Part shown: positions 1-64,000 of the stretch, in pieces
Layout: the number at the start of each line of letters is the position of its first letter
Numbering within the stretch: position 1 is the first letter of the stretch
NCBI GenBank assembly: GCA_030390025.1
Contig: CM059432.1
Location: forward strand, 186,001 to 250,000
Length of the DNA stretch: 64,000 nucleotides
Reading direction: 5' to 3'
Source of the DNA: Squalus acanthias
Lineage: Eukaryota
The notes under the pieces: generated by a model
What the model was told of the DNA's origin: nothing
The model's input: only the letters and a program-made list of their open reading frames with translations
Databases searched by the model: none
Translations under genes and position numbers: made by a program

Positions 1-304
1 TCACTTCCGCCTCACTTTCATGAAGTCTTAATCGTGCCCGTATAAAGCTGGCCTCTGGGTTGCTAGACACTGCTCCGAAGGTGGAAGAAATCTAAGGGGA
101 AAATCTCTCAGACGCCTCCTTTCTCGGGTGACAGGCTCAAGTCTCATAACTCAGAACCCTGACACCAGGGATTAGCATCGAGATTCTTCTCTACAGAGTA
201 AGATATTGGACAGGAGGTGAATCCTGAAGTACGGTAGCCTTGTGGTGATGTTACTGGACTAATAATCCACAGGACATGAGTTCAAACCCCACCGTGGTTC
301 TTAA

Positions 305-825
305 ACATAAGAACCTAAGAAATAGGAGCAGGAGTCGGCCATTCGGTCCCTCGAGCCTGCTCCGTCATTCAATAAGATCATGGCTGATCATTGACCTCAT
401 CTCCACTTTCCTGCACTATCCCCATATCCCTTGATTCCCTTAATATTCCAAAATCTATCGATCTCTGTCTTGAATATACTCAACGACTGAGCCTCCACAG
501 TCCTCTGGGGTAGAGAATTCCAAAGATTCACCACCCTCTGAGTGAAGAAATGTCTCCTCATCTCAGTCCTAAATGGCCGACCCTTTATTCTGAGACTGTG
601 ACCCCTGGTTCTAGACTCCCCGGCCAAGGGAAACATCCTCCCTGCATCTATCCTGTAAGAATTTTGTATGTTTCAATGAGATCACCTCTCATTCTTCTAA
701 ACTCCAGAGAATATAGGCCCAGTCTGCTCAATCTGTCCTCATAGGACAATCTCCCCATCCCAGGAACCAGTCTGGTGAACCTTCTTTGCACGCCCTCTAT
801 GGCAAGTATATCCTTCCTTAGGTAA
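305..825 (-). mobile_element. CR1 LINE 3' fragment
   Basis: RT C-terminus ([35 protein letters not shown]), 3' UTR and (TTCTTATG)-type tail; paralogous to 39875-40395. Confidence 0.9.
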
Positions 826-1924
826 ACATGACCAAGAAGCTGTCAGATTGTCGTAAAAGCCCAACTGGTTCACTCATGTCCCTTTAGGGAAGGAAACCTG
901 CCGTCCTTACCCGGTCTGGGCCTATAGGTGACTCCAGTCCCACACTAACCTGCTTGACCCTGAACTGCCCCATGAAGTAGCCCAGCGAGACACTCAGTTG
1001 TATCAGACCTGCTATTGGGGAACTGGTGATGGGCAAAAGACGTCGGCCTTGCCAGCGACGCCCACATCCCGAGAATGAATAAATAAATAGAAAGTGCTTG
1101 AGAGCGAGTTGAGAGGAATTGTGAATGACAAAAGGAAAATGTTAAATCACAACAGAAAATGCTGGGAACACTCAGCAGGTCAGGCAGCATCGAGGAGAGA
1201 GAGAAACAGAGTCAACGTTTCCAGTCGGGGAACCTTCGTCAGAAGGAAAATGTTAGTTTGGCTAAAGGAAGACAAAGCATCAGGAGCTGATGGGATTAAT
1301 CCTGGGATCCTGAGGGAGATTGAGGAGATAATTGGAGATTATATTACTGGGTCTACTGAGTGTGGATGTGTGCCCGAGGACTGGAGAGTGATCAATGTAT
1401 TACATAGAATGTACAGCACAGAAAGAGGCCATCGGCCCAACTGGTCCGTGCCGGTGTTTCTGTTCCACACGAGCCTCCGCCCACCCCTCTTCATCTCACC
1501 CCATCACCATATCCTTCTATTCCTTTCTCCCTCAAGTGTTTATCTAGCCTCCTATTAAATGCATCTTTACTATTCGCCTCAACCACTCCCTGTGGAAGCG
1601 AGTTCCACATTCTCACCACTCTGTGGGTAAAGAAGTTTCTCCTGAATTCCCTATTGGATTTATTAGTGACTATCTTATATTGAATGGCTCCTAGTTCTGG
1701 TCTCTCTCAACAAGTTGAAACATCTTCTCTACATCTACCCCATCAAACCCTTTCAAAACGTTAAAGACCTCGATCAGGAGTGAAGGTGAAGAGAGTCAGT
1801 GAACTGAGGAGTGAGAATCAGGCAGCTAAATGTTTAAATCTCATTGGTTGGCTGCCTCATGAGCTCATATTTGGGTTGGAACCTCATGCTCTGGAAAGGC
1901 GGAGGGACGAGGAGGCGAAACATA

Positions 1925-2490
1925 ACATAAGATCATAAGAAGTAGGAGCAGGAGTCGGCCATACGACCCCTCGGGCCTGCTCCGCCATTCAATAGGATCA
2001 TGGCTGATCCGAACCTAGACTCACGTCCACTTCCCTGCCCGCTCCCCATAACCCTTCATTCCCTTATCAGCTCGGAAACTGTCTATCTCCGTTTTAAATT
2101 TATTTAATGTCGCAGCTTCCACAGCTCTCTGAGGTAGAAAATTCCATAGATTTACTACCCTCTGAGTGAAGAAGTTTCTCCTCATCTCAGTTTTGAAACG
2201 GCAGCCCCTTATTCTAAGATTATGCCCCCTAGTTCTAGTCTCACCCATCAGTGGAAACATCCTCCCCGCATCCACCCGATCAAGCCCCCTCACAATCTTA
2301 TATGTTTCGATAAGATCGCCTCTCATTCTTCTGTATTCCAATGACTAGAGGCCCAACCTACTCAACCTTTCCTCATAAGTCAACCCCCTCATCTCCGGAA
2401 TCAACCGAGTGAACCTTCTCTGAACTGCCTCTAGAGCAAGTATATCTTTTCTTAAATATTGAAACCAAAACTGTACACAGTATTCCATAT
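1925..2490 (-). mobile_element. 5'-truncated CR1 insertion 'A' with CATA target-site duplication
   Basis: CR1 RT C-terminus in ORF 2021..2341; flanks gaggcgaaa-CATA ... gtattc-CATA-ttgtgtg; empty site at ~15720 (gaggcgaaacatattgtgtg). Confidence 0.9.
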
Positions 2491-2675
2491 TGTGTGTGGA
2501 GTCTGGGATCAGGAGTTGGAGCAGAATTCTCTTTAAGAAGGTTGAGTGAAGCTTGGCTTTAATCTGGTGACTGGTTGATCTAAACTGTGCTGTGTGGTTT
2601 GGGTCTGTGTTGTTGTGTCTTTACTAACGGAGGATCCTCCCTCTCTGTTTCACTCATTCCTGCAGGTTTTAAACC

Positions 2676-2798
2676 ATGGCGGCTGTGAGGGCAACCCTGG
2701 TTATGGACAATGGATCTGGAATAACTAAGGCCGGGTATGCAGGGGACGATGGCCTCTGTGTTTCATTTCCCTCCATCGTGGGGCGTCCTCAAGAACAG
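2676..2798 (+). pseudogene. Actin-like gene copy 1, orphan coding exon 1 (41 codons)
   Basis: [41 protein letters not shown] then GTGAGT donor; upstream acceptor cctgcag; the unit is cut at 3591, so it has no exon 2 of its own. Confidence 0.8.
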
Positions 2799-3171
2799 GT
2801 GAGTCCTACAACGAGACATTGGAAGGAGATTCAATCCTTTGCTTTGGGTGTAAGGTGGGGGCTGGGTCTGCCTTTCCATATTTCAAACAGCCAGCTGAAT
2901 GTTAATGTATCGTCCCGGGGCTGAGATCAACCTTAACCCTCGCTGGCTCTTGCTCTTGCAGTGAGCAATGTCCACAGTGTGTGCGTGTCCCTTTCCCCTG
3001 TTGTGGTGGTTTTTAGATATCAGTGTGGGGCTGTTCCAGTTTGGGTTTTTACTCGAACCCTACTCCTTGGCCCCAGTTTCTCGAAAAACAGGCTGCATCT
3101 CTGATGAAGTGAATGCTAGGGCTTGGTCCAATTGGATTGCGGCCAGAACACGTAAATCAAACGGCAAACAT

Positions 3172-3591
3172 GTTAGAAACATAGAAACAGAAAAATAGGA
3201 GCAGGAGTCGGCCATTCGGCCCTTCGAGCCTGCTCCGCCATTCAATATGATCATGGCTGATCCTCTTTCTCAATACCATATTCCCATTCTCTCCCCATAC
3301 CCCTTGATGCCTTTTGTGTCTAGAAATCTATCTATCTCCTTCTTAAATATATTCAGTGACTTGGCCTCCACAGCCTTCTGTGGTAGAGAATTCCACAGGT
3401 TCACCAGCCTCTGAGTGAAGAAATTTCTCCTCATCTCAGTCCTAAATGTCCTACCCCATATCCTGAGACTGTGACCCCTCGTTCTAGACCCCCCAGCCAG
3501 GGGAAACATCCTCCCTGCATCCAGTCTGTCTAGCCCTGTCAGAATTTTACACGTTTCAATGAGATCCCCTCTCATTCTTCTAAACTCTAGC
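3172..3591 (-). mobile_element. 3' end of intronic CR1 insertion 'B', cut at a deletion junction
   Basis: Matches 16410-16830 up to ...aaactctagc, then switches abruptly to env sequence. Confidence 0.9.
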
Positions 3592-5657
3592 GGCTTTCAA
3601 AAGTTTGGTGAGGTGTTCAGGGAGAGGGGGAATGAGGTATCCGAAATGCGCGACGAATCGCTGCAAGTCGGTAAAATTCTCCTTTACTGTTAGATGAACA
3701 GTGGATGGTTCAGGGATCGGAACAATTCGCTGCTGTGCCACTTGAACTTCAGCCCTGGGTTTAAAACAGAAACTGCTGTCACTCACCGGACACCGGCTAC
3801 GGTTTCCATGCTGGTAGTGTTGCGCTGCAGTGGTAACGCAATATGTTCCACCCCCATGTATGCCACCTGCGGAGGCACATGATCTTGTGCCATTGCCTCC
3901 ATGGTGCAATTCATGGGCTTGGCGCCAGCCGTTCTGAACCCGCACTGTGGTGATAAAAAGGCATTCAAGTGCTGGGGACACAGGATTATGTCTGCTCCCC
4001 TGCCACGACAACCAGAGAGATCTGTACCTGTCATCGTTTGCTCCCAGCGGATGACGTAAGGTGGGACCGCTGCGTAGTGAATGTGGGCTCCCCCCTGAAT
4101 GACACCAATGTTCTCTACCCGATACACCGGGGCGGGCTTTGCTGTGTTGCCCAAAACCGGCATACATAGCACTATACCCATTATGGTATGGTTTGATCGT
4201 CCGCAGTCCACGGGGACTGGGTATGCTTCTGAAGCTAGCCTGAGCTGGCACGGGCTTAATGCGTTCTGAAAAGGGTGGAGCGCCTGCAGGTGTTTGTTAC
4301 TTATCCAGGACGGGACCAAACCTTGTTTTAAATCCTCCAAATTACTGCGGCCCTCGCCCAGTAACCATGCCCCGTAAAGCACGCACACCTCGTTCTGCGC
4401 AGCCTGATCGGACGCGTTCCGATCTTCCCTAATCAGGGCATTTATCGTTCTCGCATGCTTCTCCAGCTCTGCTATAATTTCCTTTAAGTGTAGCGTCATG
4501 GCCTGGTCCTCATGTAACCCAGACCCTACCACCTTATTTTCGTCTGTAAGAATATTCTTTAATTGTGTTTTTAAACCATTAATCTGGGTCTGCAACTCCA
4601 CGTTGTCTAGAGCATTGACCACAGATGTTCCTGTATTAAAAGCGGTGAACATATCGTTCACAATACCCCTTCTTTGTCTCCCCACCTGGCCCAAAACTTC
4701 GTGTGGTGTGGTGTACAAGCTTGTCTTGTCAATCTCTGCAAAATCAAACTCGTAGAATTGTCTAAACATATTGGTCAACAGGACCTGGTACAATTGTTCC
4801 GTCTCTTTGGGGCACCACTCTGGCAACCGCACCTCGGTGAGATTTAAAATCACCGAGGCCACCGCGTAATGTACCCCCTGAAATAGTATCTGGTCTGTAG
4901 GGACCAGCACCAAACCATTCCCGGGTCCCTTACTGGTTTTAGGGCACCCTTCCTCCTGAGCCAAAACCACCAGAATCATGGGCGGGGCCTTGCGTGGGCG
5001 CGTAATGAGTTCAGTGGCGTTTACCGGGATCGGAGAGTATGGGGCTCCGCACCCCCTGGTGCTAACATCCCACCTCATCCCTTTCCCGTTGTCCTGCCAC
5101 TGGTTTACGAAAAATATGGAGATGCCTTTGGGGCAAACGTGCTTTGACCCCCACATACATACATAAATTCCCTCATCCGGTTCCCACCATTTGTCCCAAC
5201 AGACTTTCAATTGTCCGTTAGTCCCCGTGATTGTCTGATGGGTATTATTACCCAAGCGCTCCCACTCAACCGAGGAATTTCTCATATTCTTGTTCAATTT
5301 CCGTAGCCACCACCATCGGCTCAATGGGACATTCCCATTACAAGTCAAACAAATCCTTTTGCCGACGGTGACTCTGATCCTGGGTGCAATGATCCTCACT
5401 TTGGGGCACATCAAAGAAGTCTCTTTGTAGGCAAATCCCGATGTACTGGAGTATTCAGTTGAATTCGTTCCCAGCCATCCTGGCCACCTTCCCTTGTGGA
5501 AATAAGTGGCGGTCTCCTCAGCCTCTCGCCTCCCGGTCCCATCCGTCGCGATGGGGGCCGTGTCCCCGTAGCAACCAAATACCACGACATCCTTGGTGCG
5601 GCCTCGATAGGCCAATCCACATCCGAATGCTGCGAGCACTACCAGAATCTGTTCCAT
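3592..5657 (-). CDS. env: Env-like class I fusion glycoprotein with N-terminal Ig-like domain; 1-nt frameshift at ~3852-3856; truncated before the TM segment
   Basis: Signal peptide MEQILVVLAAFGCGLA (ATG 5657); furin site RQRR|GIVNDMF (4679-4668); heptad region; many N-x-S/T sequons; Cys-rich C-terminal part continues in the frame of ORF 3580..4251 (GGTYCVTT...CPVSDSSFCF). Confidence 0.85.
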
Positions 5658-5670
5658 CCTTCCTTGGTTC

Positions 5671-5690
5671 CTGTGATCAGATAACATGAG
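5671..5690 (-). promoter_or_regulatory. Candidate env splice acceptor
   Basis: ctcatgttatctgatcacag|gaaccaaggaaggATG, 13 nt upstream of the signal-peptide ATG; the pyrimidine tract is weak. Confidence 0.4.
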
Positions 5691-5929
5691 GTAGCCAGCC
5701 TCCCAAGAGTCTCTGGCTTTTGTGAAGGGTGAGCGGGTCCCCTGACCTCGCCTCACGTAAGAAGACATGTGCACTGGATAGATCTTTTTAACTAAACCTA
5801 ATCTAAACTCTCATCATTTATCTTTTACTTATCAAAATTCAACTATAAGACTTACAAAACTTACAAACTATAAAACTTATCACTTATCGTATAAACTGTA
5901 CAGCGCCGCCCGTTCCCAGGGCGGCCTAC

Positions 5930-6967
5930 TCAAATTCTGTGAAGGCGGCCATGAGCTTTTCCCAACGGTGGGAGGGCACCGACCCCTTCCTTTGATCTGC
6001 CGCAGCCTGTCGCTGCTGCGCTGTGACTGGGCTCTCCCTGGGCTGCCTTAGCCTTGAACCTACGCCTTGGGACACTCTGGGGACTTGACCATACCTTCCT
6101 GGGCTGGGGTGTCCGACTTGACCTACGGGGGGCTACCGGGGGCAAGAACTCCAGGACCGACGGACCGGGTTTCGAGACTTCCACCGTCGCGACCTGTGGT
6201 CCCACCACAGCCGCTGGCTCCGCCTCCCTGAACTCGGGATCTGCAGTCTCTGGCACCGCCCTACTTGGCCCAGTAGGCGGCCCTTCACTCGCAGTCCCTA
6301 CCTCCCCCGAGGGCAAGACTTCCAAGGCGGACGGACTGGGTTCTGAGACTTCCATTGCCACGTCCTGTGGTCCCACCACAGCCGCTGGCTCCGCCTCCCC
6401 TAGCTCCGCCCCCCTGAGTTCGGGACCTGCAGCTTCTGCTTCCACCCTGTGTGGACCTCCACTCGCAGTCCCTATCTTCCCTTTACTTGAATCGGGGGCG
6501 AACCTTTCGTCCTCCGATCCCAGCTCCTCTTCGCTCGGGTCACTATCTTGGTCGAGCTCCTCGAACTCTTCCTCATCTGACTCCCAACCCCAATAAGGGA
6601 TCCTACATTTTGCTAGGATGTCCTCTCCCCTGATGCAAGCTGCTTTGCCAGCCTGCGTGCCCTGCGGTCCTACCCGGGGCTGAGAGTCCCCACTCGCAGG
6701 TCTGGCCCCTCCCCTAAGACAGGCCACCGCCCCTGCTTGTTTCTGTGAAATCTCACCTGCTGGAGGCTGCAGATTTCTATCCTGTTTTATTTTGAGCAAC
6801 TCTGCTACGATGGCTCTAAGCTGCCCTTCTAGCCCATCTACCTTCCCCATTAAACGGGTGTTCTCCTCCCGTAAGGCCTGCTCTTTTAACCTGGCCTCCT
6901 TACAGGAGACCCCCTCCTGTGCGTGTCTTTCAAGGGGACACAGGTAGGCAGGCTGCACCGGTTCCAG
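5930..6967 (-). CDS. ORFX: non-enzymatic ORF in the pol position, in frame with gag across a TGA-CTG stop
   Basis: ...GAC TTC TGA CTG GAA CCG GTG CAG..., open for ~345 codons; coiled coil, acidic tract, ~58-aa internal duplication, basic C-terminus; no D(S/T)G, YxDD, RNase H or integrase motifs. Confidence 0.6.
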   Translation of the reverse strand: MEPVQPAYLCPLERHAQEGVSCKEARLKEQALREENTRLMGKVDGLEGQLRAIVAELLKIKQDRNLQPPAGEISQKQAGAVACLRGGARPASGDSQPRVGPQGTQAGKAACIRGEDILAKCRIPYWGWESDEEEFEELDQDSDPSEEELGSEDERFAPDSSKGKIGTASGGPHRVEAEAAGPELRGAELGEAEPAAVVGPQDVAMEVSEPSPSALEVLPSGEVGTASEGPPTGPSRAVPETADPEFREAEPAAVVGPQVATVEVSKPGPSVLEFLPPVAPRRSSRTPQPRKVWSSPQSVPRRRFKAKAAQGEPSHSAAATGCGRSKEGVGALPPLGKAHGRLHRI

Positions 6968-8714
6968 TCAGAAGTCCGGGTTGCCTGGGGCTGTTGCTAC
7001 CTTCCCGTGCGAAATCATGAGAGACCGCATGGCTCCTAACATTGATTCTATCGCATCGGGATGGATAGGCACACCAGCTCCTCTCTCAGAGACAGGCGCT
7101 TGGGTTCGGGCTGCGGGATTTTTATCCCTGGAGTCCTTCCAGGGGTTCCTGCAGTTTTTTCGCCAGTGACCTGTCTTTCCGCACCCGTAACAGACACCAC
7201 TGGCCTGTGGGGCGCGGTTTCCCTCCTGATGCCACTCCCTTTGAGCCGGGGCTGTGGGCCGTGCCTCATGCACCTTTCCCTTAAGGGGACGCGCTCCCGT
7301 GCTCCTAGTGTTACGATACCCTATCGTGAGTCGATTTAGGACCGACTCCTCTGTAGTGGCGGGGTTAGTGGGATCAAACCACGCTTTGGCCTGCTCCCTG
7401 ACGGCTGGCAAACTGTTGGCTACTAAACACCTGAGCCAATGAGTTAAACCGACACCGTCCAGATAATTGCGCCCTGGCGCACCTGGGCAGCTACGCTGGT
7501 ATACTGGCCACAGCCTGTCGGCGAAAACCTTCGGGGGTTCTCCCTCCATCTCAACTGTCTGACCCAATCTAATGAACGGACCTTCGTCGTCCGCCCCCAA
7601 CACTTCTAGGACCTCATCCCTTAATTGCTCATAGGTCCTATTTCCCCTTTTGCTCGCGTCAGGAGAGACACTGGAGGATCGAGCTGTCTAAGGAGAACAG
7701 CAGCATTTTAGCCCTTTCCCCATCATCGCAGCCGTTAATGGCTGCGGTCTGCTCTACCTCCCTGAAATGTACGGAAGGGTCGTCTGACTCGGACAGCTTC
7801 CGTACGTGACTGATCATAGCCCTCAGCTGGTGTGCATTGTGCGGCAACACAAGCTGGCTGAGGAGATTCCCCGCTTCCCCACCGTCTCCGTTCGGGCCCC
7901 TCTTGATACCCGTGACCGGACACAGCGGTCCCGGCTTCACTACTACCTCAGGGGGCTGTACTACCTCGGGGACCTCTTCCTCTACTTCTACCACTTCCTC
8001 CCTTACCCAGGTTGCCGAATAGCTGGGTGGCGCGGAGGGCACAGTGGCAAATACCTCCTCTGCTTTGTTAGGTAGGGATTTTTGAAATTCCCCACCCACC
8101 GGCGGCTGGTGTGCTGACGGGCTGATAAGGCACACCATGCCGTGCGCTTTATTCAGGGCCTCTTTAAGGTTCCCTATCTCTCTCTGGCAGACGCCGTGGT
8201 CGGCCCCCTCATGTTTATCTTCGAGGGCCATTTTATATGCCGTCCTAACTCCCTTTAAGCTCTCTTCCAGGGCTTTTATTTGAGCAGCTAGGCGGGCACA
8301 TCGTTCCCTGATTCTGCCCTCATTTAATTTTGCCTCAGTGACCTGGCACTCGAGGTAATCTATTTTCGCCTCATGGTGGTTGGCGACTAACTGGCGTTCC
8401 TGATGCAACGCATTTAAGGACACGATGAGCTGCTGCCCCCCCACGACCTTTTCTTCCATCTCCACCTCCAAACCCTTGATCTGAGCTGCCTGTGCTACGA
8501 TGACCTGGTCCAAAATCTGGACTTGCCTTTTATAACACATCAGCCAAACCGCATTCTCTACCGATTTTTTGTGTTCTTTGCTACCTGTCCACCTGATGGC
8601 TGCATCTAGCAGACGCTTATCCACCAGCAGGTCGATTATCCATCTCTTAGTCAAATTAACCTTCCGAAAAACATAATCGGCTATTCTCTCTTCCATAACA
8701 TTTCGCCCATTCAT
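6968..8714 (-). CDS. gag: Gag polyprotein, split by a 1-nt frameshift at ~7662-7666
   Basis: ORFs 7659..8768 and 6968..7603 join (ILQCL/PDASKRGNRTYEQLRDEVLEVLG); N-terminal coiled coil, PSAPPSY, capsid-like region with MHR-like GQTVEMEGEPPKVFADRL, zinc knuckle CYGCGKTGHWRKNC (7192-7151); start taken as the first ATG downstream of the PBS. Confidence 0.88.
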
Positions 8715-8749
8715 ACCAGGGTCTAACACATTACTTTCTCGCTGCCAGT

Positions 8750-8767
8750 GTCCCTTCGTGGTCGCCA
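8750..8767 (-). promoter_or_regulatory. Primer-binding site, tRNA-Arg (UCG-type)
   Basis: TGGCGACCACGAAGGGAC is the reverse complement of GTCCCTTCGTGGTCG-CCA, the 3' end of vertebrate tRNA-Arg(TCG) as recalled; lies 5 nt inside the LTR end. Confidence 0.85.
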
Positions 8768-8772
8768 TTATC

Positions 8773-11336
8773 TGTAAGGGGTTCGCGTGGCTCTGTGCTT
8801 AGCCTGGGTGCTAGTGCGGGGTTAGGCCTTGTTGCCTGTTCTGGTCTCCAGCCAGCCTGGTAGCACTAGACACCTGTGAGTGGTTCGACCCACTCGCCCT
8901 TACGGTTCTGACACTGGACTTAGGTGCGAGAGCAGTAAATGCAGAGAAAAACTCAGGTAGACCCGGTTGAATAGTACGAAATGGAAAATCTTTATTGCAT
9001 ATTATTCAAGATTACGAAATACATGTCATGAGCACAGATTAATGACAGTACAAACTTACATACATTTATGCAACTAGGTTTAGGGAAATGAGGAGCGCAC
9101 GACACATCGTAAAAAGGGGCACACATTATAATTATCCTTAAAACAAAAACCCTCCCCTATCAATACCTGTCCTAATCTAGATCTGTAGGATTGAGAACCA
9201 TGCTCACCACTCGTGATAACTCGGAGAATTCTAAAACGATGCTCGGATGGTTTCGCCACAGCACCTGACTATTCACGTGTTGATCAGGGGTCTCTGTACC
9301 CCACTTGTTTACTCGCTTTGCTCCGGCTAGCAGGCTGGACCGTCTGCTGTCATGAAGATCTGTGTTGACCTCGGAACTCTGATAAAACTCAAAGAAGAGT
9401 CTTCCTGTGCCCGACACCAGTTAGCCGGTAGAATTCAAAGAAGAGTCTTTCTGGATCGACACCAGTTCGATAAAATTCGAAGAAAAGTCTTCCTGCGTCA
9501 GTTCGTGCAGTAACCTATAGAGTTCAAAAATGGTCTATATATTTTCGGGCGCGGTCGGGCTTTACTGACCACGGCGGCACGTGGATTCTTCTTCTTCTCT
9601 TCTCATCTCGTTTCGTCTCGTTGGGCCTTCGGGTCCCTACACCGTCTACCGACCCTCGGGATGGTGTACCCGCTTACCGGCCTTCACAGCCCAGCTCTTC
9701 ACAGATCTTCGCGGCAAGCCACGAGGTTGACTCCCGGAAGATCAGCGGACCAAGAGCTCGGTGGGCCACAAACGAGAGCCAGGGGTCGAATCAAGAGAAA
9801 GATGGACGTTTGTTTACTACAGTTATAATACTGTAATTCTTTATCTCCTGCCCAATCTTAATGTTCATCTTTTGTCATGTTTTGGCGCTCAAACTTCTTG
9901 TATGGGGTGGTTCTTGTCGTCAATGGGTTTCGGTGATACTTGTAACTGTCTAAGTACCCGTTAATGTTTCTCCCATTGTGGAACCGGCTAGGAATCTCCC
10001 TGGAGGGGTTTTGGGGCGCTCCGAATTCTTGCTGTGAGTACCCGCGAACGGCTCTCTCATCGTAGAGCCGTGGGGAATTTGCGTATCAATGTCTTTGGAT
10101 GGGCCCTTAATTGCCCAGTACAATAGCCCTCGTTTGTGCATGGAAAACCGATTCCAGCACTTATGTTCTCTTAGGTGTACAAAATGCAAAACGATCGCGT
10201 CTTGTCTTATTTCATTATGCTGAGTACTGTCCGATCTTGCTGAAATGTTTATTGAAACGCCATCTTGTCTGCCTACTGAAAAGTCTAGAAACTTCTGCCA
10301 CGAGGCGCGGCGGCCATTTTACAGGCTGCTTGTGTCCGTTTTTGAACCTGACAGCATTTTGCTGAAATAAAGCTGTTTTTACGAAACTGTATGGGGTAAA
10401 AATTCAGTTGGTTGTGCCTCCCGTTAGCGCCTTAAGAGGGTGCTAATGGGGCGCAAAGCCGCTAACGCCCGGGCGCAGCGATGTTTGCGCCGCTCGGGAA
10501 CTTAACTAGAGATTGTGCGGCGGCGCTAAACTTTACCGCTGCGACCACCTGCGCGCGCAGATTGTGATGTCATTCCATGGTGCAACGCCCTTGTGGCGCC
10601 CCGGAGCGGAAATTGAGTGGCGCCCCCTGCCTTACCGCCTGGCGCATCCAACGACCAGAAGACTGGAACGCTATCAATCGCTGTGGGGCTGGGGGGGGCG
10701 CTATTTAAAGGGGGCCTCTTCCTGTCTTTTATTGTTGGTGGCATTTTTGAACTACGCATTCTGAGAGAGAGAGGGAGAGACTTCTGGAGAGATTCAACGT
10801 TGTGTGAAGGAGTTTTGGGTACTGAGCAGCACTTTGCAGGTTCATTTTGATTTGCCATTCCTTGTATCGATTTAGCAGAGACTGTGGGAGCTGCACTCTG
10901 AGCTCTTTGCCTGGTACTCTCCATTGTTCTTTCCAGCACATTTGATGTGCAAGTCTCTCCAGGCCGAGATTCAAGGCAGCAATGAACAGGATGTGGATGG
11001 AAAGCAAGATTAACCATCCCCTTTAAGAACTGGCCCGTGCCATTGTGTGTGTGTTCCATTGCTGACTGACATCACATGAGCTTCGCCAGCGCTCTGAGTT
11101 AGCGCCTCACTCCTCGGCCTTTGCGCCTTAAGACAGGTGTGCAGCGCCTGATTTAGCGCTCCACTCACCTCCCGGGCCGGTAAAAGTGAAGTTTCCAGTC
11201 AGTGCCGATAATTAGCGCCAGGCGCTAATATTTGCGTCCGGACGATATTTGCGCCCCAAATGGGGCGCGACCTAATTTTTTCCCCCTATGTCTCTATCTC
11301 GTTATTTCGAAATCGCGATAATTTGCGAATTCTACA
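8773..11336 (-). repeat. 5' LTR (~1.67 kb excluding the inserted MITE)
   Basis: On minus it starts TGTAGAATTCGC at 11336 and ends CCCCTTACA at 8773; TATATA 9541-9536, AATAAA 8996-8991, U5 hairpin 8897-8876. Confidence 0.85.
10393..11286. mobile_element. Non-autonomous DNA transposon (PIF/Harbinger-type MITE) copy 1, inside the LTR
   Basis: Termini GGGGTAAAAATT...AATTTTTTCCCCC; 3-bp TSD TAT; near-identical to 13733-14625 and 38097-38989. Confidence 0.8.
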
Positions 11337-13302
11337 TAAGTCAAAGGAGGAAGCTTATAAAGTTGCCAGAAAAAGCAGTCAGCCTGAGGATTGGGATCTT
11401 TTTAGAAATCAGCAACAGGGGGAGCAAGAAATTGATAAAGAAAGGGAAAATGGAATATGAGCACAATCTAGCGAAAAATATAAAAACAGATTGTAAAAGC
11501 TTCTATAGGTATGTGAAAAGGAAAAGACTGGCGAAGGTAAATGTAGGTCCTTTACAGTCAGAGACGGGAGAATTTATAATGGGGAATGAGGAAATGGCAG
11601 TGAAATTCAATAAATACTTTGTTTCTGTCTTCACGGAGTCAGACACAAAAAACCTCCCAGAAATACGAGAAAATCAAGGGTGTGACGAGAATGAGGAACT
11701 TAAAGAAATTATTAGTAAAAAAACAGTACTAGCAAAATTAATGGGACTAAAAGTCGATAAATCCCAAGGACCGGAAGACCTATTTCCTAGGGTTTTGAAT
11801 GAGGTGGCCATTGGAATGGTGGACGCATTGGTTGTCATCTTCCAAAATTCTATAGATTCTGGAACGGTTCCTGCAGATTGGAGGATAGCAAATGTAACCC
11901 CGCTTTTTAAGAAAGGAGGGAGAGAGAAAACGGGGAACTACAGACCTGTTATAAAGGATGCAATAATTGGGCACTTAGAAACTAATAGTAAGATTGGGCA
12001 GAGTCAACATGAATTTATGAAAGGGAAATCCTGTTGGACAAACCTATTGGAGTTCTTTGAGGATGGAACTAGTGGAGAAGACAAAGGGGAACCAGTAGAT
12101 GTGGTGTATCTGGATTTTCAGAAAGCCTTCGATAAGGTCCCACACAAGAGGTTGGTGAACAAAATTAGGGCACATGGAATTGGGGGTAATATACTAGCAT
12201 AGATTGAGAATTGGTTAACAGATAGAAAACAAAGAGTAGGGATAAACGAGTCTTTTTCAGGATGACAGGCTGTGACTTGTGGGGTACCGCAAGGATCAGT
12301 GCTTGGGCCCCAGCTATTCACAATCTATATCAATCATTTGGATGAGGGGACTAAATGTAACATTTCCAAATTTGCTGATGATACAAAGCTAGGTGGCAGT
12401 GTCAGTTGCGAAGAGGATGTGAAGAGGCTTCAAGGGGATCTCGACAGGTTCAGTGAGTGGGCGAGAACATGGCAGATGGAATATAATGTGGATAACTGTG
12501 AAGTTATCCACTTTGGTAGAAAAAACAGAAAGGCAGAGTATTTCCTAAATGGTGAAAGATTGGGGAATGCAGATGCTCAAAGGGACCTGGGTGTCCTTGT
12601 ACATGAGTCATTGAAAGTGAATGTGCAGGTGCAGCAAACCATTGGGAAGGCAAATGGTATGCTGGCCTTCATTACAAGAGAATTTGAGTACAGGAGTAAA
12701 GAAGTCTTACTCCAATTATATAGGGCCTTGGTGAGACCACACCTGAAGTACAATGTACAATTTTGGTCTCCTTACCTAGGAAGTATATACTTACCATAGA
12801 GGGAGTGCAACGAAGGTTCACGAGATTGATTCCTGGGATGGCGGGACTGTCGTATGAGAAGAGATTGAGTAAACTAGGCCTTTATTCTCTTGAATTCAGA
12901 AGAATGAGAGGGGATCTCATTGAAGCATACAAAATTATTACAGGGCTTGATAGGGTGGATGCTGGGAGAATGTTTCGCTTGGCTGGGAGTCTAGAACCAG
13001 GGGCCACAGCCTTAGGATAAAGGGTAGGCCATTCAGGACTGAGATGAGAAGAAATGTCTTCACACAGAGGGTGGTGAATCTTTGGAATTCTCTACCCCAG
13101 AGGGCTGTGGAGGCTCAGTCATTGGGTATATTCAAAACAGACGTCGATAGATTTCTGACTAGTAAGGGCATCAAGGGATATGGCGATAGGGCCGGTGAAT
13201 GGAGTTGAGGCAGAAGATCAGCCATGATCTCATTGAATGGTGGAGCAGGCTCGAAGGGCCGAATGGCCGACTCCTGCTCCTATTTTTCTATGTTTCTATG
13301 TT
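11337..13302 (+). mobile_element. CR1 ORF2 3' part (degenerate), segmental paralog of 34432-36401
   Basis: RT motifs [28 protein letters not shown]; same lesions as the paralog (ILA-TAG; deletion after NYRPV). Confidence 0.92.
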
Positions 13303-13732
13303 TCAGTGATACTTCCCTCAAACAAGAGTTCCTGACCGACCTGTTCTTCAATCCTTTCAGGAGTTTTATGAAGAGTCACTTATTTCTTTGCAGAAGCATC
13401 TCTCATAGAGAATACTCAGACATTTGGAGCAGAAGATAAGACATGCTTTCCCTGCCGCACCCCCGCTGCTATCCTGTTCACCTCGGAAAGCCAGTTGCTC
13501 CGAGCCACAAGGAAGTTCGATTATTAAGAACATAAGAATTAGGAGCAGGAGTCGGCCATTCGGCTCCTCGAGCCTGCTCCGCCATTTAATGAGATCATAG
13601 CTGATCTTTGACCTCAACTCCACTTTCCCGCCTGATCCCCATATCCCTTTGATTCCCTTCGGGGCCAAAATTCGGTTGGTTAGCGCCTCCTGTTAGAGCC
13701 TCCGGGGGGCGCTAACAGGGCGCTAGGAACTA

Positions 13733-14625
13733 AGGGTAAAAATTCACTTGGTTGCGCCTCCCGTTAGCGCCTTAAGAGGGCGCTAATGGGGCGCAAAGCC
13801 GCTAACGCCCGTGCGCAGCGATGTTTGCGCCGCTCGAGAACTTAACTTGAGATTGTGCGGCGGCGCTAAAACTTACCGCTGCGACCACCTGCGCGCGCAG
13901 ATTGTGACGTCATTCCATGGTGCAACGCCCTTGGGGCGCCCCGTAGTGGAAATTGAGTGGCGCCCCCTGCCTTACCGCCTGGCGCTTCCAACGACCAGAA
14001 GACTGGAACGCTATCAATCGCTGTGGGGCTGGGGGGGGCGCTATTTAAAGGGGGCCTCTTCCGGTCTTTTATTGTTGGTGGCATTTTTGAACTACGCATT
14101 CTGAGAGAGAGAGGGAGAGACTTCTGGAGAGATTCAACGTTGTGTGAAGGAGTTTTGGGTACTGAGCAGCACTTTGCAGGTTCATTTTGATTTGCCATTC
14201 CTTGTATCGATTTAGCAGAGAATGTGGGAGCTGCACTCTGAGCTCCTTGCCTGGTACTCTCCATTGTTCTTTCCAGCACATTTGATGTGCAAGTCTCTCC
14301 AGGCCGAGATTCAAGGCTGCAATGAACAGGATGTGGATGGAAAGCAAGATTAACCATCCCCTTTAAGAACTGGCCCGTGCCATTGTGTGTGTGTTCCATT
14401 GCTGACTGACATTACATGAGCTTCGCCAGCGCTCTGAGTTAGCGCCTCACTCCTTGGCCTTTGCGCCTTAAGAGAGGTGTGCAGCGCCTGCTTTAGCGCT
14501 CCACTCACCTCCCGGGACGGTAAAAGTGAAGTTTCCTGTCAGTGCCGATAATTAGCGCCAGGCGCTAATATTTGCGTCCGGACGATATTTGCGCCCCAAA
14601 TGGGGCGCGACCTAATTTCTACCCC
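13733..14625. mobile_element. MITE copy 2, nested in a related GC-rich element
   Basis: Same termini; TAA/TTA flanks; empty site ggaac-TTA-gtgcc at ~36843. Confidence 0.8.
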
Positions 14626-15912
14626 TTAGTGCCTGACCACGGTGATTTTAGCCCCATTCGCGAAATTGACCAACTGGTTCACTCATGTCCCTTTAGGGAA
14701 GGAAACCTGCCGTCCTTACCCGGTCTGGTCCTATAGGTGACTCCAGTCCCACACTAACCTGGTTGACCCTGAACTGCCCCATGAAATAGCCCAGCGAGAC
14801 ACTCAGTTGTATCAGACTTGCTATTGGGGAACTGGGGATGGGCAAAAAACGTCGGCCTTGCCAGCGACGCCCACATCCCGAGAATGAATAAATAAAAAGT
14901 GCTTGAGAGCGAGTTGAGAGGAATTGTGAATGACAAAATGAAAATGTTAAATCACAACAGAAAATGCTGGGAACACTCAGCAGGTCAGGCAGCATCGAGG
15001 AGAGAGAAACAGAGTCAACGTTTCCAGTCGGGGAACCTTCGTCAGAAGGAAAATGTTAGTTTGGCTAAAGGAAGACAAAGCATCAGGAGCTGATGGGATT
15101 AATCCTGGGATCCTGAGGGAGATTGAGGAGATAATTGGAGATTATATTACTGGGTCTACTGAGTGTGGATGTGTGCCCGAGGACTGGAGAGTGATCAATG
15201 TATTACATAGAATGTACAGCACAGAAAGAGGCCATCGGCCCAACTGGTCCGTGCCGGTGTTTCTGTTCCACACGAGCCTCCGCCCACCCCTCTTCATCTC
15301 ACCCCATCACCATATCCTTCTATTCCTTTCTCCCTCATGTATTTATCTAGCCTCCTATTAAATGCATCTTTACTATTCGCCTCAACCACTCCCTGTGGTA
15401 GCGAGTTCCACATTCTCACCACTCTCTGGGTAAAGAAGTTTCTCCTGAATTCCCTATTGGATTCATTAGTGACTGTCTTATATTTATGGCCCCTAGTTCT
15501 GGTCTCCCCCAACAAGTTGAAACATCTTCTCTACATCTACCCCATCAAACCCTTTCATTACGTTAAAGACCTCGATCAGGAGTGAAGGTGAAGAGAGTCA
15601 GTGAACTGAGGAGTGAGAATCAGGCAGCTAAATGGTTTAATCTCATTGGTTGGCTGCCTCATGAGCTGATATTTGGGTTGGAACCTCATGCTCTGGAAAG
15701 GTGGAGGGACGAGGAGGCGAAACATATTGTGTGTGGAGTCTGGGATCAGGAGTTGGAGCAGAATTCTCTTTAAGAAGGTCGAATGAAGCCTGGCTTTAAT
15801 TTGGTGACTGGTTGGTCTAAACTGTGCTGTGTGGTTTGGGTCTGTGTTCTTGTGTCTTTACTAACGGAGGATCCTCCCTCTCTGTTTCACTCATTCCTGC
15901 AGGTTTTAAACC

Positions 15913-18900
15913 ATGGCAGCTGTGAGGGCAACCCTGGTTATGGACAATGGATCTGGAATAACTAAGGCCGGGTATGCAGGGGACGATGGCCCCTGTGTTT
16001 CATTTCCCTCCGTCGTGGGGCATCCTCAAGAACAGGTGAGTCCTACAACGAGGCATTGGAAGGAGATTCAATCCTTTGCTTTGGGTGTAAGGTGGGGGCT
16101 GGGTCTGCCTTTCCATATTTCAAACAGCCAGCTGAATGTTAATGTATCGTCCCGGGGCTGAGATCAACCTTAACCCTCGCTGGCTCTTGCTCTTGCAGTG
16201 AGCAATGTCCACAGTGTGTGCGTGTCCCTTTCCCCTGTTGTGGTGGTTTTTAGATATCAGTGCGGGGCTGTTCCAGTTTGGGTTTTTACTCGAACCCTAC
16301 TCCTTGGCCCCAGTTTCTTGAAAAACAGGCTGCATCTCTGATGAAGTGAATGCTAGGGCTTGGTCCAATTGGATTGCGGCCAGAACAAATAAACCAAACG
16401 GCAAACATGTTAGAAACATAGAAACAGAAAAATAGGAGCAGGAGTCGGCCATTCGGACCTTCGAGCCTGCTCCGCCATTCAATACGATCATGGCTGATTC
16501 TATATCTCAATACCATATTCCCGCTCTCTCCCCATACCCCTTGATGCCTTTTGTGTCTGGAAATCTATCTATCTCCTTCTTAAATATATTCAGTGACTTG
16601 GCCTCCACAGCCTTCTGTGGTAGAGAATTCCACAGGTTCACCACCCTCTGAGTGAAGAAATTTCTCCTCATCTCAGTCCTAAATGTCCTACCCTGTATCC
16701 TGAGACTGTGACCCCTCGTTCTAGACCCCCCCAGCTAGGGGAAACTTCCTCCCTGCATCCAGTCTGTCTAGCCCTGTCAGAATTTTACACGTTTCAATGA
16801 GATCCCCTCTCATTCTTCTAAACTCTAGCAGATACAGGCCTAGTCGACCCAATCTCTCCTCATACGACAGTCCTGCCATCCCAGGAATCAGTCTGGTGAA
16901 CCTTCGCTGCACTCCCTCTATGGCAAGTATATCCTTTCTTAGGTAAGGTGACCAAAACTGCACACAGTACTCCAGGTGTGGTCTCACCAAGGCCCTGTAC
17001 AACTGTAGTAAGACATCCTTGCTCCTGTACTCAAATCCTCTTGCAATGAAGGCCAACATGCCATTTGCCTTCCTAACTGCTTGCTGCACCTGCATGTTTG
17101 CTTTCAGTGACTGGTATACAAGGACACCCAGGTCCCTTTGTACATCAGCATTTCCCAATCTATCACCATTTCAATAATACTCTGCCTTTCTGTTTTTCCT
17201 ACCGAAGTGTATAACTTCACATTTATCCACGTTATACTGCATCGGCCATGTATTTGCCCACTCACTCAACTTGTCTAAATCGCCTTGAAGCCTCTTTGCA
17301 TCCTCCTCACAACTCACAATCCCACCTAGTTTCATGTCGTCAGCAAACTTGGAAATATTACATTTGGTTCCCTCATCCAAATCATTGATATATATTGTGA
17401 ATAGCTGGGGCCCAAGCACTGATCCCTGCAGTACCCCACTAGTCACCGCCTGCCACCCCGAAAAAGACCCATTTATTCCTACTCTCTGTTTCCTGTCTGT
17501 TAACCAATTTTCAATCCATGCCAGTATATTACCCCCAATCCCATGTGCTTTAATTTTGCACACTAACCTCTTATGTGGGACTTTATCAAAGGCCTTCTGA
17601 AAATCCAAATACACCACATCCATTGGTTCTCCGTTATCTAGTCTACCAGTTACATCCTCAAAAAACTCCAGTAGGTTTGTCAAACACGATTTCCCTTTCA
17701 TAAATCCATGTTGACTTTGTCTAATCCCGTTGATATTTTCTAAGTGTCCTGTTATCACATCCTTTATAATAGACTCTAGCATTTTCTCAACTACTAATGT
17801 TAGGCTAACCGGTCTGTAGTTCCCTGTTTTCTCTCTCCCTCCTTTTTTAAATAGTGGGGTTACATTTGCCACCCTCCAATCTGCAGGAACTGTTCCATAG
17901 TCTATAGAATTTTGGAAGATGACAACCAATACATCCACTATTTCCATGGCTACCTCTTTTAGTACTCTGGGATGCAGATTATCAGACCCTGGGGATTTAT
18001 CAGCTTTCAGTCCCATTAATTTCTCCAGCACTATTTTTTTACTAATACTAATTTCCTTTACTTCCTCCTTCTCACTCGACCCTTGGTTCCCTCGCATTTC
18101 TGGGAAGTTATTTGTGTCCTCTTCCCTGAAGATAGAACCAAAGTATTTGTTTAATTGCTCTGCCATTTCCTTGTATCCCATTATAAATTCTCCCGTTTCT
18201 GACTGTGAGGGACCTACATTTGTCTTCACTAATCTTTTTCTTTTTACATACTTGTAGAAGCTTTTAAAGTCCACTTTTATGTTCCTTGCAAGTTGACTCT
18301 CATACTCTATTTTTCCCCTCTTAATCAATCTCTTGGTCCTTTTTTGCTGAACTCTAAACTGCTCCCAATCCTCAGGCTTGCTACTTTTTCTGGCAATTTT
18401 ATATGACTCCTCTTTGGATCGAATACTATCCTTAATTTCTTTTGTTAGCCATGGTTGGGCCACTTTTCATTTTGTGTTTTTGCACCAGAAAGGAATGTAT
18501 AACTGTTGCAATTCATGCATTCGTTCCTTAAATGTTAGCCATTGCCTATCCACCGTCCTGCCTTTTAATGAAGCTCCCCAATCTATCATAGCCAACTCAC
18601 TCCTCATACCTTCGTAGTTTCCTTTGTTTAGATTTAGGACCCTAGTTTCGGATTGAACAACTTCACTTTCCATTTTAATGAAGAATTCTATCATGTTATC
18701 ATCACTCTTCCCTAAAGGACCCCGCACAACAAGATTATTAATGAACCCCTTCTCATTGCACAATACCCAAACTAGGATAGCCTGTTCCCTAGTTGGCTCC
18801 TCAACGTACTGGTCTAAAAAACAATCTCGTACACACCCCAGGGATTCATCCTCCACAGTATTATTGCTAATTTGGTTTGGCCAGTCTATATGTAGATTAA

Positions 18901-21428
18901 AGTCTCCCATGATTACTGTAGTACCCTTGTTACATGCATCTCTAATTTCCTGTTTGATGCCGTCCCCTACATTACCACTACTGTTTGGAGGCCTATAGAC
19001 AACTCCCACCAATGTTTTCTGCCCCTTGGTGCTTCTTAGCTCCACCCAGACTGATTCTGTTGGTCATGCGTTAGAGGATTGGTGTGCGTGGAAGGTTGGC
19101 AGTGAGGGTGCGACTATCTGTTACGCACCCCACCTGTTTTCCTGCCCCTGTCTTCAGTGGCGAGGATAATCCGGTGGGTGATGAGAATCCGGCGGGCGAT
19201 CTGCTCTCACCAGTTTCCATCCTTGCCAAAGTTGAAAATGACTCCCAATTTGCATTGGCTCTTTTCTACCCTCTCCGTTCCAATCAACTCTACGTTGCTT
19301 TGTAAGTTTTGCTATTTAACTATAAGATGAAATTAAAGTATTGCTCCTCGATCTCCTGTTGCACTGCACACGGGCTGGCAAGACCAAGCGTCATCTTCAG
19401 ATTAAGTGGGCAATGTGGACATAGATTCCAATGTCTACATTGAAACCTCATCCTCGTTTTCAAATCTCTCCATGGCCTCGCTCCTCCCTATCTCTGTACC
19501 CTCCTCCAGCCCCACAACCCTCCGAGATCTCTGCACTCCTCCAATTCTGGCCTCTTGAGCATCCCCCGATTTTAATCGCTCCACCATTGGCATCCGTGTC
19601 TTCAGCTGACAAGGCCCTAAGCTCTGGAATTCCCTCCCTAAACCTCTCCGCCTCTCTTCTCCTGACTTGTGCCTTGTAGATGGTGGAAAGGTTTTGGGGA
19701 GTCAGGAGGTATCATCTCAGGCCTAAATGGCCAATCCCTTTATCCTGAGACTATGCCCCCTAGTTCTAGACTCTCCAGCCAGTGGAAACAGCCTCCCAGC
19801 ATCTACCCTTGGATGTTTCAATGAGATCAGCTTTCAATCTTCTAAACTCCACAGATTATAGGCCCATTCTATTCAATCACAGAACAGCCCTCTCATCCCA
19901 TGAATCAATCTAGTGGACCTTCGTTGCACCTCCTCTTAGGCAAGTAAATCCTTCCTTGGGCAAGGAGACCAAGACTGTACACAGTACTCCAGGTGTGGTC
20001 TCACCAAAGCCCCATATAATTGCAGCAAGACTTCCTTACCCCCTTTCAATTAAAGCTAACATATCATTTGCCTTCCTAAATGCCTGCTGTATCTGCATGT
20101 TACCAACATTTACTCGTCTCTCACCTTTTTATTCTATCTTTCTATTCTTCCTACCAAAGTGGATCATTTCAGATTCCCCCACATTATACTCCATCTGCCA
20201 CCTTCTTGCCCAATCACTTAACTGCTCCATCCCCATATCCCTTGATTCCCTTAATGCCCAGAAACCACTAACCCTCGCTTTACAATGTACAGTGCTACTG
20301 AATCCTGACCCAAATCATTTCAGCCACAATGATACAAAAAATCGACTTGAATACAAATCTGGAGCATGTTTGTGTAAAACACTCCTGCCTGGTTTATTGT
20401 GAATTCATCCTTTGTTTTATTCCCCATTCTAGGGTGTGATGGTGAGAATGGGTCAGAAGGACAGTTATGTTGGTGATGAAGCCCAGAGCAAGCGAGGGAT
20501 TCTGACCCTGAAGTACCCAATCGAGCGCGGGATTGTGACCAACTGGGATGACATGGAGAAGATCTGGCACCACACCTTCTACAATGAGCTGCGAGTGGCC
20601 CCAGAGGAGCATCCTGTTCTCCTCACAGAGGCACCTCTCAACCCCCAAGCCAATCGGGAGAAGATGGCCCAGATCATGTTTGAGACCTTCAACACATCGG
20701 CCATGTATGTTGCAATTCAAGCTGTGCTGTCTTTGTACGCCTCTGACCGCACAACTGGCATTGTGCTAGATTCTTGTGATGGTGTGACCCACACTGTGCC
20801 AATCTATGATGGGTATGTCTTGCGTCATGGCATCCTGCGACTAGACCTGGCTGGCCGGCATCTCACTGACTACATGAAGAAGATCCTGACTGAACGTGGG
20901 TATTCCTCAGCTGAGAGGGAGATCGTGAGTGACATCAAGGAGAAACTTGCCTACGTGGTCCTAGATTTTGAATCTGAGTTGCAGACGGCTGGCTCTTCCT
21001 CATCCTTGGAGAAAAGTTACGAGCTCCGTGATGGCCAAGTAATCACCATCGGCAATGAGCGTTTCAGGTGCCCAGAAGCCCTCTTCCAACCCTCCTTCAT
21101 TGGGCTAGGTTCTGCTGGGATCCACGAGGCCTGTTACAACTGCATCATTAAATGTGACGTAGACATCAGGAAGGATCTGTATGCCAACACCGTCTTGTCT
21201 GGTGGTTCCACCATGTTCCCTGGTATGGCTGATCAGATGCAGAAGGAAGTCACAGCCTTGGCTCCGAGCACAATGAAGATTAAGATTATTGCTCCGCCCG
21301 AGAGGAAGTATTCAGTGTGGATCGGAGGATCCATCTTGGCTTCTCTCTCCACCTTCCAGCAAATGTGGATCAGCAAGCAGGAGTACGATGTGTCTGGGCC
21401 CTCCGTAGTCCATCGCAAGAGCTTCTAA
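15913..21428 (+). CDS. Divergent actin-like protein, copy 2: join(15913..16035,20433..21428), 372 aa
   Basis: GT-AG intron after Q41; exon 2 begins ttctag|GGT GTG ATG ([29 protein letters not shown]) and is open to HRKSF*; clearly actin family, closest in pattern to cytoplasmic actins; expression unknown. Confidence 0.85.
16412..19057 (-). mobile_element. CR1 insertion 'B' (APE C-terminus plus RT) in the actin intron
   Basis: ORFs 18467..19045, 17171..18463 and 16721..17158; TGTT flanks; empty site at ~42735. Confidence 0.92.
19715..20260 (-). mobile_element. Degraded CR1 fragments
   Basis: Decayed matches to the CR1 RT C-terminal region. Confidence 0.6.
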
Positions 21429-23721
21429 CATGCAGTAGGGATCAGAACTGATCCAGGCTTAGCCCGTTTAGAATATTACCATCAGTCTTAACGCTTACAC
21501 CAATGATTCAAAATGTCTCTGCATGTAGGCTCCTGGGACAGGAAGTGTTGGCTCTCTAATTCTATACCTTGATCCCAGGAGGTTTTTTAATCACAGGGTG
21601 GTGGGGGGAGATGGTGGAAAGCTTGCAGTCCTGGGTGTTGGGTATTTACAGGATAGTCATTTATCCAGACTTCCAAAACAAACTCGAGGAACAGGAAATA
21701 CTGAGATATCTGATTAATATTGTTATTCGTCAAGTCAATGATATACATCCCATTACATGTAGTGCCCATGAGACTGGTACTGAACGTAACTCATGTGCAA
21801 CGGACTCATCAGGAATGCCATAAGCATGTCCTCTTGACACATGCTAGATTTAGCAAGACTAGGTCGAAGTATCTAAGGAGCGTGTTGTATCTTTTATAGA
21901 GTTAATCACATTGTCCTAGCGCGATGCTATTACACGCTCTGCATATGTCTAGTTAATACTGGAGTACGTTAGCCTCCAACATCAGTGCATTGAGCCAGGT
22001 CCAGTATGTAATACCCTTCAGTGCGTCTGCGCAATATTCTCGATCTCTTGTTTGTTGCTCACTTTGCTTGGGAACGCATGGCGTGGCCTTCACTCCCTTT
22101 GGGACATCTCCATTCAGTCTTTGTATTTCATACTGTCTCCTGACCGTTGGACCTTATTCCTCGTACATTCCTTGTCTATTCCCCACAAACTGTTAGTGAG
22201 TAATGTCTGTTACCAGGCTCTGAACTCGTCCTGTCTGTGACCTCCGAAAACTACTTGGCCCAACCAGTCCGTGCCGGCGTTTATGCTCCACTCGAGCCTC
22301 CTCCCGTCTTTCCTCATCTAACTATCAGCGTAACCCTCGATTCCCTTCTCCCTCATATGCTTGTCCAGCCTCCCCTTAAATGCATCCATACTATTCGCTT
22401 CAACCACTCCCTGTGGGAGCGAGTTCCACATTCTCACCATTTTCTGGGCAAAGAAGTTTCTCCTGAATTCCCCAATGGATTTCTTGGTCAACGTTACAGG
22501 TTGCTTTGTGCAAAGCCCAATACTGATCTAGGGTCAGACACGGTCACTCGTTCTGAAAGGCATCCCTCTCCTGACCAATCAGTTCCTTGAACCAACTGCA
22601 ACATTAGTTGAATGCAGCTAATGTTCATTGGCTGTCGTTCATTGGCTGCCATTCATTGGCTGTTGCTCATTGGCTGTCGTTCATTGTTTGCCGCTGATTG
22701 GTTGCTGCTGATTGGTTGCTGCTGATTGTAAAAGTTGCTGGAATTGCTTTGTGGAGCAGGAGGATTGGTTCAGTGCGAGCTACTCTTCTGATTGGCCAGT
22801 TGACACTGAGTTGCCCCAGACGTCAGCAATCAATCTAAAATGAATCGAACAAATGTGCCCCCTTTTTGAAAGAGACACAAAATTATAAACACCCAAATTA
22901 TCAATAAAACTAAGGAAACTCAGCAAATTAAACAAGAATATGGGGGGGGGGGGAAATTTTAACCCCTAAAAATTTGGGCTGGGTTGGGGTTGGGTGGGAG
23001 GTTAAAGTGTTAAAAAAACTGAATCTCGACCTCAACCCGCCTCCAATCCGCCCACTTCCGGTTTTAATGGATTCGGGGCGGACAACCAACCCGCTCCCAG
23101 GAGACGGGTCGCCAATTTAAATATTATAATGAGGCTGGCGTGCCGCAGATTTAACCACCATTTCAAATTTAACTCTGGCTGGTGGGATTTCTCAGGCCTC
23201 GGGGAATCCGTCGGCTAAAGTAAGGCGAGGACTGCTGGATCCAGGAGTTAAATGTCTCTACACTTACCTCCTGTATCCAGCGTCGCTGCCTCACCCACAC
23301 ACCGCAATCGGACACCCCCACAAGGCCTGATCACCCCCCACGAGGCCTGATCACCCCCCACGAGGCCTCCAATTCTCCCCACGAGGCCTCCGATTCCCCC
23401 CTGCCCGCGAGGCCTCCGATTCCTCCCCGCCCACGAGGCCTCTGATTCTCCCCACGAGGCCTCCGATTCCCCCCCGCCCACGAGGCCTCTGATCGCCTTC
23501 CCAGACATCAGCAAATTGGGCCGGGCCTGTGGGGAACCCGTTCTCCTGGGTTTCCCCACCACTACCTCGACCCCCTCCTCCCCCGCCCCAGTCTCTCGGT
23601 GCCCACCAGTGGCTGAAGGCCTCAAGTGTGTTCCGTGCGATCTAACGTGTACCAAACTTCCACAGCTTCCCCTTCAATCTTTACATTGGTACCCGTCTGA
23701 CCAGTGAGATTTACTCTACCT

Positions 23722-23961
23722 GTCGCGCTCTCTCTCTTGCTCTCTCTCTCTCGCTCTCTCTCTCGCTCTCACGCTCTCTCTCTCTCTCGCTCTCGCTCTC
23801 ACGCTCTCTCTCTCTCTCTCTCTCTCGCTCTCGCTCTCACACACTCTCTCTCTCTCTCTCTCTCTCGCGCTCTCTCTCTCTCTCGCTCTCTCTCTCGCTC
23901 TCTCTGTCTCTCTCTCTGTCTCTCTCTGTCTCTCTCTCGCTCTCTCTCTCTCTCTCCCAAA

Positions 23962-24008
<47 letters not shown>

Positions 24009-24470
24009 GCTCTCTCTGTCTCTCTCTCTGTCTCTCTCTCTCTCTCGCTCTCTCTCTCGCTCTCTCTCTCTCTCTCTGTCTCTCTCTCACACTCTCTCTC
24101 GCTCTCTCTCTCTCTCTCGCTCTCTCTCGCTCTCTCTCGCGCTCTCTCTCGCGCTCTCTCTCTCTCACACTCTCCCTCTCTCTCTCTCTCTCTCGCTCTC
24201 TCTCGTTCTCTCTCATGCTCTCTCGTGCTCTCTCTCTCACACTATCTCTCTCTCTCTCTCTCACGCTCTCTCTCACGCTCTCTCTCTCTCTCTCTGTCTC
24301 TCTCTCGCTCTCTCTCTCGCTCTCGCTCTCTCGCTCTCACACTCTCTCTCTGTCTCTATCTCTCTCTCTCTCACTCTCTCGCGCTCTCTCTCACACTCTC
24401 TCTCTCTCTCTCGCTCTCTCTCTCTCTCACACTCTCTCTCTCTCACTCTCTATCTCTCTCTCTCTCTCTG

Positions 24471-24540
<70 letters not shown>

Positions 24541-24552
24541 TCTCTCTCTCAC

Positions 24553-24592
<40 letters not shown>

Positions 24593-24619
24593 TCTCTCTC
24601 TCTCTTTCTCTCTCGCTCT
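23722..24619. repeat. (CT)n-rich microsatellite
   Basis: Direct inspection. Confidence 0.97.
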
Positions 24620-25952
24620 TGTAAGTTTCGCAAAATTCCCCAGAAACTCGTATAGAACCCTAATAAGGGTGATTTTTTGATTTTTCATACGAATTTGGGA
24701 TGATGGGACCTAAATGAAGTGATTTGAGGCAAAAACCTCAGTTTTGGACATTTTTAAAGATCAGGGAAGAAAACCCCTTAGGAAAATGACTTTTTGATAT
24801 AACTATTGGAAAAAACACCTTTCACAGACACAAGACAGGCTGCGGAGGGGTGTGGCGAGGCAGTGGACAGCTTTTGGCTTTGGGGCCCAGTCAAGCTGTC
24901 TGGAAATTGTTTGCATTGCAATCCAAGCAGGAGGAAGAGCCTCACCCAAAACCTCACAAACAAATCCCCAGTCAAGAAACCCAAAACACGACGACAATGC
25001 AAACTCCGATTAAACAACAGATCGACAGGATGGAGCTAAACAAAACCAGTCAACACGTTAGTAAAGTTTTTACTGTTAACGAGGTCTTACAATGACCGGG
25101 ATTTGATTTGGGGTAGATAAGGCCACTTCAATTTAGTATAATTGAAGGCCCATCAAGCAGTTACAGCAGTTGAAGTTCTCCAGTAAAGAGTTCAAGTTCA
25201 ACAGAATTGAAAGCCTGTGTTGAACAGAGTTCAGGACAAGCAGGCAGAAGGCAGTTTCCACAGTTCTGCAAGAAGGCAGTTCCACAGCTCGGAAGAAGGC
25301 AGTTGAAACAGAAGTGAGAAGTCGCACAACACCAGGTTATAGTCCAACAGTTTTATTTGAAATCACAAGCTTTCGGAGCGCTGCTCCTTCGTCAGGTGAA
25401 GTGAAGGAATACGAATCGGCAAAGCATATAGAGACAGAGAACAGAATTTAAACAGAGGCAGAGTTACAGCAAGAAGTTCAACAAAGAAGGCCAACAGCTT
25501 CACAAGCAGACCGACACGCAAGAAGAAACCAGAGCGACTGCCTCAGTGACCATCGGACACCTCGCGGCAACAAGGGCCTCACCAAACCTTTTACTCAAAA
25601 GACTCTAAACCCTAACTCTCAACTGTCAAGGATTCGTTTGGTGAGCATTATCCCTGGTTCTCCAGAGTCCAACCTAGCTAGTGAAGTGGGATTGGGAGGG
25701 GTGAAGTATTCTTCGAAGGTTATTTCCCTCGTTTGTACCGAAGTGTTCCCCACCTTTAGAGTGTTAAGAGTGTTTGTGTTGTGTTTTACTTCCTTGAATA
25801 AAAGTCAAAGTTCTTACATCAAAACCTGTTGTCTACTGCACCTTTGTTCACAACCCCCAAATAAGTCCAAGGTCTAGAACCAGGGGCGTGGGAGCGATTC
25901 GAACCGCTCACTGAGTCAGAGGTGAGGCTGACCCCCCACACCACCCCCTACA
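24620..25952 (+). mobile_element. Solo LTR related to the 8773-11336 LTR, inserted in the CT microsatellite
   Basis: TGTAAGTTTCGCAAAATT...CCCCTACA; CTCT on both sides; TATAAT ~25137, AATAAA 25797; shared AGTCCA..GTC.AGAACC plus TCGAA hairpin in U5. Confidence 0.75.
25317..25400 (-). mobile_element. Penelope-like terminal fragment with a hammerhead-type core
   Basis: Minus strand CTGACGA-A-GGAGC-AGC-GCTCC-GAAA followed by AATAAA; same sequence at 37895-37975. Confidence 0.6.
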
Positions 25953-27185
25953 CTCTCTCTCTCTCTCTCTCTCACTCACACTCTCTCTCTCTCTCTCGCT
26001 CTCTCACTCACTCTCTCTCGCTCACACTCTCTCTCTCTCTCGCTCTCTCACTCTCGCTCTCTCGCTCACACTCTCTCTCTCTCGCTCTCTCTCTCATACT
26101 CTCTCTCTCTCTCACTCACACTCTCTCTCTCTCACTCACACTCTCTCTCTCTCACTCACATTCTCTCTCTCTCTCACTCACACTCTCTCTCTCTCTCACT
26201 CACACTCTCTCTCTCACTCACACTCTCTCTCTCTCTCTCACTCACACTCTCGGTCTCTCACTCACACTCTCTCTCTCTCACTCACACTCTCTCTCTCTCT
26301 CACTCACACTCTCTCTCTCTCACTCACACTCTCTCTCTCTCTCACTCACACTCTCTCTCTCTCTCTCTCTCACACTCTCTCTCTCTCACACTCTCTCTCT
26401 CACTCACACTCTCTCTCTCTCACACTCTCTCTCACTCACACTCTCTCTCTCACTCACACTCTCTCTCTCACTCACACTCTCTCTCTCTCACTCACACTAT
26501 CTCTCTCTCTCACTCACACTCTCTCTCTCTCACTCACACTCTCTCTCTCTCTCACACTCTCTCTCACTCACACTCTCTCTCTCACACTCTCTCTCTCATT
26601 CTGTCTCTTTCTCACTCTCTCGCACATTCTCTCTCTCTCACTCTCTCTCTCTCTCACTCTCTCACTCTCTCTCTCTCACTCTGTCTCACATTCTCTCTCT
26701 CTCACTCTCCCTTTCACACTCTTGCTCTCTCTCTTACACTCTCTCTCTCACACTCTAACTCTCTCTCACTCTCTCAGTCTCTCTCTCTCTCTCACACACT
26801 CAATCTCTCTCACACACTCTCTCTCTCACACTCTTGCTCTCTTTTGCTCTCTCTCACACTCTCTCTGTATCTCTCTCTCACACACTCTCTCTCACACACT
26901 CTCTCACACACTCTCTCACACTCTCACACATTCTCTCTCTCTCTCTCACACTCTCTCTCACTCTCTCTCACACTCTCTCTCTCTCACACTCTCCCTTTCA
27001 CACTCTTGCTCTCTCTATTACACTCTCTCTCTCACACACTCTCTCTTTCACACTCTCTCACTCTCTTTCTCACACTCTTTCTCACACTCTTTCTCACACT
27101 CTCTCACACGCTCTCTCTCACACGCTCTCTCTCTCACACTCTCTCTCTCACACTCTCTCTTCCACACTCTCTGTCACACTCTTTC
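25953..27185. repeat. (CT)/(CA) compound microsatellite
   Basis: Direct inspection. Confidence 0.97.
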
Positions 27186-27186
27186 A

Positions 27187-28422
27187 GCAGTACTGAGGGA
27201 GTGCCGCACTGTCGGAGGGGCAGTACTGAGGGAGCGCCGCACTGTCGGAGGGGCAGTACTGAGGGAGGGCCGCACTGTCGGAGGGGCAGTACTGAGGGAG
27301 AGCCGCACTGTCGGAGGGGCAGTACTGAGGGAGCGTCGCACTGTCGGAGGGGCAGTACTGAGGGAGCGCCGCACTGTCGGAGGGGCAGTACTGAGGCAGA
27401 GCCGCACTGTCGGAGGGGCTGTACTGAGGGAGCGCTGCACTGTCGGAGGGGCAGTAATGAGGGAGTGCTGCACTGTCGGAGGGGCAGTACTGAGGGAGAG
27501 CCGCACTGTTGGAGGGGCAGTACTGAGGGAGCGCCGCACTGTCGGAGGGGCAGCACTGAGGGAGAGCCGCACTGTCGGAGGGGCAGTACTGAGGGAGCGC
27601 CGCACTGTCTAAGGGGAAGTACTGAGGGAGCACCGCTCTGTCGGAAGGGCATTACTGAGGGAAGGCCGCACTTTCGGAGGGGCAGTACTGAGGGAGCGCC
27701 GCACTGTCTAAGGGGCAGTACTGAGGGAGCGCCGCACTGTCGGAGGGGCAGTACTGAGGGAGCGCCGCACTGTCGGAGGGGCAGTACTGAGGGAGCGCCG
27801 CACTGTCTGAGGGGCAGTACTGAGGGAGAGCCGCACTGTCGGAGGGGCAGTACTGAGGGAGCGCCGCACTGTCGGAGGGGCAGTACTGAGGGAGCGCCGC
27901 ACTGTCTGAGGGGCAGTACCGAGGGAGCGCCGCACTTTCGGAGGGGCAGTACTGAGGGAGCGCCGCACTGTCGGAGGGGCAGTACTGAGGGAGCGCCGCA
28001 CTGTCAGAGGGGCAGTACTGAGGGAGAGCCGCACTGTCGGACGGGCAGTACTGAGTGAGAGCTGCACTGTCGGAGGGACAGTACTGAGGGAGCGCTGCAC
28101 TGTCTGAGGGGCAGTACCGAGGGAGAGCCACACTGTCGGAGGGGCAGTAATGAGGGAGCGCCGCACTGTCGGAGGGGCAGTACTCAGGGAGCACCGCACT
28201 GTCGGAGGGGCAGTACTGAGGGAGCACTGCACTGACAGAGTGGCAGTACTGAGGGAGACCTGCACTGACAGAGGGGCAGTACTGAGGGAGCGCTGCACTG
28301 TAGGAGGGGCAGTACTGAGGGAGCGCCGCAATGTAGGAGGGGCAGTACTGAGGGAGCGCCGCACTGTCAGAGGGGCAGTACTGAGGCAGTGCCGCACTGT
28401 TGGAGGGGCAGTACTGAGGCAG
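27187..28422 (+). repeat. 33-bp minisatellite (GCAGTACTGAGGGAGCGCCGCACTGTCGGAGGG)n
   Basis: Tandem units; 11-aa periodicity in the ORF track. Confidence 0.95.
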
Positions 28423-30150
28423 TCTTCTTCTTCTTAGCTGACCCTCGGAACTGAGGATGACTTGCTTCCACACTAAAAATAAGTTCTCAGGTGACTGATG
28501 AGTCCAATGCGGGACCTACAGTCTCTGTCACAGGTGGGGCAGACGGTGGTTGAAGGGGTGGGTGGGTGGGGTGCTTGGGTTGACGTGCGCTGTTTGCTCC
28601 CGGTGAAGAGACTCGAGGAGTTCATCACCTTCCCGGATGCTTCTCCTCCACTTTCTGCGGTCTTGGGCCAGGGATTCCCAGGTGTCGGTGGGGATGTTGC
28701 ACTTTTTCAAGGAGGCTTTGAGGGTATTCTTGAAGCATTTCCTCTGTCCACCTGGGGCTCTCTTGCCGTGTCGGAGCTCCGAGTAGAGCGCTTGTTTTGG
28801 GAATCTTGTATCGGGCATGCGGACGATGTGGCCCATCCATCGGAGCTGATCGAGCGTGGTCAAAGCTTCGATGCTGGGGATGTTGGCCTGAGCGAGAACA
28901 CTGACGTTGGTGCACCTATCCTGCCAATGGATTTGCAGGATCTTGCAGAGGCAGCGTTGGTGGTACCTCTCCAGTGCTTTGAGGTGCCAGCTGTACATGG
29001 TCCATGTCTCTGAGGCATACAGCAGGGTGGGTATCACTGCTGCTCTGTAGACCATGAGTTTAGTGCCGGGTTTGAGGTCCTGGTCTTCAAACACTCTCTT
29101 CCTCCGGGGACAAAGGCTGCACTGGCACACTGAAGGCGGTGTTGGACTTCGTCATCGACGTCTGCCCTTGTTGAGGGAGTGCAGCGAAGATTCAGCAGAC
29201 TGATACCTGGGATGGCAGGAATGACGTATGAAGAGAGATTGGGATGATTGGGCTTGTATTCGCTAGAGTTTCAAAGAATGAGAGGGGATCTCATTGAAAC
29301 TTATAAAATTCTAACAGGACTAGACAGACTAGATGCAGGAAGGATGTTCCCGATGGCGGTGACGTCCAGAAACAGGGGTCACAGTCTAAGGATAAGGGGT
29401 AAGCCATTTAGGACTGAGATGAGGAGGAATTTCTTCACCCAGAGAGTGGTGAACCTGTGAAATTCTCTACCACATAAGGCAGTTGAGGCCAATTCATTAA
29501 ATATATTCAAGAAGGAGTTAGATATATTTCTTAAGGCTAAAGGGATCAAGGGATATGGGGAGAAAGCAGGGACAGGGTACTGAATTTGGATGATCAGCCA
29601 TGATCTCATTAAATGACGGAGCAGGCTCGAGGGGCCGAATGGCCTACTCCTGCTCCTATCTTCTATGTTGACAGTAGGCTCCCGAGGTATGGAAAATGGT
29701 CCACGTTGTCCAAGGCCTCGTCATGGATTTTGATAATCGGGGGGCAGTACTGTGTAGCAGGGGCAGGTTGGTAGAGGACCTTTGTCTTACGGATGTTTAG
29801 TGTAAGGCCCAGGCTCTCGTACGCTTCGGTGAAGGTGTTGACAATGGTTTGGAGTTCGGCCTCAGAGTGTGCGCAGACGCAAGCGTCGTCTGCATACTGT
29901 AATTCGATGACAGAGGATGGGACGACCTTGGATCTGGACTGGAGGTGACGGAGGTTGAACAGTTTCCCGTTTGTTCTGTAGATTAGCTCCACTCCAGCGG
30001 GGAGCTTACTGAGGGTGGGATGGAGCATTGCAGCCAGGAAGATCGAGAAGAGCATTGGTGCGCTGACACAGCCTTGCTTGACCCCGGTACCTACGTGAAT
30101 TGTGTCTGTGGTAGATCCGTTGGTCAGGATCATGGCTTGCATGTCATCGC
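28423..30150 (-). mobile_element. RTE-clade LINE 3' fragment interrupted by a CR1
   Basis: GVKQGCV.AP.LFSIF, ELQYADD, KTKVLYQPAP, QLRW.GHIVRM; (GAA)n tail at 28424-28433. Confidence 0.85.
29175..29666 (+). mobile_element. CR1 3' fragment nested in the RTE element
   Basis: CR1 RT C-terminus and 3' UTR; TGTTGA repeated at both junctions. Confidence 0.85.
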
Positions 30151-30151
30151 G

Positions 30152-31512
30152 AGGGTTAGCCTAACATCAGTAGTAGAGAAAATGCTAGAGTCTGTTATAA
30201 AGGATGTGATAACAGGACACTTAGAAAATATCAACGGGATTAGACAAAGTCAACATGGATTTAGGAAAGGGAAATTGTGTTTGACAAACCTACTGGAGTT
30301 TTTTGAGGATGTAACTGGTAGAATAGATAAGGGAGAACCAGTTGATGTGTTGTATTTGGATTTTCAGAAGGTCTTTGATAAAGTCCCACATAAGAGGTTA
30401 GTGTTCAAAATTAAAGCACATGGGATTGGGGGTAATATACTGGCATGGATTGAAAATTGGTTAACAGACAGGAAACAGAGAGCAGGAATAAATGGGTCTT
30501 TTTCGGGGTGGCAGGCGGTGACTAGTGGGGTACCGCAGGGGTCAGTGCTTGGGCCCCAGCTATTCACAATATATATCAATGATTTGGATGAGGGAACCAA
30601 ATGTAATAGTTCCAAGTTTGCTGACGACATGAAACTAGGTGGGATTGTGAGTTGTGAGAAGGATGCAAAGAGTCTTCAAGGCGATTTAGACAAGTTGGGT
30701 GAGTGGTCAAATACATGGCAGATGCAGTATAATGTGGATAAATGTGAAGTTATCCACTTCGGTAGGAAAAACAGAAAGGCAGAGTATTATTTAAATGGTG
30801 ATAGATTGGGAAATGTTGATGTACAAAGGGACCTGGGTGTCCTTGTACACCAGTCACTGAAAGCAAACATGCAGGTGCAGCAAGCAGTTAGGAAGGCAAA
30901 TGGTATATTGGCCTTGATTGCAAGAGGATTTGAATACAGGAGCAAGGATGTCTTACTACAGTTGTACAGGGCATTGGTGAGACCACACCTGGAGTACTGT
31001 GTGTAGTTTTGGTCTCCTTACCTAAGAAAGGATATACTTGCCATAGAGGGAGTGCAGCGAAGGTTCACCAGACTGATTCCTGGGATGGCAGGACTGTCGT
31101 ATGAGGAGAGATTCGTTCGACTAGGCCTGTATTCACTAGAGTTTAGAAGAATGAGAGGGGATCTCATTGAAATGTATAAAATTCTGACAGGGCTAGACAG
31201 ACTGGATGCAGGGAGGATGTTTCCCCTGGCTGGGGGGTCTAGAACGAGGGGTCACAGTCTCAGGATACGGGGTAGGACATTTAGGACTGAGATGAGGAGA
31301 AATTTCTTCACTCAGAGGGTGGTGAACCTGTGGAATTCTCTACCACAGAAGGCTGTGGAGGCCAAGTTACTGAATATATTTAAGAAGGAGATAGATAGAT
31401 TTCTAGACGCAAAAGGCATCAAGGGGTATGGGGAGAGAGCGGGAATATGGTATTGAGATAGAGGATCAGCCATGATCATATTGAATGGCAGAGCAGGCTC
31501 AAACGGTCGAAT
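30152..31512 (+). mobile_element. CR1 RT region (degenerate)
   Basis: ORFs 30020..31006 and 31052..31456. Confidence 0.9.
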
Positions 31513-31569
31513 GTACAAAGGGACCTGGGTGTCCTTGTACACCAGTCACTGAAAGCAAACACAAATCCC

Positions 31570-32190
31570 GAGACTCGAGGCCCAGACCGAGCTATTGGGA
31601 GCAGCAGTGAGAGCGGACCGACCTGTGAGGGAACAGGCCAAGGAGGAGCGAGGAATTAAAGCCCGAGGCTCGAGGCCCAGACCGAGCTATTGGGAGCAGC
31701 AGCGAGAGCGGACCGACCTGTGAGGGAACAGGCGAAGGAGGAGCGAGGAAATAAAGCCTGAGGCTCGAGGCCCAGACCGAGCTATTGGGAGCAGCAGCGA
31801 GAGCGGACCGACCTGTGAGGGAACAGGCGAAGGAGGAGCGAGGAAATAAAGCCTGAGGCTCGAGGCCCAGACCGAGCTATTGGGAGCAGCAGCGAGAGCG
31901 GACCGACCTGTGAGGGAACAGGCGAAGGAGGAGCGAGGAAATAAAGCCTGAGGCTCGAGGCCCAGACCGAGCTATTGGGAGCAGCAGCGAGAGCGGACCG
32001 ACCTGTGAGGGAACAGGCCAAGGAGGAGCGAGGAAATAAAGCCTGAGGCTCGAGGCCCAGACCGAGCTATTGGGAGCAGCAGCGAGAGCGGACCGACCTG
32101 TGAGGGAACAGGCGAAGGAGGAGCGAGGAAATAAAGCCTGAGGCTCGAGGCCCAGACCGAGCTATTGGGAGCAGCAGCGAGAGTGGACCT
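31570..32190 (+). repeat. 95-bp tandem monomers (~6.5 copies) in the CR1 5' UTR
   Basis: Unit starts at 31570, 31665, 31760, 31855, 31950, 32045, 32140. Confidence 0.92.
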
Positions 32191-32417
32191 CAACAGGCAA
32201 CATTCGAAAATGACGTCAGAGATTAAAAGTGACGTCAGCACAAGAGGAGGAGCTGATTGGTCAGTAGGACCTGGTGAGTATTTCTACAGCCCAGTGGTTA
32301 AAGTCAAAGTAAGGTCTCTAGTTTAGAGTAAGTAGTGTTTAAAGTGAAGTAAGGTCACTAATGTATTTAATATTCTTTAATTTAAAGGAAGTAAAGGGAG
32401 TAAATTAAGGGTAGGAC

Positions 32418-33368
32418 ATGGCAGGGCAGCTCGGCAGCGTGGAGTGCTCCTCCTGTGCTATGTGGGAAGTCAGGGACTCTTTCGGTGTCCAGGGTGAACA
32501 CTTGTGTAGGAAGTGTCTCCAGCTGCAGCTACTCAAAATCCGCGTTTCGGAGCTGGAGCTGCTGCTGGAGTCACTGTGGAGCATCCGTGAAGCTGAGATC
32601 TTCATGGATAGCACGTTTAACGAGGTGGTCACACCGCAGGTAAAGAGTGCACAGGCAGAAAGGGAATGGGTGACTGCCAGACAGAGTAAAAGAACTAGGA
32701 AGGTAGTGCAGGAGTCCCCTGGGTCCATCTCCCTCGCCAACAGTTTTTCCGTTTTGGATACTGCTGGGGGAGATGGTTTCTCAGGGGAATGCAGCAAGAG
32801 CCAAGTCCGTGGCACTACGAGTGGCTCAGCTGCACAGGAGGGGAGGAAAAAGAGTGGGAGAGCGATAGTGATAGGGGTTTCTATCGTAAGGGGAACAGAT
32901 AGATGTTTCTGTGGCCGCAGACGTTACTCCAGGATGGTATGTTGCCTCCCTGGTGCCAGGGTCAAGGATGTCACTGAGCGGCTGCAGGACATTCTGAAGG
33001 GGGAGGGTAAACAGCCAGAGGTCGTTGTCCATATCGGTACCAATGACATAGGTAGAAAGAGGGACAAGGTCCTGCAAGCAGAATATAGGGAGCTAGGAAA
33101 TAAATTAAAAAGCAGGACCTCAAAGGTAGTAATCTCAGGATTACTCCCAGTGCCACGTGCTAGCAAGAGCAGAAATAGGAGAATAGACCAGATGAATGCG
33201 TGGCTGGAGAGATGGTGTAGGAGGGACAGATTTAAATTCCTGAGGCATTGGGACCGATTCTGGGGAAGGTGGGACCTGTACAAGCTGGATGGGTTACACC
33301 ACGGCAGAAACGGGACCAACATCCTCGCAGGGGGGTTTGCTAGTGCTGTTGGGAAGGATTTAACCTAG
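32418..33368 (+). CDS. CR1 ORF1p: CxxC...CxxC zinc finger/leucine zipper plus SGNH/GDSL esterase-like domain
   Basis: CSSC...CRKC, heptad Leu run, IVIGVSIVRG (GDS->GVS), HIGTND, DGLH. Confidence 0.85.
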   Translation: MAGQLGSVECSSCAMWEVRDSFGVQGEHLCRKCLQLQLLKIRVSELELLLESLWSIREAEIFMDSTFNEVVTPQVKSAQAEREWVTARQSKRTRKVVQESPGSISLANSFSVLDTAGGDGFSGECSKSQVRGTTSGSAAQEGRKKSGRAIVIGVSIVRGTDRCFCGRRRYSRMVCCLPGARVKDVTERLQDILKGEGKQPEVVVHIGTNDIGRKRDKVLQAEYRELGNKLKSRTSKVVISGLLPVPRASKSRNRRIDQMNAWLERWCRRDRFKFLRHWDRFWGRWDLYKLDGLHHGRNGTNILAGGFASAVGKDLT

Positions 33369-36300
33369 TTTGTCAGGGGGCTGGGAGCCTAAGTGTGGGC
33401 CCAGAACGGAGAGAAACAAAGCTGGAAGTGCAAGTTAGAAAAGTAGTCAGCAAAACTAGTAGGGAGCAGAAACAAAGGCCAACAGTAAAGAGGGACAAAG
33501 TGCAGAAAAATATTAAACAGGCAAAGTTGAAGGCATTTTATCTAAATGCATGTAGCATTTGCAACAAGGTGGATGAATTAATGGCATTAATAGAAGTAAA
33601 TGGGTATGATGTAATTGCCATTACAGAGACATGGTTGCAGGGTAACCAAAGCTGGGAACTGAATGTTCCAGGGTACTCAACATTTAGGAAGGACAGACAA
33701 AAAGGAAAAAGAGGTGGCGTAGCGCTGCTAATAAGGGATGAGATCGGTACGGTAGAGATAAAAGATCTTGGCTTTGCAGATCGTGATGCAGAACTGGAAT
33801 CAGTTTCGGTGGAGCTAAGAAACAGCAAAGGGCGGAAAACATTGGTGGGAGTTGTGTATAGGCCACCAAACAGTAATGGTAATGTAGGGCACAGTATCAA
33901 TCAAGAGATTAGAAGTGCATGTAACAAGGGCAATACGGTAATCATGGGGGACTTTAATCTACATATTGACTGGGCAAATCAAATTACCACTAATGGTGTG
34001 GAGGACGAATTCTTGGAATGCATGCGAGATGGTTTCCTGGATCAGTATGTGGAGGAACCAACCAGGGAACAGGCTATTCTGGATCTGGTACTGTGTAATG
34101 AGAAAGGGCTAATCAATAATCTTGTGGTAAAGGGGCCTTTAGGGACAAGTGACCATAATATGATTGAATTTTACATTAAGTTTGAGAGTGATGTAGTCCA
34201 ATCTGAAACTAAGGTCTTCAATCTAAACAGAGGAAACTACAAGGGTATGAGGGACAAGTTGGCCATGATAGATTGGGAGTCTACACTAAAAGGTATGAAG
34301 GTGGACATACAATGGCTAACATTCAAGGAAATAATGCATAATTTGCAACAAACATATATTCCTCTAGGGCATAAAAACCCAAAAGGAAAAGTGATCCAAC
34401 CATGGCTAACAAAAGAAATTAAAGCTAGTATTAAGTCAAAGGAGGAAGCTTATAAAGTTGCCAGAAAAAGCGGTCAGCCTGAGGATTGGGATCTTTTTAG
34501 AAATCAGCAAAAGGGGGAGCAAGAAATTGATAAAGAAAGGGAAAATGGAATATGAGCACAAACTGGCGAAGAATATAAAAACGGATTGTAAAAGCTTCTA
34601 TAGGTATGTGAAAAGGAAAAGACTGGCGAAGGTAAATGTAGGTCCTTTACAGTCAGAGACGGGAGAATTTATAATGGGGAATGAGGAAATGGCTGTGAAA
34701 TTAAATAAATACTTTGTTTCTGTCTTCACGGAGTCAGACACAAAAAACCTCCCAGAAATACGAGAAAATCAAGGGTGTGACGAGAATGAGGAACTTAAAG
34801 AAATTATCATTAGTAAAAAAACAGTACTAGCAAAATTAATGGGACTAAAAGTCGATTAATCCCAAGGACTGGAAGACCTATTTCCTAGGGTTTTGAAAGA
34901 GGTGGCCATTGGAATGGTGGACGCATTGGTTGTCATCTTCCAAAATTCTATAGATTCTGGAACGGTTCCTGCAGATTGGAGGATAGCAAATGTAACCCAG
35001 CTATTTAAGAAAGGAGGGAGAGAGAAAACGGGGAACTACAGACCTGTTATAAAGGATGCAATAATTGGGCACTTAGAAACTAATAGTAAGATTGGGCAGA
35101 GTCAACATGAATTTATGAAAGGGAAATCCTGTTGGACAAACCTATTGGAGTTCTTTGAGGATGGAACTAGTGGAGAAGACAAAGGGGAACTGGTAGATGT
35201 GGTGTATCTGGATTTTCAGAAAGCCTTCGATAAGGTCCCACACAAGAGGTTGGTGAACAAAATTAGGGCACATGGAATTGGGGGTAATATACTAGCATAG
35301 ATTGAGAATTGGTTAACAGACAGAAAACAAAGAGTAGGGATAAACGAGTCTTTTTCAGGATGGCAGGCTGTGACTTGTGGGGTACCGCAAGGATCAGTGC
35401 TTGGGCCCCAGCTATTCACAATTTATATCAATGATTTGGATGAGGGGACTAAATGTAACATTTCCAAATTTGCTGATGATACAAAGCTAGGTGGCAGTGT
35501 CAGTTGCGAAGAGGATGTGAAGAGGCTTCAAGGGGATCTCGACAGGTTCAGTGAGTGGGCGAGAACATGGCAGATGGAATATAATGTGGATAAATGTGAA
35601 GTTATCCACTTTGGTAGAAAAAACAGAAAGGCAGAGTATTTCCTAAATGGTGAAAGATTGGGGAATGCAGATGCTCAAAGGGACCTGGGTGTCCTTGTAC
35701 ATGAGTCATTGAAAGTGAATGTGCAGGTGCAGCAAACCATTAGGAAGGCAAATGGTATGCTGGCCTTCATTACAAGAGAATTTGAGTAAAGGAGTAAAGA
35801 AGTCTTACTCCAATTATATAGGGCCTTGGTGAGACCACACCTGGAGTACAGTGTACAATTTTGGTCTCCTTACCTAAGGAAGTATATACTTACCATAGAG
35901 GGAGTGCAACGAAGGTTCACGAGATTGATTCCTGGGATGGCGGGACTGTCGTATGAGAAGAGATTGAGTAAACTAGGCCTGTATTCTCTTGAATTCAGAA
36001 GAATGAGAGGGGATCTCATTGAAGCATACAAAATTATTACAGGGCTTGATAGGGTGGATGCTGGGAGAATGTTTCGCTTGGCTGGGAGTCTAGAACCAGG
36101 GGCCACAGCCTTAGAATAAAGGGTCAGCCATTCAGGACTGAGATGAGAAGAAATGTCTTCACACAGAGGGTGGTGAATCTTTGGAATTCTCTACCCCAGA
36201 GGGCTGTGGAGGCTCAGTCATTGGGTATATTCAAAACAGAAGTCGATAGATTTCTGACTAGTAAGGGCATCAAGGGATATGGCGATAGGGCCGCTGAATG

Positions 36301-36759
36301 GAGTTGAGGCAGAAGATCAGCCATGATCTCATTGAATGGCGGAGCAGGCTCGAAGGGCCGAATGGCCGACTCCTGCTCCTATTTTTCTATGTTTCTATGT
36401 TTCAGTGAAACTTCCCTCAAACAAGAGTTCCTGACCGACCTGTTCTTGAATCCTTTCAGGAGTTTTGTGAAGAGTCACTTATTTCTTTGCACAAGCTTCT
36501 CTCATAGAGAATACTCAGACATTTGGAGCAGAAGATAAGACATGCTTTCCCTGCCGCACCCCCGCTGCTATCCTGTTCACCTCGGAAAGCCAGTTGCTCC
36601 AAGCCACAAGGAAGTTCGATTATTAAGAATATAAGAATTAGGAGCAGGAGTCGGCCATTCGACCCCTCGAGCCTGCTCCGCCATTTAATGAGATCATAGC
36701 TGATCTTTGACCTCAACTCCACTTTCCCGCCCGATCTCCATATCCCTTTGATTCCCTTA

Positions 36760-37575
36760 GGGGCCAAAATTCGGTTGGTTAGAGCCTCCTGTTAGAGCCT
36801 CCGGGGGGCGCTAACGGGGCACTCTAACAGGGCGCTAGGAACTTAGTGCCCGAGCGCGGTCATTTTAGCCCCATTCGCGAAATTGACCAGTCATTTTGCG
36901 GCGACGCTAAACACTACCGTCACAATCTCCTGCGCCCACAAATCGTGACGTCAGTCAAGCGTGCAACGCCCTGGTAGCATCCCAGACCGGATATTGAGTC
37001 GCGCCCCCTGCCTTAGCGCCTGCCGCTAGGAACGACAGGTAGAGGGGATCGTTTTCAAGTCGGGAGGGGGCTGGGGGAGCGCTATTTAAAGGCGGGCGCT
37101 TCCTGCCTTTTCTTGTCGGCAAAATGTTTGGTTTTAACGCTGTCCTAAGGAGTTTTGGCCCTCAGCACCACTTTTGAGGTTCCTAAGTGCCGAGCTCTTT
37201 CCCTGGGCCTATCCATTAGTGCTTCCAACACAATTGCGTTTGAGGTCTCTCCAGGCCGAGATTGAAGGCTGCAATGAGCAGGGTGTGGCTGGCCAGCAAG
37301 ACGGCCCCTCCCCTTTAAGAACTGGACGGCGCCAGTCTGTCTGGCTTCCATGGTTACTGACATCGCCTGAGCTTCGGTAGCCTTCTGAGGTAGCGCCTCG
37401 CTCCCCGAAGTTTGCGCCTTAAGAGAGGTGTGTCGCGCCTGATTTAGCGCTCAAATCACCTCCAGGGGCGATAGAGACGAATTTTGCAGTCGGAGGTGAT
37501 AATTAGCGCCGGACGCTAAACTTTGCGCCCAGCCAATATTAGTGCCCCAAAATGGCCGATACCCAAGTACTCCCC
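36760..37575. mobile_element. GC-rich MITE-like element related to the 893-bp family, splitting a CR1 3' fragment
   Basis: Starts GGGGCCAAAATT; shares internal blocks (ccaggccgagatt, gcgccttaagagagg) with the MITE; CR1 resumes at 37576. Confidence 0.6.
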
Positions 37576-37890
37576 CGAGAGTCCATAAATCTATCGATCT
37601 CAGCCTTGAATATACTCAACGATTCAACATCCACAGCCCTCTGGGGCAGAGAATTCCAAAGATTCACCACACTCTGAGTGAAGAAATTTCTCCTCGTCTC
37701 GATCTTAAATTGCTGACCCCTTATCCTGAGACTATGCCCCCTAGTTCTAGACACTCCAGCCAGGGTAAACATCCTCTCAGCATCTACCCTGTCAATCCCC
37801 TTCAGAATCTTGTATGTTTCAATGAGATTACTACTCATACTTCTAAACTCCAGAGAGTACAGGCCCATTCTACACAATCTCTCATCATAG

Positions 37891-39087
37891 ATGAGAAGTC
37901 GCACAACACCAGGTTATAGTCCAACAGTTTTATTTAAAATTACGAGCTTTCGGAGCTGCTGCTCCTTCGTCAGGTAGAGGTACAGTGAGGGAATCTAATA
38001 CACAGTATATATACACAGAGAGCGTCTGCAGAGATACAATCCATCAGGAAGGCATTCGGAATCTTGTCTGCTTTCTTGCATCTCTGTAGATACTTGGGGG
38101 TAAAAATTCAGTTGGTTGCGCCTCCCGTTGGCGTCTTAAGAGGGCGCTAATGGGGCGCAAAGCCGCTAACGCCCGGGCGCAGCGATGTTTGCGCCGCTCG
38201 GGAACATAACTTGACATTGTGCGGCGGCGCTAAAACTTACCGCTGCGACCACCTGCGCGCGCAGATTGTGACGTCATTCCATGGTGCAACGCCCTTGTGC
38301 CGCCCCGGAGCGGAAATTGAGTGGCGCCCCCTACCTTACCGCCTGTCGCTTCCAACGACCAGAAGACTGGAACGCTATCAATCGCTGTGGGGCTGGGGGG
38401 GGCGCTATTTAAAGGGGGCCTCTTCGTGTCTTGTATTGTTGGTGGCATTTTTGAACTACGCATTCTGAGAGAGAGAGGGAGAGACTTCTGGAGAGATTCA
38501 ACATTGTGTGAAGGAGTTTTGGGTACTGAGCAGCACTTTGCAGGTTCATTTTGATTTGCCATTCCTTGTATCGATTTAGCAGAGACTGTGGGAGCTGCAC
38601 TCTGAGCTCTTTGCCTGGTACTCTCCATTGTTCTTTCCAGCACATTTGATGTGCAAGTCTCTCCAGGCCGAGATTCAAGGCTGCAATGAACAGGATGTGG
38701 ATGGAAAGCAAGATTAACCATCCCCTTTAAGAACTGGCCCGTGCCATTGTGTGTGTGTTCCATTGCTGACTGACATTACATGAGCTTCGCCAGCGCTCTG
38801 AGTTAGTGCCTCACTCCTTGGCCTTTGCGCCTTAAGACAGGTGTGCAGCGCCTGATTTAGCGCTCCACTCACCTCCCGGGGCGGTAAAAGTGAAGTTTCC
38901 AGTCAGTGCCGATAATTAGCGCCAGGCGCTAATATTTGCGTCCAGACGATATTTGCGCCCCAAATGGGGCGCGACCTAATTTCTACCCCTTGATGTCTGT
39001 GTCAATATGCGCGATCTTCTTGGAGATTCTCTCCACTTTGAGCCGGCAGTTTGTGGTGTCAATAGTGGTCATGATGCGGATCCGCAT
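37891..39087 (-). mobile_element. Penelope-like fragment inserted in CR1, itself split by MITE copy 3
   Basis: Reading frame ...KKIAHIDTDIK|YLQRCKKADKIP continues across the MITE; hammerhead-like end; TCTCTCATCATAG duplicated at both junctions. Confidence 0.65.
38097..38989. mobile_element. MITE copy 3 (893 bp)
   Basis: GGGGTAAAAATT...AATTTCTACCCC; 3-bp TSD TTG. Confidence 0.85.
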
Positions 39088-41493
39088 CACTCTCTCATCA
39101 TAGGACAGCCCTCTCATCCCAGGAATCAATCTAGTGAACCTTCGTTGCACCGCCTCCAAGGCAAGTATATCCCTCCTTAGATAAAGAGACCAAAACTGTG
39201 CACAGTACTCCGGGTGTGGTCTCACCAAGGCCCTGTACAATTGTAGTAAGACTTCCTTACTCTTATTCTCCAACCCCCTTGCAATAAAGGCCAACATGCC
39301 ATTTGCTTGCTGTACCTGCATGCTAACTTTCTGTGTTTCCTGTACGAGGACACCCAGATCTCTCTGAGCACCAACATTGAACAGTTTCTCACCATTTAAA
39401 AAAGATTCTGTTTTTCTATTCGTCCAAACAAAGTGAATAACCTCACATTGATTATTAACCCTTAACTCTCCAGGATGTCCAACAGGGATTCTCTACGCCA
39501 GTCTCCCTGCCTCCCCCACCCCCCACTTTCGCAGAACGTGGGCCACAGAAGCTTGCCACCCATTTCCCCCTCACTTCCGCCTCACTTTCATGAAGTCTTA
39601 ATCGTGCCCGTATAAAGCTGGCCTCTGGGTTGCTAGACACTGCTCCGAAGGTGGAAGAAATCTAAGGGGAAAATCTCTCAGACGCCTCCTTTCTCGGGTG
39701 ACAGGCTCAAGTCTCATAACTCAGAACCCTGACACCGGGGATTAGCATCGAGATTCTTCTCTACAGAGTAAGATATCGGACAGGAGGTGAATCCTGAAGT
39801 ACGGTAGCCTTGTGGTGATGTTACTGGACTAATAATCCACAGGACATGAGTTCAAACCCCACCGTGGTTCTTAAACATAAGAACATAAGAAATAGGAGCA
39901 GGAGTCGGCCATTCGGCCCCTCGAGCCTGCTCCGCCATTCAATAAGATCATGGCTGATCATTGACCTCATCTCCACTTTCCTGCACTATCCCCATATCCC
40001 TTGATTCCCTGAATATTCAAATATCTATCGATCTCAGTCTTGAATATACTCAATGACTGAGCCTCCACAGCCCTCTGGGGTAGAGAATTCCAAAGATTCA
40101 CCACCCTCTGAGTGAAGAAATGTCTCCTCATCTCAGTCCTAAATGGCCGACCCCTTATTCTGAGACTGTGACCCCTGGTTCTAGACTCCGCAGCCAGGGG
40201 AAACATCCTCCCTGCATCTATCCTGTAAGAATTTTGTATGTTTCAATGAGATCACCTCTCATTCTTCTAAACTCCAGAGAATATAGGCCTAGTCTGCTCA
40301 ATCTGTCATCATAGGACAATCTCCCCATCCCAGGAACCAGTCTGGTGAACCTTCCTTGCACTCCCTCTATGGCAAGTATATCCTTCCTTAGGTAAACATG
40401 ACCAAGAATCTGTCAGATTGTCGTAAAAGCCCAACTGATTCACTAATGTCCCTTTAGGGAAGGAAACCTGCCGTCCTTACCCGGTCTGGGCCTATAGGTG
40501 ACTCCAGTCCCACACTAACCTGCTTGACCCTGAACTGCCCCATGAAGTAGCCCAGCGAGACACTCAGTTGTATCAGACCTGCTATTGGGGAACTGGGGAT
40601 GGGCAAAAGACGTCGGCCTTGCCAGCGACGCCCACATCCCGAGAATGAATAAATAAATAAAAAGTGCTTGAGAGCGAGTTGAGAGGAATTGTGAATGACA
40701 AAAGGAAAATGTTAAATCACAACAGAAAATGCCGGGAACACTCAGCAGGTCAGGCAGCATCGAGGAGAGAGAGAAACAGAGTCAACGTTTCCAGTCGGGG
40801 AACCTTCGTCAGAAGGAAAATGTTAGTTTGGCTAAAGGAAGACAAAGCATCAGGAGCTGATGGGATTAATCCTGGGATCCTGAGGGAGATTGAGGAGATA
40901 ATTGGAGATTATATTACTGGGTCTACTGAGTGTGGATGTGTGCCCAAGGACTGGAGAGTGATCAATGTATTACATAGAATGTACAGCACAGAAAGAGGCC
41001 ATTCGGCCCAACTGGTCCGTGCCGGTGTTTCTGCTTCACACGAGCCTCCTCCCACCCCTCTTCATCTCACCCCATCACCATACCCTCTATTCCTTTCTCC
41101 CTCATGTGCTTGTCTAGCCTCCTATTAAATGCATCTTTACTATTCGCCTCAACCACTCCCTGTGATAGTGAGTTCCACATTCTCACCACTCTCTGGGTAA
41201 AGAAGTTTCTCCTGAATTCCCTATTGGATTTATTAGTGACTGTCTTATATTTATGGCCCCTAGTTCTGGTCTCTCCCAACAAGTTGAAACATCTTCTCTA
41301 CATCTTCCCCATCAAACCCTTTCATTACGTTAAAGACCTCGATCAGGAGTGAAGGTGAAGAGAGTCAGTGAACTGAGAAGTGAGAATCAGGCAGCTAAAT
41401 GTTTAAATCTCATTGGTTGGCTGCCTCATGAGCTGATATTTGGGTTGGAACCTCATGCTCTGGAAAGGCGGAGGGACGAGGAGGCGAAACATA

Positions 41494-42058
41494 ACATAAG
41501 AACATAAGAAGTAGGAGCAGGAGTCGGCCATACGGCCCCTCGGGCCTGCTCCGCCATTCAATAGGATCATGGCTGATCCGAACCTAGACTCACGTCCACT
41601 TCCCTGCCCGCTCCCCATAACCCTTCATTCCCTTATCAGCTAGGAAACTGTCTATCTCCGTTTTAAATTTATTTAATGTCGCAGCTTCCACAGCTCTCTG
41701 AGGTAGAAAATTCCACAGATTTACTACCCTCTGAGTGAAGAAGTTTCTCCTCATCTCAGTTTTGAAACGGCAGCCCCTTATTCTAAGATTATGCTCCCTC
41801 GTTCTAGTCTCACCCATCAGTGGAAACATCCTCCCCGCATCCACCCGATCAAGCCCTCTCACAATCTTATATGTTTCGAGAAGATCGCCTCTCATTCTTC
41901 TGTATTCCAATGACTAGAGGCCCAACCTACTCAACCTTTCCTCATAAATCAATCCCTCATCTCCGGAATCAACCAAGTGAACCTTCTCTGAACTGCCTCT
42001 AGAGCAAGTATATCTTTTCTTAAATATTGAAACCAAAACTGTACGCAGTATTCCATAT
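41494..42058 (-). mobile_element. CR1 insertion 'A' (same insertion as 1925-2490)
   Basis: Identical junctions. Confidence 0.9.
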
Positions 42059-42243
42059 TGTGTGTGGAGTCTGGGATCAGGAGTTGGAGCAGAATTCTCT
42101 TTAAGAAGGTCGAGTGAAGCCTGGCTTTAATTTGGTGACTGGTTGGTCTAAACTGTGCTGTGTGGTTTGGGTCTGTGTTCTTGTGTCTTTACTAACGGAG
42201 GATCCTCCCTCTCTGTTTCACTCATTCCTGCAGGTTTTAAACC

Positions 42244-42366
42244 ATGGCGGCTGTGAGGGCAACCCTGGTTATGGACAATGGATCTGGAATAACTAAGGCC
42301 GGGTATGCAGGGGACGATGGCCCCTGTGTTTCATTTCCCTCCATCGTGGGGCGTCCTCAAGAACAG
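42244..42366 (+). pseudogene. Actin-like gene copy 3, coding exon 1; exon 2 not seen in the window
   Basis: [47 protein letters not shown]; intron similarity to copy 2 ends at ~43305. Confidence 0.7.
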
Positions 42367-43609
42367 GTGAGTCCTACAACGAGACATTGGAAGGAGATTC
42401 AATCCTTTGCTTTGGGTGTAAGGTGGGGGCTGGGTCTGCCTTTCCATATTTCAAACAGCCAGCTGAATGTTAATGTATCGTCCCGGGGCTGAGATCAACC
42501 TTAACCCTCGCTGGCTCTTGCTCTTGCAGTGAGCAATGTCCACAGTGTGTGCGTGTCCCTTTCCCCTGTTGTGGTGGTTTTTAGATATCAGTGCGGGGCT
42601 GTTCCAGTTTGGGTTTTTACTCGAACCCTACTCCTTGACCCCAGTTTCTCAAAAAACAGGCTGCATCTCTGATGAAGTGAATGCTAGGGCTTGGTTCAAT
42701 TGGATTGCGGCCAGAACAAATAAACCAAACCACATGTTGGTCATGTGTTAGAGGACTGGTGTGCGTGGAAGGTTGGCAGTGAGGGCGCGATTTCCTGCCC
42801 CTTTCTTCAGTGGCGAGGACAATCCGGTGGGTGAGGAGAATCCGGCGGGCGATCTGCTCTCACCAGTTTCCATCCTTGCCAAAGTTGAAAATGACTCCCA
42901 ATTTGCATTGGCTCTTTTCTACCCTCTCCGTTCCAATCAACTCTACGTTGCTTTGTAAGTTTTGCTATTTAACTATAAGATGAAATTAAAGTATTGCTCC
43001 TCGATCTCCTGTTGCACTGCACACGGGCCGGCAAGACCAAGCGTCATCTTCAGATTAAGTGGGCAATGTGGACATAGATTCCAATGTCTACATTGAAACC
43101 TCATCCTCGTTTTCAAATCTCTCCAGGGCCCCGCCCCTCCCTATCTCTGTCCCCTCCTCCAGTCCCACAACCCTCCGAGATCTCTGCACTCCTCCAATTC
43201 TGGCCTCTTGAGCATCCCCCGATTTTAATCGCTCCACCATTGGCGGCCGTGTCTTCAGCTGCCTGGGCCCCGAGCTCTGGAATTCCCTCCCTAAACCTCT
43301 CCCTCTCTCTCCTCCTTGAAGATGCTCCTTAAAACCTACCTCTTTGAACAAGCTTTTGGTCGCCTGTCCTTATATCTCCTTATATGGCTCGGTGTCAAAT
43401 CTTGTTTGATAATCGCTCCTGTGAAGCACCTTGGGACGTTTTACTATGTTAAAGGCGCTGTATAAATACAAGTTGTTGTTGTTGTTGATAATGGAGATTG
43501 CCTACGTAACTCTGTCACAGTAATTCTCCTTGTTCTAATATAACATTTCCTGTCTGCCAGTTCATTCCTTCAAGTAACTCCTCTCATTGCTGGCGCATAG
43601 TTTCACCAT

Positions 43610-45040
43610 GTCAGCTGTGGCTCAGTGGGCAGCACTCTCGCCTCTGAGTCACATGGTTGTGGGTTCGAGTCCCACTCCAGAGACTTGAACACATAATCCA
43701 GGCCGACACTCCCAGTACAGTACTGAGGGAGCTCCGCACTGTCGGAGGGGCAGTACTGAGGTAGCGCTGCACTGTCGGAGGGGCAGTACTGAGGGAGTGC
43801 CGCACTGTCGGAGGGGCAGTACTGAGGGAGCGCTGTACTGTCGGAGGGGCAGTACTGAGGGAGCGCCGCACTGTCGGAGGGGCAGTACTGAGGGAGCACC
43901 GCACTGTCGGAGGGGCAGTACTGAGGGAGCACCGCACTGTCGGAGGGGCAGTACCGAGGGAGCACCGCACTGTCGGAGGAGCAGTACTGAGGGAGCGCCG
44001 CACTGTCTGAGGGGCAGTACCGAGGGAGCGCCGCACTGTCGGAGGGGCAGTAACGAGGGAGCACCGCACTGTCGGAGGGGCAGTACTGAGGGAGCGCTGC
44101 ACTGTCGGAGGGGCAGTACTGAGGGAGTGCTGCACTGTCGGAGGGGCAGTACTGAGGGAGCGCCGCACGGTCGGAGGGGCAGTACTGAGGGCGCGCCGCA
44201 CTGTTGGAGGGGCAGTACTGAGAGAGTGCTGCACTGTCGGAGGGGCGGTACTCAGGGTGCGCTGCACTGTCGGAGGGGCAGTACTGAGGGAGCGCTGCAC
44301 TGTCGCAGGAGCAGTACTGAGGGAGCGCCGCACTGTCGGAGGGGCAGTACTTAGAGAGCGCCGCACTGTCGGAGGGGCAGTACTGAGGGAGCGCCGCACT
44401 GTCGGAGAGGCAGTACTGAGGGAGCGCCAGACTATCGGAGGGGCAGTACTGAGGGAGCGCCGCACTGTCGGAGGGGCAGTACTGAGGGAGTACTGCACTG
44501 TCGCAGGGGCAGTACTGAGGGAGCGCTGCACTGTCGCAGGGGCAGTACTGAGGGAGCGCCGCACTGTCGCAGGGGCAGTACTGAGGGAGCGCCGCACTGT
44601 CGCAGGGGCAGTACTGAGGGAGCGCTGCACTGTCGCAGGGGCAGTACTGAGGGAGCGCTGCACTGTCGCAGGGGCAGTACTGAGGGAGTACTGCACTGTC
44701 GGAGGTGCTGTCTTTCGGATGAGACGTTAATCCGAGGCCCTGCCTGCTCTCTCAGGTGGATGTAAAAGATCCCATGGCTTTATTTTGAAGAAGAGCAGGG
44801 GAGTTCTCCCCGGTGTCCGCGGCCAATATTTATCCCTCAACCAACATTACTGAAACAGATTATTTGGTCATTTAGTTGATTGCTGTTTGTGGGAGCTTGC
44901 TGTGCGCAAATTGGCTGCCGCGTTTCCCAAATTACAACAGTGACTACACTTCAAAAAATTACTTCATTGGCTGTAAAGCCCTTTCGGACATCCGGTGGTC
45001 GTGAAAGGCGCTATAGAAATGTAAGTCTTTCTTTCTTTCA
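43610..45040 (+). mobile_element. tRNA-derived SINE (Deu-domain-like) with an internally expanded 33-bp minisatellite (43717-44705)
   Basis: A box TGGCTCAGTGG, B box GGTTCGAGTCC, body TCTTTCGGATGAGACGTT, tail AAAGGCGCTATAGAAATG-(TCTT)n. Confidence 0.8.
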
Positions 45041-46039
45041 TGTCCCCATTGTCTCTGTGAGTTCACCTCAATATCTTCCAATCGTGCTTGGTAAAAGTGT
45101 GCAATTTCTCGCAGCATTGTTATAAAACTCGACATACCTTCAATTACATCATTCAGATCACGAAAGATGCAGAAGAAAATATTTAACAGCGCGGGAATCA
45201 TTTCGAATCGTTATAAAAATAGCTTGATGTGTCCACGTGACTAAATTCATTCACAGTTTCTTCATAAACATGGTTTGCGTCTTTTCCTGCGCCTCCCATT
45301 TGAAAGTATTAATTGTACTAGCATCAGTTTTTCGATCAAGTTCACACCATCTGCACGCGAGCCTGCGTGTAGGGTAACCTCCTTCGTACCCTCAAGTCTG
45401 TGCAGAAAAATGGAACGTTCAAAAGTTCTTGCTCCCCATTGTTCCTTCAGTGTGCCCACACACGGAATCCCCACTTTTTCAATGTTTTGCCATCCAAGGT
45501 GTCAATAGTACTGTTTCCTTTTCGACAACAACAACAACTTGTATTTATATAGCGCCTTTATATAACGTCCCAAGGTGCTTCACAGGAGCGATTATCAAAC
45601 AAAATTTGACACCGAACCACATAAGGAGACATCAGGGCAGGTGACCAAAAGCTTGGTCAAAGAGAGAGGTTCTAAGGAGCGTCTTAAAGAAGGAGAGAGA
45701 GGTAAAGAGGCGGAGAGGTTTAGGCAGGGAATTCCAGAGCTTAGGGTCCAGGCAGCTGAAGGCACGGCCACCAATGGTGGAGCGATTATAATCAGGGACG
45801 CTCAAGAGGCCAGAATTAGTGGAGCCTTTCTTAAAGAATGCCACACCCAGATAGGCCTGCAGGACTTGACCAGAGATGACATGAGAACCATCAGGTCTCC
45901 ACTCATTGCAATGTTCATGATGCTCCTTCTTCATACCTGAACCCGTGGCTAGGCTTAGAAGCATCTCACCTGTGAAAAACAGAACAACACCATCGGTAGT
46001 TCTAGGAATCTCTGATGAATTTAGTCTATTGCTGTCAAT

Positions 46040-46591
46040 CATAAGAACATAAGAAATAGGAGCAGGAGTAGGCCATTTGGCCCCTCGAGCCTGCTCCGCC
46101 ATTCAATAAGATCATGGCTGATCTTCTACCTCATCTCCACTTTCCTGCACTATCCCCATATCCCTTAATTACCTTAGTTCCCCAAAATCTATTGATCTCT
46201 GTCTTGAATATACTCAACGACTGAGCCTCCACAGCCCTCTGGGGCAGAGAATTCCAAAGATTCATCACCCTCTGAGTGAAGAAATTTCTCCTCATCTCAG
46301 TCCTAAATGGCCGACCCCTTATCCTGAGACTGTGACCCCTGGTTCTAGACTCCCCAGCCAGGGGAAACAACCTCCCTGCATCTACCCTGTCAAGCCCTGT
46401 AAGAATTTTGTATGTTTCAATGAGATCACCTCTCATTCTTCTAACTCCAGAGAATATAGACCTAGTCTACTCAATCTCTCCTCATAGGACAATCCCCCCA
46501 TCCCAGGAACCAGTCTGGTGAACCTTTGTTGTACTCCCTCTATGGCAAGTTTATCCTTAGTGAGGTAAGGAGACCAGGACTGGAGACAATA
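46040..46591 (-). mobile_element. CR1 3' fragment
   Basis: ORF 46131..46436. Confidence 0.88.
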
Positions 46592-47059
46592 TGTAAGACG
46601 CACGGAAATCGCCCCTCGCCCCGTACAACAGTTTATAGAGTTCAGACCCGTCGAACAGACAACACAAAACCCAATGAATCTGTGAAAACGTCTTTTATTT
46701 AAAAATCAGCAAGAGATTACAAGTAATCCGATAGTCTTGTAACGTATAATAATTCCCAATTATACCTCAGCATACACAGAGCTATCCCTTTACTTTAAGC
46801 TCAAGCAAAACACCACGTACGCACTAACACCAGTGAGCGGTCAATCCGGCAGTGACGAGACGTATGATTTCTGGCAACTGACCAGGTCGCCCGGCTGCAG
46901 CGGCGAGTGGTCAATTTACAGCATCTTTTATACCCCAATACTTGGCAACCCTCCCACTGTGTCCGTGTCTCTAACTATACGGACAATGGTCAGCGGTTGT
47001 TTCTCAGTTCTTCTTCTCAATAGTTCGTTGAGCCTCCGTGGGTTTCGAGGCCGGTTACA
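46592..47059 (-). mobile_element. Possible small solo LTR (468 bp)
   Basis: TGTAA...TTACA termini; on minus, TATAAAAA ~46932 precedes AATAAA ~46699; no 4-6-bp TSD. Confidence 0.45.
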
Positions 47060-47063
47060 TTCC

Positions 47064-48220
47064 ATAAGAACATAAGAAACAGGAGCAGGAGTCGGCCAAT
47101 CGGCCCCTCGAGCCTGCTCCGCCATTCAATAAGATCATGGCTGATCCAATCTTGGCCTCAACTCCACTTTCCCGCCCGCTCCCCATAACCCTCGACTCCC
47201 CTGTAGCTCAAATCTCTGTCAATCTCCGCCTTGAATATATTCACTGACTCGGCCTCCACAGCTCACTGGGGTAGAGAATTCCAAAGATTCACGACCCTCT
47301 GAGAGAAGAAATTCCTCCTCATCTCTGTTTTAAATGGGCGACCCCTTATCCTGAAACTATTCCCCCTAGTTCTAGATTCCCCCACGAGGGGAAACATCCT
47401 CTCTGCATCTACCCTGTCGAGCCCCCTCAGAATCTTATATGTTTCAATAAGATCACCTCTCATTCTTCTAAACTCCAATGAGTATAGGCCCAGCCTGCTC
47501 AACCTTTCTTCATAAGCCAACCCCTTCATCTCAGGAATTAACCTCGTGAACCTTCTCTGAACAGCCTCCAACGCAAGTATATCCTTCCTTAAATAAGGAG
47601 ACCAAAACTGTACGCAGTACTCCAGGTGTGGTCTCCCTGTACAATTGTAGCAAAACGTCCCTACTTTTATACTCTATCCCCCTTGCAATAAAGGTCAACA
47701 TTCCATTAGCCTTCCTAATTACTTGCTGTACCTGCATGCTAACTTTTTGTGTTTCATGTATCAGGACCCCCAGATCGCTCTGTACCTCAGCATTTTGTAG
47801 TCTCTCTCCATTTAAATAATAATTTGATTTTTTATTCTTCCTACCAAAGTGGATAACCTCACATTTTCCAACATTATAATCCATCTGCCAAATCTTTGCC
47901 CACTCACTTAACCTATCTATATTCCTTTGCAGACTCTTTGTGTCCTCCTCACGGCTTACTGTCCCACCTAGCTTTGTATCATCAGCAAATTTGGCTGCAG
48001 TACACTCGGTCCCTTCATCCAAGTCATTAATATAGATTGTAAACAGTTGAGGCCCAAGCACTGATCCCTGTGGCACCCCACTAGTTACAGTTTGCCAACC
48101 TGAAAATGACCCATTTATCCCGACTCTCTGTTTTCTGTTAGTTAGCCAATCATCTATCCATGCTAATATATTACCCCCAACACCGTGAGCTCTTATCTTG
48201 TGCAGTAACCTTTTATGTAT
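47064..48220 (-). mobile_element. CR1 RT 3' fragment
   Basis: ORFs 47531..48241 and 47263..47571. Confidence 0.9.
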
Positions 48221-48449
48221 GACATGAATCTTGTCATTCACGAATGAAGTAATACTGAGCGGCCTGCTGGTGGCGCTGTCCAGGGAGAGTATAAATACTC
48301 GGGCATGGGCCCAGCTTGCTTAGGACATTCCTCAACAGGAACTAGTGAAGGACACAACTAGATCTCCATGTTGAAAAACAGTTGATTAAAGCTTTGTTTA
48401 ACGCTTAGACCAAGTGCCTAGTAGTTTTCTTACGTCGATGTACATATTC

Positions 48450-49069
48450 ATGTACAAGGACACGCAGGTCCCACTAAATGCAAACATTTCCCAGTCTCTC
48501 ACCATTCAAAATATATTCTGCTTTTTTGTTTTTCCTACCAAAGTGGATAACTTCACACTTCCCCACATTGTATTCCATTTGCCTTGTTCTTCCCCACTCA
48601 GTCAACCTGTCTATATCTCTCTGCAGCCTCTTTGCGTCCTCCTCACAGCTTACTTTCCCACCTAACTTTGTACCATCAGCAAACTTGGATATGTTACACT
48701 CAGTCCTTTCATCTAAGTCATTAATATAGATTGTAAATAGCTGAGGCCCAGGCACGGATCCTTGCGGTACCCCACTAGTTACAGCCTGCCAACCTGAAAA
48801 AGTCCTGTTTATTCCTACTCCCGGTTTTCTGTCCATTAACCAATCCTCAATCCATGCTAATATATTACCCCCAATCCCATGAGTGCTAATTTTGTGTAAT
48901 AACCCCTTATCCATCCTATTAGTTACATCTTCAAAAAGCTGTCACAAATTTGTCAAACACAATGTCCCTTTCATAAATCCATATTGACTCTGCCTAATTA
49001 TACTACAATTTTCTAAGTGCCCTGTTACCACGTCCCTAATAATAGATTTTAGCATTTTGCCTACTATTG
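48450..49069 (-). mobile_element. CR1 RT fragment running into the gap
   Basis: ORF 48474..48914. Confidence 0.85.
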
Positions 49070-49569
49070 NNNNNNNNNNNNNNNNNNNNNNNNNNNNNNN
49101 NNNNNNNNNNNNNNNNNNNNNNNNNNNNNNNNNNNNNNNNNNNNNNNNNNNNNNNNNNNNNNNNNNNNNNNNNNNNNNNNNNNNNNNNNNNNNNNNNNNN
49201 NNNNNNNNNNNNNNNNNNNNNNNNNNNNNNNNNNNNNNNNNNNNNNNNNNNNNNNNNNNNNNNNNNNNNNNNNNNNNNNNNNNNNNNNNNNNNNNNNNNN
49301 NNNNNNNNNNNNNNNNNNNNNNNNNNNNNNNNNNNNNNNNNNNNNNNNNNNNNNNNNNNNNNNNNNNNNNNNNNNNNNNNNNNNNNNNNNNNNNNNNNNN
49401 NNNNNNNNNNNNNNNNNNNNNNNNNNNNNNNNNNNNNNNNNNNNNNNNNNNNNNNNNNNNNNNNNNNNNNNNNNNNNNNNNNNNNNNNNNNNNNNNNNNN
49501 NNNNNNNNNNNNNNNNNNNNNNNNNNNNNNNNNNNNNNNNNNNNNNNNNNNNNNNNNNNNNNNNNNNNN
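49070..49569. other. Assembly gap (500 N)
   Basis: Run of N. Confidence 1.
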
Positions 49570-50800
49570 GGGGCAGTACTGAGGGAGGCTCGCACTGTCG
49601 GAGGGGCAGTACTGAGGGAGTACTGCACTGTCGGAGGGGCAGTACTGAGGGAGAGCCGCACTGTCGGAGGAGCAGTACTGAGGGAGAGCCGCGCTGTCGG
49701 AGGGGCAGTTCTGAGGGAGCGCCGCACTGTCGGAGGGGCAGTACTGAGGGAGTGCCGCACTGTCGGAGGGACAGTACTGAGGGAGCGCCGCACTGTCGGA
49801 GGGACAGTACTGAGGGAGCCCTGCACTGTCGAAGGGGCAGTACTGAGGGAGGGCAGTACTGAGGCAGCACCGCACTGTCGGAGGGGCAGTACTGAGGGAG
49901 TGCCGCACTGTCGGAAGGGCAGTACTGAGGGAGAGCCGCACTGTCGGAGGGGCAGTACTGAGGGAGAGCCGCACTGTCGGAGGGGCATTACTGAGAGAGT
50001 GCCGCACTGTCGGAGGGGCAGTACTGAGGGAGAGCCGCACTGTCGGAGGGGCAGTACTGAGGGAGAGCCGCACTGTCGGAGGGGCAGTACTGAGGGAAAG
50101 CCGCACTGTCGGAGGGGCAGTACTGAGGGAGTGCCGCACTGTCGGAGGGGCAGTACTGAGGGAGAGCCGCACTGTCGGAGGGGCAGTACTGAGGGAGCGC
50201 CGCACTGTCGGAGGGTCAGCACTGAGGGAGAGCCGCACTGTCGGAGCGGCAGTACTGAAGGAGCGCCGCAATGTCGGAGGGGCAGTACTGCGGGAGCGCC
50301 GCACTGTCGGAGGGTCAGTACTGTGGGAGCGCCGCATTGTCGGAGGGGCAGTACTGAGGGAGCGCCGCACTGTCGGAGGGGCAGTACTGAGGGAGCGCTG
50401 CACTGTCGGAGGGGCAGTACTGAGGGAGCGCCGCACTGTCGGAGGGGCAGTACTGAGGGAGCGCCGCACTGTCGGAGGGGCAGTAATGAGGGAGCGCCGC
50501 ACTGTCGGAGGGGCAGTGCTGAGGGAGCGCCGCACTGTCGGAGGGGCAGTGCTGAGGGAGCGCCGCACTGTCGGAGGGGCAGTACTGAGGGAGCGCCGCA
50601 CTGTCGGAGGGGCAGTACTGAGGGAGCGCCGGACTGTCGGAGGGGCAGTGCTGAGGGAGCGCTGCACTGTCGGAGGTCAGTACTGAGGGAGCGCTGCACT
50701 GTCAGAGATTCAGTACTGAGGGAGCACTGCACTGTCAGAGGGGCAGTACTGAGGGAGTGCCGCACTGTCGGAGGGGCAGTATTGAGGAAACGCCGCACTG
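49570..50800 (+). repeat. 33-bp minisatellite block
   Basis: Same unit as 27187-28422. Confidence 0.95.
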
Positions 50801-51972
50801 TCCCGCATAAGAGATTAGCGTGTAAAGTTAAAGTACATGGGATTGGGGGCAAGGTACTGACTTGGATAGAGAACTGATTAGCAGACAGGAAGCAAAGAGT
50901 TGGAATAAACGGGTCTTTTTCCGAGTGGCAGGCAGTCACTAGTGGGGTACCGCAGGGATCGGTCCTTGGACCCCAGCTATTCACAATATATATTAATGAT
51001 CTAGACGAGGGAACTAGATGTAATATCTCCAAGTTTGCAGATGACACAAAGCTGGGTGGGCGTGTGTTCTGCGAGGAGGATGCCGAGAAACTCCAGTATG
51101 ATTTGGACAGGTTGGGTGATTGGGCAGAAGCGTGGCAGATGCAGTATAATGTGGATAAATGCGAGGTTATCCACTTTGGTGGCAAAAACAGAAAGGCAGA
51201 TTATTATCTGAACGGCAATAGATTGGGAGAAGGGGAAGTGCAACGAGACCTGGGTCTCCTTGTGCACCAGTCGCTGAAGGTAAGCATGCAGGTACAGCAG
51301 GCGGTTAAGAAGGCAAATGGTATGTTGGCCTTCGTAGCGAGAGGGTTTGAGTACAGGAACAAGGATGTCTTGCTGCAGCTGTACAGGGCCTTGGTGAGAC
51401 CACACCTTGAGTATTGTGTGCAGTTTTGGTCGCCTTATCTGAGGAAGGATGTTCTTGCCATGGAGGGTGTGCAGCGAAGATTCACCAGACTGATACCTGG
51501 GATGGCAGGAATGACGTACGAGGAGACATTGGGTCGATTGGGCTTTTACTCGCTGGAGTTTAGAAGAATGAGAGGAGATCTCATTGAAACTTATAAAATT
51601 CTAACAGGGCTAGACAGACTGGATGCAGGAAGGATGTTCCCGATGGCGGGTAAGTCCAGAACCAGGGGTCACAGTCTAAGGATAAGGGGTAAGCCATTTA
51701 GGACTGAGATGAGGAGGAATTTCTTCACCCAGAGAGTGGTGAACCTGTGGAATTCTCTACCACAGAAGGCAGTTGAGGCCAAGTCAGTAAAAATATTCAA
51801 GAAGGAGTTAGATATATTTCTTAAGGCTAAAGGTATCAAGGGATATGGGGAGAAAGCAGGGACAGGGTACTGAGTTTGGATGATCAGCCATGATCTCATC
51901 GAAAGTGGAGCAGGCTCGAGGGGCCGAATGGCCTACTCCTGCTCCTATCTTCTATGTTTCTATGTTTCTATG
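50801..51972 (+). mobile_element. CR1 RT 3' fragment inserted into the 33-bp array
   Basis: ORF 51064..51873; (TTTCTATG)n tail; the array resumes at 51973. Confidence 0.9.
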
Positions 51973-52600
51973 TTGGAGGGTCAGTACTGAGGGAGCGCTG
52001 CACTGTCGGAGGGGCAGGACTGAGGGAGCGCTTCACTGTCGGAGGGGCAGTCCTGAGGGAGCGCCGCACTGTCGGAGGGGCAGGACTGAGGGAGCACTTC
52101 ACTGTCGGAGGGGCAGTACTGAGGGAGAGCCGCACTGTCGGAGGGGCAGTACTGAGGGAGCGCCGCACTGTCGGAGGGGCAGTACTGAGGGAGCGCTGCA
52201 CTGTCGGAGGGACAGTACTGAGGGAGTGCCTCACTGTCGGAGGGACAGTACTGAGGGAGTGCCGCACTGTCGGAGGGGCAGTACTGAGGGAGTGCTGCAA
52301 TGTCGGAGGTGCCGTCTTTCGGATGAGACTTTAAACCGAGGTCCCGTCTGCTCTCAGGTGGATGCAAAAGATCCCATGGCACTATTTCGAAGAAGAGCCA
52401 ACATTTATCCCTCAACCAACATTACTGAAACAGATTAACTGCTCATTATCACACTGCTGTTTGTGGGAGCTTGCTGTGCGCAAATTGGCTGCCACGTTTC
52501 CTACATTACAACAGTGACTACTCTTCAAACGTACTCCAGTGGCAGTGAATCGCTTTGGGTGGTTCGGTGGTGAAAGGCGCTAGAGAAAGTCTTTCTTTCT
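51973..52600 (+). mobile_element. 33-bp units continuing into the 3' body of the same SINE
   Basis: GGAGGTGCCGTCTTTCGGATGAGAC...AAAGGCGCTAGAG...TCTTTCTT. Confidence 0.8.
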
Positions 52601-52954
52601 TGTATTAATCACCATCGCTGTGAAGCAAAGTGGAGAATGGCCGGTCTCTCGAACCTGGATAAACGGGCAGGGGTCCCACCACAACAAATCATTTCGAATG
52701 TCCTTTGTGCTGTGGATGTGGGCAATGTTACATTTATTGCCCTTGTTGCCCTGCACACATTAAGAGGCGACCATGTGGAGTAGGACTGGAGTCACGTGCA
52801 GACCCAGACCGGGCAGAATCCCCTCCCTGAAGAACAATCCGTCAGTTTTCACCATCACTGAATCTGATTTCCCGATTTATTAACTGCAATTTCCCAACAG
52901 GGATGATGGGATTGGAACCCACCACCTTTGGATTGCGAGTCCAGTACCAGAACT

Positions 52955-55900
52955 GCTAGACGACCGTCCCCCGCTAGACGACCGTCCCCCGCTCGACGAC
53001 CGTACCCACTAGACGACCATACCCGCTAGACGACCGTCCCCCGCTAGACGACTGTCCCCCGCGAGACGACCGTCCCCCGCTAGATGACCGTCCCCCACTA
53101 GACGACCGTCCCCCGTTAGACGACCATACCCGCTAGACGACCGTCCCCCGCTAGACGACCATCCCCTGCTAGACGACCATCCCCCACGCGACGACCGTAC
53201 CCACTAGATGACCATCCCCTGCTAGACGACCGTACCCTGCTAGACGACCATACCCACTAGATGACCATCCCCTGCTAGATGACCATCCCCCGCTAGACGA
53301 CCGTCCCCCGCTAGCCGACGGTAACCCACGAGACGACCATCCCCCACTAGACGACTGTCCCCCAAAAGACGACCGTACCACATGAGACGACCGTCCCCCG
53401 CTAGACGACCGTCCCCCGCTAGACGACCGTACCCTGCTAGACGACCGTCCCCCGCGAGACGACCGTTCCCCACGAGACTACCATCCCCCGCTAGACGACC
53501 ATCCCCCGCTAGACGACCATCCCCTGCCAGACGACCGTCCCCTGCCAGACGATCGTCCCCTGCCAGACGACCGTCCCCCGCTAGACGACCGTCCCCCCGC
53601 TCGACGACCGTACCCCGCTAGACGACCGTACCCCACGAGACGACCGTCCCCCGCTAGACAACCATACCCGCTAGACGACCGTCCCCCGTTAGATGACCGT
53701 CCCCTGCCAGACGACCGTCCCCTGCCAGACGACCGTCCCCCGCTAGATGACCGTACCCCGCTAGACGACGGTAACCCGCTAGACGACCGTCCCTCGCTAG
53801 ACGACGGTAACCCGCTAGACGACCGTCCCTCGCTAGACGACCGTACCCCACGAGACGACTGTACCCCACGAGACGACCGTACCCCACGAGACGACTGTCC
53901 CCCGCTAGACGACCGTCCCCCGCTAGACGACCATCCCCCGCTAGATGACCGTACCCCACTAGACGACCGTACCCCACGAGACGACCGTACCCCACTAGAC
54001 GACCGTCCCCCGCTCGACGACCGTACCCACTAGACGACCATACCCGCTAGACGACCGTCCCCCGCTAGACGACTGTCCCCCGCGAGACGACCGTCCCCCG
54101 CTAGATGACCGTCCCCCACTAGACGACCGTCCCCCGTTAGACGACCATACCCGCTAGACGACCGTCCCCCGCTAGACGACCATCCCCTGCTAGACGACCA
54201 TCCCCTGCTAGACGACCGTACCCTGCTAGACGACCATACCCACTAGATGACCATCCCCTGCTAGATGACCATCCCCCGCTAGACGACCGTCCCCCGCTAG
54301 CCGACGGTAACCCACGAGACGACTATCCCCCACTAGACGACTGTCCCCCAAAAGACGACCATACCACATGAGACGACCGTCCCCCGCTAGACGACCATCC
54401 CCCGCTAGACGACCGTACCCTGCTAGACGACCGTCCCCCGCGAGACGACCGGTGCTCCGGTTTCCTCCCACAGTCCAAAAATGTGCGAGTTAGGTTGATT
54501 TGGCTATGATAAATTGACCCTTAGTGTTAGGGGTTGGATTAAATATATGGGGATAGGATGGGATATGTTAGGGGGAATTAAATACGTGGGGTTAAGGGGG
54601 TAGGGTGGGATATGTGTACTGTGGGGATTAAAGCAGGGACAGGGTACTGGATTTGGATGATCAGCCATGATCGTATTGAATGGTGGAGCAGGCTCGACGG
54701 GCCGAATGGCCTACTCCTGCTCCTAGATTCTATGTTTCTATGTTTCTATGTTCCCCACGAGACTACCATCCCCCGCTAGACGACCATCCCCCGCTAGACG
54801 ACCATCCCCTGCCAGACGACCGTCCCCTGCCAGACGACCGTCCCCTGCCAGACGACCGTCCCCCGCTAGACGACCGTCCCCCCGCTCGACGACCGTACCC
54901 CGCTAGACGACCGTACCCCACGAGACGACCGTCCCCCGCTAGACGACCATACCCGCTAGACGACCGTCCCCCGTTAGATGACCGTCCCCTGCCAGACGAC
55001 CGTCCCCTGCCAGACGACCGTCCCCCGCTAGATGACCGTACCCCGCTAGACGACGGTAACCCGCTAGACGACCGTCCCTCGCTAGACGACGGTAACCCGC
55101 TAGACGACCGTCCCTCGCTAGACGACCGTACCCCACGAGATGACTGTACCCCACGAGACGACCGTACCCCACGAGACGACCGCCCCTCGCTAGACGACCG
55201 TCCCCCGCTAGACGACCATCCCCCGCTAGACGACCGTACCCCACTAGACGACCGTACCCCATGAGACGACCGTACCCCACTAGACGACCGTACCCCACGA
55301 GACGACCGTACCCTGCTAGACGACCGTCCCCGCTAGACGACCATACCCCGCTAGACGACCGTACCCCGCTAGACGACCGTCCCCCGCTAGACGACCGTCC
55401 CCCGCTAGACTACCATCCCCCGTTAGACGACCGTCCCCTGCCAGACGACCGTCCCCTGCCAGACGACCGTCCCCTGCCAGATGACCGTCCCCCGCCAGAC
55501 GTCCATCCCCCGCGAGACGACCGTCCCCCGCCAGACGACCGTCCCCCGCCAGACGACCGTCCCCCGCCAGACGACCGTCCCCCGCCAGACGACCGTCCCC
55601 CGCGAGACGACCGTCCCCCGCCAGATGACCGTCCGCTGCCAGACGACCGTCCCCTGCTAGACGATCGTCCCCTGCCAGACGACCGTCCCCTGCTAGACGA
55701 CCGTCCCCCGCTAGACGACGGTAACCCATGAGACGACCGTCCCCCGCGAGAGGACCGTCCCCCGCTAGACGACCGTCCCCTGCTAGACGACCGTCCCCGC
55801 TAGACGTGCATCCCCCGCTAGACGACCGTCCCCGTTAGATGACCGTCCCCTGCTAGACGACCGTCCCCTGCCAGACGACCGTCCCCTGCCAGACGACCGT

Positions 55901-58900
55901 CCCCTGCCAGACGACCGTCCCCCGCTAGACGACCGTCCCCCGCGAGATGACCGTCCCCCGCTAGACGACCGTCCCCCGCTAGACTACCGTCCCCCGCTAG
56001 ACGACCGTCCCCTGCCAGACGACCGTACCCCGCTAGACGACCGTCCCCCGCTAGACGACGGTAACCCACGAGACGACCATACCCCATGAGACGACCGTCC
56101 CCTGCTGGACGACCGTCCCCCGCTAGACGACCGTCCCCTGCCAGACGACCGTACCACGCTAGACGACCGTCCCCCGCTAGACGACCGTACCCCGCTAGAC
56201 GACCGTCCCCCGCTAGATGACCGTCCCTCGCTAGACGACCGTCCCCCGCTAGACGACCGTCCCCCGCAAGATGACCGTCCCCCGCTAGACGACCATACCC
56301 CGCTAGATGACCGTCCCCCGCTAGATGACCGTACCCCACGAGACGACCGTACCCCTCTAGACGACCGTACCCCACGAGATGACCGTCCCCCGCTAGACGA
56401 CCGTCCCCCGTTATACGACCGTCCCCTACCAGACGAGCGTCCCCTGCTAGATGACCATCCCCCGCCAGACGACCGTCCCCGCTAGACGACAGTACCCCGC
56501 CAGACGACCGTCCCCTGCCAGATGACCGTCCCCCGCTAGACGACCGTCCCCGCTAGACGACAGTACCCCGCTAGACGACCGTCCCCCGCTAGATGACCGT
56601 AACCCAGGAGACGACTGTCCCCCGCTAGACGACCGTCCCCTGCTAGACGACCGTACCCCACAAGATGATCGTCCCCCGCTAGACGACCGTCCCCCGCTAG
56701 ACAATCGTCCCCCAATAGACGACCGTCCCCCACTAGACGACCGTACCCCACGAGATGACAGTCCCCCGCTAGACGACCGTACCCCACTAGTCGTCCGTAC
56801 CCCACGAGACAACCGTCCCCTGCTAGATGACCATACCCGCTAGACGACCATCCCCCGCTAGACGACCGTCCCCCGCTAGATGACCGTCCCCTGCCAGACG
56901 ACCGTCCCCTGCCAGACGACCGTCCCCTGCCAGACGACCGTCCCCCGCTAGATGACCGTACCCTGCTAGACATCCGTACCCCACGAGACGACCGTACCCA
57001 ACGAGACGACCGTCCCCCACTAGACGACCGTACCCCACTAGACGACCGTACCCCACTAGACGACCGTCCCCTGCCAGACGACCGTCCCCTGCCAGACGAC
57101 CGTCCCCCGCCAGACGACCGTCCCCCGCTAGACGACCGTCCCCCGCTAGATGACCGTGCCCTGCCAGACGACCGTCCCCCGCTAGACGACCGTCCCCCAC
57201 TAGATGACCGTCCCCCGCTAGATGACCGTACCCCGCTAGATGACCGTACCCCACGAGACGACCATACCCGCTAGACGACCGTCCCCCGCTAGACGACCGT
57301 CCCCCGCTAGATGACCGTCCCCCGCTAGATAACCTCCCCCGTTAGATGACCGTACCCTGCTAGATGACCGTACCCCGCTAGATGACCGTACCCCGCTAGA
57401 TAACCTCCCCCATTAGATGACCGTACCCTGCTAGATGACCGTACCCCGCTAGACGACCGTACCCCGCTAGATGACCATACCCTGCTAGATGACCGTAGCC
57501 CGCTAGATGACCATACCCTGCTAGATGACCGTAGCCCGCTAGATGACCGTACCCTGCTAGATGACCGTCCCCCGCTAGATGACCGTACCCTGCTAGATGA
57601 CCGTACCCCGCTAGATGACCGTACCCCGCTAGATGACCGTACCCCGCTAGATGACCGTACCCTGCTAGACGACCGTACCCCGCTAGATGACCGTACCCTG
57701 CTAGGCGACCGTACCCCGCTAGATGACCGTACCCCGCTAGATGACCGTACCCTGCTAGATGACCATACACTGCTAAATGACCATACCCTGCTAGATGACC
57801 GTACACTGCTAGATGACCGTACCCCGCTAGATGGCCGTACCCTGCCAGACGACCGTCCCCCGCTAGACGACCGTCCCCCACTAGACGACCAGTACCCCGC
57901 TAGACTACCGTACCCCACGAGATGACCGTCCCTCGCTAGACGACCGTACCCCGCTAGATGACCGTACCCCGCTAGATGACCGTACCCCGCTAGATGACCG
58001 TACCCCGCTAGACGACCGTCCCCGTTAGACGACCGTCCCCTGCCAGACGAGCGTCCCCTGCTAGATGACCGTCCCCCGCCAGACGACCGTCCCCTGCCAG
58101 ATGACCGTCCCCGCTAGACGACCGTCCCCCGCTAGACAACCGTCCCCCGCTAGATGACCGTAACCCACGAGACGACTGTCCCCCGCTAGACGACCGTCCC
58201 CTGCTAAACGACCGTACCCCACAAGATCACAGTCCCCCGCTAGACGCCCGTCCCCTGCTAGACGACCGTACCCCACGAGACGACCGTCCCCCACTAGACG
58301 ACCGTACCCCACTAGACGACCGTACCCCACTAGACGACCGTCCCCTGCCAGACGACCGTCCCCTGCCAGACGACCGTCCCCTGCCAGACGACCGTCCCCC
58401 GCTAGACGACCGTCCCCTGCTAGATGACCGTGCCCTGCCAGACGACCGTCCCCCGCTAGACGACCGTCCCCCACTAGATGACCGTCCCCCGCTAGATGAC
58501 CGTACCCCGCTAGATGACCGTACCCCACGAGACGACCATACCCGCTAGACGAACGTCCCCCGCTAGACGACCGTCCCCCGCTAGATGACCGTCCCCCGCT
58601 AGACGACCGTCCCCTGCCAGACGACCGTCCCCTGCTAGACGACCGTCCCCTGCCAGACGAAGGTCCCCCGCTAGATAACCTCCCCCGTTAGATGACCGTA
58701 CCCTGCTAGATGACCGTACCCCGCTAGATGACCGTACCCCGCTAGATAACCTCCCCCGTTAGATGACCGTACCCTGCTAGATGACCGTACCCCGCTAGAC
58801 GACCGTACCCCGCTAGATGACCATACCTTGCTAGATGACCGTAGCCCGCTAGATGACCATACCCTGCTAGATGACCGTAGCCCGCTAGATGACCGTCCCC

Positions 58901-61900
58901 TGCCAGACGACCGTCCCCTGCCAGACGACCGTCCCCTGCCAGACGACCGTCCCCGCTAGACGACCGTCCCCTGCTAGATGACCGTGCCCTGCCAGACGAC
59001 CGTCCCCCGCTAGACGACCATCCCCCACTAGATGACCGTCCCCCGCTAGATGACCGTACCCCGCTAGATGACCGTACCCCACGAGACGACCATACCCGCT
59101 AGACGAACGTCCCCCGCTAGACGACCGTCCCCCGCTAGATGACCGTCCCCCGCTAGACGACCGTCCCCTGCCAGACGACCGTCCCCTGCTAGACGACCGT
59201 CCCCTGCCAGACGAAGGTCCCCCGCTAGATAACCTCCCCCGTTAGATGACCGTACCCTGCTAGATGACCGTACCCCGCTAGATGACCGTACCCCGCTAGA
59301 TAACCTCCCCCGTTAGATGACCGTACCCTGCTAGATGACCGTACCCCGCTAGACGACCGTACCCCGCTAGATGACCATACCTTGCTAGATGACCGTAGCC
59401 CGCTAGATGACCATACCCTGCTAGATGACCGTAGCCCGCTAGATGACCGTCCCCTGCCAGACGACCGTCCCCTGCCAGACGACCGTCCCCTGCCAGACGA
59501 CCGTCCCCGCTAGACGACCGTCCCCTGCTAGATGACCGTGCCCTGCCAGACGACCGTCCCCCGCTAGACGACCATCCCCCACTAGATGACCGTCCCCCGC
59601 TAGATGACCGTACCCCGCTAGATGACCGTACCCCACGAGACGACCATACCCGCTAGACGAACGTCCCCCGCTAGACGACCGTCCCCCGCTAGATGACCGT
59701 CCCCCGCTAGACGACCGTCCCCTGCCAGACGACCGTCCCCTGCTAGACGACCGTCCCCTGCCAGACGAAGGTCCCCCGCTAGATAACCTCCCCCGTTAGA
59801 TGACCGTACCCTGCTAGATGACCGTACCCCGCTAGATGACCGTACCCCGCTAGATAACCTCCCCCGTTAGATGACCGTACCCTGCTAGATGACCGTACCC
59901 CGCTAGACGACCGTACCCCGCTAGATGACCATACCTTGCTAGATGACCGTAGCCCGCTAGATGACCATACCCTGCTAGATGACCGTAGCCCGCTAGATGA
60001 CCGTACCCTGCTTGATGACCGTCCCCCGCTAGATGACCGTACCCTGCTAGATGACCATACCCCGCTAAATGACCATACCCTGCTAGATGACCGTACACTG
60101 CTAGATGACCGTACCCCGCTAGATGGCCGTACCCTGCCAGACGACCGTCCCCCGCTAGACGTCCGTCCCCCACTAGACGACCGTACCCCGCTAGACTACC
60201 GTACCCCAGGAGATGACCGTCCCCCGCTAGACGACCGTACCCCGCTAGATGACCTTACCCCGCTAGATGACCGTACCCCGCTAGATGACCGTACCCCGCT
60301 AGACGACCGTACCCCGCTAGACGACCGTACCCCACGAGATGACCGTCCCCCGCTAGACGACCGTCCCCGTTAGACGACCGTCCCCTGCCAGACGAGCGTC
60401 CCCTGCTAGATGACCATCCCCCGCCAGACGACCGTCCCCTGCCAGATGACCGTCCCCGCTAGACGACCGTCCCCCGCTAGATGACCGTAACCCACGAGAC
60501 GACTGTCCCCCGCTAGACGACCGTCCCCTGCTAAACGACCGTACCCCACAAGATCACAGGCCCCCGCTAGACGCCCATCCCCTGCCAGACGACCGTACCC
60601 CACGAGATGATCGTCCCCCGCTAGACGACTTTCCCCCGCTAGACAACCGTCCCCCACTAGACGACCGTACCCCACGAGACGACCGTCCCACGCTAGACGA
60701 CCGTACCCACTAGACGTCTGTACCCCACGAGACAACCGTCCCCCGCTAGACGACCATACCCGCTAGACGACCGTCCCCCGCTAGACGACCGTCCCCGCTA
60801 AATGACCGTCCCCCGCTAGACGACCGTCCCATGCCAGACGACCGTCCCCTGCTAGATGACCGTCCCCTGCCAGACGACCGTCCCCTGCCAGACAACCGTC
60901 CCCCGCTAGATGACCGTCCCCCGGTAGACGACCGTCCCCCGCTAGATGACCGTCCCCCGCTAGATGACCGTACCCTGCTAGATGACCGTACCTTGCTATA
61001 TGACCGTACCCCGCTAGATGACCGTACCCCGCTAGATGACCGTACCCTGCTAGATGACCGTACTCCGCTAGATGACCGTACTCCGCTAGATGACCGTACC
61101 CCACTAGATGACCGTACCCTGCTAGATGACCGTACCCCGCTAGATGACCGTCCCCCGCTAGATGACCGTACCCCGCAAGATGACCGTACCCTGCTAGATG
61201 ACCGTACCCCGCTAGATGACCGTACCCCGCTAGATGACCGTACCCCGCTAGACGACCGTCCCCTGCCGGACGACCGTCCCATGCTAGACGACCGTCCCCT
61301 GCCAGACGACCGTCCCCGCTAGACGACCATCCCCCGCTAGACGACCGTACCCCATGAGATGATCATCCCCCGCTAGACGGCCGTCCCCTGCTAGATGACC
61401 GTACGCCACGAGAAGACCATACCCCGCTAGACGACCGTACCCCATGAGACGACCGTCCCACACTAGACGACCGTCCCCCACTAGACGACCGTACGCCACG
61501 AGAAGACCATATTCCGCTAGACGACCGTACCCCACGAGACGACCGTACCCCACTAGACGACCGTCCCCCACTAGACGACCGTACCCCACTAGATGACCGT
61601 CCCCTGCCAGACGACCGTGCCCCACTAGACGACCGTCCCCCGCTAGACGACCGTCCCCCGCTAGATGACCTTCCGCCGCTAGACGACCGTCCCCGCTAGA
61701 CGACCGTCCCCCGCTAGACGACCGTCCCCTGCTATACGACCGTCCCCTGCCAGACGACCATCCCCTGCCAGACGACCATCCCCTGCCAGACGACCGTCCC
61801 CTGCCAGACGACCGTCCCCCGCTAGACGACCGTCCCCTGCCAGACGACCGTCCCCCACTAGATGACCGTCCCCCGCGAGACGACCGTCCCCCACTAGACG

Positions 61901-64000
61901 ACCATCCCCCGCTAGACGACCGTCCCCTGTTAGACGTATGTCCCCCGCTAGACGACCGTCCCCTGCCAGACGAGCGTCCCCTGCTAGATGACCGTCCCCC
62001 GCCAGACGACCGTCCCCTGCCAGACGACCGTCCCCCGCTAGACGTCCGTCGCCCGCTAGACGACCGTCCCCCGCTAGACGACCGTCCCCCGCTAGACGAC
62101 CGTACCCCACGAGACGACCGTCCCCCGCTAGACCACAGTCCCCCGCTAGACGACCGTCCCCCGCTAGACGACCGTACCCCACTAGACGTCCGTACACCAC
62201 GAGACGACCGTCCCCCGCTAGACGACCATACCCGCTAGACGACCGTCCCCCGCTAGACGATCGTCCCCCGCTAGACGACCGTCCCCCGCTAGACGACCGT
62301 AACCCACGAGACGACCGTCCCCCGCTAGACCACAGACCCCTGCTAGTCGACCGTCCCCTGCTAGACGACCGTACTCCACGAGATGATCGTCCCCCGCTAG
62401 ACGACCGTCCCCCACTAGACGACCGTACCCCACGAGACGACCGTCCCCCGCTAGACGACCGTACCCCACTAGACGTCTGTACACCACGAGATGACCGTCC
62501 CCCGCTAGACGACCATACCCGCTAGACGACCGTCCCCCGCTAGACGACCGTCCCCTGCTAGATGACCGTCCCCCGCTAGACGACCGTCCCCTGCCAGACG
62601 ACCGTCCCCTGCTAGATGACCGTCCCCTGCCAGACGACCGTCCCCCGTTAGATGACCGTATCCCGCTAGACGACCGTCCCCTGCTAGATGACCGTACCCC
62701 GCTAGATGACCGTCCCCCGCTAGATGACCGTCCCCCGCTAGATGACCGTACCCCGCTAGATGACCGTACCCCGCTAGACGACCGTCCCCTGCTAGATGAC
62801 CGTCCTCCGCTAGATGACCATACCCTGCTAGATGACCGTTCCCTGCTAATGACCATACCCCGCTAGATGACCATACCCCGCCAGATGACCATACCCCGCT
62901 AGATGACCGTACCCCGCTAGACGACCGTCCCCTGCTAGATGACCGTCCTCCGCTAGATGACCATACCCTGCTAGATGACCGTACCCTGCTAGATGACCGT
63001 ACCCTGCTAGATGACCATACCCTGCCAGATGACCGTACCCCGCTAGATGACCATACCCTGCTAGATGACCGTACCCTGCTAGATGACCATACCCCGCTAG
63101 ATGACCATACCCCGCCAGATGACCGTACCCCGCTAGATGACGGTTCACCGCTAGTCGACCGTCCCCTGCTAGATGACCGTCCCCCGCTAGATGACCGTAC
63201 CCCGCTAGATGACCGTACCCTGCCAGATGACCGTACCCCGCTAGATGACCATACCCCGCTAGATGACCGTACCCTGCTAGATGACCATACCCTGCTAGAT
63301 GACCGTACCCCGCTAGATGAGCATACCCTGCTAGATGACCATGCCCTGCTAGATGACCGTACCCTGCTAGATGACCATACCCTGCTAGATGACCGTACCC
63401 CGCTAGATGACCGTACCCTGCTAGATGACCGTACCCCGCTAGATGACCATACCCTGCTAGATGACCGTACCCCGCTAGATGACCGTACCCTGCTAGGTGA
63501 CCGTACCCCGCTAGATGACCGTACTCCGCTAGATGACCGTACCCTGCTAGATGATCGTACCCCGCTAGATGACCATACCCTGCTAGATGACCGTACCCTG
63601 CTAGATGACCGTACCCTGCTAGATGATCGTACCCCGCTAGATGACCATACCCTGCTAGATGACCGTACCCTGCTAGATGACCATACCCTGCCAGACGACC
63701 GTCCCCCGCTAGATGACCGTCCCCCGCTAGACGACCGTCCCCCACTAGATGACCGTACCCCGCTAGATGACCGTTCCCCACTAGATGACCGTACCCCGCT
63801 AGATGACCGTCCCCCGCTAGATGACCGTCCCCCGCTAGATGACCATACCCCGCTAGATGACCGTACCCCGCTAGATGACCATACCCTGCTAGATGACCGT
63901 ACCCCGCTAGATGACCGTACTCCGCTAGATGACCGTACCCTGCTAGATGACCGTCCCCCGCTAGATGACCGTACCCCGCTAGACGACCGTACCCCGCTAG
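52955..64000. repeat. 18-bp GC-rich satellite (CTAGACGACCGTCCCCCG)n, >11 kb
   Basis: Tandem units to the window end; 6-aa periodic ORFs. Confidence 0.97.
54451..54750 (+). mobile_element. V-SINE (HE1-like) 3' fragment with a CR1-type tail, inserted in the satellite
   Basis: GGTGCTCCGGTTTCCTCCCACAGTCCAAA... followed by CR1 3' UTR and (TTTCTATG)n; empty paralogous site at ~53465. Confidence 0.75.

What the first reader, a model, noticed from the sequence alone, without database searches (positions are those of the whole stretch)
5106..5405. Immunoglobulin-like domain at the front of a viral fusion glycoprotein
Seen: RVTVGKRICLTC-x8-WWW...GQLKVC...PDEGIYVC. This fits the Ig V/I-set signature: G-x-x-hydrophobic-x-L-x-C on strand B, Trp on strand C, L-x-V on strand E and D-x-G-x-Y-x-C on strand F, with 61 residues between the canonical Cys. 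Four further Cys are placed so they could form B-E and A-G bridges. The domain sits between the signal peptide and the fusion module (GPGNGLVL...RQRR|GIV). I do not know of a retroelement Env with an Ig-superfamily domain. Inference: a captured host Ig domain acting as a receptor-binding or immune-decoy module.
Basis: partly seen in the sequence, partly recalled or inferred. Interest (0 to 1): 0.85.

Follow-up and report, generated by a model that had tools for sequence, protein, structure and literature searches.

The report
Ig-like domain on shark retroviral Env
A very abundant endogenous retrovirus of a cartilaginous-fish-type genome has a paramyxovirus-F-like envelope protein with an extra, probably immunoglobulin-like domain at its front, most likely for binding cells; this domain layout seems undescribed.

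Summary
Window 5106-5405 (minus strand) encodes aa 122-221 of a 661-aa env ORF (3783-5768). It carries the full Ig V/I-set signature: GxxIxLxC, WWW, LxV, DxGxYxC, with Cys143 and Cys204 61 residues apart.

Evidence for an Ig fold points one way, but each piece is weak:
- Pfam Ig_3 scores below threshold (E 0.009).
- Language-model neighbours are Ig families.
- AlphaFold predicts eight strands in A-B-C-C'-D-E-F-G order, at pLDDT 43-70.
- Fold searches on a poor domain model return almost only Ig domains (best Z 4.9).
- The profile comparison with 30 host Ig exons gives P 0.006.

The rest of Env is a paramyxovirus/pneumovirus-F-like class I fusion protein (Foldseek E 1e-10). It is the kind known from lokiretrovirus and foamy virus Env.

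The element is a retrovirus with a dual RNase H and is present in very many copies. Among intact copies, dN/dS is 0.10 in the Ig-like part and 0.10 overall.

Skate, shark and frog relatives carry the same or a comparable N-terminal Ig-like module. Other relatives carry a different module or none.

No host donor was found, so "captured host domain" is unproven and any capture would be old. A receptor-binding role is inferred. The window copy itself is defective. I rate this a new variant of a known kind, of moderate interest.

The parts
3783..5768 (-). env ORF of the window copy, 661 aa, ending early after a frame change
   Evidence: Intact copies elsewhere in the genome are 820 aa.
5610..5657 (-). 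signal-peptide-like hydrophobic stretch, aa 38-53 (MERILVVLAAFGCGLA)
   Evidence: read from the sequence; not run through a predictor
5406..5609 (-). conserved N-terminal segment, aa 54-121, with the nearly invariant HxGRWPGxLGxNSxxYSS motif
   Evidence: invariant and nearly invariant columns; dN/dS 0.10; fold unknown (pLDDT < 50)
5106..5405 (-). Ig-like domain, aa 122-221 (the finding)
   Evidence: signature; Pfam Ig_3 E 0.0089 below cut-off; Atlas Ig neighbours; eight predicted strands; Foldseek and VIA-align rows nearly all Ig; hhalign P 0.006 against host Ig exons
4950..5105 (-). linker, aa 222-273, Pro-rich, one N-glycosylation sequon
   Evidence: pLDDT < 50
4668..4949 (-). F2-like segment, aa 274-367, ending in the RQRR furin-type site (window 4668-4679)
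   Evidence: (pLDDT 81-90)
3852..4667 (-). F1-like segment, aa 368-639: fusion-peptide region, long heptad helix, Cys-rich beta domains
3591..3851 (-). continuation of the F1-like part in another frame. Homology to intact copies stops at 3591, so the second heptad region, membrane anchor and tail are missing.
   Evidence: ORF 3580..4167; one-base length difference near 3850 in all four runs laid
5930..6850 (-). ORF matching the C-terminal tail that follows integrase in sister copies; the integrase core and the rest of pol are absent here
6968..7549 (-). gag part with a CCHC zinc knuckle
   Evidence: zf-CCHC E 6e-4, 20.2 bits, cut-off 20.8
7659..8768 (-). upstream gag-region ORF with a coiled-coil stretch
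   Evidence: only weak coiled-coil-type Pfam hits
9933..10393 (-). LTR piece: the same sequence lies downstream of env in sister copy L005
   Evidence: 96.3% over 461 nt

Best explanation
Window 5106-5405 encodes a diverged immunoglobulin-superfamily-type domain (I/V-set-like). It has a Cys143-Trp-Cys204 core and probably two extra disulfides.

The domain sits in a roughly 220-residue N-terminal extension of a paramyxovirus-F-like class I fusion protein. That protein is the Env of a high-copy endogenous retrovirus that was active until recently.

Proposed mechanism:
- Env enters the ER by the signal peptide.
- It is cut at RQRR(364-367) into an N-terminal subunit (extension plus F2-like piece) and a membrane-anchored F1-like subunit.
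- The Ig-like module serves as the attachment or receptor-binding part, which a bare F scaffold lacks.
- The F-like core then carries out fusion.

Shown here: the signature, its conservation, purifying selection, the F-like fold of the core, and variation of the N-terminal module among relatives. Inferred: the Ig fold (about 0.8), the cleavage, and the receptor-binding role (about 0.5).

The window copy is defective. It has a frame change near 3850, its 3' end is lost at 3591, and pol is missing.
For: Ig-like fold
- All signature positions are present.
- Pfam Ig_3 is the top hit for the 100-aa piece: E 0.0089, 16.9 bits.
- N-terminal pieces of 7 family members were scanned. An Ig-clan family scored E <= 1 in 5 of 7; the best were Ig_3 E 0.0011 and V-set E 0.0014.
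- ESM Atlas features for aa 115-235 give top score 0.90, and 9 of the 10 best hits that have a family share the Ig clan. The control piece, aa 521-641, gave Baculo_F clusters and no Ig.
- The AlphaFold2 full-length model has eight strands: 123-127, 139-144, 153-158, 170-172, 178-183, 186-191, 200-205 and 216-219. Cys143 falls on the second, the Trp run on the third and Cys204 on the seventh.
- Foldseek on the domain-only model: the 50 rows printed are entries with antibody, light-chain or nanobody variable domains, judged by their titles.
- VIA-align against 48,161 representative chains: 44 of 50 rows are Ig domains by title. The best is obscurin Ig59, Z 4.9, rmsd 2.5 A over 74 residues.
- hhalign of the Env N-terminal profile against 30 host Ig_3 exons from the same genome: score 18.6, P 0.006, 72 columns in the canonical register.
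- In 200 column shuffles the mean score was 11.0, sd 2.3, max 20.3, and 4 of 200 reached 17.1. I did not count how many reached 18.6.
- Three other Env segments scored P 0.09-0.39 against the same exons.

F-like core
- Foldseek of the full model: hPIV3 F 1ztm E 1e-10, prob 1.00. All listed rows are paramyxovirus or pneumovirus F.
- The family profile hits foamy virus gp130 at E 0.001.

Function and selection
- 52 of 67 scored genomic matches have no stop codon inside the match.
- Among the 11 intact 820-codon ORFs found in 20 loci, dN/dS is 0.10 in the Ig part and 0.10 overall, with pS 0.13.

Modularity of the N-terminal part
- Ig-like N-terminal parts occur in Chiloscyllium P0016, Pelodytes P0022 and the frog-type P0037. 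P0037 scores P 3.7e-6, probability 87%, against host Ig exons.
- Mustelus P0015 and Pristiophorus P0026 have a different Cys-rich module. P0039 has none.
- The published lokiretrovirus Env consensus proteins whose starts were shown in the supplement passages go from the signal peptide straight into the PGPxxGI core motif.
Against: - No Ig profile reaches its curated cut-off: 0 of 7 pieces. Two of 7 pieces gave no Ig hit at all.
- Both structure models are weak in this region. pLDDT is 43-70 in the full model, and the domain-only model has mean pLDDT 35.
- Foldseek found no match at E <= 0.001.
- The best VIA-align Z, 4.9, is below the level that the tool's own note calls trustworthy.
- The hhalign probability is only 6%, and in global mode P rises to 0.15.
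- The lines of evidence are not independent, because all of them read the same Cys-Trp-Cys pattern.
- Nothing here tests binding.
- dN/dS in the Ig part is not raised as it often is in receptor-binding domains. The 11 copies were chosen for being intact and close to the query, which biases dN/dS downward.
Confidence: 0.55

Rival explanations
1. The region is a beta-rich N-terminal domain unrelated to the immunoglobulin superfamily. On this view the Cys/Trp/DxGxYxC pattern is convergent or accidental.
For: All profile and fold scores are below the usual thresholds. The domain-only model is poor. PDB holds very many antibodies, so any small sandwich model tends to hit them in Foldseek.
Against: The signature is complete and in the right order and spacing (0 of 20,000 shuffles). 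The clustered VIA-align library, which is not antibody-heavy, also returns Ig domains in 44 of 50 rows. Control Env segments score no better than chance against Ig exons. The Atlas control piece gives a different family.
Confidence: 0.15
2. It is an Ig-like domain whose main role is not receptor binding. It could be a shield or cap over the fusion core, an immune decoy, or a modulator that mimics a host adhesion or immune molecule.
For: aa 54-273 carry four N-glycosylation sequons. Purifying rather than diversifying selection acts among copies. Viral Ig-like decoys are well known in large DNA viruses (recalled, not tested).
Against: A retrovirus has one Env, which must supply attachment. Relatives swap or lack the module while keeping the core, as expected of a receptor-specifying part. 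The module is covalently part of the fusion protein and is not a secreted product. None of this is a direct test.
Confidence: 0.15
3. The domain is a recent capture of a host Ig exon by this element.
For: It has an IgSF-type signature of the cellular kind. The best profile alignment is to host I-set/Ig_3-type exons (31% identity over 72 columns).
Against: - No non-Env protein was found at E <= 0.001 in 1.84 billion representatives. All 8 hits that cover the N-terminal region are Env pieces.
- The same domain is present at 69-71% identity in a skate and 48-53% in other shark-type sequences.
- Comparable modules occur in frog elements, and these also lack a host match: 3 hits, all Env.
- The phmmer E-value cut-off would miss a donor scoring below about 40 bits.
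Confidence: 0.08
4. The N-terminal Ig-like module arose by duplication of the Ig-like domain II that F-type proteins already contain.
For: Domain II of F and of foamy virus Env has an Ig-superfamily fold (passage in PMC11468914).
Against: hhalign of the N-terminal profile against three core segments of the same family gave P 0.10-0.33 over 11-23 columns. Those core segments also lack the Cys-Trp-Cys signature.
Confidence: 0.04

Closest known systems
Lokiretrovirus Env (Wang and Han, Mol Biol Evol 2021, PMC7947760)
   Same: Retroviral Env of paramyxovirus-F type with signal peptide, RxxR-type cleavage, fusion peptide, coiled coil and TM. The pol has a dual RNase H. A PGPxxG(I/L)V-type motif opens the core. 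Some of these elements have a coiled-coil gene in front of gag (abstract and passages; supplement passages).
   Different: In the published consensus Envs whose starts were shown in the passages, the core follows the signal peptide directly, with no 220-aa extension. The authors found lokiretroviruses in 0 of 6 chondrichthyan genomes. The Xenopus relative of the present family (P0052) reads differently from the Xenopus-type lokiretrovirus Env passage shown beside Loki-Xtr (by eye only). An RT phylogeny was not done here.
Foamy virus Env gp130 (Fernandez et al., Sci Adv 2024, PMC11468914)
   Same: Retroviral Env whose core has the F fold. The present family's profile matches gp130 domain I/II sequence at E 0.001-0.005. 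The paper states that F is a minimal scaffold that accepts receptor-binding modules at the N terminus or between the subunits.
   Different: The foamy virus RBD is a different, larger domain inserted between the F2-like part and the cleavage site. Here the extra module is N-terminal to the F2-like part. This element's gag has a CCHC knuckle. That foamy virus Gag lacks one is recalled, not tested. Its RT scores higher against MLV RT (144 bits) than PFV RT (87 bits) in PDB.
Paramyxovirus and pneumovirus F
   Same: Best structural matches of the core are F proteins (E 1e-10 to 1e-6). The F2-like piece is about 94 residues, with furin-type cleavage, two heptad regions and a C-terminal anchor.
   Different: There is no Pfam Fusion_gly hit at E <= 1. 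F has no N-terminal extra domain and relies on a separate attachment protein in paramyxoviruses (established knowledge).
Shark/frog foamy-like ERVs (Aiewsakun and Katzourakis, Nat Commun 2017, PMC5512871)
   Same: The same unusual host pairing, sharks plus frogs. For those elements no gene other than pol could be detected (passages), so their env is undescribed.
Cellular IgSF I-set/V-set domains
   Same: Signature, strand order, and the best profile and fold matches.
   Different: Scores are below family thresholds. The Trp run lies 9-11 residues after the B-strand Cys. There are four additional Cys.
Baculovirus F / errantivirus Env
   Same: Atlas feature neighbours of the core piece aa 521-641 are Baculo_F clusters (0.85-0.86; a lead only).
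   Different: There is no Pfam Baculo_F hit at E <= 1. Those are insect and invertebrate elements with a Ty3/gypsy pol.

Membership tests
Immunoglobulin superfamily domain (Pfam Ig clan: Ig_3, I-set, V-set) | Profile match above the curated cut-off | tested here: not met
   Ig_3 scores 16.9 bits against a cut-off of 30 for the window piece. 0 of 7 family pieces reach a cut-off; 5 of 7 give an Ig-clan hit at E <= 1.
Immunoglobulin superfamily domain (Pfam Ig clan: Ig_3, I-set, V-set) | Cys (strand B), Trp (strand C), Cys (strand F) with DxGxYxC, 55-75 residues between the Cys | tested here: met
   C143, W152-154, D198-x-G-x-Y-x-C204, 61 residues apart. Conserved in P0003, P0004, P0007 and P0013.
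Immunoglobulin superfamily domain (Pfam Ig clan: Ig_3, I-set, V-set) | Two-sheet Greek-key beta sandwich of 7-9 strands | tested here: inconclusive
   Eight strands in the right order at pLDDT 43-70. Domain model pLDDT 35. Foldseek best E 0.0077. VIA-align best Z 4.9. The rows are nearly all Ig.
Immunoglobulin superfamily domain (Pfam Ig clan: Ig_3, I-set, V-set) | B-F disulfide actually formed | not testable with these tools
   Needs a structure or disulfide mapping.
F-type class I fusion proteins (paramyxovirus/pneumovirus F, lokiretrovirus Env, foamy virus Env core) | Domain I-II-III fold of F | tested here: met
   Foldseek 1ztm E 1e-10, prob 1.00; 224 matches at E <= 0.001. Core pLDDT 80-95.
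F-type class I fusion proteins (paramyxovirus/pneumovirus F, lokiretrovirus Env, foamy virus Env core) | Basic cleavage site followed by fusion-peptide region and a long heptad helix; second heptad region and TM at the C terminus | tested here: met
   RQRR 364-367; helices 370-409 and 423-481; helix 718-749; TM helix 767-801 in intact copy P0008. The window copy lacks the last part.
F-type class I fusion proteins (paramyxovirus/pneumovirus F, lokiretrovirus Env, foamy virus Env core) | Sequence-profile match to Pfam Fusion_gly (PF00523) or Foamy_virus_ENV | tested here: not met
   No such hit at E <= 1 for P0001 or P0008. The family profile does hit foamy virus gp130 chains at E 0.001.
Lokiretroviruses | Dual RNase H (tether plus RNase H) in pol | tested here: met
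   RT_RNaseH_2 E 2.9e-20 and RNase_H E 4.4e-20 in a sister element in L021, whose env is 93% identical in protein. Canonical retroviruses share this feature.
Lokiretroviruses | RT groups with lokiretroviruses, sister to other retroviruses | not tested
The authors' own screen found none in 6 chondrichthyan genomes.
Foamy-like ERVs / Spumaretrovirinae | RT/Pol groups with foamy viruses | tested here: inconclusive
   By PDB bit scores only: MLV-type RT 144, PFV PR-RT 87, PFV integrase 120, Ty3 170. No tree was built.
Foamy-like ERVs / Spumaretrovirinae | Gag without Cys-His box (recalled property of foamy viruses) | tested here: not met
   A CCHC knuckle, CYGCGKTGHWRKNC, is present in the gag ORF (zf-CCHC E 6e-4).

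The most novel reading that the evidence does not exclude
F-type retroviral Envs of sharks, skates and frogs form a lineage that exchanges its N-terminal receptor-binding cassette. The variants are IgSF-type domains of cellular origin in several branches, a Cys-rich module in others, and none in lokiretroviruses. On this reading the Ig-like cassette in this very successful element mimics a host cell-adhesion or immune-receptor domain and uses that molecule's natural partner as its entry receptor. This would be the first retroviral Env whose receptor-binding part is a bona fide captured IgSF domain.
Probability: 0.2. Interest if true: 0.75.

Novelty: new variant of a known kind. Interest (0 to 1): 0.5.

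Why it matters
F-like fusion proteins are seen as a minimal scaffold onto which viruses bolt receptor-binding modules (stated in PMC11468914). This family would show that idea inside retroviruses. The same conserved F-like core appears with an Ig-like module, with another module, or with none.

If the module is a true IgSF domain, it points to a concrete class of receptors, namely partners of Ig-type adhesion or immune molecules. It would also explain why earlier surveys of shark and frog elements could not recognise env at all.

The element is abundant, many of its env ORFs are intact, and they are under purifying selection. The domain can therefore be expressed and tested directly.

Tried and rejected
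Sequence and structure searches
- phmmer of the window Env against PDB sequences: 0 hits at E <= 10.
- Profile of the N-terminal alignment A3 against PDB: only two flagellar chaperone chains at E 0.6-1, in the coiled-coil part. No Ig chain.
- The domain-only AlphaFold model with a 10-row alignment had mean pLDDT 35, too poor to decide the fold.
- hhalign of the window-type profile against divergent N-terminal parts: P0037 P 0.16, P0022 P 0.055, P0016 P 0.0023 over 32 columns. Common ancestry of the modules across the family is therefore not shown.
- Internal duplication of core domains was rejected.

Host donor
- None was found. The word-based search warns that finding nothing is weak evidence.

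Expression
- No RNA holder is listed. The 8 runs from 2 studies are only guessed to be RNA.
- Contigs from 4 of these runs cover the env stretch at 90-99% likeness. Contig depth cannot rank parts, so the drop in depth upstream of 5775 is not used.

Earlier notes of this scan
- Nothing by place or by sequence.

Literature
- Searches listed no paper on an Ig-type domain in an F-like retroviral Env.
- The word 'immunoglobulin' occurs 0 times in PMC7947760 (main text and supplement), PMC9040795, bioRxiv 10.1101/2023.10.26.564294, PMC13709493, PMC5512871 and PMC10699275. It occurs twice in PMC11468914, once for domain II of the core and once in a cited title.
- The J Virol 2023 paper on cartilaginous fish endogenous foamy virus (PMC9972966) is not held and may describe such an env.
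- UniProt's automatic name for relative P0016 is 'Ig-like domain-containing protein', so pipelines have flagged the profile, though not as part of an Env.

Not done
- Direct alignment with published lokiretrovirus or foamy-like ERV sequences, because those sequences are not session sequences.
- The primer-binding site and LTR ends were looked at but not resolved.
Full report
WHAT IS THERE

The finding lies in a 661-aa ORF on the minus strand, window 3783..5768. Window 5106-5405 is aa 122-221.
- G136KRIC140LTC143
- W152WW154
- L187KVC190
- D198EGIYVC204
- C121 and C212

C143 and C204 are 61 residues apart.

A regular expression for the whole signature matched 0 of 20,000 shuffles of the protein. 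A reduced form matched 3 of 20,000, and matched only this site in the six-frame translation of the whole window. The pattern was written after the fact, so these figures are generous.

THE ELEMENT

Upstream on the same strand lie three ORFs:
- a coiled-coil ORF (7659-8768)
- a gag piece with a CCHC knuckle (6968-7549; zf-CCHC E 6e-4)
- an ORF (5930-6850) that in sister copies is the tail following integrase

A neighbouring sister element, whose Env is 93% identical in protein, has RVT_1, RT_RNaseH_2, RNase_H, Integrase_H2C2 and rve upstream of env. This is a retrovirus-type pol with a dual RNase H.

The 3.7-Gb genome holds very many copies:
- The first look gave 13,821 candidates, and the best 67 were scored.
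- All 67 span Env residues 3-639 or more, at 92-100% identity.
- 52 of 67 have no stop codon inside the match.
- Intact copies encode 820 aa, with a second heptad region, a membrane anchor and a short tail.

The window copy is defective:
- It aligns with an intact copy only over 3591-6710 (96.9%).
- It changes frame near 3850, where contigs of all four public runs laid differ in length by one base.
- It has lost everything 3' of 3591, and it lacks pol.

THE FUSION MODULE

AlphaFold2 was run on an intact 820-aa copy with a 39-row alignment. Mean pLDDT was 57.8, but 80-95 through most of the core.

Foldseek against PDB put paramyxovirus and pneumovirus F proteins on every listed row. The best was hPIV3 F 1ztm at E 1e-10, prob 1.00.

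A profile of the family matched foamy virus gp130 chains at E 0.001-0.005 in the Cys-rich beta domains. Atlas feature neighbours of aa 521-641 were Baculo_F clusters, which is a lead only. No Pfam fusion-protein family scored at E <= 1.

The core is therefore an F-type class I fusion protein: an F2-like piece (aa 274-367), RQRR, a fusion-peptide region, a long helix, beta domains, a second heptad region and a TM. This kind of Env is known in lokiretroviruses (PMC7947760; abstract and passages) and, structurally, in foamy viruses (PMC11468914; passages).

IS THE N-TERMINAL PIECE IG-LIKE?

For:
- Pfam Ig_3 is the top hit for the 100-aa piece (E 0.0089, 16.9 bits, cut-off 30).
- Of N-terminal pieces from seven family members, five give an Ig-clan hit at E <= 1. 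The best are 0.0011 and 0.0014. Two give none, and none reaches a cut-off.
- Atlas features of aa 115-235 point to Ig families: top score 0.90, and 9 of the 10 best hits with a family are in the Ig clan. The control piece from the core gave a different family.
- The full-length model has eight strands that place Cys143 on strand B, the Trp run on C, L187-V189 on E and Cys204 on F. pLDDT there is only 43-70.
- A domain-only model was poor, with mean pLDDT 35. Even so, the 50 Foldseek rows printed are all entries with antibody-type variable domains, judged by title, at E 0.008-0.05. No match had E <= 0.001.
- VIA-align against 48,161 clustered chains gave Ig domains in 44 of 50 rows by title. 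The best was obscurin Ig59, Z 4.9, rmsd 2.5 A over 74 residues. The tool warns that Z under 8 may reflect only a common arrangement.
- I took 30 Ig_3 exons from the same genome and compared their profile with the Env N-terminal profile. The score was 18.6, P 0.006, over 72 columns in the canonical register. In 200 column shuffles the mean was 11.0, sd 2.3, max 20.3, and 4 of 200 reached 17.1. I did not count how many reached 18.6. The reversed sequence gave P 0.16.
- Three other Env segments gave P 0.09-0.39 against the same exons.

Against:
- The hhalign probability is 6%, and in global mode P is 0.15.
- All these tests lean on the same few residues, so they are not independent.

I put the Ig-type fold at about 0.8.

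CONSERVATION AND SELECTION

Twenty loci were fetched, and 11 of them hold intact 820-codon ORFs. Among those 11, pairwise dN/dS is 0.10 in the Ig-like part and 0.10 overall, with pS about 0.13-0.16. Env, including this module, was therefore under purifying selection while the copies diverged. The copies were chosen as intact and most similar to the query, which lowers dN/dS.

Identity to a skate relative (Rhinoraja longicauda, P0003/P0004) is 69-71% in the module. In the flanking and core parts it is 71-84%.

RELATIVES

The exhaustive phmmer search found 46 proteins at E <= 0.001. I read 28 of them, and all held Env-family sequence. The other 18 I did not read. Their best matched stretches lie in Env aa 265-798, outside the Ig-like region.

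Source names were available for some: Rhinoraja, Pristiophorus, Mustelus, Chiloscyllium, Heterodontus, Pelodytes, Xenopus and, for a further relative, Lithobates.

Eight of the 46 cover the N-terminal region, and all eight are Env pieces, some embedded in chimeric gene models.

More distant full-length members differ at the N terminus:
- P0016 (Chiloscyllium; automatic UniProt name 'Ig-like domain-containing protein') and P0022 (Pelodytes) keep a Cys-Trp-Cys pattern.
- P0037 (frog type) has a Cys-less V-set-like domain that matches the host Ig exon profile at P 3.7e-6, probability 87%.
- P0015 and P0026 have a different Cys-rich module.
- P0039 goes from the signal peptide straight into the core.
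- So do the published lokiretrovirus Env consensus proteins whose starts were shown in the supplement passages.

Homology among the Ig-like modules of the different branches is not shown: P is 0.0023 for P0016, and 0.055-0.16 for the others.

ORIGIN

No host protein was found as a donor, either for the window-type module or for the frog-type one. The word-based search for the latter gave 3 hits, all Env. A recent capture is therefore unlikely. An old cellular origin remains plausible but is unproven. Duplication of the core's own Ig-like domain II finds no support.

WHICH RETROVIRUS?

This is not settled.
- Wang and Han found lokiretroviruses in 0 of 6 chondrichthyan genomes, including the species that holds P0016 (supplement table).
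- Aiewsakun and Katzourakis describe a shark-plus-frog clade of foamy-like ERVs in which only pol could be detected (passages).
- A later survey of shark and jawless-fish elements also reports that no Env domain was detected (passages).
- The host pairing fits that clade. However, this gag has a CCHC knuckle, and the RT scores higher against MLV-type RT than against PFV RT in PDB.

MECHANISM

The proposed sequence is: signal peptide, furin-type cleavage at RQRR, an N-terminal subunit carrying the Ig-like module, and an F1-like subunit doing fusion.

The attachment role of the module rests on three points:
- A retrovirus has a single Env, which must bind the cell.
- A bare F scaffold normally needs a separate attachment function.
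- The N-terminal module is the part that varies among relatives while the core is kept.

That is inference. No binding test was possible.

VERDICT

The Ig reading is probably right but not proven. Host capture is not shown. The domain architecture is a new variant of the known F-type retroviral Env, not described in the papers I could search. One relevant paper could not be read.

Noticed in passing
L005 and L021 (own genome, contig C7), compared with window 8782-10388: In the sister copy next to L005, sequence matching the window's LTR and leader (window 8782-9367 and 9788-10388) is joined directly to the middle of integrase, and env follows. That copy therefore keeps LTR-leader-integrase tail-env but lacks gag and most of pol. 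The window copy keeps gag and has a different internal deletion. Env-retaining deletion derivatives may be common in this family. Whether any derive from spliced env RNA was not tested.
   Followed up: partly
window 847-2763 and 14656-16000: Long direct repeats about 13.8 kb apart, 95-100% identical in several blocks, enclose the retroviral remnant and other repeats. They may be a segmental duplication or the ends of a larger element.
   Followed up: no
window 2676-2924 (+): A short ORF starts with an actin-family-like N terminus (…[17 protein letters not shown]…SIVGRP…). Its first part (to 2763) lies inside one of the repeated blocks.
   Followed up: no
window 2021-2326 (-), 3270-3575 (-), 11288-12202 (+): Two related 101-aa ORFs (MRGDLIET…) and a reverse-transcriptase-like ORF look like non-LTR retrotransposon pieces. 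The one at 3270-3575 lies just past the point where the env homology ends, at 3591.
   Followed up: no
window 52001-64000: G+C rises to 0.60-0.64, with a strong negative GC skew (-0.16 to -0.35) and positive AT skew over 12 kb. This is unlike the rest of the window.
   Followed up: no
window 5610-5768 (-), env aa 1-53: The first 53 codons of env show much lower synonymous divergence among copies (pS 0.04 against 0.12-0.20 elsewhere) and dN/dS 0.32. This suggests an overlapping constraint such as a splice or regulatory signal, or an alternative start at Met38.
   Followed up: no
window 6136-6235 and 6307-6406: A 100-nt direct repeat, 83% identical, lies inside the ORF that follows integrase. 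It matches the repeated acidic/Pro-rich protein segments there.
   Followed up: no

Follow-up and report, generated by a model that had tools for sequence, protein, structure and literature searches.

Organization of the element and its surroundings

A retrovirus-like element was found on the minus strand between positions ~10392 and 3592 of the window, the 64,000-nt stretch of Squalus acanthias DNA that was analyzed and to which all coordinates refer; its flanks are LINE-like host repeats. In the direction of the minus strand, the genes are arranged as leader, gag (8768–6968), a TGA stop codon, an open reading frame designated ORFX (6967–5930), a spacer of ~270 nt, and env from 5657. The following features were recognized.

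8800–10392, minus strand: 5′ non-coding part, an LTR/leader candidate, with an AATAAA resembling a poly(A) signal near 8,995
7659–8768, minus strand: 5′ part of gag, with a long coiled coil, PSAP/PPxY motifs resembling late domains, and the start of the capsid
6971–7687, minus strand: 3′ part of gag, with the capsid C-terminal domain and a CCHC zinc knuckle
6965–6970, minus strand: gag stop codon UGA followed by CUG, a hexamer of the alphavirus type UGACUD
6933–6967, minus strand: ORFX codons 1–12, a junction island common to relatives that differ on both sides of it
6831–6954, minus strand: predicted forked stem-loop of 124 nt, starting at +14, with basal arms at 6954–6930 and 6853–6831
6710–6932, minus strand: ORFX codons 13–86, coiled-coil-like, in the position expected of the pol enzyme domains
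5930–6709, minus strand: ORFX codons 87–345, acidic, Pro/Ala/Glu-rich, with a basic tail, homologous to the tail that follows the integrase in the Pol of a relative
3592–5657, minus strand: env-like gene with a hydrophobic N-terminus, an RQRR furin-type site, 9 sequons, and 19 Cys

Neither protease, reverse transcriptase (RT), nor zinc-finger integrase motifs were detected in the three minus-strand frames of the element, and a tblastn search with P0007, the RNase H/integrase protein of a relative, found no pol in it. The element is a gag–X–env retroelement without enzyme genes.

The 3′ part of gag matched the zf-CCHC family of Pfam (E 4e-4). It was 61% identical to P0001 from the skate Rhinoraja longicauda and 54% identical to P0002 from a Logan contig, both of which are full-length natural Gag homologs. 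These homologs point to a cartilaginous fish as host. One long N-terminal helix (residues 69–183, pLDDT about 50–65) was predicted in the model of P0001, and this model, with a mean pLDDT of only 45, could be superimposed on the C-terminal domain of the MLV capsid (Z 12.1, rmsd 2.4, 86 aligned residues). A Foldseek search with the Gag model gave no match at E ≤ 0.001, the top rows being capsids; the Atlas neighbours of P0001 were retrotransposon Gag clusters. Scanning of metagenomes for Gag produced 103 pattern matches, none of which was confirmed. In Rhinoraja, Gag of this type is annotated at four or more loci (P0001 and P0004–P0006), with 588 residues in two of them. The Rhinoraja Gag family suggests recent spread or retention and recalls the co-opted Bhikhari Gags of zebrafish.

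The PSAP and PPxY motifs overlap at 8040–8020 (minus strand; gag residues 244–250), and a PTAP is located upstream of the zinc knuckle. P(S/T)AP motifs occur twice in P0002 and are absent from P0001. In the element, the late-domain-like motifs suggest budding, in line with the retained env. The gag frame of the window copy is broken near 7,660, a point absent from the initial annotation; ribosomes on this copy would therefore halt before the gag/ORFX junction, and the copy itself is unable to make a Gag-X fusion.

The furin-type site of the env-like gene lies near 4,679. The env frame is broken near its 3′ end, and the gene is cut at 3592 against the LINE-like host repeat, so that this copy has no transmembrane anchor. 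The env-like protein received no assignment in Pfam, PDB, or Atlas, and its model had a pLDDT of 32. A YAG at 5671 (minus strand), with a pyrimidine share of 0.65 and 27 AG-free nt upstream, stands 14 nt before the env ATG and is a likely candidate for the env splice acceptor.

A paralogous host segment (15723–16829, 97% alike) continues as host repeat where the element-bearing copy enters env; therefore, the 3′ end of the element, comprising the env anchor and the 3′ LTR, has been lost. The outer edge of the element adjoins host repeat at 10393. No clean primer-binding site starting with TGG was seen at 8870–8930 (minus strand), after the likely U5 end; this region may have a split likeness to a leucine-tRNA primer-binding site.

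Segmental repeats of 97–98% identity occupy 1–3591, 14670–16829, and 39571–42730, as well as 10393–11293, 13734–14635, and 38097–38999. They represent a tandemly duplicated host unit, and the element is present in one copy only. A short reading frame at 2673–2924 within the duplicated unit is actin-like, as judged by eye. Long tandem arrays with units of ~8–12, 33, and 18 nt were found at 23600–24500, 27050–30700, and 53100–64000, and positions 49070–49569 of the window are a run of 500 N.

Origin of the reading frame behind the gag stop

The gag gene ends with GAC TTC TGA (6976–6968, minus strand), and CTG GAA CCG GTG CAG CCT follows in the same frame. From here, ORFX is open for 345 codons, up to its own stop codon at 5932–5930. 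A stop-free frame of this length arose in none of 20,000 base shuffles, and the remaining two frames across the stretch contain 12 and 16 stops. In-frame ATGs do not occur before codon 40 (6850–6848), and the one after that is codon 205. The initial annotation had described a gag TGA in frame with an ORF of ~345 codons lacking a nearby ATG, which is correct, and it had listed an acidic tract, a Pro/Ala/Glu duplication, and an Arg/Ser-rich tail in this ORF, all of which are present: 16 D/E in codons 128–155, a duplication of 93 nt (6136–6228 versus 6307–6399, 85% alike), and 15 K/R in codons 280–345. The pattern of the gag/ORFX junction had no matches in viral contigs and a single one in metagenomes (L001); the latter was rejected as a chance match on a GC-rich contig of bacterial type with unrelated ORFs.

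None of the 7,997 candidates from the search with full-length ORFX proved to be a homolog comparable in length, and no Pfam family was assigned. An exhaustive search with codons 1–139 retrieved P0003 as its single hit (library-wide E 2.6e-4). In BLASTP, codons 87–344 matched P0003 with E values of 1e-18 and 7e-11; 90 of 207 aligned residues were identical, none of 1000 shuffles did as well, and tblastn of P0003 on the window returned a match at 6709–5936 (E 6e-17). Residues 1–50 of P0003 form the C-terminal SH3-like domain of an integrase: they matched SH3_Tf2-1 (E 0.002, under the curated cut-off) and shared 78% identity (E 3e-27) with the integrase end of P0007, a protein of the shark Heptranchias perlo with RNase H, H2C2, rve, and SH3 domains. 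In P0003, the frame runs unbroken from the integrase into the acidic, Pro/Glu-rich, and basic tail. Since P0003 starts with the integrase domain, the tail is a C-terminal extension of the pol frame in that relative, a link between integrase and tail given by a single protein of a single contig. P0007, by comparison, stops 26 residues past its SH3-like domain and has no similarity to ORFX.

The tail of ORFX is thus, on the evidence of this homology, very probably of pol origin. The description of ORFX in the initial annotation as a non-Pol frame, with readthrough redirected to an accessory protein, is not supported, ~260 of its 345 codons matching the in-frame post-integrase tail of the relative.

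Other copies were compared through short contigs. Part of the stretch was found in 20 runs from 9 studies, and 8 of these runs, with 6 organism codes, were compared; none of the 20 runs is recorded as RNA, and two were taken as RNA by guess. One contig of run X8 and three of run X9 leave the window sequence at 6710, and the homology with P0003 begins at 6709. A contig of 911 nt from run X17 matches the window only at 6933–6976, and one X10 contig also departs at 6933. The two departure points, 6933 and 6710, bracket codons 13–86. ORFX is most likely a pol gene from which all enzyme domains were deleted in frame, with ~70 codons of coiled coil instead, and codons 1–12 are likely the retained pol start. 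The idea that the first residues of ORFX are the start of the ancestral pol, already put forward in the initial annotation, agrees with the observation that relatives share only the junction and ~12 codons, but the places of departure alone do not show what follows in those relatives.

The best match of the coiled-coil stretch was the coiled coil of the element's own Gag, with a score reached by none of 1000 plain shuffles and by 6 of 1000 that preserved the heptads; its similarity to three Gag homologs was not significant (91–137 of 1000 shuffles reached the score). No source of the stretch was found within the window at the DNA level. Codons 64–86 resemble the start of the tail, and codons 13–63 have no established homology with pol. 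The ~70-codon stretch without a counterpart in P0003 is also in frame. A backward joint of 69 nt (23 codons) was seen at 6814–6882, inside the coiled-coil stretch, in four runs with one contig each; other copies may have a duplication here that keeps the frame.

Variation among copies and expression of ORFX

Two comparisons of copies were made. The narrow one, at the junction, comprised 4 runs and 29 contigs (23 listed), with all 23 variant rows seen; the wide one comprised 4 runs with 30 of 30 bins covered in each, and from it the 40 best-supported of 276 variant rows, together with 12 of 30 indel rows, were considered. In the narrow comparison, the 4 runs had no listed variant at 6960–6974 and no indel. 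The gag stop was covered by 8 of the 23 listed pieces; in 5 of these the match extends 23 letters or more to either side, and in 1 it reaches the required 31. X8, X10, and X12 have contigs that agree with the window across the stop yet differ on the gag side; therefore, different gag ends share the same stop. As the initial annotation had supposed, the stop did not arise as a private mutation of this copy. The stop with ORFX behind it is a real feature common to the copies.

Among the 40 variant rows with the best support, out of 276, 10 of 18 ORFX variants were synonymous (expected share 0.24–0.31, p 0.005–0.024), none of these 18 creates a stop, and a similar excess was found in gag (9 of 17). 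In the narrow comparison, only 2 of 12 ORFX variants were synonymous, including 1 of 10 in codons 18–28; pooling gave 12 of 30 (p 0.04–0.17), all these counts being of sites and not of independent events. The ORFX indels listed (12 of 30 indel rows) were mostly +1/−1 pairs, the exception being a gap of one base, apparently unpaired, in an X6 contig at 6116. Unpaired gaps of one and two bases fall in the spacer before env. The frame appears to be constrained, as the initial annotation had expected. Selection on the ORFX frame appears probable from these variants, its signal being moderate and uneven.

The UGA-CUG context obeys the alphavirus-like (type II) rule, in which UGA is followed by CGV or CUD (UGACGV or UGACUD; UGACUG occurs in Trocara virus, PMC13517186). 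The stop had been regarded as leaky from the outset, and it fits this known class. Extended stem-loops of alphaviruses have a length of 126–177 nt and start at +9 to +16 (PMC13517186). Of the short stem CCTGTG/CACAGG suggested earlier, the letters are present, but such 6-bp stems occur in 47 of 164 windows of the element, which is not above chance; the pairs had a probability of 0.0 in a 160-nt context (z −0.3 to −1.7), and the stem was rejected.

The basal helix of the 124-nt stem-loop predicted at +14 (6954–6930 / 6853–6831) had pair probabilities mostly of ~0.9 in two long contexts, and the stem-loop had a z of −2.78 (2 of 200 shuffles) with bounds picked after looking. Values of z ≤ about −2.5 were obtained in only 3 of 20 start/length trials and also, at z ≤ −2.5, in 10 of 164 background windows of the element; a shorter context folds differently. 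The 5′ arm coincides with the conserved junction island. Neither compensatory changes nor covariation were found among the listed variants, one basal pair is lost through a majority variant at 6842, and four of the listed changes disrupt an inner hairpin. The predicted stem-loop is suggestive only. Rfam gave a single match, at chance level (E 0.9).

Taken as a whole, the reading that we somewhat favor from the sequence is that of a gutted pol behind an ancestral UGA-CUG stop, where occasional readthrough would yield a minor Gag-X fusion replacing Gag-Pol; within it, readthrough is the probable, predicted route of ORFX expression. An autonomous relative would have expressed pol by readthrough at the same gag stop. 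A deletion would then have taken the enzymes (protease, RT, RNase H, and integrase), keeping ~12 codons of the pol start and the whole tail and leaving a coiled coil of ~70 codons between them, and the family would have spread with Pol supplied in trans. The ORFX frame may have stayed open since its translation helps the element's own RNA or particle: by analogy with mouse IAP 1Δ1, the Gag-X fusion may assemble alongside Gag and have its effect in cis. Another possible benefit of readthrough is protection of the long RNA against nonsense-mediated decay, which was reported to be inhibited by 1–5% readthrough (PMC5360307).

The main rival of readthrough is splicing in the style of foamy viruses, which we consider unlikely. 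ORFX, as well as the ancestral pol, would be expressed from a spliced mRNA, and the ATG at codon 40 would start a separate protein of 306 residues. The conserved island would then be a branch point overlapping the stop, together with a pyrimidine tract, and the acceptor would lie near 6927; the letters around the gag stop presumably resemble a branch point. With a pyrimidine share of 0.71, the AG that ends at 6927 ranks at the 97th percentile of the element's 600 AGs, and the next ATG past it is codon 40, in frame; however, this AG is preceded by a purine instead of a pyrimidine (non-YAG), and the 39 open codons between the stop and the ATG would be unneeded for splicing. In 10 contigs of the two RNA-guessed runs, no joint or loose end was found at 6927, 6917, or 6953, a weak argument as contigs cannot show absence, and several contigs of these runs cross the junction unspliced. 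The Gag has a CCHC knuckle, unlike foamy virus Gag, which to our knowledge lacks it. In favor of splicing, the solved structure most similar to the integrase of the relative is that of foamy virus (E 8e-34), and foamy virus pol is known to come from a spliced mRNA (PMC3705302).

It is also improbable that ORFX is a neutral relic, its frame being open only due to the in-frame deletion and few master copies, with readthrough and the protein now irrelevant. A gag-like excess of synonymous changes (in the best 40 of 276 variant rows), indels mostly in +1/−1 pairs, the 69-nt joint, a multiple of three, in four runs, and unpaired gaps located in the spacer all argue against this, as do the presence of the element in runs of 6 organism codes and the open frame of the ~70 codons absent from P0003. 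Such a relic would be consistent with an ORFX of low complexity having neither a Pfam family nor a homolog of similar length, with the lack of synonymous excess in codons 18–28, and with a window copy broken in both gag and env. An unrelated accessory gene behind a leaky stop, P0003 being a rare copy fused to integrase, is highly improbable: P0003 is a single contig protein, P0007 has no tail, and codons 13–63 lack established pol homology, but integrase and tail share a continuous frame in P0003, and four contigs (X8 and X9) depart exactly where its homology starts, which would be expected if many copies combine the tail with another upstream sequence. Both the relic and the true accessory gene are less likely than readthrough or splicing.

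A broader reading, which we regard as doubtful, extends the preferred one to a widespread family of shark/skate type, in which Gag-Pol readthrough may have become a switch for a new structural protein, an enzyme-free Gag-X, selected for capturing helper Pol or the element's own RNA at assembly, in a loki-like lineage hidden from RT-based screens of cartilaginous fish. The alphavirus-like UGA-CUG would in that case provide a minority of Gag with a second Gag-like coiled coil and an acidic/basic integrase tail.

Defective retroelements usually let pol decay; here, the enzymes appear to have been dropped, while a probably leaky stop and an apparently constrained frame were kept. The element separates the role of readthrough for RNA or particle from the supply of enzymes, and the question thereby becomes testable. 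If the preferred reading is true, it adds the UGA-CUG context to retroelement readthrough and points to a role for long post-integrase tails. The element also draws attention to a family with env that would escape surveys based on RT.

Comparison with known systems

An arrangement of this kind, with a gutted pol behind the gag stop, was not found in the literature searched, the scope of which left out most subscription journals as well as Repbase and Dfam. Among the known endogenous retroviruses of the elephant shark are relatives of SnRV and of epsilonretroviruses (PMC4422223). With gamma- and epsilonretroviruses, SnRV, SSSV, and ZFERV, the element shares an in-frame stop past the Gag zinc knuckle with a pol frame behind it (PMC13517186); it differs from gamma- and epsilonretroviruses in having UGA instead of the UAG stop (type III) and in the absence of protease and RT after the stop. 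The retroviral contexts given in the part of PMC13517186 that was covered are UAGGGA, UAGGAU, UAGGGC, UGAAGA, UGACGA, and UGAAGU, and UGACUG is absent among them. As in alphaviruses of type II, there is a UGACUG hexamer, that of Trocara virus, and a predicted stem-loop, 124 nt long and starting at +14 (PMC13517186); in contrast to them, the hexamer lies in a retroelement and not at an nsP3/nsP4 junction, and the stem-loop has no covariation support.

The integrase protein of the relative, P0007, is labelled 'NYNRIN-like' in its source, and its best solved match is the foamy virus integrase. NYNRIN is the same gene as CGIN1. The integrase of lokiretroviruses groups with CGIN1, and the markers of this group are an RT in the loki clade, a dual RNase H, and an Env similar to the F protein of paramyxo- and pneumoviruses (PMC7947760). 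Like lokiretroviruses, the element has a Gag with a long N-terminal coiled coil ('smc'), a trait of some members that is not unique to them, and a furin-type Env site without a match to classical retroviral Env families (PMC7947760). In the part of that source covered, loki entries have Gag-Pol as one polyprotein or separate Gag and Pol, readthrough is not mentioned, and lokiretroviruses were found in none of 6 cartilaginous-fish genomes (PMC7947760). Bhikhari elements of zebrafish also lack pol, and Bhikhari-2 lacks env, according to the covered parts of the sources; the Gag of Bik-1 has a glycine-rich patch, and that of the element has CCHC instead (PMC7947760; bioRxiv 2024.03.25.586437). 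In its coiled-coil Gag and in the NYNRIN-like integrase of its relative, the element resembles lokiretroviruses and Bhikhari, although neither the element nor the retrieved proteins contain an RT by which it could be placed.

The closest precedent is mouse IAP 1Δ1, a non-autonomous endogenous retrovirus in which a frame-keeping internal deletion created a new gag-pol fusion; it needs proteins in trans, and the fusion was reported to aid retrotransposition in cis (PMC6466679). A frame-keeping internal deletion of pol probably took place in the element as well, as judged from the homology of the tail, by way of one relative protein, and from the places of departure. In IAP 1Δ1, as described in the covered part of the source, the deletion takes part of gag, a single ORF results, and env is absent (PMC6466679). 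In the element, on the other hand, gag and its stop are kept, every enzyme domain is gone, env is retained, and the fusion would be a minor product of readthrough.
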